From the NCBI GenBank assembly GCA_011109175.1, contig RDEW01000055.1, forward strand, positions 201,516 through 265,515: a stretch of 64,000 nt of DNA. Reading direction: 5' to 3'. The notes beneath the pieces were generated by a model. It had not been told where the DNA came from. It worked only from the letters and a program-made list of their open reading frames with translations, and made no database searches. The position numbers and the translations under genes were made by a program. This document shows, piece after piece, positions 1 to 64,000 of this stretch. The number at the start of each line of letters is the position of its first letter. The stretch's first letter is position 1. The stretch is from Dicyema japonicum (taxonomy: Eukaryota > Animalia > Dicyemida).

Positions 1-563
1 GCCGGAATAGGGTTCTCAATTTATTCACCTCCTAACATATTCCCATGGTGACCTCACTGTCACTTAAAATTTTACCGACGCTGATTCAGTATTTGTCGTT
101 ATGTCACTTTACAAGAATATTCTGGAAAACAGTTTATCCGCTTCTCATCAATTGTCTTGGTTTCCACTGGCCAACACTACAATAACCAAGTAAAGTTCAT
201 GTGGAAAAGCTTCCTCAAAACTTTACTGTATGATGTCCATTGTTGATCTACCACCTCTGAGAGCTCTGCAAATTCAACTATTGGTTGTATTCTGTTTGGA
301 ACTTTTCAGCTCATGGAGACCTATACGACAGAAGAATCTCAGAAACAAGCCACATATCGGAATAATTATCAGTTAAAGCTTATTGTAACAGTTCTTTGAG
401 AAAATTAACAATGAATACTTTCGAATTATTCAAGAATCCGGATTCACAACTGACGTTGCGTTTGATTCAAATTTGATATTCAGTCTTGTAACATTGATTC
501 TTTCCAAAGTAAAAACAATAATGTTAATTAATACAAGGCATATTACTTTGACGGTGTTCTTGA

Positions 564-740
564 CTTTTCGTTTTTTTTGTTTGTGTGTGAGTTTCAAAAG
601 ACAACCGCAGAAATACTGATTACGACATTACTGGTCAACCCCGAGCATTATAAATGATCCTTCAACCGACAGGACAGCAGCATGATTAGAACCAGGTCCT
701 CATGAATTGGCCCAGAACTCATTACGCTGCCCAACCCGTT
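564..740 (-). mobile_element. tRNA-derived SINE, degenerate copy (same family as 62697-62886)
   Basis: Minus strand has a B-box-like GGTTCTAATC and a body (gaaggatc..atgct..ggggttgaccagtaatgtcgtaatcagt..ctgcgg..ttgtct) ending in cacacacaaacaaaaaaa, all collinear with 62697-62886. Confidence 0.55.
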
Positions 741-744
741 ATTT

Positions 745-1700
745 GTTACTTTTAAATCATTAAAAATCGACACAACAAGATTTTCAAATTTAACGAATTG
801 TATCATATATAAAACTCATAATATAGTCTCGCAGCCATGTTCGGAAAATGTTGTGCATTTTAAATTTTTAAAGCAAAAATGTCAAAATGCGGATATTTAT
901 CCATGGTATTTAACACAGGGACAATTTGGTGACGACAATTTATCAGTTGAACTGTATGACACTATAAATTTTTAATAAGAATAATTTATATCATAAAACG
1001 AAATAGCATATGAGATATTTTTTCATGAATATTGTATTGAAATAGGAGAAAATAAAAATATGATGCGAAAAAGAGATTTAGCTGAGTGTATATAAAGGAG
1101 ACATCACAATAGCTTTTACTAAGAGAATTTATTTCAAGACGCTACTTGAATTTCTACTTATTTTATAATGAGAGTATTTCTACGTGTCAATACAGATTAA
1201 TGATGCCAAATAGATTTTTAAATCTCATTTAACATTAATATAAAAATCACAATTTCGATAATTTTTAATTTTTGGACAAATCCACGGCTGTAGGTCCTCA
1301 TGATTTGAATATAAGATGATCCTACTTGGGTTTACATATAAGAAATTGCCTTATGTAAAAAATGATTAAACAACGCGAAAGTGATAAAAGTAACAATATT
1401 TACAAAATTCTCAATGTATAATTTTTAAAGATTTTGTCACTCGTTATACACAAGTATTTTGTGATAATTTTGGTTATCATTTTTTACAGAGGACCTAGAA
1501 GATCTACAGTTGTCGTAAAGCAAAGATCTTAAATCGTGTAGCATGAACGGCACCTTAGTCAATATAACATTATTTGGTTGTGTGAACGTGCGTTTAAATA
1601 TTAATTTTAAAGTAATAATATAAACCAACGTCTCTCAATGGGCTTCCACAAATTTTAAGCTAAAAAACTCTAAATAAGATAATTATAGTTTTATTATCGG
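745..1700 (+). repeat. Degenerate dispersed repeat, probably a DNA-transposon remnant
   Basis: 745-960 and about 1360-1435 align, diverged, with the reverse complement of 13107-13480. 1434-1700 is near-identical to the reverse complement of about 11330-11590. Confidence 0.5.
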
Positions 1701-1734
1701 ATGGTGAACAAACATCAAACAATGCCGATATGAA

Positions 1735-1940
1735 GAATTTTTCGGTCATACTGTTTCTCCTGCATTTAGAGGACGTTCAAGAAGTTGCTTTTTATAGACA
1801 CTTGCGGAAGATTACGCAGTGATCTGGGGCAACTGATGGATGCAGAAGATCTGGATGAAATCAAGAAACGAGCACGAAAGCGAAAAGGATGGAGAAGATT
1901 AACGGAAAGGATAATCGAAAAACATGGCAAAAAATAGCAA
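1735..1940 (+). mobile_element. RTE-clade LINE 3' remnant (duplicated at about 11090-11300, minus strand)
   Basis: Decayed FFGH..FRGRSR..DAEDLDEIKKRARKRKGWRRL, matching the C-terminus of the RTE ORF at 54346-55563. Confidence 0.65.
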
Positions 1941-1999
1941 AATAAATTTATTGTTATTATTATTAGTAAAATTATTAGATAATTAGTAAGAGAAGTAAT

Positions 2000-2910
2000 C
2001 TAATTAAGATCCTAAATTATATATAACTAATAGTACCAAGAAAAGAAGAAAGGTCATTGATTAGTTGGAGGGTAATAAAAAACAAATAGAAAATCCAGAA
2101 ATTAACTCCATTCGACTCATTGGAGGTTGTCCCTTCATTATCGGGAGCACTATCATAAACAGCGACAAAAATTAAAAAAAGTCATTACCTGTTTCAAAGC
2201 ACCACCATGTGTTTTCTAGTTTATGCCCAGTGTCGATTGTTAATTTTGATACATGTCTAAAAATTATTAAAATTATACGCGTTGTCATGAAAAGTAGGAT
2301 TCATTAAACAATTTTTATTACAATTACTCTGAGTGAAGCCGACGTGATTAAACCCAAGCACGTGGAATAACTCATGAGACATAACCTCTGAAGTCTTTTC
2401 ATCGGTGAATTTTTTCATAACAATTCCTACCGCGTTTTTGTGCAAACAGTTCCTATCAATGCGATCCCATTATAACTCCACCAGAAGTTGATTTTAAATT
2501 ACCATTTCTGAAAGTTAGTTTGAATAATTACTCAAAAAATAAAACTGCGTCAACCCCATTAAATAGTTTTTATTATTGCGTATGCAACTGCTTTGTAAAA
2601 TCGTTTGGGGTAACATCGTTTGTGTAATAAATTTTTTTAAATATAATTCTATTTTGAGTGTGCCAAAATACTGAAATATGAGTAATTGCATACTTTTTGA
2701 GACAACCTGAACATCTTAATTATGTAATTCTCTATATTGGCATGATTAAAGCCGAATGTTCTTTGCTATTATAAAATATTAAATGAAACAAAGTTGTAGT
2801 CAATAACAATGCCGATATCGAATTCTTTTGTTAAGAACCTGTTATCTAAAACTGTTTAAAAAGAAACTACCCACAAAAGCACAAAACAATGAAAAAAACA
2901 GAAAATTCAT
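2000..2910 (-). CDS. Small secreted-type metzincin metalloprotease (M12B/reprolysin-like), paralog 1, multi-exon with 22-26 nt introns
   Basis: Start MNFLFFSLFCAFV (signal-like), HELFHVLGFNH zinc motif, CLMNP Met-turn; same exon structure as the other copies; homopolymer indels. Ends at 2172 if intron 6 is retained. Confidence 0.85.
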
Positions 2911-5099
2911 TTATCAAAATGGCCAAAAAATCGTTTATAAATTTGCTTATATGCTTAAGTTAATTAGTAATTATTTTTGAAGCGTGTAATATGACTATGA
3001 GAAATTTGGTTTAATTAAACTTTTTAATTGATTCTAAAGTTTTGTGCTTAATATAAAGCTTATTTTTAAGACTTTTTAAATTTATTATTGATAAAAAACT
3101 TGTTTATTCAACTAACACTTTGAATATCGAAAAAGAACTATTCACACTTAATAGTTTTTTTCATTTGTCTTTATTTTTTACTACTCATTCTATTATCATC
3201 TTGCTCTATGGACATACAAAAGGATTCGCAGGATGTAAGTGAAGTGACAGACTCTTAAAAACACTTGCACAGTTGCTTAAACATATATTATGTTTGCGAC
3301 TTTAGTTGTTCTGTAAGGGTTTGAATCTTTGAAACACATTCTCTTATTTTTTATTGTTTATTCAGTCAACAAAGTTAATTAATCAAAAAATTGAGAATAT
3401 TTTACGATTACTAGTCATCCGTGTTTAATTTACTTCAATAAAAATAATTTTTATGAATTTAATGAATTCTGAAGGTTTCTCCATATTTAAAAGAATTAAT
3501 GCAATTATATACTTTGACCATCAAAGTACTTTGCATTAATTGGCCAACAAGAGGACGACCTAATTCACTTTTAAAAATAATTTTAATAATTTAAATGATT
3601 TATGAAATAATTGATCTCATATTTAAAGGAATTAAGCCAACATTAAAAGAATATAAACAAAGATTAATAACAACTTTTGGAATTTGATATGCGGTCTGAC
3701 TAATTAACCAGCAGTTTAATTGGTCATAAAGGTAAATTAACAAAAATATATATTTCACTAAACTTTCTGATCCTCTTCATAAAATATAAACTTATAATAC
3801 CTTACATTCGTGTTTACCTTCAATCTATTTTTCAAATATATCATATACAGTAATCAGAGTCGAGTTTTGTCCTTAACACTATATTAAGGACAAATCTTAT
3901 ATTAAATACAACAAATTGATCATTACCACTCTCTGAAACTACCTTATATTCTCTATTTGTTTCCTTACTAAAGAAACGTGCTATTACATTGGGTTTCACG
4001 TGATATGAACAGAAACTCGTCTTTTAATAAAATCTCCTAAATTTTGCATTAATATTTTATTCAAAATTTCAATTTATAAACGTGTTCCCTAACGTATGAA
4101 TCTTAACACTTTTTTTCTAACTCTATTTTTGCATAAAATTTTATTATAACAAAATATCAATATTTTAACGCATAATTGATTTTAATAATTTCATTTTAAC
4201 TTTACAAAGAATCACATTTCGACCTTCTTTTGGTGGGAGATTTCAATTTTTACCTATTATTATTGATTTACAACTTTAATTTAACTTTAAAAAGATCGAG
4301 AGCATATCTCGGTTGCTTTCTTCCAGAAAGACGTTTTCTATCTATTTTTCTCTCCTTTCTTGAACTCTTAACAAACTTTGGACGATGTCGTATTTCATTA
4401 GATCAATAGGGATTGAAATTCGTCTTGGGAATCCTTTTTTTACAAAACACAGGAAATCTCAGTTACCTCTAATATTTATTTTAAAGCAATCTCGATAGGA
4501 TTCGTTGAGGGAATCGCCATGCAGTCAAGGCGTTTACTCTATCACCCTCTGTCTTAAGCGTGCCAAAACTTTCTGCTGCCCGGGCGAGTGTATGATGTTT
4601 TCTTTAATTTAAAAATCGTTACTAAATAAAATTTTTTTAAAATGAAATTCAATTTATTAAGGAAAGAAAGTGAGCAAATGGTCTTATATTGCCCGCCCTG
4701 ACTGCGTAGCTATTCCCTTTCAGGATGACGAGCGAGAATTATGTTGTCACACATGTGAATGAATAAATAACGCGACATATTAGCTTTTTGTTAAAAGAAA
4801 TTATTAAAAATTATTGTAATCCTCAATTTGCAAATATCTAATAAGTACATAATTGATAAAATAAAAAAATTATAATTTATTATGATCAGAAAGTTAAATT
4901 GGTTAAAGCATTTTAGGTCAAACATCATTAATATCATTGACTAACAGACATACATACCTTCAGATCCAATGTCATCAGACTTTATGTTAAACCAGAAGGC
5001 CATTGCTTTATGAATTGCAACGACTTTTTATTTAAAAAAATAACTCACATATATTTTAAATATTCGCAATAATAATTGTAGTCCAAGATCACCGTAAGC

Positions 5100-5560
5100 A
5101 AAGGGATATCACTAAATTTAACACAGTCCGACATGCCTTGAGAAATATCAAAGATCACTAACAGGATTTTTCTTAAATGCTAATTTTTCCAATTGACTAG
5201 TTTAACATTTTATTTTCTAGTGTAAATATGGATGTGTTCTCTCCGTATCTGTCTGGACGTCTTAATCCCGTGATGTCAAAACGATGTCGTCTATATAAGC
5301 TAAGACAAAATCGTTTTCTCCCCTCGGTATCGGAATGCCAGCCAAGAATGAGTTGAAAAGTAATGAGGATAGTGGTGAACCCTGGAATTCATCATCAGGA
5401 AATAGCCAAAAGACTGATCGAATGTTTTCAAGGCAGACAAGTCAATAAGAAAGTTAGCCTACTAAGTTTAAAATTCCTAGGAATGTCAATCTGAAATATT
5501 TTCTGATCGAGATTCCTCGACAATAAAGTCGAGAGCTTAGCATTGTCTATTGCGCATAGA
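5100..5560 (-). mobile_element. Highly decayed Ingi/Vingi-like RT fragment
   Basis: Minus strand LAYIDDIVLTSRD matches LTYADDIVLASRD of 7688-8428. Confidence 0.55.
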
Positions 5561-5572
5561 ACGGTTTTCTGA

Positions 5573-5888
5573 TTAATTTAATTTATTAACCCCGGATACA
5601 CCGAGAAAGAAGTTAAAGTAAACAACTAATTAAGTGTATCCAGTTTCCACTTCACAGAGTCCATCCGGAATTAGCATAAAGGGTAAGACGTCCATTGTGG
5701 AAACCTCTCCAGTGGAGTGGGGAAGAGCAAATGATCCTTTTTCGTGCTGGCCTGGCACTGGGCGTCACCTAAACAGGTGGATCACATGACGCCACTCTAA
5801 TAAAAAGAGAGAGGAGGAACAGATAAGAGCAGAAAACTTCAATCAATTAGCCACGCAGCACCACATGGCGCCACGCGAATATTCTAAC
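5573..5888 (-). mobile_element. Short non-autonomous Vingi-derived retroelement, copy A (5' pseudoknot plus LINE 3' tail)
   Basis: Ends tctttctcggtgtatccggggttaataaattaaatt, compared with the LINE tail tctttctcggtgttcccggggttattaaaataaat (about 46950-46990). Contains the LINE 5' motif at 5732-5793. Three more copies in the window. Confidence 0.8.
5732..5793 (-). ncRNA. Candidate pseudoknotted RNA element with HDV-like topology (best-paired copy)
   Basis: GGCGUCA-UG-UGAUCC-ACC-UGUUUA-GGU-GACGCC-CA-GUGC-CAGGCCA-GCAC-GAAAAA-GGAUCA; helices covary with 43998-44057. Confidence 0.55.
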
Positions 5889-6019
5889 AGGATTCATCTT
5901 TTGATGTCTGGGTTTGTTAAGAAACAAAAGTGAATTGAATGTTCATGAATTTGTTTTAATCTATTTTGTAATTATCACTTTCATGATAGCAAAAATATGA
6001 AAAACAGTTAACTTGCTTC

Positions 6020-6315
6020 AGGCTTTTCTGTTCTTAGCCAGATTTCTCAGTGTGTACAGGTCGTTACCAGATGTCAATGTTTTCTTCACGGCTTTCAGAT
6101 CGTTTTGTAAAACGACTGGGAGGGTTGTTCTTGGCCTTCCACAAACGCGTTTTACATGGGAAGAGTAGTAATCTTCCATGGTACTATTCGGGGGGATGTC
6201 GGGCCTAACCTCAGGTCGTGTCCAAAAAGTCTCCGACGAGAGCTAATGATCTGAGACTTATTGGTGTACAGTCACACTTATTGTACAGTCCTTTCAACGA
6301 GATCTTGTATGGCCT
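6020..6315 (-). mobile_element. RTE-clade LINE 3' fragment
   Basis: Close match to 13950-14220 (PPNxxMEDYYSSHVKR..GxPRTTL). Confidence 0.8.
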
Positions 6316-6454
6316 TCTCGTTGCTCCCTTTTTTCTGAGTTGGACTAACGGCTCCTGATGAGTTAAATTACATAAAAATGTATTAAAACTGTTTACTTAA
6401 GTTATAGATGCCATTTTTTGCCATTTTTCCTCTTTTGATTTTAAATGCCATAAT

Positions 6455-6575
6455 TCGTTTTATTTTTTTGTTTAATAATCCAAGACCATTATCACGTGAT
6501 CCAGATGCATTTTAACAGCGACCTCATCTTTGCCTGGTGTTCTTTCCTCGGTCTGAGTATGAATGTATAGACTGA
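6455..6575 (-). mobile_element. 3' end of a second Vingi-like family
   Basis: Matches about 22110-22230 (ggcaaagatgaggtc..gttaaaatgcatc..tcacgtgataat..ggtcttgg plus an A-rich tail). Confidence 0.65.
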
Positions 6576-6820
6576 CTTGTTATCCACCTATCTCATCTAA
6601 CGCCCAGTTCCAGGCTGACACAAAAAAGATCATTTTATCTCCACCACTCCACTGGAGAAGTTTTCACAACTGAATGGACGTCTTTTACCTTTTATGCTGG
6701 TTCCAGATGCAATTTTTAAGTTGAGGACTTTGTTTCTGTAACAGAGGAAACTGGATACACTAAACTAGTTGTTTACTGTTAACTTTTCTATCGGTTTATC
6801 GAGGGTTAATAAAAAATAAA
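6576..6820 (+). mobile_element. Short non-autonomous Vingi-derived element, copy B (5'-truncated)
   Basis: Reverse-complement homolog of 5573-5790, including ccactccactggaga, ggaaactggatacac and the gggttaataaaaaataaa tail. Confidence 0.75.
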
Positions 6821-7048
6821 TGTCAGAAAAAAGATATTACAGAAAGGAGATGGCCCATTGAGTTGGGGTTTCAATTCCGAGAGACCGGACTTGACTAAAT
6901 TGAACTTTAGCAGCTTTTAAGTGTTTTTTGTTAAAAATAAAATAATTTTATTTAGCAAAGTTTACATCACTAATTTCGTGCAGTATAGAATTAGCTATTG
7001 AATCGTTCAAAGAAATTCTCGAGAAAGAGATAAATTTTCAGAAATATA

Positions 7049-7687
7049 ATGTTAAAAAAATGCTCAAAGATCATAGAAGAGATAAAACCTGTGCTTGATC
7101 AGCATCGTCTGGCTTGTCTGGCTTCTGCATCGACGAACGAGAGCGGAGCCTGGCTCAGAGCATTGCCATGCATCTCACTTGAGACACTATTAGATGACGA
7201 AGCGACGAGGATTGAGGTTTCCATCCGCCTCGGAATGGATGTTTGCACAATTTATCGGTGTAGATGTGAAGGAATGGTCGACGCGAAATGTCTTCACGCT
7301 CTTTCCTGACGGAGAAGTGTTGGAAGGAGTCCTAGACACGCCAAAATCAACGGAGTTACTGCTTGGGGACTTGAGGCTGCTGGATTTTCTGTCCAATTGG
7401 AGCCGCTTGGACTTGCTCAAGCAAACCGAAGACACGACGGAACCACTCTCTTCCACGGGAAAGCTGTAAATACCTTGCCTGGGACGCCACCTGAGTCAAT
7501 GGTTTCTCTTCATCCAACTTTACAACGACAGCAACTATTCCAGGCTATGCTTCGGAGAAGGCTGAGACCCTAAAGTTAAAGAAATACGCATGTCTGAGTG
7601 GACAGTTTATTTTCGAACCAGTGGCAGTGGAAACGTAAGAAATTATAAAAAGCAGGTCACTGATCCTGCTAAACAGATTCGGTTCGC
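7049..7687 (+). mobile_element. CRE-like non-LTR retrotransposon, C-terminal (zinc knuckle/REL endonuclease) fragment
   Basis: ESGAWLRALP..LDD..RLG..CRC..HALS, followed by a decayed region with WDAT and FIFEPVAVET. Confidence 0.8.
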
Positions 7688-8480
7688 TCATCGCGAAGTG
7701 GTGACAAACATAGTGTATCGTGTCACGCCCAGGATCTTCTGACATTTGGTGAAGGGGATTTCAATGTTGTCCAATTTTAACTTGGCAGTCATCTTCCTCA
7801 ACCTTTTGTCCGAAGTAAACATAGACGTGACCGACTTTCTGGAATTTATCATGAGTCGTTTCTTCATTACCCAGGCGTTGAGTCGGTCCAGGTTAATTTG
7901 TAATCTTTCTGTAGCATTTTGGATATCCCGATCACGCGAGGCCAAAACAATGTCGTCTGCATATGTGAGTAGAACATCGTTATTGGATTCCGACGACGGG
8001 AGGTCTGCCAGGTATAAATTGAATAAGGCGGGGGATAAAGGAGATCCTTGGGGGACACCGTTTGGGAGAAGACGCGAGACTGATTTCAGTCCTCCGAGGC
8101 ATACATGTCCCCTTCGTCCACTTAAGAAATTTGTTATCCAAAGTTTAAGCTTCCCCATGATCTCGGACTGAAAAATTTTCTTTGATAATATTTTTCTCAA
8201 AATAGAATCAAAGGCCTTGTTAATATCAATGGAACATAAGACTGTCTTTAAATGCCTTGGCTTGTTTGAAAAACCATCTCTAATGAAGTTGGTTAATTTC
8301 TGTAGGTACGTAGATGTAGAACAATCGTTCTTGAATCCGTGTTGAAAATCCTTTTCTGGTAAGAAAGCCTTGATTCTCCCAAGCACAAGCCTTTCCAGGA
8401 TTTTCGATATGGAACATAACAATGACACAGGTCTAAATGATGCTGGATCTTCCTTAGGTTTTCCAGGTTTCAGTTTAGGT
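7688..8480 (-). mobile_element. Ingi/Vingi-like LINE reverse transcriptase fragment
   Basis: 246-aa ORF with QHGF, DINKAFD, GVPQGSPLSP and YADD; related to the RT of 43976-46998. Confidence 0.9.
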
Positions 8481-8644
8481 GGGATGTTGGCTTGCTAACA
8501 TAACAATGGTATTACATTACAATATATAAAATGACAACCTCTCCATTTTCAGCATCAATAGTTTCCTAGTCGATATCTTCACAAAGAATTCCCGTCAGGG
8601 ATTTATGTTTGAGTTATTTTTTTCTTCATTAACAGTTCTTCATT

Positions 8645-8912
8645 AACAACACTAGTTAAATGTATCCAGTTTCCACTTCTACAGAAACAGAGTCCATCCA
8701 GAATTAACATAAAGAGTAAAAGACGTCCATACTGCAGTTGTAGAAACCTCTCTAGTGGAGTGGGAGAGTAAATGATTTTTTCATCCCAGCCAGGCACTGG
8801 ATGCCACTTAGACGTTGATCACATGACGCCACTCTAATAGGAAAGATAATTAAACAGAAAACTTCAAACAATTAGCCAAGCAGCACCACAATGCGCCACG
8901 GGGAGATATTTT
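8645..8912 (-). mobile_element. Short non-autonomous Vingi-derived element, copy C
   Basis: Collinear with 5630-5888 (gtatccagtttccactt..gatcacatgacgccactctaata..attagcca.gcagcaccaca); abuts the start of cassette copy 2. Confidence 0.8.
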
Positions 8913-8914
8913 CT

Positions 8915-11590
8915 AAATTGAATGAAATATTAATGCAAAATTTAGGAGATTTTATTAAAAGACGAGTTTCTGTTCATATCACGTGAAACCCAATGTAATA
9001 GCACGTTTCTTTAGTAAGGAAACAAATAGAGAATATAAGGTAGTTTCAGAGAGAGGTAATGATCAATTTGTTGTATTTAATATAATATTTGAGCTTAACA
9101 CTATATTAAGGACAAAACTCGACTCTGATTACTGTATATGATATATTTGAAAAATATATTGAAGGTAAACTCGAATTTAGGGTATTATAAGTTTATATTT
9201 TATGAAGAGGAACAGAAATATTATTGAAATATATATTTTTGTTAATTTACCTTTATGACCAATTAAACTGCTGGTTAATTAGTCAGACCGCATATCAAAT
9301 TCCAAAAGTTGAAATTAATCTTTGTTTATATTTTTTTAATGTTGGCTTAATTCCTTTAAATATGAGATCAACTATTTCATAAATCATTTAAATCATTAAT
9401 AATTATTTTAAAAAGTGACTCAGGTCGTCCTCTTGTTGGCCAATTATATACAAAGTACTTTGATGGTCAAAGTATATAATTGCATTAATTCTTTTAAATA
9501 TGGAGAAACCTTCAGAATTCATTAAATTCATAAAAATTATTTTTATTGTAGTAAATTAAACACGGATGACTAGTAATCGTAAAATATTCTCAATTTTTTG
9601 ATTAATTAACTTTGTTGACTGAATAAACAATAAAAAAATAAGAGAATGTGTTTCAAAGATTCAAACCCCTTACAGAACAACTAAGTCGCAAACATAATAT
9701 ATGTTTAAGCAACTGTGCAAGTGTTTTTAAGAGTCTGTCACTTCACTTACATCCTGCGAATCCTCTTGTATGTCCATAGAGCAAGATGATAATAGAATGA
9801 GTAGTAAAAAATAAAGACAAATGAAAAAAACTATTAAATGTGAATAGCAAAGACAAATGAAAAAAAATCTATTAAGTGTGAATAGTTCTTTTTCGATATT
9901 CAAAGTGTTAGTTGAATAAACAAGTTTTTTATCAATAATAAATTTTAAAATGTCTTAAAAATAAGCCTTATATTAAGCACAAAACTTTAGAATCAATTAA
10001 AAGTTTAATTTAACCAAATTTCTCATAGTCATATTACACGCTTCAAAAATAATTACTAATTAACTTAAGCATATAAGCGAATTTGTAAACGATTTTTTGC
10101 AATTTTGATAAATGAATTTTCTGTTTTTTTCATTGTTTTGTGCTTTTGTCGGTAATTTTTTTAAACACTTTTAGATAACAGGTTCTTAACAAAAGAATTC
10201 GATATCGGCATTGTTATTGACTACAACTTTGTTTCATTTAATATTTTATAATAGCAAAGAACATTCGGCTTTAATCATGCCAATATAGAGAATTACATAA
10301 TTAAGATGTTCAGGTTGTCTCAAAAAGTATGCAATTACTCATATTTCAGTTTTTGGCACACTCAAAATAGAATTAAAATTTAAAAAAATTTATTACACAA
10401 ACGATATTACCCAAACGATCCTTTCAAGGCAGCTTCATACGCACATAATAAACATTATTTTAATGGGGTCGACGCAGTTTTATTTTTGAGTAATTATTCA
10501 ATCTAACTTTTAGAAATGGTAATTTAAAATCAACTTCTAGTGGATTATTAATGGGAATCGCATTGATAGGAACTGTTTGCACAAATAACGCGGTAGGAAT
10601 AGTAATGAAAAAATTCACCGATGAAAAGACTTCAGAGGTTATGTCTCATGAGTTATTCCACGTGCTTGGGTTTAATCACGTCGGCTTTACTCAGAGTAAT
10701 TGTAATAATAATTGTTTAATGAATCCTAGTATTAATTACAATGAGTATAAATTTAATAATTTTTAGACATGTATTCAAAATTAACAATCGACACTGGGCA
10801 TAGACTAGAAAACACATGGTGGTGCCTTGAAACAGGTAATGACTTTTTTTAATTTTTGTCGCTGTTTATAATAGTGCTCCCGATAATGAAGGGACAACCT
10901 CCAATGAGTCGAATGGAGTTAATTTCTGGATTTTCTATTTGTTTTTTATTACCCTCCAACTAATCAATGACCTTTTTTCTTTTCATGGTACTATTAGTTA
11001 TATATAATTTAGGATCTTAATTAGATTACTTCTCTTACTAATTATCTAATAATTTTACTAATAATAATAACAATAAATTTATTTTGCTATTTTTTGCCAT
11101 GTTTTTCGATTATCCTTTCCGTTAATCTTCTCCATCCTTTTCGCTTTCGTGCTCGTTTCTTGATTTCATCCAGATCTTCTGCATCCATCAGTTGCCCCAG
11201 ATCACTGCGTAATCTTCCGCAAGTGTCTATAAAAAGCAACTTCTTGAACGTCCTCTAAATGCAGGAGATACAGTATGACCGAAAAATTTTTCCATATCGG
11301 CATTGTATGATGTCTGTTCACCATCCGATAATAAAACATAATTATCTTATTTAGAGTTTTTTAGCTTAAAATTCGTGGAGGCCCATTGAGAGACGTTGGT
11401 TTATATTATTACTTTAAAATTAATATTTAAACGCACGTTCACACAACCTAAATAATGTTATATTGACTAAGGTGCCGTTCATGCTACACGATTTAAGATC
11501 TTTGCTTTACGACAACTGTAGATCTTCTAGGTCCTCTGTAAAAAATGATAACCAAAATTATCACAAAATACTTGTGTATAACGAGTGACA
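8915..11590 (+). repeat. Protease cassette segmental duplication, copy 2 (inverted relative to copy 1)
   Basis: Near-identical reverse complement of about 1434-4080. Confidence 0.92.
10112..11024 (+). CDS. Small secreted-type metzincin metalloprotease, paralog 2
   Basis: ATG at 10112; five GT-AG introns of 22-24 nt join MNFLFFSLFCAFV / DNRFLTKEFDIGIVIDYNF / QRTFGF..SQK / ..GVDAVLF / ..HELFHVLGFNH..CLMNP / ..WWCLET. Stops at 10852 if intron 6 is retained. Confidence 0.88.
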
Positions 11591-11593
11591 ATA

Positions 11594-13101
11594 AGTCGCT
11601 TCCCTTGGTGGCTACGTGTCCCATGCTGGTTACATACACCTGTCAATCACTATCAGATGTCATGATTAATGTTGGTTTATCATTTTACTCGTTTCGGACA
11701 TATACATTATATTTTGGCGTAATTCATAAATCTTCAACATGGGTTCTATAACTTGTTTATCTCTTTAATTGATAATAATAGGCTTTTTCAAATATTTTAT
11801 TGAATATCAATCCTTTGTGAGCATTCTAAATGGTGATCCTGTACTTACAATTTCAAGACATCAAAATACAAATTAATGATAAAATCCGAGAAATTTATTG
11901 TCATTGATGGTCGATTAAACCTCAAATACGAAAAATTTGAAAACAAACACTAGCTATTTGCATGGATAACGAGTCTGAACTATTGCAGTCTATCCATAGA
12001 AATAGCCATTCAGGAATTCCTAAACTGTAACAAGAATGTTTGCACTCCTATTTTTAATAAAACTGAAATTTATTAAAAGAATTGATCAAGAGTGCACAAT
12101 TTGCATGTTTTCTATTTCAGTTAAAGTTGAAAATTAATTTATATAATAGGTTTCCGATTCTAAATACCATGTGTTTGCCAAAAGACTTAATTAACGATTT
12201 CATGCAGACCACAAATGAAACTCCATTTATTAAACCTAGAGAATTTTCAGGAATAAACAAACTCATTCGTGAGTATAAAAGTTTATTATTTTTAATTTCA
12301 TAGAAAATGAGAGTTCGGATGATGCTTTTCCATGATCATCAGAGGATATTAGCCTGGACATATTTCAGATGATTCAGGTATTTATTGTATAAAGTATGCT
12401 TATAACTAAGATTCAGATCATTTTGATCTTAATCTTTTTCCAGATATCCAAATTCAGCCTATCTTAAGCGGATGAACTAAAGAGTGAACGTCCATCAGTC
12501 AAAATATGATTTTTATTATTGGAAATGAAGTATTTTTAGTGAATAAATTTAGATACGAGTTTTAAGGATTATGGGACTAATCCATCGCTAAAGTTTATCA
12601 GATTTGAATTTCCATATGAAGAGCCACGTGAAATTACTCAAATTTTGACAAACAACCGAATAGAGGTTTATTTAAATTTGCTATCACACATTAAGCCACG
12701 TTCAGGAGAATTGAAAATAGTCAGCATGAGTCAAGTCAAGAAAATATAGACTTAAAAAATAAATTCTTTGATTTTTGATTTTTTTAAACAAAATAATTTT
12801 TTAACAAATAAACAAATGTCAGTTGAGGAAGCCTGCTGCGTGGATTGCGAACGAGTTCCCTCTAGTATGGCCACTTCAATCTTTTGTATTAGCCATAACC
12901 CTTCTTGTTGATCCCTTTTCTTTCTGGCAAGCATTCCTCCGACTACTCGCAAGAACTCAGCCGTCATTGGACCAACGGCTCCCGATGATTCGGTCATTTT
13001 TGATTAGATACCAATTAATATTGATTGAATGACAGGTGACATGTTAATTGACAGGTGAAATGTAACCACCAAGGGATGGGTAACCCGTACGGGACGCGAC
13101 A
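11594..13101 (+). mobile_element. TIR DNA transposon with a decayed integrase H2C2 zinc domain (Ginger-like)
   Basis: Imperfect inverted ends (agtcgcttccc..cccttggtgg..cacctgtcaat and its reverse complement ending gggacgcgaca); 5-bp TSD CAATA at 11589-93 and 13102-06; internal SIHRNSHSGIPKL..QECTIC. Confidence 0.7.
12790..12997 (-). mobile_element. CRE-like element 3' end nested in the TIR element
   Basis: ESSGAVGPMTAEFLR..GGMLARKKRDQ, near-identical to 60018-60190. Confidence 0.85.
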
Positions 13102-13499
13102 CAATACCTTTGAAAATTATACATTGAAACTTGTGTGAACATGTTTACGTTTATCACTTCTGTTTTGTTTAATCGATTTTTGAGCTGTTAATAAAATATT
13201 CATATAAAGCACGATCGGATTTAATCCTTTTAATTTTATAAATTATTTTTTTAAATATCTACATTTTCATGTAGTTCAACCGATAAATCATCGTGACAAA
13301 AAATGTTCCCGTGATAAATGAGATGGATAAATATCGTATTTTTACTTAAAAATTTTAAAATGCACTACATTTTCCGACCATTGCTATGTCAATACTATAT
13401 TATGTGTTTATAGATGTGATTTAAATTCGATAAAAGTTAAAATCTTGTGTGTCGACTTTTAATGATTTAAATGTAACTAATTTGGCCACATATGCCCAA

Positions 13500-13860
13500 A
13501 ACTAAGGTTTTCCATATATCTTGATAAATCAACAAACAGAACATTATTTTTAAGTAATCAGTTAGTTCTCTAATAATTATTTTTTATTCCTACTGTTTCT
13601 TTTTGAATTCATAAAAACCATGAAATAGTCTGCAATCAAATCTAGGATTTCGGTATTTTCTGATATTAATGGTTCGAAATTTTCCCCAGTGTAGCTACAG
13701 CAAAGATGGAGAGTAACTCTATCCTTTTTCCTATTAAAGCTACGCGCAGATACATCAGTATTCACAAATGATTTACGTAGAGCAAGTTTGATAAAAAGTG
13801 CAATTTTGTCACAATTAAAATGTTCTCCTTTTATATGAGTTGAGTAATATTATTAACACT
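13500..13860 (-). mobile_element. pogo/Tigger DDE_1 transposase remnant
   Basis: FNCDKIALF..KKDRVTLHLCCSYTGENFEPLI. Confidence 0.7.
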
Positions 13861-13889
13861 TTCACGAGAGACGTAATATTTATATCCTC

Positions 13890-15400
13890 ACATCTGTAGC
13901 AAAAAATATAAGAGAAAGAGTTTTTTGCTCCAAGCTCTTCTGTTCTTATCCATATCCCTCAGTGTGTCCAGGTCGTCACCAGATGCCAATTTTTTCTTTA
14001 TGGATTTCAGATCGTTTTGTAAAACAACCAGGAGGGTTGTTCTCGGTTTTCCACGAAAGCGTTTTACATGGGAGGAGTAGTAATCTTCCATGGCGATATT
14101 CGGGGGATGTAGGGTCCAACTTCTGAACGTGTCCAAAAAGTCTCCGACGAGAGCTAATGATCTGAGACTTATTGGTGTACAGTCACACGTATTGTACACT
14201 CATTTCCGCGAGATCTTGGAAGGCCAGGACATTCCAGTTATGTTTCTTAGATGATTCCTGTGAAAAGAGTGTAGCCTCTCCAATTCCTCTTTTGAGGTGC
14301 CCCAGGTCCCAGAGTTGTATAGGAGGATTGGTTTGATAAAGGTGTCGTATAACATTATCCTTTATTAATGTTATTCTCTTTCTGTTTTATCCATATAGGT
14401 TTAGAGCCTTTGTAATGCCGCGTTTGCCATGGTTTTTCTCCGTATGATATCTTCACTATCTCCTAATAGGGAGCCTCATAGCGGCCTCCAAGTATATTGT
14501 AAATAGTAGCGCAGAGGGAGTCTCCCTTGAGGGGTGCCTGGGTTTGTTTCAAATTTTCGTGAGTAGGTTTTTCCAACTCTCACAGGAGCTCTGTGTTAGA
14601 TAGAAGGATTTGGATCATTCTTAGACTCGATTTGTCAATAAACCCTTCCAGCACTGTCATCAATTTGTTCCTGTTAACCGAGTCAAAGGCGTTTGATAGA
14701 TCTATTCCCAGAATGTGGGTGGCATTGCAATATCTTTATGTCTTGCACATCTCCATCTGTGAGTCCAGACTACATCAGCTGTTGTTCATCCTTCTCTGAA
14801 CCCACTTTGACTTTCAAGTAGGAATTCATAGGCGGGTCCTTTTATTCGTTCCAATACAATGTTAGCTAAGACTTTCGGTAGAGAAATTTTAATCATAAGT
14901 TTACAACCGGTCTTTTGGGTTTATTGGGTTTTGGCATAGGTATTAGTAATCCTGTTCCCAGGGGTAAAGTTGAGTTAGTTGAAAACATTTTATTTAGTAG
15001 TGTAGCGATTTTTTCAAAAATGGGTCAGGGCCGTATTTTAGTAATTCTGAATTTATCGTATCTGGTCATGCTGTTTATAGTTCCAAAATTTTAATTGGTT
15101 TTTTCAAGGGTCCTTTAAATAAGGGAATTGTTGTAGTCACATTGAAAAGTTTCTCGAAATGTGTTGCAATTACCTCCGCTTGCTCTTCAGCATTCAGAAA
15201 TATCTTGCAATTTTTGTCCTTGATGATTATTCGTTCCTTCCGGTTTGTATGGCGTAGTAAACGAACGGCCAATTACATTTGTGAATTATCTTTTAGTTTG
15301 GGTTTTTCATTGATTTTGCGAAGCAGTTCTTCTTGGTGAAGTGTCTTGTTCAGTCTCCTGGTTTTTTATACGGATTTGGTCCCTCTGCGCCTGAAAGGGC
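13890..15400 (-). mobile_element. RTE-clade LINE, decayed RT to 3' end
   Basis: Frameshifted QSGFR, LGIDLSNAFDSV, GTPQGDSL and a C-terminal FRGKPRTTL homologous to 54346-55563. Confidence 0.85.
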
Positions 15401-15499
15401 TTTTCTCTTGTTATAGTCCTTTTCGTTTAGTTTTTTTTGTATGGATTTCTTTAGAAGTAATAATTCACAAAATTAAAGAAAATCAATTATAATTAATTA

Positions 15500-15910
15500 A
15501 CATTGTGCAAGCTGAATTCTTCTCTTTGGGATTGGCCCTTTGTATCACCCTCACTGTTCCCCTCGTAGACCACTTGAGAAAGCAAATCACTAGACAAGAC
15601 AGCTGTTCCTCCTGGTTCCTTTTTGACGTCACCTCCGAGTTCAGAGCCTCTTGAGATAAGATGATTAGTCACTCTTTGTAACCTCATCATCATAGTTATC
15701 AACTTTCAGCCCATGTCTATGCTCGATTATCATGCTCTCTAAAGTTTTTTAATCGTTATTAATTAAATGTGCGTTCTTGTAGAGACATCCACGTTGAGAC
15801 TTTCCATATAGGACTTGTAGTACTTTGTTACTACTCCATCTCATGTCAAAACAATCGGAATTATTGTCACCTTGGCCTTGTGAATTTGTGCTAGTTCTCC
15901 TGCCAGAATT
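15500..15910 (-). mobile_element. R4/Dong-like (REL) non-LTR element 3' fragment
   Basis: AGELAQIHKAKVTIIPIVLT*DGVVTKYYKSY, homologous to 21780-21880. Confidence 0.7.
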
Positions 15911-15984
15911 CTCCTTTACATATTAATATTTATTTTTTTTGATGAATAAACTTATAATACAAATAAAAAAAAACAAAACATCAG

Positions 15985-16075
15985 TTAGCTGCCGTCCTCA
16001 CTGCGTGGCTGTTCCCTCTCAGAATTGCAGGCGAAATTCGCTCAAACAGCCAGCGGTGTTCGCGGAATCCTCAGT
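15985..16075 (-). mobile_element. CRE-like extreme 3' end (a similar scrap at about 4690-4740)
   Basis: Matches about 47275-47370 (ctcactgcgtggctgttccctctc..gcgaaattcgctcaaa.agccagcgg). Confidence 0.65.
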
Positions 16076-16639
16076 GCATATTTAATTATAATAAAAATCG
16101 GAATCAAATCCTTATCACAAGAAGTAGATTCGATAGTGCTTTGAATTTTAATTCATACCTTTTTTTGAAATTCTCTAACCATCCATTTGAAGATTTAAAA
16201 TTGTTTAAACCCATTCTCGAAGAAACAGTTAGTCAAATTTTTAAATAGTTCCAGAAACTGGAACTTCTGCTTACTTAAACGTTGAAAAATATCCATAACT
16301 TTTTCGTCCAATCTGTTTTTATTTTTACTTTTAAATAGAGATACAAATTATTTTAACTTGAATAAATGAATCCTCTTTCGATAAATGGTAGAATATATAC
16401 GAAAAATAGTTTCCTTGCTTATTATACATGATAGATAAGTTCCTCTCAAAGTGTTCCTTTTTAAATAGATGATCTGCAATCTTCAATTTTGTTTCACGAT
16501 TAAATGAATTATTATATGTCGAGCCACAGACATTCTCTTAATCATTATCTAAATAAATAAAAAAATGTCAATCATTGTCAAAAATAAAATAATCAATTAT
16601 TTCAAAGTAAACATTAACTAATTATTGATAATTATTATT

Positions 16640-17400
16640 TTAAGGGGTTTAGAATGCACCTTCTTCACAATTCCCTCACTATCTTTAACATTGACAAAAT
16701 TGTGGGACAGTTTTGCAACAATAGTGACAGCATCTCAGTAGGGATGCTCAAATCTTAGCAGACGTAGTGAAGGATTAGTTCCATACTCCTTCTGAATACG
16801 AATCTTTTAAGTAATAATAAATTGAATACACTATCTCCAATGTTAAAATCATATTTCGATCGATGCACTCTCATCTGTTTATTCATCCTTTTTATAATAA
16901 TAAGAATTCAAGTCTACCCGAGGAAAATCAAATTTGTAATCAATAATAACCTTGTAAAATTATAGACAAAAAACCTTTACTAAATGTATCGGGGCTGTCT
17001 ATACCGTCAGATTCTGTTAATTCAGCAATATCATCCACAAGTTCCATCTTGTCTTCAACGTCTGTCTCCGTTACAGTATTTTTCACAATGGTATTGTAGC
17101 CCGGAATCCCTCGATACTCTGAAAATCTACAATAATAGCTAATAAACTTTTAAGATCAATAAGATCAATAAGATCAATTTGAAATCTCTCATTAGGAAAA
17201 TCAGCAACAATATGACTAAAATTGTCATATTGCAAACATTGCAGTTTTTTACAACTTGACGAATAACAGTTCTTTTGATAGCGCAAAATCTCATATGACA
17301 AAGCGCATCCAGAACGTTATGTCCACGATGATTTTTCTGGTGAATCTCCTGAGCACTAGTCCTCATTTCTCACGTTAACCTAATTGCCCAGTTTTGTCCA
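16640..17400 (-). mobile_element. Decayed retroviral-type integrase (Ginger/KRBA2-like)
   Basis: IHQKNHRGHN..VVKNCNVC (H2C2), then HIVADFPNERFQIDLID (start of the rve core); C-terminal-like remnant near 16650-16770. Confidence 0.7.
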
Positions 17401-20300
17401 TATAAGACCATTTGCTCACTTTCTTTCCTTAATAAATTGAATTTCATTTTAAAAAATTTTATTTAGTAACGATTTTTAAATTAAAGAAAACATCATACAC
17501 TCGCCCGGGCAGCAGAAAGTTTTGGCACGCTTAAGACAGAGGGTGATAGAGAAAACGCCTTGACTGCATGGCGATTCCCTCAACGAATCCTATCGAGATT
17601 GCTTTAAAATAAATATTAGAGGTAACTGAGATTTCCTGTGTTTTGTAAAAAAAGGATTCCCAAGACGAATTTCAATCCCTATTGATCTAATGAAATACGA
17701 CATCGTCCAAAGTTTGTTAAGAGTTCAAGAAAGAGAGAAAAATAGATAGAAAACGTCTTTCTAGAAGAAAGCAACCGAGATATGCTCTCGATCTTTTTAA
17801 AGTTAAATTAAAGTTGTAAATCAATATAATAGGTAAAAATTGAAATCTCCCCACCAAAAGAAGGTCGAAATGTGATTCTTTGTAAAGTTAAAATGAAATT
17901 ATTAAAATCAATTATGCGTTAAAATATTGATATTTTGTTATAATAAAATTTTATGCAAAAATAGAGTTAGAAAAAAAGTGTTAAGATTCATACGTTAGGG
18001 AACACGTTTATAAATTGAAATTTTGAATAAAATATTAATGCAAAATTTAGGAGATTTTATTGAAAAGACGAGTTTCTGTTCATTTCACGTGAAACCCAAT
18101 GTAATAGCACGTATCTTTAGTAAGGAAACAAATAGAGAATATAAGGTAGTTTCAGAGAGAGGTAATGATCAATTTGTTGTATTTAATATAAGATTTGAGT
18201 TTAATACTATGTTAAGGACAAAACTCGACTCTGATTACTGTATTTGATATATTTGAAAAATAGATTCAAGGTAAACACGAATTTAGGGTATTATAAGTTT
18301 ACATTTTATGAAGAGGATCAGAAAGTTTAGTGAAATATATATTTTTGTTAATTTACCTTTATGACCAATTAAACTGCTGGTTAATTAGTCAGACCGCATA
18401 TCAAATTCCAAAAGTTGTTATTAATCTTTGTTTATATTCTTTTAATGTTGGCTTAATTCCTTTAAATATGAGATCAATTATTTCATAAATCATTTAAATT
18501 ATTAAAAATTATTTTTAAAAGTGAATTAGGTCGTCCTCTTGTTGGCCAATTGAATACAAAGTACTTTGATGGTCAAAGTATATAATTGCATTAATTCTTT
18601 TAAATATGGAGAAACCTTCAGAATTCATTAAATTCATAAAAATTATTTTTATTGAAGTAAATTAAACACGGATGACTAGTAATCGTAAAATATTCTCAAT
18701 TTTTTGATTAATTAACTTTGTTGACTGAATAAACAATAAAAAAATAAGAGAATGTGTTCCAAAGATTCAAACCCTTTACAGAACAACCAAAGTCGCAAAA
18801 CATAATCATTAATAAGTCCTCTATCTATGGATGCAACGGCATGTAGGTGTTGGGGATAATGCATCGCTGTATATTCTATGTTATTTCGTAAGTAATGACA
18901 GAAGAGTTTATTATGACTAAATTCACAAAAGTAGTTGGGGCAGGTGAAAATAGATAGAAATTTCCACAGATATATGTTTAAGCAACTGTGCACTGTTTTT
19001 AAGAGTCTGTCACTTAACTTACATCCTGCGAATCCTCTTGTATGTCCATAGAGCAAGATGATAATTGAATGAATAGTTAAAAAATATGCAAGCAAAGACA
19101 CATAAAAAACTATTAAGTGTGAATAGTTTTTTTTCGATATTCAAAGTGTCAGTTGAATAAACAAGTTTTTTATGAATAATAAATTTAAAAAAAGTCTTAA
19201 AAATAAGCCTTATATTAAGCACAAAACTTTAGAATCAATTAAAAAGTTTAATTTAACCAAATTACTCATAGTCATATTACACGCTTCAAAAATAATTACT
19301 AATTAACTTAAGCATATAAGCGAATTTGTAAACGATTTTTTTGCAATTTTGAAAATGAATTTTCTGTTTTTTTCATTGTTTTGTGCTTTTGTGGTAGTTT
19401 CTTTTAAACATTTTAGATAACAGGTTCTTAACAAAAAAATTTGATATCGGCATTGTTGTTGACTACAACTTTGTTTCATTTAATATTTTATAATAGCAAA
19501 GAACATTCGGCTTTAATCATGCCAATATAGAGAATTACATAATTAAGATGTTCAGGTTGTCTCAAAAAGTATGCAATTACTCATATTTCAGTATTTTGGC
19601 ACACTCAAAATAGAATTAATTTAAAAAAATTTATTACACAAACGATGTTACCCCAAACGATTTTCAAAGCAGTTGCATACGCATAATAAACTATTTAAAT
19701 GGGGTTGACGCAGTTTTATATTTCAAGTAATTATTAAAACTAATTTTTAGAAATGGTAATTTAAAATCAACTTCTGTGGAGTTATAATGGGGATCGCATT
19801 GATAGGAACTGTTTGCACAAATAACGCGGTAGGAATAGTAATGAAAAAATTCACCGATGAAAAGACTTCAGAGGTTATGTCTCATGAATTATTCCACGTT
19901 CTTGGGTTTAATCACGTCGGCTTTACTCAGAGTAATTGTAATAATAATTGTTTAATGAATCCTAGTATTAATGACAATCAGTATAAATTTAATAATTTTT
20001 AGACATGTATCAAAATTAACAATCGACACTGGGCATAGACTAGAAAACACATGGTGGTGCCTTGAAACAGGTAATGACTTTTTTTAATTTTTGTCGCTGT
20101 TTATAATAGTGCTCCCGATAATGAAGGGACAACCTCCAATGAGTCGAATGGAGTTAATTTCTGGATTTTCTATTTGTTTTTTATTACCCTCCAACTAATC
20201 AATGACCTTTTTCTTTTCATGGTACTATTACTTATATATAATTTAGGATCTTAATTAGATTATTTCTCTTACTAATTATCTAATAATTTTACTACTAATA
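17400..20300 (+). repeat. Protease cassette segmental duplication, copy 3
   Basis: Near-identical to copies 1 and 2; retains about 170 bp (about 18805-18970) deleted in copies 1 and 2 but present in copy 4. Confidence 0.92.
19355..20258 (+). CDS. Small secreted-type metzincin metalloprotease, paralog 3
   Basis: Same exon/intron structure; HELFHVLGFNH and CLMNP; stops at 20087 if intron 6 is retained; several homopolymer indels. Confidence 0.87.
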
Positions 20301-20340
20301 ATTTTTTTTCTAATTTCTTTATAAATTTTGCAACTGAATT

Positions 20341-20393
20341 GGATGTTAATAGCCGCGTGCCAACATGTGGTGCTTCGTAGCTAATTGATTGAT
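20341..20393 (+). mobile_element. Head-only copy D of the short Vingi-derived element
   Basis: cgcgtgccaacatgtggtgcttcgtagctaattgattg matches the reverse complement of 5840-5877. Confidence 0.6.
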
Positions 20394-20439
20394 TAAATTT
20401 AATAAATTAATTTCATTAAGTTATTTAATAATACTATGT

Positions 20440-22085
20440 GCCTAGTTTGCTCTCCGAATGACTTACGGCCAATTACGTGCATGATTATTTTGTACAAATT
20501 TGTCACAAAATGTGTTAATGCAAAACTTACGGATTATATTGATGGGTTCAATCTTATCTCGGATAATCAGCTTGGAGCAAGAAGGCAGTGCCAAGGTGCA
20601 AAAGAGCAGGCTTTAATAAATCAGTCTGTTAATGCTGAACATGGAAATAGCTTTTTCACAACATGGATCGATGTGAAGAATGCTTTCGATTCTGTCAATC
20701 ATGAATTTTTGTGTCGGCTTCTTGATAGCTCTGGAGTTCCTTAATTGATTGTAAGTTTATCAAGAATCTAATAAGCAAGTGGAATATCATTTTGAACCTT
20801 AACAAAAAAAGGATTGGAAAGATCAATCTCAGGAGAGGAATCTTGCAAGGAGACTCACTCTCTCCTTAGCTGTTTACTCTGGTAATGGACCCACTAAACC
20901 GAATATTAAATATAAAATTCTCGAAGATATGTATTGATCAGAGTGATCCGTCTATTGTGACATATGCGACTAACCATTTTCTTATTTTAATATCTGGGTG
21001 TTGTTGGCCTTAAAAGAAACTGCAAAAAGTCTGCAACTAATTTGAAATGTGCAAAGATACAAATTATCTGAATGGTTGTGAGTGATATCGCTATCTTGGA
21101 GTGTTAGAAAATAAAAAGAGTAAGGTTATGAAAGACAAAGTTATGGAAAAAATTGATGAAAATGTGAATAAAAGGAGAGATGCTGGCGAATTTGAAATTA
21201 AACGCTGTAAACTTGTTTAAATGATAAATGAATACGCACTCTCGCTATATAATTATTCCTAGCATTAAATTAGTATGCTGTCTCACTGCTAATGTGTGTC
21301 TGCTAGGATGCACGCCATAATAACGACCAAGAAACAACTCACCTCGATCGGAGGCACTGTACACGTATATGCAAGACCGCAATATTTTTGGGGTCGATCA
21401 ACAAATACATGTTTCCATTTTAAGTCAAGGAGCATGTCGGTTGATCATTTTGCCCCTCGATGTGGATCCATGCTCTGCCACGACTATGTGTGGAGGCATA
21501 ACGAGGTAGTAAGGAGATCTTCTACTATGCAATAAGTATGGTATTCGGCACACCAGAAAAGTTGCGGACTCATAAGGTGCAATCTGTAGTAGAGAACACC
21601 AGAGTCCAAATTAAGGTAGACAGTGTTATTCGTATCTCGGTGCTAGTCAAGCACAATAAACCGGACATTGTGGTACACGATAAGGAGTCTGGCCAAGTCC
21701 TTATCATAGAGGTTTGCATCACGTTTAAGACCGTTTGCAGACTGGAAGTGGAGAAAAAAAGGAAGTATGACTTGCTTGCAAACGAGATGGGGCAGATGCT
21801 TGGTTGCAAGATCCTCGTTATTCCTATAGTAATGACGTAAGATGAAATTGCAACAAAGTACAACAAGGGTTATCTGAAGCAGTTAAGGGTAGATAGAAAG
21901 CTCCAGGCCTATTTTCAGTCCACTGTATCAAAGCGGACCCTAGAGAGCCTGACAATGGAGTATAAGAGACAGAGCCCGGAGATGCCTTATGGGCAGAGGG
22001 TTCAATTGGACAAGGCGCTCTCGGAGTTGTTTCAGCAACCAGAATCGAACCTGTTGAGGAGGCTGGCGAACAGGCAGGCGAGGAA
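20440..22085 (+). mobile_element. R4/Dong-like non-LTR retrotransposon (RT plus CCHC plus REL endonuclease), decayed
   Basis: RPITC, NQLG, WIDVKNAFDSV, RGILQGDSLSP, CGSMLCHDYVWRHNEV, HNKPDIV, EKKRKYDLLANE. Confidence 0.88.
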
Positions 22086-22094
22086 GGCTTTTTT

Positions 22095-22890
22095 ATTCAT
22101 TTTTTTATTTATTTAACCCAAGACCACGGTAAACAAAACTAATTATCACGTGAACCCGATGCATTTTAACAAAGACCTCATCTTTGCCCGTCGTTCTTCC
22201 TTCGTGCCCGCGCATGAACGTACAGGTCGGCTGCTTGAATTTTCAGGGCCAATTTCCCGTGATCTGGAGTCAAGTCTCATAAGGGCCTCCAGAGGCGTGG
22301 TCCGGGTCGATGATCTTCACAAATCCAACGCTCCGTTACTATGTAAGCCTTCTTTTGGATTTCCTCAATTTTCCTCATATTTGTCCAAGATATGGACGGA
22401 CCCCACGAGGCGCATGTATATGAGAAACATGGCTCGATGTATTGTTTGTATACGTTCATAAAGAATGGGTGAGTATCACTCTTCCATATTCCCGATAAAC
22501 TTTTCAATACGTTCAGTTTCTTCTCGCATTTCAATAGAATGTTTTCTACGTGAGGTGTTAAACAGAGATGCATATCAATTGTTACACCCAAGATCCTTTG
22601 ACATCTGTGGAAAGGGATGCCGACCTTGTTTAACTTCAAGGTGACTGTCTTCCTTCCCAATTTTTTGTCCGAGGTAAATAGTGACGTAGACGACTTCTCT
22701 GCATTCACCACAAGCCGGTTTTCCATCATCCAGGCATTAAGCCTGTCCAGGTTAATTTGTATTCTTTCTGTGGCCCTCTGGATGTTTTGATCTCGCGAAG
22801 CCAACACAATATCATCCGTATAGGATAGTAGAACATCACATATCAGATTCAAGACTCGGGATATCAGCCAGAAAGAGGTTAAACAGGTTG
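22095..22890 (-). mobile_element. Ingi/Vingi-like LINE, 5'-truncated (RT C-terminal half to 3' tail)
   Basis: SYTDDIVLASRD..QINLDRLNAW, same family as 7688-8428; ends cttgggttaaataaataaaaaa. Confidence 0.88.
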
Positions 22891-24046
22891 TTGATTATTA
22901 AATATTAACTTTTTATTGTTGGTTAAATAAAGTGGGTTATTATTAAAAAGCACTCCCGGGAAAACTTAAAATAAGTTAAGTTTTCCTTGTGCCGTATTCC
23001 GAATCATCCTTTCCGTCAGCTCCCTTGTGCCGTATTCGAATCAGCCGTTGCGCATTAGTTCTCTAGGTAGTCCACGTGTCCGTTATTTTCATTATAATGA
23101 CAGATGCTGCTCACACTATTGTAACACAGCGAGTCAGATTTTGATGGACTGAAAATCGGAAACCATAATGTCGGCAGACGAGTGGGAGGGTAAAAAGGTG
23201 GAATCTGCCAAACAGTTCTGTTTATTGTACGGTCGTTTTTGTCTCTTGTAAACAGCAGACAGAGATGTCATATTTTGTTAGATCGCATGCCAGTTGGTGT
23301 TTCTGTAAGGTTGATCAAGTCTTCTGCAATTAAAAGATCCCAGAGTGAACGGAGAAGTCGGTAAGGAATACGAATAAGACATAGTGCAATAGAGGCGTCG
23401 TCACCACCTCCACCAAAAAGATTTTGTTTAAAAATTAAAACATAAATTAACCAACCTAGAAGTTGACCGACATAATAAGCACTAACGTGTTCATTAGCAT
23501 ATCATGTCATTGTTATTATTTATGTCCTTGATCACAAAAATACAACTCGAACCCTTTATATTATTGCATGGAGACTTTATATTGACAAATGCAACAACTC
23601 TTGTATTTACAAGTAATAATAGACCAATGAATTATTAAGTGAAATATCTAAATGACTACAGTGGTAAATCTATTAGAATCGTAAAAAAAATTTATTGCTC
23701 GACGTTTTTGTTAAAGTTTCAAAGAAATATTACATGACAATAAAAATTGGGATAAATTCTAGTAATTTATGTTTACCATCAAAGTAAACCCCAGGATGTA
23801 GTCCTCCCAAGAATCAAATTTAAAGGACATTATAGATGTGGGCATATTTCTTTAAGGTTTGAAAATTATTATTTTCTCAAAATCTATTCATTGATAAGGT
23901 TCGAATCTAATTTATCCCAGTTAATTCCCTTAATGATACCATCTACTCATGTTCAATTTTGGTATTTTATTGCCTTTAACCAAGTCAAAGCTGTTTTAAG
24001 TGGGTATTTTAAAATCACGTACATTGGTGAAAATGTAAATTGTAAT

Positions 24047-25625
24047 AAAGTAAACTTTCTCAAATATGCCACTCTTAAATTTGCCAACATTTAAAAAAAA
24101 TTATTTTTATTTTTTTAAATATTTTTAAAATTTTAAATAATTTAAAGCAAGTAGGAATGTTCTTGTTGGAGACTACACCAGAATTTCAATTGCTGAAAAA
24201 GTGGAAATATTGCGGTATAAAGAAACCAATAAATCAGCTTCATGTCAGACGATATGCAACAGATTTTTTTTATCTTTAAAAAGAGAATCTCAAGAAGGAC
24301 AGTCAATGCAATATTAATGAATGTAGAATCGCTTTTATTTCACTTCAAGAACAGAAATCCTAAACTAAAACTTGTAAAAAATTAAAATAGCCATAGCTTG
24401 ATGAAAATCTAGTAGATTAGATAGATTCAATGGAATCAAAAGGTACACTATTTACTCTAAGATCTAAGGTGCTTTATTGAACGATTTTCTAATATTACAT
24501 AAGGCAGCATTTTTCGCTAAAGAACTTTCGTCAACTAATTTAAAAAATTCTTTTGGAGAAATTAAAAAAAACATGGATTTCGAATGCGTAAATTACACGG
24601 CGACTGAAAATCATCTGGATATTGATGACTTTTTAAAAGAATTTGAAGAAGTTTCAAATAGTTACTTGTCTGAAAATATTTATAATTTGGATGAGACAGA
24701 AAAATTTTATAAATCGATTCCTTCTCTAAGTATTTGCAAATCATTTTCGGCGGAAATAAAAATTTCAAGGATTGAGTTTCAGTCATGCTTTGCGCAATAT
24801 GTCAGGGACACATAAGTTAAAACCACTATTGATCGTGAAACCAAAAATGCCCCGATGTTTCAAGAAATATGATTATAATTCCTTAGTTTCTTGTTACAAT
24901 TCTAAAGGTGCATGGATGATTTTATCATTCTTTACGACTTGGATTACGAATTTTGACAATCTATTGAAAATTGAAAAAAAATCAATTTTGTTATTAATGG
25001 ATAATTGCCCATCCCATTGCCCACCTCTTTATCTGGAAAATATCAAATTTATGTTTATTCCAAAGTACAGTACTTATTCAACCTATGCATCTGGGAATCA
25101 TCAAATCTTTCAAAGTTCATTTTACAAAGCACTTACTAACATAAATGTGACGATGAAATCGAATCCAGAACAGATATTTATAATCCTATTGAATTAGAAG
25201 AATTTATTTCAATTGACTACAGTGAAAAGGGAGGCAATTGATGAAGAGGAGAAATTAATTGCTATTGAGGAACAAGAAGAATCCGGTAGTGTAGAAGTAC
25301 ATGAGTCATTAAATAAGGCTGAAATGCTTTTAAATTAAGAGAGATTGAAAATTATCTTCTAGAAAACATTGAAAATGACGATGATGCAGAATTCATTACT
25401 TCAATAAGAAGATATTAAGAAAATATTAAAATTTCTTATAAGAGGGAATTGGGAATTGATTATTTTAATAAAATTAAATTAATTTTTGTTTCCTTGTTTA
25501 AAAATATTGTTTTCCTTAAAAATAAAATTTATTAATTTAAATAGTTTAATTATCTTTAAAAAAATAAATTAAAACTTCAAATAAAATTTTATTCTGAAAT
25601 CTGCCAATTCTCAAATTTGCCAAAT
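24047..25625 (+). mobile_element. pogo/Tigger DNA transposon, decayed
   Basis: IYNLDET, KLKPLLI..PRCF, NSKGAWM and LLMDNCPSH (DDE_1); repeated subterminal ctcaaatttgcca-like motifs at both ends. Confidence 0.88.
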
Positions 25626-25974
25626 CCTTTGGTAGGACCGCATGGAAATTATGTAGGATTATCAAATAAGAAGGAAGAGTCCAGGATTTATAACGCAGCA
25701 GAACTTTATTCGTAGATCTTGTTTGATTGACGTTTTGTGCGCTAAACGACGAATAAATGTCTTAATTGCCATAGACTTTTATCCATAATTTTGAGTTTTA
25801 TTGAATTATCTGTGTCCATTATCAATTTCATAATCTCCATTTTATCATCTAGGTTGATTCAGATACACGTTCACAGTAACAAGTGTGGATCTCAACAGTT
25901 ATCGACGGAAATTATTTTAATAGATTAGTGGATAGTCAACTACCAAAAATTCCATTTTAAAGTGAAGTGGTGAT

Positions 25975-27560
25975 ATCGTCTGCATGTTCGACAGCCTCCT
26001 CAGGCAAATTCGATTCTGATTGCAGAAATAACTCCGAGAGCGCCTTGTTTAATTAAACCGTCTGCTTATATGGCATCTCCGGGTTCTGCCTTCTATACTC
26101 CAGTATCAAACTCTTTAGGGTCCGCTTTAATACAGTTGATTGTCCTCGAGCTAACTATCTACCCCAACTGTTTAGATAACCCTTGTGGTACTTGTTGCAA
26201 TTCCTTCACACGTCATTACTATTGAAATAATGAGGACCTTGCAATCAAGCATCTTTCTTAACTCGCTGGCTTTTTTTCTCCACTTCCACAATCTGTAAAC
26301 AGTCTTGAGACGTAATGCCAACTTTTATGATAAAGACTTGGCATGACTTATTTTTCATCAATTCGACGTAGCCAGGAATTAAAAACATCTCTTGTCATCC
26401 AAAAATTTCGGATGAGTACATAATCTGAGATTTCAGACTAACAGTGGATTCAATTTTCTCAATCATAATTGCAGCACAAAAGAACAGTAATTTTTTCATT
26501 ACTCTGCTTATATTGGACAATTTTTTCATTAAAGAGTGACACCATTTATATGTCAATCCTACCAACTGTTCAATCCTACCAAAATCTAATGGTGTTTCAA
26601 AAACTGAGGTATTCTCCGAATCGAGGAGGGACTGTATTTTGTAATTCTATCAACTCCTTCACATTTACTAGCCCACCATCTTCAAACCATACTTAGCAGA
26701 CAAAAAAGGTCTGATAGTGCCTAGGTGGGTTGCCCGTGTTTTCTCGGTCGTTATTATGGCGTGCTTCCTAGCAGACACACTTGACCCAGCTATCAGGGTG
26801 TCGTGCATTCGCATTAGGATACGCTCACTTAGTTGGACTATTACACACACTCCACGGCCGAAATTATCACGGGCTAAATATAGTCTTTCCTTTTTGGCAG
26901 CCAGCACATGGACATGGTTTTCTCTGACTACTCCACGGATCACAACATCAATCTCATCATACTCTTTGGGCTCAAACTCCACAACACCAATGTAGTAGTT
27001 TAGTGTACTCATTTAATGCTAGGAACATATTCTTTACATTTAGAGACGCCTTACATAATAACGCTGCTCTTCTACGAATGCCTTCAGTAATTTGTCCCTA
27101 TGTCTCAGGCATTTTAAGGGACTTTGGAGTTTCGGTAACACCCAGATACCTACATCCTTCGTGTTCCTCTAGGACTTTTACTAACTCGCTACATACTTGC
27201 GTGTTAGTCGCAGACTTTGAATAATTCAAATCTAGTCCTATAATCTCAAAGAATTCCTGGCGCAGAACCCCATGGAGTAGAGCTCTTAAGCTGTTTGAGC
27301 ACACATCTTCAGGTCATCGATAAAAAGATGGTGATTTATACTAAAACACCCTCACAATGAACTGGTATTTGCTAGACCATTCATTGAGGCGGCGATTCAA
27401 TGGCTCCAAACAGAGAACATAAACCACTGGAGAGATGAAGGGTCCCCCTCTTAAGTTATAACTCGCCTATTTGGTGCTTATTGTAGTTCAGATGAATACT
27501 CCGCCTATTCATCACAGCCACTACAAAGCTGATGAACCACACAAGCATACACGAAGGGTA
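25975..27560 (-). mobile_element. R4/Dong-like element fragments
   Basis: 25975-26350 is a reverse-complement homolog of 21690-22075; 26660-27560 has HLFIDDLK, RYLGVTE and KERLYLARDNFGRG. Confidence 0.82.
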
Positions 27561-27690
27561 CTTATTCGACAATGTAAGAATGAAGGATTTTGTATTTAAT
27601 AAAGTTAAAATTTATTTTTTAAATAAAATATTTTTAAATTCAAATTTTATTTCTATAGTAACTAATAAATTTATTTAAACCGATTTTCAA

Positions 27691-30600
27691 ATGCTGCAGA
27701 TCGAAAATGAAAAATTGGTGACTCACCCGACAAGAAGCTTTACCCCGAAAAATCCCAAAATACAAAAACCGACTGAGCACAAAAAAGTAAATTCACAAAA
27801 AACAAATTTAGCTTTCACCTTCATTATACATGAAAATCAACATGATGAATACAGAGGAGAGACTGAATGCCACGAAAACCATGTACTACCCCAAGATTAT
27901 AGAATTGTTGGACATGTCTGAGACTTCATGGCAACGAGTAAATCAGATTATATATTTTAGTTCTCGTCAGTTCCTATCGGAGTCCCTCTGCTGCAGCCTT
28001 TTCCGTCAGAGATATTTTTTCAGCGTTATCAGCCCAACGAGACATATAAATTTCCGTTGACTCTGAGGAACAACGATAAAGTAATTGAAATCTATATTTA
28101 GGTACCCCGACTGATCAAAATAACACAATTTGATAGTCCCTACTTTAAGATAATCAGTCCTAATGACGCCAACCACAAGGTTGGTCCCGGACTTCCGATT
28201 ACTTTCAAAATTCTCTTTACGCCGGAAGAGAACAAAGTACGGTAAATCAAAATTCTAGGATTATGTCCACGAACTGATTTGTATTACTGAGCGGGAAAAG
28301 TTTGTGATCCCTGTTCGAGGGATTGGAGCCAGACCAATCTTGGACTTCCCCGATCAAATAGAATTCAAGGACTCCCTCGTCAACTACGTCACCAAAAAGG
28401 AGATTTTTGTCAAAAATATTGGGGACAACGAAGCTCAGTTCTCCCTTTCAACGAAAAGGTTTATTTAAAAATTATTCCAGTCCTTTTACGGTCTCCCCGA
28501 CTACTGGAACTGTTCCCTTGGGGGGAAACATCCAGATCACGATAGCCTTCAATCCCTCAAAGTGCCAAAACTACAACGAAGACCTGATTCTGAATTATGG
28601 GACAGGTTCGATGACCAAGTGTTAACATTTAGGAGAGGAACTGTACATTCACTTGACGGGAAACGCACAAAACGGGGACATTTCTTCAAGGAAACCTCAA
28701 TCTACATCGACAAAACCTTTATCACTCTGACAAATGAATATTCTCTCAAGATTGTGAACAATACGAATGTAATCGCCCATTTCTACTGGAGTCCCTACGA
28801 ATCAGCCCTGCAGGAGGAAATCGTCAAGGCAAAGTACATTTGAGTTTCAACCAAGTCTCTGTGATACCATTTCTGACAAGGAGTTTGCTGATTATGAGAA
28901 TCTGAGAGGGGAACTCGAAACAAATCTGATTCAGGAGGAACTGACTCTCTTCAAAAAGAGGAATTCTAATCGAAGAAAAGTTTGCTTAATATTAATTTCA
29001 GTCCATCATTGAGCAGAAACTGCTGTTTGAAGACAAAAATTATCAGCTATTTCCCGTAGAAGGGGACGTTTGGCCTTACTCTGAGACGGAAGTCATCCTA
29101 ACGTTTTACCCCGACGAAGCGATAAAATACAGAAAAATCATATTCTGTTGCATAGAAGGACTCGAAAACAGAATTCCTATCCAAGTCATGGGTGTTGGAG
29201 TTGGTCCCAAGATTTTTCTGTCCTTTGATTCTTTGGATATCGGCAATGTTTTCATCAACTCCAAACATTCCTTCGAGGTTTGTAGAATATTATAACCTGG
29301 GATAGATTGTGTTGGCGAATCGCACAGACATTCCTGCCAAGTTTTCAATATTACCCCCCGCGAATGAGACTGGGAAGAAATTCGTCCTAACTCCTGATTC
29401 AGGGGAGGTCGCGGAGGACAGCTACCAAGCCGTTCAAATATTATTTTCCGCGGAAAGAATAATGAAATTTTCCGATCGTTTTCAAGTCAAAATTCACGGC
29501 GTCCATGAAAGTCTTCACTTTGAAATCACGTGGAGTTATTTTACAATTTAGTGGTTCTGTGATTGGGCCAACGTTTCGGTTTGACAAAAAATCCCTAAAC
29601 TTTGGAAACGTGGCTTTCGGGTTCCCTTCGACCATGGAGTGTACTCTCATTAACACCGCTCTGATTCCAATGAACTTTCAACTGTTTGTCAAAAATAACG
29701 GAATCACCGACCCAATCAAAGCAGAGAGTGACGATTCATTCCAACAAATCCATAAATTAGCGGATATTCCCCGTGAAGAACGACAAATTCGCGAATTTTC
29801 CGTATTTCCTGATCACGGCCAACTGGCCCCTAAAGAAAAATGCAAAATAAAGGTTTGACTTCCAAGATGACTTCAGATCGAAATACTCCCAAATCAGCTG
29901 TGCTACTATGAAAACTTTATTGTGATGAACGTCAAGGAGATTGGGGAAAACATATTTGAACTCCCAATTTTCGCAGAGTTTTGATTTCTCTGACATTTAG
30001 CTGCTCCGAGCCAAACATCTCCCTGTTGGGGGAGGAAATTCACTTTGGAAGATGTTTCCTTCGCTACAGTAGTTTTGGAGCCTTTGAAATAATGAACAAT
30101 TCAAATTTCCCGGCTGCGTATCGACTGAGGGATCAAATTATTGACGAAAATACTAAAATATTGTACAAAAGCTCAAATCCACGTGGCACTATCATGCCGA
30201 ATTCTACAATGGTCGTAACACTGGAGATTTACCCTCAAGAAATCGGATATCTGGAAAATGAGATCTTTTTTGATTTTTTGGAATGTCCAGTCCAAACATT
30301 GGTATTTTATAGGTAAAGATTGCAGAAAGCGAGGATTCTGTGCTTCTGTGAGGGGCCGGTTGTCCACGTGAGTCCCCCTTTATAAGTTTTGGGAATATTA
30401 GAGTCCTCAAGGAAACATCAAAGTCACTGTTTCTTTCCAATCAATCCCCAATCCCTGCAATCTTCACAATTGCTTATGTTTACTCAAATCCATAATATTT
30501 AGCGGAGGAAAGGCGGTCAGTTCTCAAGTTCCATCACATCCGGATAGTTCAGCCTGAGGAAAAGGTAGAAGTCAAAATCATCGCTTTTCTGCGGGACACT

Positions 30601-33600
30601 CTACTGTAGAGACTGAATATCTGATTTTTAGCTATAAGGATAAAATCTACGTTTATATAGAGAACACGGACCCGAAAACCGTGATTTTGTCCGCTCATGG
30701 ATATGGAACTACAATCTCCGTAGATCCCCCATTTTGTCCGTCCATGTTTCTAGGAAATCATTTTAGGTAGCATTTTAACTTACCGTCAGTACGAAACCAT
30801 TCAAGAATGTTTACAAACTTAAGAATGAAGGCAAACGGCAGCAGCATTTGGTTTGGAATTGCGTTCCAATGAGTTCCGTGACCAATAAAAACGGAAAAAT
30901 TCATCTTACACACGAGGTTTGAATTTCGGGGGATATTTAGATTGCGACTAAAAAGTTCAAGACTACCTTTACTTTGAACCCAAACAGGATGGATCTCAAC
31001 GTGGGGGACGAATGTCTTCTCTACCTCGAGGCCAAGTGCCAAAAGTAGGATATCAACTAATTCCAGTCCCCAAAAAATATCAGAACTCATAGTTTGTGAC
31101 GCCATAATAGGTCAGCACGGGGGGAAAGACACTATCATAAGTTCTGAGATAACCTGCAATTTTATCGAACCCAACGTTGAGCTTGAAAATTCTGAATTAA
31201 CTTTTGTATTTGAAAAAGTATGAATTTTGTGAAATTTCTAGAATATAACAAACGAGTTGCACGTTCAAAACAGATCATTCGGGATTCGGAATGTCTGTCC
31301 TCTAAAACTCGAGACAATTTTGTCCACAGAATATCCTTTCAGTTTGGCTTACAATTCCTCCACTTTTTGTCAGGAAATGGTAAATAATCACCAAATGTTA
31401 GACATTGATAATCGACCCGGACGTAGAGGAAACAATCCTCGTCCAATTTGACCCCGCCTTTGAGGATGACTTGATAAACCGTCAAGTCGTGAGAATCTGG
31501 TGATAAAATACGTCGATCACGTAAAAATTGTATGTTCAACATTTGACTGGTAGGATCGCATAACCTTGAAGGGACAGGTTTTCTTCCCGAATTTGACCTT
31601 CGACTCTAAGTTCATTAATTTTGGGAATATCATCAACAATAAGCAATCCATAAAGTACCTCAGAATGTACAACTCTTCTACAATTTCCTCTTCATATTCT
31701 TGGAATTTTGTGCGAAATACCCTCAAAACTGAGATTATCATCCCAGTAATTATATTTGCTAATTTTAGAACGAATTTCCGCCTGACTCGGAAAATCCCCC
31801 AATCGAACAAGTAAATGTCCTTAGTAAATTAGATCTTTGATATTTTACCTTCTAGTGGAGTCGTGAATCCACAGGAATCAGAAATCATCACTTTCACATA
31901 TTTCGGAAACGAAAACAGGGCTTTCACCGGCAAAGCCTGTTGCTACATTCAGGGGGGACCAATTTATGAATTCGATCTCCGAGCTGTTTCCTCAGAAATA
32001 AGTTACCACTTTGAGGAAGAGGAAATTAATCTCGGAAAAATAGTAAGCGTATTTACAAAGTTTAGTTGTTTGATCGGACCTGTCTGTCCCAAATTGTTGT
32101 ATACAATGACTGTGTCGTACCATTAAAGTACAGCATCATACAAGACTCTGAAAACAAGTTACTACAGCCCTCCGTGGAAGTTCAGACCGTTCCTAACATT
32201 TAAATTTAAACTTAGGACACCATTGAAGGGAATAGTCACATGTCCATTCAAGTGGAAATATTACCGTTGATTCTGGGGGACTTTGAAAGATACATAAAAA
32301 TACAAGTTTATGTGGGGTTAAATTCAGATCGCTCATTTCGAGCCAAGGGTCATCAAATTCCGTGGATACGGAGTCTGTCCTTCAGTCGACATTGATCTGT
32401 TAATGGAGTCTGAGATGGTGCTTTCAGTCTTAACTGATTTAGTCCGCTGAATTTATTGCTTCCAATATGAATGACAAATTGAGTGAGTTTGTAGAATCCA
32501 ACAAGTCTTTGAACTGTGCCACGTTTGACGAAAAAAGTCATGTGCAGTTTTTGTGTAAAAGGTTGGATGCAAAGTTAATAGCAGATTATTCGAGAAAGAA
32601 GCCCCAATTGACTTTGGCAATGTGATTCCTGGAATTCCTAAAGAAATCATTTTTTCTGTTCGAAATACTTGCGAAATACCGATTTCTTTCAAAATGAAGA
32701 AAAAATGCTTAAAGAAGTTGGGGTTCAAAATAATCTACAATGAAATGGAAGCGGGTTACCTCCCAGTAGGAGGTCGACAAACGGTAGGAATTTCACTCAA
32801 AGCTCCTCAAATTGAAAAGGAGTCTCTCTCCCTATTTTCACAGCAACAAATTCTTGTATTTTTGATGTCTCCAATATTAGATTGATAATGGACCTTCTGT
32901 TACTCTGAACCTAATGGCGACAGTCACAAAACCTTATCTGACTTTCACAAGTGACGTCGTCGAGTTTGACTCAGTTCAGACCAGCTTTTCAAAAGTCATT
33001 TTCGTCAGATTGAACAATCCTCACCCGGTGGACGTCCACTGGAGTATAAAATACCCCCTAAAGAAAAAGAAGGTACTAGAACTTCTAAATTTAGCAAATC
33101 GATAAGTTTTTGCCTTTGCATTTGAAAGTTTCAAAGAACAAAGAAAATGACCATCGACGAATTTTCGATTTTAAGGAAATCAACGGGACCGTTTTCTCTG
33201 GTGAGTTCACTGATCTTCCCATTGCTTTCTCCCCCAGAGAAGAGGTACTCTTGAGAATAACATAAAGATGTTTTACGATGAAACTATCACTTTCAATATT
33301 GTCGGAAATCAGGAAAGTACGTGTTTGCAATGTACGGGATATGGACATGAGCCAAAACTACAGTTCGACTTGAACTTTTTGGAATTCGGTCCTTGCTTGC
33401 CTCATTCCCCCGTGTTATCAAAGGAAGTCAAAATTTCAAACCCATGTGACTTTGACATAGAATTTTACAGTCTAAATTTTGACAAAAAATATGTCTCAGA
33501 GGACCAGGTTGATCCTCTAACTAAGTGTTAAGATTTTGAAGAACATAACTTCTTATGATGAATTCAAGTGTATAATGAGCCCAGCTCGTTACCCGAGGAC

Positions 33601-36600
33601 AGATCTCCCGAAATATCTAACTGAAACGGTTTCGAGTTCTTCTCCGACGAAAATCGACCATAATGAGGATTTTAGGAATGGTTGGATTGCTAAAATATGT
33701 GTTTAGACTCGGAAAACCAGCCTGATTTGTCCGATATTCCAATTTCGGAAAGGAACAAAGAGGATGAAGAAAATTTTATCGCTTTTCTGATCTTAGAATC
33801 TCCTGAATTTGGTATATGCTGTGATTTAACCAGATAAATCCAAAATTGTTGAGAAACTGACGGAGGAATATAAAATAAAGCATTTGGTCATCGATGAAGT
33901 CATTACGGGGGAAATCTCATCCGAGAGAATCACTGAGTCGAATGAATTATGCAGAAAGTTGTGCCGGGAAGCGTGTGCAAAGAGGGAGGAAGGTCTGTTG
34001 GACGTTATTGAGCGGACTTCTGAAGTATTTTTGGACACTCCAACTCCGTGTATGCTGAAAATATTATTTATAAGCCAAACTGGGGGTTTCGAAGACTAAG
34101 ACAAAGGATAAAAACAAAAGTATGGTCAATGAGGGGGTTAGAGTGAGTGGAATTAGCTTAGATATTCCAATGTGGACTGTTGAAGCCGGTGGAGATAAAA
34201 CCCGACATGATTTCGTGTTCACTACCGGAGGATATTGTGGTAGAACTTATATCCAAGAGAATACAGGTAATTAGCATTGTTATTATCGACAGTCTGAATG
34301 CATGAATGGGGTCGTAATTAGTGGATTTGAATCTGTGTATACTTCCTCCTATGTCAGTTCGCTAACATGTGCTCTCAAATCTCTGGGGAATCAGAAACAC
34401 ATTTACTCAATCTTCATAAAATCAAAGCTTTCAACGTACATTGAAAATAAGCGAAAACAGGAAGAGGAGATTGGTTGTTAGATTTTTGTAAAATTAGCCA
34501 AAATGATGGAACTGAAGGAACTCCACGAGAGACAGTTGATTGAGGAAATGAGTGAGAGTGAGTATGAAAACCTCAGTCAAGTGGAAAAGGAGGCAGTAAA
34601 CATGAAATTATTGGAAATTAAGCGAGAAAGAATTGAAAAGTGCTTTATTACCTAATTGTGAGGTCCGATAAGGAAAAACAAGAAAAACTGCTGAAAGAAC
34701 AAATAGAGAAGGAAAATAGTACCAAGAAAACTGAAGAAAGGTGATCCGTTTGCTAATTTCAGAAGGAGGGACCGTGGAAAGAACAAAAGCGCTAGCGGAG
34801 TGAAGTCAGATAAACTAAAGACTTTGAAGTCTAAAGACGATGTCCCTGAACTGTCCGAGTCTGAGAAGTATTCGAGTCATTTAATTCCAAAGAAAAAAAC
34901 TTAAGAAAATAAACGAATCTGAGAAAAAGGAGAAGGGGGAGTCAATTCGGATGCGGAAGACACTCTTTCGTTGCATGAGATGTCTGTTAGTATGAGGTAC
35001 CCCGCTATTTTTACAAAGATATAAAATCTACGATGGAGTCATTTCTCAACTAAAAGACTACCTCACATGCTGGAATCGACAGAACCTATCTATTAGTAGT
35101 TTCACCAATGAAAATGAGGATGACTTAAAGTCTAAGCAAAAAGGAGCACGTGGTTCACTGGAATTTATTACTCAAAGAGCCGAAAAAGCAAAAATCCGAC
35201 GTCATGGATGAGAAAAACAAGGCCAAAAAAGACACTGGCATTCTTTTCACGGCAATAGAACCGGACGGAATGGAAGAGGACGAAGTCATAGAAAGCATTC
35301 TGTCCTGTGACATCTTTCCCTCGTATGAAATGGTAGAGTTTAAACTTGCATGACAGATTTGCAACATTTTCGAACGAAAGGAATCATTAAAGCCCTTGCA
35401 GTCTCAGTTATTTTCCATCATTAAATATCCGACTGAGCAAAAGAACTTGACATGTTCGGAAAATTTTTCGATATTATCCGTGAGACCCGAAGATACTGAA
35501 GTGTTTGTGCTTATTTGTAAAAGTATAACAGAAGCCCTGTCGAAGAGTTGGAGACTACTTCGGTTCCTAAGGCAAGCGTTTCCGATAAAATGTTGAATGT
35601 ATCTCCCCCAAAGTCGAAAAAGACAAAAAACCGTATTTTTGATTCAGTAATGTTAAGAGAGGCGTAAAAACTCTGAAAAGAAGGATAGGAACCTGTCGCT
35701 TTCTACTTTTCAAAACGAAGCTGAACCGTAAAAGATATATTAAATTTAGACCATTGTCTGATCAGGAAGTGTTGGAGGTCAAACCAAAGTATATTTATTT
35801 ATGTATGTTCAGGGAGAAATACTATCGGTGGGTGATCCCCGCCAACCAAGACATAACCATGAATGTCGGCTTCATGTCTGATCTCGTCGGAAACTTTGAT
35901 CAAACACTGAGTTTTGAAATTTTGGGTTCACGAAGACTGATCCAACTATTTTGCCGAGGGATTTGTTGTATTCCTGCAGTTTGTACAGATCCAAAGTATG
36001 TGGTCGATTCACGAATTTAGGTTCATATTTAATTCCTTCAAAAAGAGAATCAAGGATAATGAGATTTTTAACAACAAATTCATCCTGGAGACCAACACAT
36101 ACCACTTTGGTCCCCTACTAGTAGGAAAATCCCGGGAAAAATACCGAGAATACATTTATGTGGAGAATAGTGAAAAACTATCCATAAAGAATATATCCTA
36201 TATGAACATTGAAATAGAATTCTCATTCTTGAACGACGAAAACGCCAGCATATTCTTGTTTGATCCACCCAAAATGAGTCTTGAACCCAACGAAACCAAG
36301 GTTCATGCTCACTAATGCTTAGATCTTGTCCATTTGGGCGTATCCCACTAAAGCGGAACTTTTTGAGGACACTCTAATTTGTTCCATTAAAAACAACCCG
36401 ATTCCTCTCACTTTCGATGTCAGCTGCAGTGGCGTCAAACCAGAGCTGAAGTTCAGCACAAAAATACTTCAATTTGACAAAGTCCTGCTGCATCGGTATT
36501 TATTTGTCGTCATTTTTAGGAAGGAGTCGAAAACTATTAACATTTATAACCCCACACAGCTCCCCGTTGGGTGGAGACTTGCGGGGATGGAAAACCTCGG

Positions 36601-39600
36601 GGATGATTTCTCAGTTTTGAAAAATACAGGGATTGTCATGCCATATGAGGAGTTCTCCCTCCCCTTCTTCTTCCGTACTACCAAGCCTGTGATTATCACA
36701 AAGAAATACATAAGATTTGAGGTTACATCCAATCTCAATTCTGACAGATCTTTGATGCCTCCAATATAGTAGGAATCGTGGACAGTGAGATCATAAACGT
36801 GGCTGTGGAAGCATACGACATTGCACTGGATATAACCTTCCCCAAAGGTGTTTATTTTAGATCATTAAAGGGGTTGATGGGGGTTTGGACTTTGGGGTCT
36901 TCCACGTGGGGAAGAGGTTAAACAAAATATAACACTAAAGAACAAGGGAAAGTACGAAATTGCTTACAAGTAATAAGTAATGTGAATATTAGTTTCATGT
37001 TTTATGACGATGATAAGTCAAATTGCTACAAAAAGTATTTCATACTCCCAAGTCTAACACTCTCGGAACGGGGAGAGGCCCAACCAAATCCAATTCTATC
37101 TCTAAGCTAATGAAGAAATTGACATAAAAAATCTCCCAATTTTGAAGTTCCAAGTAATCGACATGAATGTTTTCAATAAACTTAACGTAATCGCCAATAT
37201 TCCTGTCAGAGTGTCCGCCAAAAGCGTATACAGCAGGCACGCTTCTGACTAACTCTAAGATTCCAAATCGTCCCATCCAATGAAATAAACTTTGGACATC
37301 TTTCGACTTACAGCAAAAAGTCGAGAACGCTTACCATCGAAAACACAGGAAATTACGAATTTAAATATTATTTTATCAAGTCAAGCGACAAAAAACAGTA
37401 AGACATTATTAATTCTAGAAAAAGCGATCTTGCTCAGCCGAATCTAATCCAGACTAGAATCTCAATAAACTGTTTCACAATTTCCCCCGCCTGTGGTCTC
37501 GTGATGCCTGGGAACATCCAAATCGTCAACATTGACTGTGTAACGGAACATCCATCAGTCTGTATCGAGGTATCTCCATATATGACCTCAAAGAACTTTT
37601 ACATTGAAATATCCGACCGAGACACGACAAAGTATCCAAAGGGGATCCCTCTAAAGTTGATGACCGAAACAGTCCATCCGGAAATATGCACAGACATCGA
37701 TTCCATATTCGAGGAGCACTTTATAGTAGAAAAACTTCAAAAACATGATTTGAATCAGGTAACTCTGATTCATACAATTTCAGCTAAACTACAACGGCAT
37801 TTTCATTAAAGACGAACAGAAACTGCTCTTCCCTCATGTTTCCGTGGGCAAGCACGTGCAGTGTCGTATTAAGCTACGGAATATATGCCAGGTTATAAAG
37901 ATCTGCTTATTCACAGATTTCAGTCGATATAATTGTCGTGTTAAAATCACAAGGAAAAAAACAGTCAGAGTGTTTCAGTCTGGAGGTCTCCAAGTTTCAG
38001 ATCCCCATAAATGATTATGTTATGGCTCCCATAAAATTTATTCCGACTAGTCTTCAGGTGAGGGTCGTTTGGGACTATTAGATGTACAATACCACACTGG
38101 AATGCTATATTGATAATAACCCGGGAAATCCAAAATCTACAAAAACTCTAATTTTCTCATATTTACTTGAGGGAGAGGGTATCTTCCCCTCAGTCCAAAT
38201 AATTGAGCCTAAACTCAAAAACGTGAAAGGTTATTGCTTTTCAAACTTCAGGACAACCGTTGATTCTGTTTGAGAGAACTCGAATAAATAAAAAGATCGT
38301 AAAATCTCTGGAAATCCTAAATAGTGGAGTCTGGCCAAGTGTCGTCTCCATCAACCTCAAGGATTCTAATGGGTCTTTAAAATGGGCAATTCTGATGATC
38401 CAAACAACTATGATATTTTCGGTATTGAAATGTAAAGATTGTAGACTTTGAAAAGAGCGCAATGACAAGGAGACTCAACGCGAATGAACGCTTCACTGGT
38501 GACATAACAATTGAGACCTCTGTCCCCAACAGCTACAAAGCCCAAATATTAATTACCGTTGACGGGAACGAATATGAGAAACCGTCATCCCTGTTCAGGC
38601 GAGATTCACGATGACCCAGTAATTCTGGAAGGTCTGCAACTCTCCAAGTCGTTAACCACTAAGACTGAAAGTTCCTCATCCGACGAATTCCAAAGTTTAT
38701 TTCAGATTTAGTCAAGTCGCTACATTGAATCAAATTTATCTCCCCGACGTTGTAGTCGGAAATAAAACATCCGCACAGTTTTCCCTAGTGAACTGCACTG
38801 AGAACAGCTGTTATAGATTCACGTGGATTGAAATCCAGAATTTAAAAATACATCCAAAGGTTTGTTCTGCTAAACACCCCAGATTGGCCATTTACATGCA
38901 GGTACCACAAAAAACATGACTGTGACTTTCAAAACGTCAAAACCCGTTCAGCTCTCAGAACAGATAATTTGCTGCAAATTGCAAAAGATTACATTCAGTG
39001 ATAAAATATCAAACGTAATCGACTGGGACGATCAGCTCAAGGTTGCCAAGTGGGACAAAATTCCTCAATATAACGAAGACAGGTATTTTCCTTAAATATT
39101 CAGAAGCGAAATAATTTCATATAAAAACTCAAAAATTTACGAAAATGTCCCCGAAATAGAATTCACGGAAGTCAACGAAGCTGTGAGTCCTCTCGAATTG
39201 AAAGTTTCCACCAAATCTGATACTATTCGCTATTCCGTCGACGTCACAAAACTGACGTTCTCAGACATTCCTGTCCTTGAGTCTGACACGAAAGAGTTCA
39301 GTTACCTCTAATTTTAGAATATGTCTAATAAACGAGAGCACAATTGGATTAGAGTACTTTTGGGAGATTGAAGAGATCTCTGATAGTGACTCCAATAGGC
39401 ATAGAGTTTCCTGATTTCCTAGTGATATGTGTGTGGAATACAAGCCATTCAGTATTCATCCTCAAAGTGGCTCCGTTCAGCAGGGAAAAGGACAAACTTT
39501 TACTGTTAAATTTACTCCACTGGAAGTGAAGAAATTTGAAATTAAAATGCAATGCAGGTACCTCCACCTTTATATCAGAATATCTGACGTTTCTGACAAA

Positions 39601-42600
39601 TCGTGGCCGATTTTATCCATCACTGGCAGTTCTAAATGCCCAAACTTTTATTTCGATTTGGAACAGGACTCTACGATTTCTAACTTCCAGTACCTTTACT
39701 CTCCTCTTCCAGCGAGAGAGTTTCCGTGCGATTTGTTCTACAGCCCCGTTCGGATTAAAATTGACACGAATGCCGTCCAAAATAAAATAATAAAGTTTAT
39801 AATTTGTTTATTCGAAGAAAGTTTGTCTTCTTCAATCCAATCGACGAACGCCTGAGATTCCGATGGGTCAACAAGGACGAGTTTATCTTCAGTAAGGACG
39901 TCAGTTTGCAATGTTTTACTGTGGAGGACTCAGTCGGTCCTGGAAAACGATACGAGGTTCTTTAATGACGCTTATTTTCAGATGGCCTTTCAGTTTGAGT
40001 GCAAAGTCGAGGGGATTTTTGAGTTTCGTGGGATTTGGTGATTCTACCAATAAACCTTACACTCCCATTCACATTTATTGGAACCTACACCAACCCTTGT
40101 GTGATGCTCGATCGGTCATTCATTGACTTTGGCAGAGCATTCATAGGTAGAGTCTAATTTTACCATAATAGGGAGAAAGCTGATTTCCAAAATAAAGATA
40201 ATTAATTTGGAGGACTTCCCCCAGGAATATACAGTCGACAGATCCTCATGTTTCAGCACAAGTTTTATCTCCCATTTGACCATTACACCAGAAAGTGGAT
40301 TTCTTTTACCAAAATCACAGTTAATTATGTTAATCACAATAGTAACGACTTGGAGATAAGTTACTGCCACGATAAGGCAATAAATGTGAACATTCACCCA
40401 CTGATTTACATAAAAAACAGAACGGCTCCACTTAAACTCAACATCAAGGCCGTTATCGCGGGTCGAATGCATGGTAGTCATGGAAACAGAGACCAAACAG
40501 AGAATCCCCCTTAAAGAAAACGAGCTTAACCTCTTTGAACTAAACAAGGTCATTTACGTTAAAAATAACAGTTTGCCACTGGGGAAACCATCGTCTATAC
40601 ATTTTACATCACCAACAAGAGTAACTTTCTGATTGAGTACAAATGGGTCACCAACGAGGACATTGATGACTCTTGTAAAATTTATCCCGAATTCGGAAAT
40701 ATCCCTGCTTTTGAAGAAACGAACAGTCACTTACTTCTGAGGTTCCCTGATTTCGGAAACAACAGGAAACTGACCATCAGTCTCTCTGTATACTATATCC
40801 CATATGTCTAGATTATAAATGGGCCAACTTACAAGATCAGTCTGGTTTTGAAGTCGAAGGTCCCGGGAATTCATTTTTCGTTCTTCTCCCATAATTTTGA
40901 GCTCTGTTATATCCACCCAGCTGGGACCACCAAAAAGAGAACTGAATTAGTGCTGTATAACAAGGAAAAGTCCAACTTGAGGTTGTTCACATCTGTGATT
41001 ATAGTCTGCGACTTATTCGAGACAACTGTGACCCCTTTGATGTTGAATTTGAATCGGTGTTGTTGAGTCCGGAGCAGGAAGTAATCGTCCCGATCAGTTT
41101 TACTCCTTCAAAGTCAGGCAAATTCTCAAAGACCATCACCTTTGAAATAAACGGAGTCCACTCGAAGACTGTCCAACTGTTCGGAAAGGCTGTGGATCTA
41201 AAAGTCCTCATTTGTAACATTAAAGATTGAAACCGCCGAATTGAATGACACCACCCTCAATTTTGGGACTATTAAAGTGGGGGGTGTTAAGAAAAAGAAT
41301 GTTGTTTTGCTCAACAAGACATCACAACCAGTTAATCTCAAGTTAAGTCTGATAACCGCTCGATCCACCGCATTTCAGCGTGGTTTGATGGAAATAAAGC
41401 CTTCCAGTATGATTTGCATGGAAGCAAAAAACGGAAGAATGCCAATTTCCTTAATTTTCTCTCCCAAAAATCGGGTTTCTGAATTTACAGACGAAGTACG
41501 TGTTTTCTACATTCGTAGGTGTTGATTGAAGTCGAGGACATTGCTTTCAGGGCTTTCTATGTGACTGGAAAAGCCATAGCCTCCGATGTGGTCCTCAATA
41601 CCTCCAATATTGCCTTCGGAAAGATCACCCTGGGTTGCAGTGTCGAGAGAAAATGCCAGATTCTGAATAATGGGGACATTGGAGTGAGGTTTAGACGTTT
41701 AGGGAGTCGTAGATTTGTCTGGGAGAATACAAACTCGGAAATAGAGATATCCCCATCAACGGATTCGTTAAACCGGGGGACATGGCTCCGATTGATATTG
41801 TTTTGAAGCCAAATTCAGTGAACAATGATATAAGAATCGAGGTTCCGTGAATTTACCGTATTTGCAGAACATCAAGTGTTTTCTAGGCGACATGACCTGT
41901 TTGGATCTGATTGTGACGGGGTCCTGTGAGGCGGCCATTCCGTTTAAGGAAATTGAATTATTCGTCACTTCTGTCAGACAGTTGGATCGGAGACAAATAC
42001 CACTGATAAACAGATCCAGTCAGACAATGTCCATTGAACCGAAGATTGAGGGGAAGTATTGGTCAGGGGGAGATCACATTATTGTTGAACCCTATCAGAC
42101 TAAATTGTACGATGTTATCTACCAACCGTTGAGTATGACCACGGAATCCAATAGACACTACGTATGAGTATCTGTTATTCCAGGGATCAATATTTTTCCC
42201 GCTCCCAGACGGGACTGCCCTGTATTACACTCTTCAGGGAATCTCAGAACCCCCGAAACCGAGCGGGAAACTCTCATTAGAAGTATCCTCCAAACTACAA
42301 CTAAACGAATCCGTAAAAGTAGAGAATTGGTTGAACGTTTCCCAATGGTGAACCATTAATGTTATAAATGCAGCTTTAAGATTGTGATAACCCACGTGCG
42401 ACCAGAAAAGGTGGACCAAACCTTCAAAGTTCACGGTCCCTCGCACATAAACGTGGGAGCTTTGGAGACTGTGAATTATGATTTCAGTGTTTACTCCTAC
42501 AAAGAGGGAGCATTCAACTTTAAGGTTCCCCCTTGCTTGATTTTAGATAACATTCTTGAACGAATCGTCTGGTGAGTACATCTTCTACGAGGTTTTCGTA

Positions 42601-43570
42601 AAATGCACAAAAACCGAATAAGTTTGGGCCGATCACCATCTCTTCAGTAGTCAGGCAGACGGTCTCTGTGCCAATAGAAATCGAAAACCCCTTGAATATT
42701 GGCGTAAATTTACAAGTGTCCACCAATATCTCTGAAATATCGCACCCACCAGTGCTCACTGTAGGACCGAGATCTTCCGTTTGCCTTCTGTTAATGTTAA
42801 GACATCAATGGCCGTCGATTACCAGCCGGTAAAGGCCGGAGAGGGAATTCTCGGTAAATTGGAGCTTTTTTGTGTTGAGCTCGGCCATTTTATCTACGAA
42901 TTCATTTTAACTGCGGTTCCCCCAAAGTGTGAGAGTCCCATCAATTTTTCCGCCTACCTTGGTTCGAGCAAAGTAGAAGTGGCAAAGCTTTTTAATATTG
43001 CAAAACAAAAATGTGATTATGTCTTGAAGGTTTGCTTATTCTAATTCCGTAGACTAATAATCCTGACTTCCACGTTGAAAAAATCCTCAGTGCTGTTCCA
43101 GGGGGAGCCTCGGGAAATTTGATTCCCATAGATGTTGTGTTCGAACCTTCTAAAATTGGATTGGTGGAGGGAATTCTTAGTGTTTCCTCGAATATTGGCG
43201 GAGAATATGAGTTTCCTTTAATAGGGACATGTCTGGCTCCGAAACCTCAGGGACCTCTGTTGGTGAAGGCGGGGATGACCATTTATGTCCCCTTTAAGAA
43301 TCCTTTCCATTCAACCGTTAGTCTGAATGTGCAAGTATGGGCTTTTTCTTTTTGAAGGTGGACAACCCGCAATTTTACGTGGCACGTCCGGTGGAAACCG
43401 TAAAACCGAGAAGGGAGATTAGAATTGCAGTAGGATTTAGTGGAATCGATTTGGCTGGCAAAGGAGGAGTCTCAGTCTCAAAACTTTCCATCATTTGTGC
43501 AAAATCACAAACAGTGGAGGAAAGGATTCAGTGGGTCTACTATTTGAGAGGGGTTTCCAGCGAAAAGTAA
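27691..43570 (+). CDS. HYDIN: Hydin, axonemal central-pair protein (about 4600 aa, roughly 80-85 introns of about 20-28 nt)
   Basis: Hand splicing gives continuous Hydin motifs: IIELLDMSET, QPFPSEIFFQ, LRNNDKVPRL, FTPEENKDY..CITEREKF, GARPILDFPD, GSVIGPTF, FGPLLVGKSREKY, FPLPDGT, GGEYEFPLIGTCLAPKPQGP and WVYYLRG; ends TAA at 43570; a dozen or so 1-nt homopolymer indels. Confidence 0.96.
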
Positions 43571-43844
43571 TTTCAGTTTAATTTACTAATTCTTTAAAAT
43601 AATGAATTTTTAACTCACATTACTTTTGTTGAATAATCATTATAAATACAAACTCAAAGTGGGTGAGGTTGAATACTGCTTAACCAGTGGGGACATTATG
43701 TTAAGGATAAGCGATATCAATAGTATGTAAGTTATGCAGTATAGATCATTTAGTTATTATGGTCCAATAAGGTACCACAAAGGAGTCCAGGCTCGTCGGG
43801 TAAAACTCGTGGTTATTATTTTGCACAATTAAACTAAAAGAAAT

Positions 43845-43975
43845 TTATTTCATCGTCGCTTTGAAACACCGTGAATAATCTTCCATGTTAGATTCTTTCA
43901 CGCTCTCCTCGAGTTTCTTATTTAAAGTCAAAAGATCTTTGTGAATTGAAATAGGCAGAGCGTCAAAAGTATCCA
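43845..43975 (-). mobile_element. RTE 3' remnant split by the Vingi-like insertion (other half at about 47005-47080)
   Basis: Joined across the TSD it reads FGHIL..PNIAM (right flank), then LPISIHKDLLTLNKKL (left flank), the order seen in the RTE C-terminus. Confidence 0.55.
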
Positions 43976-43997
43976 GGATATAAAATGTTGTTAGCGT

Positions 43998-44057
43998 GGT
44001 GTCATGTGGCTCACCAGAAATGGTGTCACCCATTCCAAAAAGGAATGAAAAGAGCCA
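43998..44057 (+). ncRNA. Candidate pseudoknotted RNA element at the LINE 5' end
   Basis: GGUGUCA-UG-UGGCUC-ACC-AGAAAU-GGU-GUCACC-CAUUCC-AAAAA-GGAAUG-AAAA-GAGCCA; same helix order as 5732-5793. Confidence 0.55.
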
Positions 44058-44122
44058 ATAGATTTTTCCCACCGTCCGGTGGTCCTTTCATCTCCTGTGT
44101 CTTCGACCCTGTCTGGTGTCTC

Positions 44123-44179
44123 CATTTGTCCAGAATTTTGATTCTTCTATGTGGAGACGTCGAAACCAATCCTGGTCCA
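44123..44179 (+). other. 2A-like ribosomal StopGo peptide
   Basis: HLSRILILLCGDVETNPGP matches D(V/I)ExNPGP exactly and is in frame with the APE domain. Confidence 0.9.
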
Positions 44180-47100
44180 TGGAGAGGTTTTACAATTATA
44201 CAACTGAATACGAATGGGATCAGGAAGAAAATCTTTGAATTCCGGGCACTCCTCCGCAAAAATGAGGCTGACCTCGCTTTAATACAGGAGTCCAAGCTAT
44301 CTCCCTCCATACCAACACCCTCTTTTCCCGGATACACAGTGATCCGTAAAGATCGTCAGAGAAGACGCGGAAGAGGACTACTTACTATTATAAAGAACGA
44401 TTTTCTTTTTGTGGATACAACTCAACTAACCTCAGAGCTTCTTGGCTCCGACAAGACTTTGGAGCAGATTACTGTCAAAATGGAGTTATTCCCGTTCTTT
44501 TGGATCCATTTAGCTAATTTATATATTCCTCCACAAGGATCGTGTCCGTCATCTTACACCCCTGATTTATCACGCATTTCAACGTTGAAAAATCTACTGT
44601 TATGTGGAGATCTTAATGCACGACATCCAGTTGGCTCACTTTCCAATCTTCTGATAACCGAGAGATAACTCATTGCAAATTATCCCTTCCTGACCTGATT
44701 ATACTGAATAACCTTAACTCATATACGAACCCCCATTAAGGATGACTGATAGCTGCACATCCCCCCCGACTTAACACTATGCTCACCTTCTCTGCTTGGA
44801 CTCATCTCCTGGAACGTCTTTTACGGTCTTCTCCAGTGACCACAATCCAATCCTTCTAAACTGAGAGGTCTTCGACGATACAGGAGACGGCCGGCGGAAT
44901 CAAAAAGATTCAAGGATTATACGAAGGTTGACTGGTCTGGTTTCAGTAACCTTGTGGATAAATTCTTGGCCGGAGATTATCCTTCCCAATACGCTCTATT
45001 GACGAGGCCGCAGAAATTATCAGCGCTGCCATTCAGAAAGCTGACCATATTTTTATTCCTATATCGTCATACAAGAAGTTTATTCCTACCCTCAGCTCTT
45101 ATACAATAAGTCTTATAAAACAAAGAGACCGGCTGAAGAGATGCCATCTGTTGGACATGAAGTCTTTGACAGCCCTCAGACAACTGAATAAAAGATCTGT
45201 CAGAGCATAAAAGAACACAAGGACAAGAGATGGCAGCATCTAGTTAACCACCTCGACAGGAAAAGTACATCCCGACATTTCTGGAAAACTCTTAAACAAG
45301 TCAAGTCGGAGCTGGATGATGCAGACGGAACCGGAAAGTCTTCTCCTGAACACTTATGCCACCTACATCCTAACACCTTATGAAACATTACGCTGGAATT
45401 AGCTTCAAACCATTCTCGAAACACCTGGACATTAAGGTGCGTGCCCATAAACCGAAGAAGGAACCTTACACGAACTATTCACAGATGACCAAGTCTTGGA
45501 TGTGATCACCAGATTAAAGAGCTCACGGGCGTGCGGGCTTGACAAAGTATCTTCTATTCACCAAAAACACCTAAGCCACTACGCAATTGACTACCTCAAG
45601 CATATATACAACTGTCTATTAACTAAAATATTATTCCAAGATTTGAAAGAATTCTATCATCAGACCGATATTGAAGGCTGGGAAAACAGAGACAGAACCT
45701 GCATCCTACAGGCCTATTTCCGTTACCAGCACACTGTCAAAAATTATGGAGAAACTTGTATTATCAGTCATTATTCCGTATCTTCCGCGTCCTATATTTC
45801 AACATGGTTTCCTCCGCGGTAGGTCCACCGCTACATACTTGGCAACTTTATTGCAGTTCATTGCCGACGGTTTTAACACCCAGCCTCCGCTTCACAAACG
45901 CACAATATTGGTTTCTCTTGACGTCAACAAAGCTTTCGACACTGTTTCGTTGAAAATCTTAGTTGGAAAAATATTTTCTACTAATATTCGTCCGAATGTG
46001 AATTTATGGCTGGTCAACTTTTTGTCTGGAAGACGTGGAAGAGTAGTCAGTGGTGATCTCAGATCTAGATCACGATTACTACCAAACGGGGTACCTCAGA
46101 GGTCTCCACTTTCACCAATTCTATTCAACCTATTCCTACACGACCTACCTAATGATGGAGACGAAGATTTCCTGCTATTATCCTACGCAGACGATGTAGT
46201 CATTGCAATAGGAACCGCTCGACGCAAGTCAAAACTCAGACAAAATTGAACAGTCTCCACGATTGGATTGTTGGCAATCGACTAACGATTTCTGCAACTA
46301 AGTCCATCTGTTTCACTTTCACTTCGGACCGTCGTTCCAAGGATGAACCGAGTCTTTTCATTGGTCCCACTAGGATTCCAGTGACAAGTCCCCCATTGTC
46401 CTTGGAGTCAAGTACGACAGCCTTCTCAATTTCAACTCCCACGCAACAGACATGATCACCAGGGGCCTCCAGAAAGTTAACGTTATACGCGCCCTTGTTT
46501 GGAGGATCACGAGGAACATGGACTTTTCCGTTTCTACCTCTACCAACAAACAATCGCGCCTGCCGTTGAGTATGCCTCCGTTGCATGGAGATCCGGGCTA
46601 TCGGAGTCTATGGTCCAAAGAATCAACTCGATATACCGGAAAACAATCAGTATGCTTTGCCCACGTAATGGATCAACAGTCGACCCACTACTCATGGAAG
46701 CTAAGATCCGTAGTCGTGGCTCCGGATTTCTTCGCGTCTGTGAGGAAGATGGAAATCCGCTTCGCCTGATCCTTTCCATGGCAAGAGAAAACCGATTGGA
46801 TAAGAAATTCCCCTCCCCGATCGGATTCCTCTGCAAGACCGAGAGAAGGCTCTTCCGGAAAGTAGTGGGGACAATGGAAGATCACAGACGTCGAATGGCA
46901 CAATTGATTGCGAGGACTGGGATCACCTAACTGTTTGACTCTTTTGTCTTTCTTTCTCGGTGTTCCCGGGGTTATTAAAATAAATAAAATAAAAAAAGGT
47001 ATCCATAAAGCTCTGGAATTAAGCTTCATAGCAATGTTAGGCTAAATGCTTGATCCATTTAGGATATGTCCAAATAACTTCCACCTCTTACTAAAACTCG

Positions 47101-47256
47101 TGGTTCCTCACGTTTAATATAATTTAACTTCTGTTAATAAACATTCACGCATTATAATGAGATAAAATGATTTAATAATGATTTGTCTTTTACAAACAAT
47201 TTTATGTGACCTTGTAGCTTACAAATTTTTTTTTTTATATCAAATTAGTTATTAAT

Positions 47257-48985
47257 TTAAACAATAGAAGTCAGGTAGTTGCCGCCCTCACTGCGTGGCT
47301 GTTCCCTCTCAAATTGCGAGCGAAATTCGCTCAAATAGCCAGCGGCGTTCACGAAGATCTCCAGTGCATGAGGTGATCCGGTTTCCAAGACGTCCGAAAA
47401 ACTCGAGTGTAGAGGGGGAGTAGGATCCGGAAGTCTCCATAGCAAGGGGAACAAATTTGACATCATCGGGAAGGTCGACGTATTTAACGAGTTTGGCTTT
47501 CTCCGCCTTACGGATGCTGAAAAGGCCCTTGTAGCACTCTCGTGAAGATTTTTCTGGCGAACGTGTCTGTACATGTCACATCCCAAACCAGTGGTTTCCC
47601 GGCCTCAAATGGAAATATGGTCATCCCGTCGGTCGTTTCCCGTTACTTCTGCATAACCCGACCGGTTCAAGAATGGCCGAGTATCCAGCAGCATCCATAG
47701 CTCGCCTGACAATTTCATTCAGAGCCTTGTGCCTTGGGGATCTGCCAGCGCTCCTCCTGCAGGCGAGAGGGTGCAGGCCATAGCAGTCTATCAGGATGCC
47801 ACATCGGCACGGGTGAGGTACACATACTTTTAGTCCCAGCCGCAGAGAGATACCAGTTCTAACGCATTCATCATCCAGAAAAGTGCCCAAAGTTCCATTG
47901 GGGATGGCGTTTAGCCAAGCTCCGCTCTCAGGGGAAGCCCCCGAAAGCAGGCTTCTCGTGCGTGGATTATCTCTTGGTCAGTTGAGAATTCGGGTGGGGA
48001 GTGTAGAATCCTCCTGACCAAAGGTTCGCAGGCCGTGAGTGATGATAAATGAGCAGGAAGTGAGACGTCCAGAGTTCGACGGATTCCAAGATCCCCGAAT
48101 CTAACTGGGAGTGTAGCCTGCATCCATGTATCATCGTCGAATCGGACATTAAAATATTTGCTCCGTCGAGCAGAGGAGAGACAAATCAAAATTCTCGAGC
48201 AGCTCCTGTTGAGAATAATATGGAGCTGTCCTTAGTAGATAGGAGATTCTCTGGATGTTGAGACTTCTTTTTAATAGGAATAGTGCGTGTGCAAGTCCAG
48301 CAGCTGTAATCTTTCCAGCGAATCGCATAGGAGTCGTTTTTTGTCAAGGAGGACATGCTTCATCGCATTACTAGTGATCGGGATCCAAGAAAAATCAATT
48401 CATTTTCAGGGGTCGAAATCCCACCGGATACAAGGAGTAAAATTTTTGAACAATTGAAGAGAAGTCATCGTCAGCAAGACCACAGTTTGTTATTTCACGT
48501 TTCGTTATATTCAACTGAAGACCCACCTCGGACAGCGCGGGGATGAGTACTTCTAAGTCCTGGAAGACCGTTTCCGGGGACCTCCTAAGACAGCGTCATC
48601 GAGGTACCAGATGTTGAGTGGGCATCTAGAGAGCTCGTGATCCTCTCAATGCCGAGGGAGAACAGCAGTGGTCCGAGGGGGTCGCCCTGTTGAACACCTG
48701 AGGACGATGGAACTATGAAATCCCCGTGCAATAGTGATGAAGGTTTTCCGTATGAATTAATTGACCAGTTCAAATATGTACGGACATCTTTCCTTGCAGG
48801 CCTCCAGAATGCAGTCTCTTCTTAAGCTGTTAAAGCGTTCTTGATGTCCAGTTTTACCATAATGTGCCTTTTAAAGTCTTGAATGCTGCTGTTCCTGAAT
48901 CTTCTGACGGAGTGAACGGCTGCCTCACATCCAAGACGAACTCCGACTCCAACTTGACTGGGAAGTAAGGATTTTGACAGATTGA
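47257..48985 (-). mobile_element. CRE-like non-LTR retrotransposon (RT to 3' end), decayed
   Basis: QVGVGVRLGCEAAVH, GVQQGDPLGPLLF, WYLDD, QATLPVRFG.LGIR, HPLACRRSAGR..RH and GKRP. Confidence 0.9.
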
Positions 48986-49629
48986 CGTAGAAAATCAGGC
49001 AAATGTCTAGATAATATCCTGTTCATAAGAGAAGTGAGTGACAAATTAAGACGGAAGGAGAGTGAACATGCATAATTTTTTATGTTGCACATGTCATGAC
49101 AATGATTTCATTAAATTGTCTATTGATAATTAGCTTGAGGAACGTAGTTTGCCTCGAAGGTCGGGACCTCCACCATTTTATGTTTCTTCCGTCAACCATA
49201 TTCACAAATCAGAACCTGCGTTTTAATACAGAAACCCCTGATCATCTGTTCCTAGTAATCGTTTCATAAGGGTTGCTTGCTCATAGATAGTGCTTCTTCG
49301 AGTCCCACTCGGGCGCAAGTTCAATTGCTGCTCTTCTCTAAGGGTAAAAAAGTCTATCGGAAAACGTCCCTCACATCCATAGAGAATGATTCATCGAAAT
49401 AGAAACAAGAAAGCTTCTTTCTGTCTAATTTTCAGAGACATATAAGTGTTTGGAAAATTAATTCTTTCATATTCACAATTTAGTCTCCCTTAGTTAAATT
49501 GTAGAGCAAAATAACATAAAATAATTTGAGTATACAAAAGGACCAAAAAATCTGAAAACACTGTAATCTTATTTAAGTGTAATTTTTTGCAAGCCTAGTA
49601 CAACGGCTATATTACATGACGTTTCACTC

Positions 49630-49891
49630 TTTAGTTTTTGTTTTTGCCCTAAGGTACCCTTTTCATGACAATTTTTTCTATATTTGAAATTTATTAGCAG
49701 TTCCGACGTTGATCAGGGATGACAAGTCTTTATCAGTCAGCCTAGAAGTTTTTGTTGCTTTCATTATGGAAAACAAGTGTTCATACATAAACATTGACAT
49801 AATCCTCATTGAAAGTTATCAGAAGTTTGTGAACTTAGCGGAAAGGTATGAATAGAAGCAAGATATCCCCACGTCGAGGTATTTTGTTTGA
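49630..49891 (-). mobile_element. hAT transposase C-terminal remnant (GTF2IRD2/SPIN-like)
   Basis: MRIMSMF..EHLFSIMKATKTSRLTDKDLSSL. Confidence 0.6.
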
Positions 49892-49899
49892 GTGTAGAA

Positions 49900-51142
49900 C
49901 AGTGTTTCTCAAACTGGGGTCAGCGATCCAATAAAGACCGCGGAACAATCTTTAGTAATTTATATTAGTCTACTTTTATATTATATATTTTAAATTAAAT
50001 TTTAAAAAGAGCGTGTTTAATTTTATCCTTGTGGGATTTCCTGTTCAAATAATTTAATGAATAAAAATACATATATCAAATATGGATTCACTCTGAGAAC
50101 TTTAAAGGTAAATGTTCCAATTTTTTTGCTTTCCAAATTGATGAAAGCACGGATATCGCCAATTTGTCTCAATTATGCGTATATGTTCGTTATATACATG
50201 CAAGCACCTTGAAGATGAATTCTTGTTTTGTGAAACTCTCAGCACGAATACAACGGCCAGGGATATATTTGATAAACTTGACAGATTTTTTGAAGTACGT
50301 GGCATCAATTGAATAATTTAATTGGTGTGTGCACAGACGGTGCACCAGTAATGTAAGGTTGCCGTTCCTGATTTCAAAACTTTAGTCAAGGAAAAATTCC
50401 CAAATGCTATTGGTGTACATTGCATGATCCACCATCATGCAACGATTTGAAAAATGTCATGAATGTCATAGTTAAAACGATAAATTCTATTAAAGCCAAA
50501 GCACTCAATTCTCGTCTACTTGCTGGGTTATGCAAAGAAAATGACTTTGAATTTGAGACTCTGTTGTTGCATTCACATGTGAGGTGGCTTTCAAAAAAAG
50601 TATTGAAGAGAGAATTTATACTACGAAAAGAAATACATGAATTTCTTAAAGACTTCAAACCAAAACTGCATAAAAATTTTTCTGATACTCGTTTATTAAC
50701 TTTATTTTCTCAGCAACCCATTTGCAATTTCAGGATCTCTCTTCTGAAACCAGGAACAATTTATCGATTCGTTTAATGATGGATATGCAAAACACGTTTT
50801 CAACGAAGTTTCCCAAAGCGATTTTTGGATTCAAATGGCTGATTCCTATTCAGAATTGGCAAAGATGCTTACTCCATTGCAACTACATATGAGTGTGAGA
50901 TAGCGTTTCAGCACCACTTACCATCAAATCAAAATTCCGTAATAGATTGGATGTGTCAAATAACATGAGGTTGCATTGGCTAAATCACAACCCGACTTAG
51001 AAAAACTGTTGATGATCAAACAAGTGCATCCATCTTATTAATCATCATTCTTTAATTTTGCACTAACTTTTTGTTTTTGTTAAAATGTTAATACACTAAT
51101 TTAATGAAGGTCTTTTTAAAAAAAAAGTTTGAGAAACCACTG
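49900..51142 (+). mobile_element. hAT (Buster-type) transposon, internally deleted
   Basis: TIRs cagtgtttctcaaact and agtttgagaaaccactg; 8-bp TSD GTGTAGAA at 49892-99 and 51143-50; FQIDESTD, VCTDGAP, VHCMIH and LLLHSHVRWLS. Confidence 0.95.
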
Positions 51143-51558
51143 GTGTAGAATAATAAAACAGGTTTATTGGAAAATAGCCTAGCGTTATCTCAACGTGGTG
51201 ATATTAGGCCACGTCGTTCTTTCAGTCCTTAATGACCACATAACATAGTAGAATGGGACACAGCCTTTCCAAGCATCACGTCAATCCATATCCACTTTTG
51301 TGGGGACCAATCCAGTGAAGTAAAGAAGGATATATCTATTTTGAATGCGACAATAAGCGTCTCCAAACAGGTGGATCATATAAAGTCTCTTAGGAATTAT
51401 GAAGCAACATAGAAAAAAAGAAATGGTTTGGTGAAGTTGGAAGCCAAAACTAATATTTTATGATAAAAATGGTTAGCCGCAACGAAATGATTAGGTAATT
51501 AATTATGAATTATTAAATAATAATGTTAAATAAATTAGAATATTTAAGTAATGATCTG

Positions 51559-52691
<1,133 letters not shown>

Positions 52692-53436
52692 ATGATCAGC
52701 CAAAGGAGACCGTTTCTGGTGTTATGTATGATAGAATTTATTAATTTTTTTAATTTATAATGATATTTTTCATTTATTTTTTTAAAAAAAAAACAATTCA
52801 TTACAAACAAGACAATCAAAATAATCCATTTGTAGGGTGGAAATTAAATAATGATGCACCTCACTATTGCTTTATCTTTTATTTATTCATTCGCATCTAT
52901 GACATGATTTATTTAGTCACGATTAACGTTCACTCTACCTGCAGGGTGCAGGCCAAAATGGTCAATCTGGTCCCAACATATGCACACTGACTTTCAATCC
53001 GAATGAGATCCAAATAAGAACTCATACATCATCCAGTAGGTACCCAAAACTCTACTAGGAAAGGCGTTGAGTCAGTCTTCACTTCTGAAAAACACCCTGA
53101 CAACAAATAAGCATGACAGTCACGGTTAGATGGCACCAGTAGATCTTCTAATAACATACGTCCAGAACCCGTTGAGAGTTCAAGGAAAAGGAGAAATACA
53201 GGTAGATACGGTGTCACGTGCAAGACCGACGTTCTGATTTGTAGAGAATTTGGCGAGGGTTTGTAAAATTTTCTTAACGTTAAAATAAATTTTGTAAATC
53301 AATACGACGTTAATAACAGTGGACATCACCCACTAAATAATAGGTCGAAATTTGATTTTGTGTAACGTTAAATAGATTATTAAAATCAATTAGGCGTTAA
53401 GATATAAAAATTGATATTTTAATTTTTATAATGAAC

Positions 53437-53727
53437 TCGACCCTCGCAACGATTTTAAAAATTTTTCTAAGAAAATTTAGGATTCGAACCCATGAACCTT
53501 CAGATCCGGTGTCATCAGACGTTGTACGTTCAAGCTGAAGGCCCGATGAGACGATCAGAAGTTTTTTTTTTTTATAATTTCTTCAATAAGAAATTACAAA
53601 ACAAGTATTATTGAAACAAAAAAAACAGTTAGAAAAAATTGCTCTTCAAAATTATTGATTTTATTTTTTTTCAAATTGGACACAAAATTCTAAAAAACAA
53701 AAATGGCCAATTTGCGAGGGTCGATGT
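53437..53727. mobile_element. MITE with pogo-like TIRs
   Basis: tcgaccctcgcaa (53437) and ttgcgagggtcga (53712-24), followed by tgta; absent from the homologous position in cassette copy 3. Confidence 0.65.
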
Positions 53728-54329
53728 ATCTTTGAAGTGAGATTTTGTGTAGAAATATTGAGTTAGAAAATAATTGTTAAGATTGACACGTTAGAGAACA
53801 CGTCGGTAGTTCCTCGATACAAAATAAATTATAATTGCTTATATTAATGTTAAATTTAGGAAACTTTAGTGAAAAACGATAGCCTGTTCAGATAATAGCA
53901 CGTGCCTGTAGCGAGGAAACAAATCGAGATTATGAGGTAGTTGCGGAGAGAGGTTATGATTACTTGGTTGTATTTTTTTGATTGTAATGTAATGGTTACC
54001 TTTAAATAAACATAAGATTTGAAGTTAACACTATGTTACGGACAAAGCCTGACTGTTTACTGCATTTGATATATTTTAAAAATAGATTAAAGGTAAACGC
54101 TTCGTTAGGGTATGTATAAGTTTACCTTGTATGCAGAGAATCAGAAATTCCGGTGAAACATAAATATTTAATAGTTTACCTTTCTGACAATTAAACTGCA
54201 GGTTAATTAGTCAGACCGCACATATCAAATTCCAAAAGTTGATATTCATATCTTTGTAAAAAATTAAATAAATATAACTCGCTTCCAGTTTCTGCTTAGC
54301 CAGTTGTGTTGTATATTCGTTTAGTGCGA

Positions 54330-55560
54330 CTTTATTCCATTAAATATGAGTAAAGACAAGGTGGAGTATTTTCTGTCACCAAGACAAAGTGGTTTCCGGT
54401 CAGGCAGATCCACTGCCGATGTCGTTTGGACACACAGATGGTCAAGTGCTCTATGCCAAAAATATAAAAAGTGCATAAATGTTCTCGGAATAGACATGTC
54501 CAGAGCGTTTGACTCGGTTCATAGAGGCAAACTTCTTGAAGTACTCACAAGCTTCCTAACAACGGATGATGTCAAAATTATACAAAAACTACTGCAGAAT
54601 ACGCAACTAGCAACCAAACTCGGAAAAACTACTTCAGAATTCTTTTATACTTCACGTGGAATTCCGCAAGGAGACTCTTTGTCACCAGTTCTATTCATAA
54701 TCTACCTGGAGGCTGCACTGAGAGATTTCAGGCCTTTAATTGAGAACAACAAAATAATCGAGTTAATATATGCAGACGATCTTGACTTTGTTTCTGAAGA
54801 TGTTGAAATTCTTCATCACGTTCTCAAGAACTTACCAAATGCCTTTTCTAAATGGTTCTTAGTTGTCAACCAAGACAAAACTGAATATACAAAACTTGTA
54901 CGAGTTGTACGCACTTACGATGAATCATGGAGAAGGCATAAAAAAGTTGGTTCACTACTTGGAGACTCAGAAGATGTTACCCACAGAAAAATCCTTTCCA
55001 CTGCTGCATATAAAAAATTCTTAACTATCTGGCGTTCTAAGAAGAGCATAACTACGAATACAAAGCTAAAATTGTATAAAACATTCGTGGTTCCAGTCCT
55101 GACATACAACTGTGGGACATGGGGGATTACGAAACGGGAAATGGACAATCTGGATCAATTTCATAGAAATCAACTAAGAAACATCTTGAGAATACATTTC
55201 CCGAAAAAGATATCAAATTCAGAACTGTACAAAAGATGTGGCTTAAGGCCATTATCAGAGGAGATTCTCAAGGCTAGGTGGAGACTTTTTGGTCACATCT
55301 TACGAATGGATATGTTGACTCCACCAAACATTGCAATGGAGAACTATTTCGCACAACTGAAGGGATCATTCCGTGGCAGGCCTAGAGTGACGTTGCCTTC
55401 AGTACTAAATGATGACCTAATCCGAATAAACAAAACTCTACGAAATGGTCAAGATCTTGACTCACTACGAGCAATGGTCCGGAACAGGGGAACAGGAAGA
55501 GGATGTGTGGGAGGATACTGGACGTGGCACAAGGGGAACTTAATTAATCTAATTAATTTT
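54330..55560 (+). mobile_element. RTE-clade LINE, 5'-truncated, with an uninterrupted 405-aa RT ORF
   Basis: QSGFRSGRSTAD, GIDMSRAFDSV, GIPQGDSLSP, YADD, RWRLFGHILR and RGRPR. Confidence 0.93.
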
Positions 55561-56189
55561 TGATTTCACGGGAGTGCTTAAAAAATAAACAAATATCACA
55601 TGTTTCTTGACAATTCTTAGTCCGTTAATTAATTCTTTTAGGCAATTAATTCTCTTAAATCTGGAAAACCTTCATAAATCATTATTTTTAAAGAAGTGAA
55701 TTAAACACGGATGACTAGTAATCGTTAAATGATTTCACATTATTTTTTTGATAAATTAACTTTGTTGTCTGAATGAACAATAAACTATTGGAGAATGTAT
55801 TTCACAGATTCTACCTCCTTTACAGAACAACTGAAGGCGCAAAGTGAATCATTAATATATCTTCTATTTAAGGATGCAACAGAACGTAGATGTGGGGATA
55901 ATGCATCGGTGTAAATTCTATGTTATTCTTTAAGGCTAAAATTATTTTAACGTTAATTAGGGGTGATAAAGTTAATAATAAAATTTAACAAATTCTGTTT
56001 TTTTTCATTATTTTTAAGCGTTCTCCGTTTAAAAAATTATAATGATTCGAAAAACTAATCAACATATAATCAAGAGTAAATAAAGCTTAATATCTTCTTT
56101 TGGTTCCAGGATTGGTCATTTCCCAAGATCTTTTTCTTCCATCACTCGTCTCTGGCTCATTGTTCGACTTTTCGAGCGCGTTACATCTG

Positions 56190-56330
56190 GTTTGTTCATA
56201 ATCTTTGTATCAGTAGTTATAGTTGAGTCAACTCTGATCTCAACAGCTTCATTAGCCACTACAGATTGGACCGAATGGTTCTTCAATTTCTTCGACTGCT
56301 TGATTCCGAATTGGCGACACAGTTGCATTT
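56190..56330 (-). mobile_element. R4/Dong-like fragment
   Basis: QFGIKQSKKLKNHSVQSVVANEAVEIRVDSTITTDTKI.NKPD, homologous to 21540-21670. Confidence 0.7.
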
Positions 56331-56339
56331 TATTTTCTA

Positions 56340-57050
56340 GAGAACTAAAAATTTTTGCGATAACCGATGAAACTCAAATCCGAAACAAAGAATATGTCTC
56401 GGTTTTGATGCGACCTAACTAAAATTATTAATATGGAATGTAAAAATGTCTCTCCTGAAGATTATTTGTCCCTTTTATATTGTCAGCCATCCTCGGCATC
56501 TGTCGAACGATGTTTTTCGAAATTCAAGAGTTTTTTGAAGACAAACGAAAACTTTTGTACACGAAATCGAGAAAATTACGTGATTTCCATTTTCAAAAAA
56601 TAGTCTTTAAAACAACATTTGTCTTTTATTGTTTCGCATCTATATTTTACAAGTTTAAATTGAGAATAAATAGAGTTAATTTGTTTTAATTTTTAGGTAA
56701 AAAAGTTTGGTTTATAGGTTAATATAGTTAACCTTTTAATTTTAAATTTTGAAAAAATTTAAAAAAAATTGATTCACAATGAAACAAGCAGATGATGGTT
56801 TAGAATCGTTGGAATTTCGAAATGACAGCAAATTTATTAAAGAATACATAAATTAAAGGCTTCAAATAAATGATATTTCAAACATAATTAAAATGACTAA
56901 TTCACACATATTTCCTGCCGAGTATTCATTACTCCTGAAATGTCAGCCAACTTTGTGCTCGGTTGAACGATGTTTCACTGAGATAAAGAATTTTCTAAGA
57001 TCAAACCGAAATTTTCCACCAGAAAATTATGTAATTTGTAAGTATAACAA
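56340..57050 (+). mobile_element. Two tandem hAT-like transposase C-terminal remnants
   Basis: CQPSSASVERCFSKFKSFL (about 56481) and CQPTLCSVERCFTEIKNFLRSNRNF (about 56941). Confidence 0.6.
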
Positions 57051-57571
57051 AAAGTTTTAGTGTGTTTATTGTTTAGTTATAAAGTTAATTTTTAAGTTAA
57101 AAAATCGCCCTAGTAATGACAGAGTTTATGGTTACTAACAATTAAGGCAAGTGAAATTCGATAGAAATTTCCACCGATGTTTTTAAGCAACTGTGCTCAA
57201 GAGATCCCTTAACTGTGTCTCATGACTCATATCATGCGAATCCTCTTGTATGTCCATAGAGCAAGAAGATAATAGAAATGACTATTAAAAATCACCGTTA
57301 AAAGAGGAAACAAAGAAATCTAAAAAACTGATTAGTCTGGATAGTTCTCTTTTCACAATGAATGTATTTGTTTGAATGAACAAGTTTTTTGTGTATAGTA
57401 AATTTCAAAAAATTTCAAACTACTAAAGGATCTGGAAGCTAACAAAATTTAGAATTAATCAAAGATTTGAAACCAAATTCCCCAAAGTCATATTACACGC
57501 ATCAAAAATAATTGCCAAATAATTTCTGCTTATAAGCAGTTTTGTCAACGATTATTTACAATTTTGATTAA

Positions 57572-58455
57572 ATGAATTTTCTGTTTTTTGCATTATTTTC
57601 TCCTTTTGTCGGTAATTTATTTTGAAAACAATTTCAGAGAACAGGCATTTAAACAAAAGATTTGATGTCGCCGTTGTTTTTAGTAAAAAAATTGTTTATT
57701 TAATATTTTAAATTTAGGAAGTCGGTTTCCAGTATAATTTTTATAAAGAAAAAAGTACATAAATAATTTGTTCAATTTGTCTCAAAAAGTATACACTTAT
57801 TCATATTTCAGTTTTTTGGAGCAATCAAAATACAATTAAACCTTAAAACAATATACCATACTTTCGAAAATTTGCCAATTAATACTAACAGTGCTGCTAC
57901 ATACGCACAGAAGAAAAAATATTTTAGTGGAGTGGACGCAGTTTTATTCTTTGAGTAAATATTCAAACTGATTCTCAGAGATGTTTATGTCAAACATGAA
58001 GGGGGTGGAAATATTTTAGGAGCTGCATTGATAAAAACTGTTTGTACATTTCGAGCAATAGCAATTGTTTATAAAAAATCGACTGATGAAAGCACTTCAG
58101 AGACTATGTCTCATGAGCTATTCCACGTACTTGGGTTTAAGCACGTCGGAGATACTGCAAGTAATTGCAATAGAAATTGTTTAATGAATCGTTATGTTGG
58201 AAACAAAAAGTATAAATTTTTTTTATAATTTTTATACATGTTTCAAAATTAACAATCGACACTGCATTCAAAAACAAATGGAAGTGCCTTGCACCAAGTA
58301 ATGATTTGTTGTAATTTTTGTAAATGTTCATAATGATGTCCCCAATAATGAAGGGGCCGCCGATGATAATAAGTCAACTGGAGCTAATTTCTGGATTTAC
58401 GCCTTTCTTCTTTTCCTGGTAAAATATTTTCATTATATTTTAGGGTCTTAATTAG
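57572..58455 (+). CDS. Metzincin metalloprotease, diverged paralog 4 (possibly a pseudogene)
   Basis: MNFLFFALFSPFV, HELFHVLGFKH and CLMNR; same intron positions, but the acceptors of introns 5 and 6 read AT and AA; an indel in exon 3. Confidence 0.75.
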
Positions 58456-59114
58456 ATTATTAACCATTACTAACTTTATAACAAAACTATAAAATGTGTG
58501 TTCTGCCTCGTGGACCGATAGCTAGTGTAGCTCCTCGTAAAGTGCATTATAATTATTATCATCCTGCAATCATCTCCTAGTAGAAATTTTAAATTAGTTT
58601 TAGCGCCCATTCTCTTAATTCAGAAATCAACTAGGATAATTTTTATGATTGCCAATTATAATTTTAATATAAACCTAAGTGATTTTTCAATAACAAATAG
58701 AATCTTTCATAAAAATCAATACGCGACTGGGATATCAAATAGAAGATTTTTATAAAATACTGAGTAGTTATTGAAGATAACTGAAAACCTTATGTTAAAA
58801 CCTCAAAACATAATAATTTCTCGATAAATTGTTAATTGCTTTTTCACGTTGTATTATGCTAATATTACAAATACATCTCTGAACCCACACATTAATATGA
58901 ATCATAATTTTTTATTATTAGTATTAAGATATAGCCAATTTAGCTTTACGGAACCAATTATTCATCCATCTTTAATTATAGTAATCTTAATTGTTTTAAA
59001 TGCTGATATTTATATTTTTAAATTTAATGATATTAACTTGCTTCCTGCAGCGTCTGATCCATTTGTATTATAGATCATTAATTAGTTTAAATATATAGCT
59101 AATATATCATAAGG

Positions 59115-59630
59115 ATTGCACCCGCTGTCCTGCAGAAGAAGCGCCGGAAGGGGACCACGTCATGCTGCTCTGAATGATGTGATCGTCAGAGCTCTGAAAG
59201 CTTCAGGCTTCCCAGCACAGCTTGAACCAGTGGGTCTTGATCGAGGAGATGGGAAGAGACCTGACGGGATGACCCTTTTCCCTTCACGTCTGGAAGATCT
59301 TTGGTCTGGGACGCAACTTGCATAGACACGTTCTCAAGCACGAACATTTTTAAATCTGTTCAGACACCTGGAGCAGCTGCTTCGACCCGCGGAAAACCTA
59401 AAAATCAAGATATTCTTGCCTCGGGGATCGCTACCGATTTACTCCTGTTGCGACCGAGAATCATCGGGAGCCGTTGGTCCAATGACGGCTGAATTCTTGC
59501 AAGAACTCGGAGGATTGCTTGCCAGAAAGAAAAGGGATCAACGAGAAGGGCTATGGCTAAGACAAAGATTGGAATAGCCATACTCCGAGGGAACTCGTTC
59601 GCAATCCCACGCAGCAGTCTTCCTCAACTG
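59115..59630 (+). mobile_element. CRE-like element 3' fragment, followed by a poly(A) run at about 59666-59688
   Basis: [27 protein letters not shown] and VWDATCIDT. Confidence 0.88.
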
Positions 59631-60017
59631 ATATTTGTTTAATTGTTAAAAAAATTTTTTAATTTAAAAAAAAAAAAAAAAAAAAAAATATCATAAATCA
59701 TTAAAATCATGAAAATTTGTTTGCAAAAGTCAATTAAACATGGATGGGTAAAAATGATTTTTAAATTAATTTTTCGATTAATTAATTTTATTTTCTGAAT
59801 AAAAAAGTATTCGGAATATGTTCTCCACACTACTCTTTACAGAATTACTATTGATATGCTGAGTCTCCAATTGAATCAGTAATAGATCCTCTATTTAAAG
59901 AAGCAACAGTCCTAGATATTCGGGATAATGCATCTTTGCAAAGTCTATATTATTATGAATGTGAAAGTATATCATTACTAAATTTTTTTAAGATAATATT
60001 TAACAGAGAAACAAATA

Positions 60018-60540
60018 TTATTTGAGGAAGCCGGCTGCGTGGATCGCGAACGAGTTCCCTAGGAGTATGTCCATTCCAGTTTTTTGTCTGAGCCAGTACC
60101 CTTCTCGTTGATCCCTTTTCTTTCTGGCAAGCATTCCTCCTAGTTCGCGCAAAAACTCAGCCGTCATTGGACCAACGGCTCTCGATGACTCGACCGCAAC
60201 AGGTGTAAATCGGTACCGGTCTCCGAGGCAAGAATATTTCTTGATTTTTAGGTTTTCCGCGGTTGAAACAGCTGCTCCTAATGTGTAAACCGATTTTAAA
60301 AGATTCGTGCTTGAATATGTGTCAACATAAGTTGCGTCCCAGACCAAAGATCTTCCTGTTGTGTAAGGGAATAGAGTCATCCCGTCAGGTCTCTTTCCAT
60401 CTCGATCGAGACTCACTAGTTTATGTTGTGATGGGAAGCCTGTAGCCTACAGAGCTCTGACAATCACATCGTTTAGAACAGCGTAACGTGGTCTCTTCCA
60501 ACGCTTCTTGTGCAGGACAGCCGGTGCAATCCTTTCGCAT
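60018..60540 (-). mobile_element. CRE-like element 3' fragment (inverted relative to 59115-59630)
   Basis: [30 protein letters not shown]. Confidence 0.88.
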
Positions 60541-60899
60541 CGACTATTTTCCCTTCACCGGCATCGGTGTTCCTGGCAAACGTCTAGTTCTAGTCTCTGT
60601 CCGCTTCCAATCCTCAAAAAGTCATCGTCCAAAAAAGTCCCTAATCCCTAAAGGAATACGAATTTCCGCAGTATCGTGTCTTTCAGATGCCATTGATCAT
60701 GCACTTTCCTCTGACAGTTGGGAATCCCGTCGCACTCGGAATACCTACAACGGAATCTGAAGACAATAATAAAGAAACAAACTCCCAGCTCAACTTATCC
60801 GGGAAACTGAAACGAAACATAATGAATTTCAGCATTCATAACATACACGCAATACTTGAACAGTCACTTCATGTCAATGATGTCGAAACCATATGAGCA

Positions 60900-62150
60900 T
60901 ACACTAAAGATGTCTCAAACAAACTAAAGAAGTGAGTAAACCGGAAACTTCTGGAGGGCGACTGAGGGCAGTTTTACGGTTATCACGTCTGATGACACTG
61001 TATTGTCTTGTATTCCCGAAATCCTAAATACCTTAACACTGAAGCACCCTGAAAAGTTTTTGAGTCCTGAAGGAAACCCAGAGATTATCATTACCGAATC
61101 CGAAATGCGCTGCGGAATAGTTTTCTTCACCACCAGCAGCGGCTTGGAAGGGTTACGTCCTGGCTATATTAAGAACCTTACGTCCACTTACACCTCGGAG
61201 GCTGGACGCTGTCTTGTCAAATCAATTACGGACCTAATCAGAAAGATGGTTAACGGTGACATCCCAGAATATGCCAGAGAATTGCTCTTCTCCGCAAGGC
61301 TACTTGCATTCAAAAAAACCAATGGGGGAATCTGCCCCATTGCGGTCGGGAACTATTTCAGAAGACTTGCAGCAAAGGTAGCATCGACCCTGATGAGCCA
61401 ACAACTTAGAGAGGAGTTCGTTCCTAAACAAATGAGTGTTAGTATCCAGACGGATGTGAGGCTGCGTTTCATGCAGCAAGGCGTTTCTTCACATAGAAAT
61501 ATTTCAAATAAATGCATTGGAATCAAGTTGGACATAAAGAATGTACTCAATAAATTATGGAAACGTGTTGGAAGGGCTCCAAAGCTTTTCCCTTTGTCAA
61601 ATTATCCTATGGGAAGATACGTCTGGTTTTTGAAAATGAAAATATTAAATCAAAAACGGGGTCCAACAAGGAGATCCTCTCGGACCTCTCTTATTTACCT
61701 GATCATTGATGATGTTGTGAGATCAATTGATGCACAGCTAAATCTCTGGTATCTCGACGATGCCACAATTGGAGGATGATTCAAAGAAACTTACAATTCA
61801 CTACGTAAAGCGTTACCCGCTTTAAAACACTTGGGCTTGGACATCAATGTTAACAAATCCGAGCTAATAAATGTCTCATATCCAAACACCGACTTCTCTC
61901 TATCAAAGAGTCTTTTAACGAACTGCTCCTGGGATCCTGACTGTGCCAGTTGATAAATTATATTTCCTCGGATGCCCACTCAGCGAAGAAGAACTCAAGA
62001 ACCATATACTTTCCAAAACACGCCTCGCGAAAAGATCGTCATGTCTCGACTCTCACACATCCTTCTTCCTGATGAGAAACAACATCGGACTACCCAAGCT
62101 TTTATATCTACTCCGATGTTCATTCTGCTACGAACAATACGACAGTCTAG
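60900..62150 (+). mobile_element. CRE-like element RT region, decayed
   Basis: GLEGLRP, ARLLAFKK..GICPIAVG..RRLAAK, WYLDD, FLGCP and LPKLLYLLRC. Confidence 0.88.
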
Positions 62151-62539
62151 CTGGAGAAGCCTCCGGGTCTCACGTACGTCTTGGCTCTTAGTGTAGCTAG
62201 GCGTCCAATTTTCTTTAGGATTCATAGCGATTTTCCACTTATTTTCCAGTTGTCTCGACCACAGAGAGATAGAAAGCGAATCGCGCTTCGAAATTCTTCT
62301 CTGCTCTCATCTTTCTTCAGTGGCATGGAGTGTGTTTACCTCGCTCCCAACAATGTTGGATTGGCAAAGGGGGTCGACACAAGTAGCATCCCAGACCAAA
62401 CAAAAATTATCATACAGTACGACCCCGCCCCAATAAAACCGCGGCCTTGGGGCACCCTCTGTGGGGAGATTTTTTGTTAATAAATATTATTTTGAATGAT
62501 TTTTTACATTTTTTGACCAATAGGAAGCCTAAATTTAAA

Positions 62540-64000
62540 ATACAAAACTCCGCTTATTGGGCCACTTTTTCAGTCGATAATATTAAAATTTATTATTTCA
62601 TTTTTATCTTTATTTAATTAATTTTAAAATATTTTTAAACATGACTGCGAAGCTCGCCACCTGAAACAGAAGATTTCCGATTTTTTAATGAAAGAAAATA
62701 GCATAGTGGTTAGGTGTCGGGCTAAAGTGGCTTAGGTTATGGGTTCGTTTTCCCCTACTGTTCACCTGGTGGAAGGTTCCACGCATCTACGATGCTAAAA
62801 GGGTTTGACGAGTGACGCCGTCATCAGTGGATACTCACTGCGGAACTGGATTGTCTAGAAAGGACCCACACACAAGAAAAAAGAAGTGAAGATCATTCCT
62901 TGGTTCTACGATTAGTTAAAATTAACTGTTCTTTACTTAAGTAAAGTGTGTGTCCTGCCTATGCGGAGCTATAAATATTATGGCTCTCGTGAAAAGGTTT
63001 TAAAAAAATATGTCGGAAAAAAATTTTTTTCAATTATACGATATTGGAAAAGGAAATGTCTCACGAATTAAAAAAGAACTCGGAAAAGGGTATTCAAAAC
63101 ATAAATATGCTCTGGTGAACTCTCATCTAAGAAGTTCGAATCAGATCTTTCTATTCGAATTGATCGATTAGTATTCGAAGTCTAAAAAATTTGAGAGAGG
63201 ATGGTTTTTCAGTTTCAGGATTTTTCCTCAAATCTATTGCAAGAAAATTGCAGCTAACCTTGACTTCAATAATTTCAAATATCAAATGGATGGTTGGATC
63301 GATTTAAAAAGTGCCATGAATTATTGTTCAAAGTAAATTCGGGTGAAAAGAACTCATGTGACAGAAATAGAGTCAAGATTTTTTACGAGAAAAAAATATT
63401 TTCAAATGCGACGAAACCTCTCTTTTTGTTAAAAAATTCATGTAAATCATTTGTCTCTTCAAATGATGATTGTTTTGGTAAAACGAAAAGCAAAGAACGA
63501 TTTTCAGTTCTTTTATGCTGCAGTCTTAAAGATGAGAAATTAAAGCCCCTTGAAGGTGAGAAATTTAAATCGCCAAGATGCTTATAAAATATACAAACTG
63601 AGGATTATGGGGTATATTTCATTAGGTTATTTTTAGGTTTTGTACACAGCGTCGAAAAATGCTTGGATGACGACTTATATTTTTGATAAATGGTTACAAA
63701 AAAAACTTTGAAATGGTCAAAAAACAGAAAAAATTTTGATTCTTATGGATAATGCACGGTGCCACAAATTTTAAGAAAATTCAAACTTATTATTTCTTAA
63801 ATTTGCTAAAAATACAACAGCACTTCTTCAACCTTTAAATCTGGGGATCATAAACTCTTTCAAAACATACTATAACAACGTTCTTTATGAAATGATATGC
63901 CTAACTGATTATTTCTCATAAAATAAATCCTCTTTTTTATCGAAACAACATATTTTGTTATTAAAAATACAAATAGTAGCTTTAAAATGTAAGAATTATA
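62540..64000 (+). mobile_element. pogo/Tigger transposon, decayed, runs off the window
   Basis: SNGWLDRFKK, KSKERFSVLLCC, NAWMT, ILMDNARCH and NTTALLQPL..GIINSFK; possible TIR near 62541. Confidence 0.82.
62697..62886 (+). mobile_element. tRNA-derived SINE
   Basis: A box TAGCATAGTGGTTAGG, B-box-like GGTTCGTTTTCC, GC-rich body and A-rich tail; a second copy at 564-740. Confidence 0.65.

What the first reader, a model, noticed from the sequence alone, without database searches (positions are those of the whole stretch)
43998..44057. Covarying pseudoknot with HDV-ribozyme topology but an atypical core at the 5' end of a LINE and its short partner
Seen: two diverged sequences (43998-44057 plus; 5732-5793 minus) share the order P1, P2, P3, L3, P3', P1', P4, A-rich joiner, P2'. 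P1 is GGUGUC/GUCACC (one mismatch) versus GGCGUC/GACGCC. P2 is UGGCUC/GAGCCA versus UGAUCC/GGAUCA (compensatory changes). P3 is ACC/GGU with a 6-nt loop in both. P4 differs in sequence but pairs in both. Known: L1Tc/ingi, R2 and some RTE elements start with HDV-like ribozymes, and in L1Tc a 2A peptide follows. Here L3 lacks the UCC-type consensus, there is no GG for P1.1, and the joiner is GAAAA(A); only copy A has a C before it. Inference: a variant self-cleaving ribozyme or a non-catalytic translation or RT-binding element, possibly an undescribed motif class.
Basis: partly seen in the sequence, partly recalled or inferred. Interest (0 to 1): 0.78.

Follow-up and report, generated by a model that had tools for sequence, protein, structure and literature searches.

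The report
Remodelled delta-ribozyme fold heading a LINE
A jumping gene and its abundant short partner share a knotted RNA shape of the hepatitis-delta self-cutting type whose stems were kept through paired changes but whose cutting core is altered, so it likely cuts weakly or not at all and likely serves as a structural front module instead.

Summary
The motif is real: 43998-44057(+) heads a decayed 3-kb LINE (2A peptide, APE, RT, no RNase H: Vingi-type). 5732-5793(-) lies in a short non-coding partner that shares the LINE's 3' end. Five base pairs in P1, P2 and P4 differ on both sides and still pair.

Correction: other LINE copies carry C at 44046 (98-100% of contig depth in four runs). The family joiner is therefore C-GAAAA, with the catalytic-position C, and this window's U is private decay.

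The core is still atypical: 6-nt L3, no U20-G25, no CC/GG P1.1, a family-wide U-U in P1. No Rfam HDV model matches. Both families begin upstream of the canonical cut site (about 9-13 nt; about 85 nt), and 19-37% of short-partner depth has C-to-U. A related LINE (L204) has a canonical HDV fold in the same place.

Best reading: an HDV-derived fold kept for structure, likely weak or non-cleaving (0.5); an active variant remains possible (0.27). Only two diverged families were compared; no cross-species alignment was obtained. The scan noted related ribozyme-LINE modules on other DNA.

The parts
43989..46996 (+). Decayed single-ORF LINE, Vingi-type architecture (2A, APE, RT, no RNase H). 5' boundary 43985-43989.
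   Evidence: Pfam APE and RT; tblastn of relatives leaves no room for RNase H; loose ends at 43985 and 43989 and a contig starting at 43989; possible 11-nt target duplication 43965-43975 / 46995-47005
43989..43997 (+). 5' leader upstream of P1, part of the element; a canonical cut would remove it
   Evidence: Depth ratio 0.47-0.58 exceeds the 0.24 ceiling for a start at 43998; 6 of 7 nt shared with the same place in the short partner
43998..44057 (+). HDV-type nested pseudoknot. P1 43998-44003/44025-44030 (one U-U), J1/2 44004-06, P2 44007-12/44052-57, P3 44013-15/44022-24, L3 44016-21, J1/4 44031-32, P4 44033-36/44042-45, J4/2 44046-51
   Evidence: family variation
44046..44046 (+). Position equivalent to HDV C75: T in this copy, C in the family
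   Evidence: C at 0.98-1.0 of depth in four runs
44058..44179 (+). Open leader frame ending in a 2A-like motif (DVETNPGP at 44156-44179); no family in-frame AUG between the 5' end and 2A
   Evidence: Translation; AUG list: the in-frame AUG at 44045 depends on the private T at 44046
44201..44653 (+). APE endonuclease domain
   Evidence: PF03372, E 7e-6
45680..46216 (+). Reverse transcriptase domain (longest open part)
   Evidence: PF00078, E 9e-24
46925..46996 (+). LINE 3' end, shared with the short partner (5565-5635)
5565..5877 (-). Short non-autonomous partner (copy B): hairpin head, pyrimidine tract, pseudoknot, remnant of the 2A/APE junction, LINE 3' end
   Evidence: 9937 contigs of run X1 lie on 5705-5895 against 1425 on the LINE's first 500 bases
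5732..5793 (-). Second pseudoknot. P1 5793-88/5766-61, P2 5784-79/5737-32, P3 5778-76/5769-67, L3 5775-70, P4 5757-54/5748-45, C75-equivalent at 5744
5844..5877 (-). Head of the short element: a hairpin that begins with a partial second copy of the P1-J1/2 start
   Evidence: Folds as a 12-bp hairpin, -18.8 kcal/mol; loose ends at 5875 and 5877; no tRNA found
5694..5716 (-). Remnant matching LINE 44176-44196 (end of 2A, start of APE)
6578..6830 (+). Decayed short-partner copy C
8651..8900 (-). Decayed short-partner copy D, with head; T at the C75-equivalent place

Best explanation
This is the shared 5' RNA module of a Vingi-type LINE and its short partner, likely descended from an HDV-like ribozyme, whose helices were kept through compensatory changes while the cleavage core was altered, so it likely cuts weakly or not at all and likely works as a folded structural cap. 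Shown: the sequence pattern, the paired changes, the family C, the altered L3/P1/J4/2, and element ends upstream of the canonical cut site. Inferred mechanism: the element RNA starts about 9-13 nt upstream of P1, probably from an internal promoter as with Pr77 in L1Tc. It folds into the double pseudoknot, which shields the 5' end and helps full-length reverse transcription, as the fold does for R2 templates. In the LINE the fold probably also supports AUG-independent entry into the leader-2A-APE-RT frame, and 2A skipping then releases an enzyme that begins at the APE domain. The short partner keeps the fold and the 3' end and borrows the LINE protein.
For: Fold under selection: 5 doubly changed pairs of 19 between the families. 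A one-sided P1 change U-A to U-G in the short family keeps pairing (0.41, 0.23, 0.08, 1.0 of depth). HDV ancestry: same helix order, C-R-A-A joiner, and L204, a 2A-APE-RT LINE (RT 37% identical), has a fully canonical fold in the same position followed by an AUG-free open frame into 2A. Weak or absent cutting: (a) the LINE boundary is 43985-43989, not 43998, and 6 of 7 upstream nt are shared with the short family, which efficient cutting at P1 would erase in one round; (b) the short element carries an 85-nt head upstream; (c) C-to-U at the catalytic place reaches 0.23, 0.19 and 0.37 of depth in X1, X4, X5, while the P1 CpG at 5791 changes in under 0.02; (d) L3 has no U20-G25, and G25A strongly impairs a fast HDV ribozyme (PMC13635239, passages); an R2 ribozyme with C-to-A and G-to-A in L3 is inactive, and P1 mismatches go with poor cleavage (PMC3774820, passages); (e) the P1 U-U is family-wide, since all T>A places in the four runs are accounted for elsewhere. 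The fold itself helps R2 template use (PMC11331408, section 6).
Against: The LINE family keeps C followed by GAA, and P3 is identical in both families, as an active enzyme would need; but the family is young, so retention alone is weak evidence either way. Non-GG P1.1 is compatible with fast cleavage, an elongated J4/2 was active in a theta ribozyme (PMC10879173, passages), and about a quarter of R2 ribozymes have mismatches at the top of a 6-7 bp P1. In the R2 template study the C98A mutant was severely inhibitory, so fold and catalytic C are not easily separated. Head depth in the short family is only 0.22-0.49 of pseudoknot depth against a geometric ceiling of about 0.65, so head-less copies cannot be excluded. 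Contig depth is not copy number. No RNA data were obtained, so the promoter, the translation role and the fold in vivo are untested.
Confidence: 0.5

Rival explanations
1. An active HDV-like ribozyme with a remodelled core. It cuts just 5' of P1 using the conserved C as general acid, with a single inverted G-C pair (L3 position 2 with the first J1/4 base) as P1.1. Cutting is slow or conditional, so uncut transcripts are also copied.
For: C retained at 0.98-1.0 in the LINE family and in a second organism. G at L3 position 2 and C-A in J1/4 are the only loop and joiner bases common to both families. Natural P1.1 variety. A relative has a canonical fold in the same place.
Against: Element ends upstream of the cut site, frequent C-to-U in the short family, no U20-G25, 6-nt L3. 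No Rfam HDV-type match even at E up to 10.
Confidence: 0.27
2. A pseudoknot of independent origin (RT-binding or translation element) that only resembles the HDV topology.
For: No sequence-level match to any Rfam ribozyme. L3, P1.1, P1 and J4/2 all depart from the HDV pattern.
Against: Helix order, 3-bp P3, direct P3'-P1' junction and C-R-A-A joiner all match. It sits where L1Tc and L204 carry HDV-like folds, ahead of a 2A peptide.
Confidence: 0.12
3. A self-cleaving RNA with a different active site that cuts about 9 nt upstream of P1 and so makes the observed LINE 5' end.
For: The LINE boundary, and the start of the short element's head relative to its own P1-like hexamer, both lie about 9 nt upstream. 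The upstream bases are conserved between families.
Against: No helix that would position this site was found. A transcription start explains the same boundary more simply. The same upstream bases sit internally in the short element, where cutting would remove the head.
Confidence: 0.07
4. Chance pairing in two related repeats.
For: A loose descriptor hits 0-5 times per shuffled window. Single-strand folding predicts P2+P3+P4 for one copy and a different fold for the other. Only two diverged families were compared.
Against: Five doubly changed pairs, p 2.7e-4 before complementarity. Pseudoknots are outside what the folding tool models. The motif is kept in the non-autonomous partner, which lost nearly all coding sequence.
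Confidence: 0.04

Closest known systems
L1TcRz / Pr77 hallmark of L1Tc, NARTc, ingi, RIME and SIDER (PMC3185411 passages; PMC4035085 parts 1-2 of 7)
   Same: HDV-type fold at the front of a single-ORF APE-RT LINE, followed by a short leader and a 2A peptide; the same fold kept in short internally deleted partners; weak 1-bp P1.1; SIDER2 has two tandem hallmarks, like the doubled start of the short element here.
   Different: L1TcRz cuts at +1 of the element and L1Tc has RNase H. Here the element starts upstream of P1, RNase H is absent, L3 is 6 nt without U20-G25, and the host is not shown to be a trypanosomatid (host not identified).
R2 HDV-like ribozymes (PMC3774820 passages; PMC11331408 passages and section 6)
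   Same: 6-7 bp P1, variable P4, some natural members with little or no in vitro cleavage, and a fold that helps template use.
   Different: R2 keeps a strongly conserved P1.1/P3/L3 core and cuts in or at the rRNA flank. Here L3 is almost free in sequence.
[quoted passage not shown]
   Same: Non-GG P1.1; catalytic C in J4/2.
   Different: They keep G25, which is needed for activity. This motif has no G at that place in either family.
Vingi LINEs and their bipartite non-autonomous derivatives (PMC5786205, PMC4494074, PMC13708176, PMC3708506: passages; Kojima 2011 not read)
   Same: About 3 kb, single ORF, APE plus RT without RNase H, short derivatives made of the 5' and 3' ends.
   Different: [quoted passage not shown] This element and several relatives have 2A motifs, and this one has an HDV-type fold.

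Membership tests
HDV-like ribozymes | Nested double-pseudoknot order P1, P2, P3, L3, P3', P1', P4, J4/2, P2' | tested here: met
   5 doubly changed pairs between families
HDV-like ribozymes | P1 of 6-7 bp directly after P3' | tested here: met
   6 bp; family-wide U-U at the fifth pair in the LINE, U-A or U-G in the short family; 6-7 bp typical in R2
HDV-like ribozymes | Catalytic C at the start of J4/2 followed by N-A-A | tested here: met
   C at 0.98-1.0 in the LINE family; U at 0.19-0.37 in three runs for the short family; T in this window's LINE copy
HDV-like ribozymes | L3 with the U20-G25 reverse wobble (metal site) and conserved C | tested here: not met
   6-nt loops, A-G-A-A-A-(U/C/A) in the LINE and U-G-U-C-U-A in the short family; no G at the 25 place; importance of G25
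HDV-like ribozymes | P1.1 of 1-2 bp between L3 and J1/4 | tested here: inconclusive
   No CC/GG. One G-C pair is possible in both families (two pairs in the short family), but in a register shifted by one and with no covariation. Non-GG P1.1 occurs in active ribozymes.
HDV-like ribozymes | Element or RNA 5' end at the base before P1 | tested here: not met
   DNA boundaries about 9-13 nt (LINE) and about 85 nt (short) upstream; RNA ends not available
HDV-like ribozymes | Match to a curated Rfam HDV-type model | tested here: not met
   0 hits at gathering score in the window; only unrelated chance hits at E up to 10. The canonical-looking L204 fold was also missed, so this test is insensitive.
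HDV-like ribozymes | Mg2+-dependent self-cleavage leaving 5'-OH and cyclic phosphate | not testable with these tools
   Needs an in vitro assay
Ingi clade (strict) | RNase H after RT | tested here: not met
   No match to the RNase H part of P0003 and no room before the 3' end; 0 of 22 relatives scanned have it
Vingi clade | Single ORF with APE and RT, no RNase H, about 3 kb | tested here: met
Vingi clade | RT groups with named Vingi elements on a tree | not tested
   No named Ingi or Vingi reference was returned by the searches; the assignment rests on architecture
Bipartite non-autonomous LINE derivatives | 5' and 3' parts of the LINE without the ORF | tested here: met
   Shared pseudoknot, 2A/APE remnant and 3' 70 nt; plus an extra head
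2A (StopGo) peptides | D-[VI]-E-x-N-P-G-P motif with an upstream hydrophobic stretch | tested here: met
   ILILLCGDVETNPGP before APE; skipping activity not testable here

The most novel reading that the evidence does not exclude
A self-cleaving HDV-fold ribozyme that works without the U20-G25 metal site, with a 6-nt L3, an inverted single G-C P1.1 and a lengthened C-GAAAA joiner: a new catalytic core on the delta scaffold that current descriptors and Rfam models miss, carried by Vingi-type LINEs, and doubling as an AUG-independent translation entry for a 2A-APE-RT frame.
Probability: 0.2. Interest if true: 0.8.

Novelty: new variant of a known kind. Interest (0 to 1): 0.52.

Why it matters
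Either outcome of one simple assay is informative. If it cuts, G25 and the canonical L3 are not required, and ribozyme searches are missing a class of delta variants. If it does not, it is a natural case of a retrotransposon keeping the delta fold after losing catalysis, which bears on whether these folds act mainly by cutting or by protecting the RNA and starting translation. Vingi elements are in use as gene-insertion tools (PMC13708176, passages), and the papers found here do not describe their 5' RNA structure.

Tried and rejected
No whole genome is held for this window and the genome-index search gave no answer in six tries, so there is no copy-level alignment, covariance model or cross-species set. 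Pattern scans for the motif: 5 viral and 120 metagenome stretches (scan cut at 49 of 64 parts); all 125 were scored, none had 12 of 12 pairs in P1+P2, the three best (11 of 12) relied on G-U pairs, and I treat them as chance. Rfam: no ribozyme hit. The look-up of sequencing runs: no RNA holder listed. Protein searches: 3 distant hits for the APE part among longer proteins, none for leader+2A+APE among near-length proteins. Related loci: none in viral contigs for the window RT; 78 viral and 79 genome loci for the alignment, nearly all bacterial-type RTs at 21-37% identity, of which only L204 was examined. No phage match. PDB search gave only R2, LINE-1 and group II intron RTs. A four-copy DNA alignment put P2' out of register, so no pair count was run on it. 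tRNA origin of the short head: no ARAGORN or Rfam support. The AUG at 44045 was rejected as the family start because it depends on the private T. The AUG in J1/2 (44004) is out of frame with 2A. Ruminski et al. 2011 (PMC3308841) was not held, so its ribozyme set could not be compared; supplements of the papers were not read and may hold Ingi or Vingi ribozyme variants.

Full report
Observation. Both motifs are present as described: 43998-44057 on the plus strand and 5732-5793 on the minus strand. A sequence-free pseudoknot descriptor finds them together with several AT-rich stretches and hits 0-5 times in each of 12 shuffled windows, so a single copy proves little. The support comes from comparing the two families. 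Of 19 pairs in P1, P2, P3 and the family P4, five differ on both sides and still pair and one differs on one side; the chance of five doubly changed pairs given 11 changed positions is 2.7e-4, before asking for complementarity. The structure was derived from these sequences, so the figure is optimistic. Rfam has no match at gathering score and no ribozyme match at E up to 10; it also missed a canonical-looking fold in L204.

Context. The plus-strand motif heads a decayed 3-kb LINE: a 2A-like motif at 44156-44179, then APE and RT domains, and no RNase H. Of the 150 best RT relatives I scanned 21 near-full-length ones that looked like the same kind, plus P0001: all 22 have APE and RT and none has RNase H. 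Thirteen of 58 proteins of 850-1400 aa match a strict 2A pattern. This is the Vingi architecture as described in PMC13708176 (passages), but no named reference was available for a tree. The minus-strand motif lies in a 310-nt non-coding element that shares the pseudoknot, a 21-nt remnant of the 2A/APE junction and the last 70 nt with the LINE. Two more decayed copies are in the window. The host is an unidentified eukaryote; no genome was held.

Family variation. Six public runs hold this DNA, none on record as RNA. Laying contigs of four runs on the LINE start shows C at 44046 in 0.99, 0.98, 1.0 and 1.0 of depth (the last two rest on 8 contigs and 1 contig). The family joiner is therefore C-G-A-A-A-A and the window's U is a private CpG-type change. 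It also creates the window copy's longer P4 and its in-frame AUG at 44045. Variation listed inside the motif is confined to the last L3 base and the P4 loop; 8 rows of the table were not shown, but all T>A places are accounted for, so the U-U in P1 is family-wide. For the short family (9937 contigs in X1) the majority P4 is 4 bp with a 5-nt loop, as in the LINE. A change in the 3' strand of P1 turns U-A into U-G in 0.41, 0.23, 0.08 and 1.0 of depth. The catalytic-position C is U in 0.23, 0.19, 0.37 and 0 of depth, whereas the P1 CpG at 5791 changes in under 0.02 in the three runs of organism A. Depth of contigs is not copy number, and three of these runs are one sample.

Core. Against HDV numbering, P3 is 3 bp and identical in both families, P1 is 6 bp, L3 is 6 nt with only its second base (G) shared, J1/4 starts C-A, and J4/2 is C-G plus four or five A. 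There is no U20-G25 pair and no CC/GG P1.1; one inverted G-C pair is possible but shows no covariation. The literature cuts both ways. Two fast ribozymes have U:A plus C:U or U:U as P1.1, but G25A strongly impairs one of them (PMC13635239). R2 ribozymes have 6-7 bp P1 stems, often with mismatches at the top, yet the sow bug ribozyme with changes at conserved L3 sites is inactive and a horseshoe crab element with a P1 mismatch did not cleave although it dominates its population (PMC3774820). A theta ribozyme with a longer J4/2 is active (PMC10879173).

Ends. L1TcRz-type ribozymes cut at +1 of the element (PMC4035085). Here loose ends fall at 43985 and 43989 and one contig starts at 43989. The depth ratio of the first two bins, 0.47-0.58, is above the 0.24 ceiling for a start at 43998. 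Six of the seven bases before P1 are shared with the short family, so they have been inherited over the time in which the two motifs diverged. The short element starts about 85 nt upstream of its pseudoknot with a hairpin head that repeats the P1-J1/2 start, reminiscent of the two tandem hallmarks of SIDER2. Head depth is 0.22-0.49 of pseudoknot depth against a ceiling near 0.65, so head-less copies may exist. Efficient cutting before P1 would strip these upstream parts, which argues that the copied RNA is mostly uncut.

Ancestry and translation. L204, a LINE found in a metagenome bin (RT 37% identical), has at 548-624 a 7-bp P1, 6-bp P2, 3-bp P3, an L3 starting U-C-C with a G five bases in and an extra hairpin, GG, P4 and C-A-A-A. 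It has no AUG in any frame between P1 and its 2A motif, and the frame is open throughout. The window's family likewise has no in-frame AUG before 2A. One relative is a single observation, but it places a canonical HDV fold at the same position and makes descent with remodelling more likely than a new class. AUG-independent initiation by such folds is recalled from Ruminski et al. 2011, which I could not read.

Mechanism. I favour an HDV-derived fold kept for its structure (0.5): transcription starts just upstream, the pseudoknot protects the 5' end and helps full-length copying, as the fold does for R2 templates (PMC11331408, where the catalytic-C mutant was nonetheless severely impaired), and it likely supports entry into the leader-2A frame. 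Rivals are a slow active variant (0.27), an unrelated pseudoknot (0.12), a cut at a new upstream site (0.07) and chance (0.04). None of the functional steps was tested.

Novelty. HDV-like ribozymes at LINE 5' ends, 2A peptides and bipartite partners are known. Searches for Vingi with ribozyme (three papers hold all three terms; passages read) and Vingi with pseudoknot (two papers, one read in passages) showed no description of a Vingi 5' ribozyme or of this core; variant-core searches showed none in their listings. The library lacks most subscription papers and Repbase. Earlier notes of this scan describe a ribozyme-leader-2A LINE and RTE elements with an L3 hairpin in other genomes; none matched this sequence. 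Verdict: new variant of a known kind, interest 0.52.

Noticed in passing
L204:548-785: A eukaryote-type LINE (2A, PHD-like repeats, APE, RT) inside a bacterial metagenome bin, with a canonical HDV-like fold that has an extra hairpin in L3 and an AUG-free open frame into 2A.
   Followed up: partly
window 44004-44073, run X6 (organism B): One low-depth contig carries the pseudoknot followed directly by a sequence resembling the LINE 3' tail, hinting at a minimal element of fold plus tail in a second organism (tables 7 and 8).
   Followed up: no
window 44021, 44037-44038, 44058 onward: A second LINE-like subfamily (A at 44021, GG in the P4 loop, different bases after P2') is minor in X1 and X3 but dominant in X5 and the only form in X6.
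   Followed up: no
window 5794-5835 (-): Pyrimidine tract ending in TTAG just before the internal pseudoknot of the short element, resembling a 3' splice acceptor; the LINE has TTAG at the same place.
   Followed up: no
window 44004-44141 (+): The AUG in J1/2, shared by both families, opens a 45-codon frame in the family that overlaps the leader-2A frame out of register.
   Followed up: partly
window 7688-8494 (-) and 22277-22894 (-): Fragments of a second RT family of the same kind, 56% identical in protein to the 45647 RT, without their 5' ends.
   Followed up: partly
window 29466-39852 (+) and 52209-52565 (+): Exon-like frames with ASH/HYDIN/CFAP65-type Ig domains, and a protein kinase fragment.
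   Followed up: no
window 1434-4689, 8918-11591, 17400-20302: Three 93-98% identical copies of a 2.7-kb repeat in mixed orientation, with older relatives at 53268-58484; a DDE_1 transposase fragment at 24760-25194.
   Followed up: no
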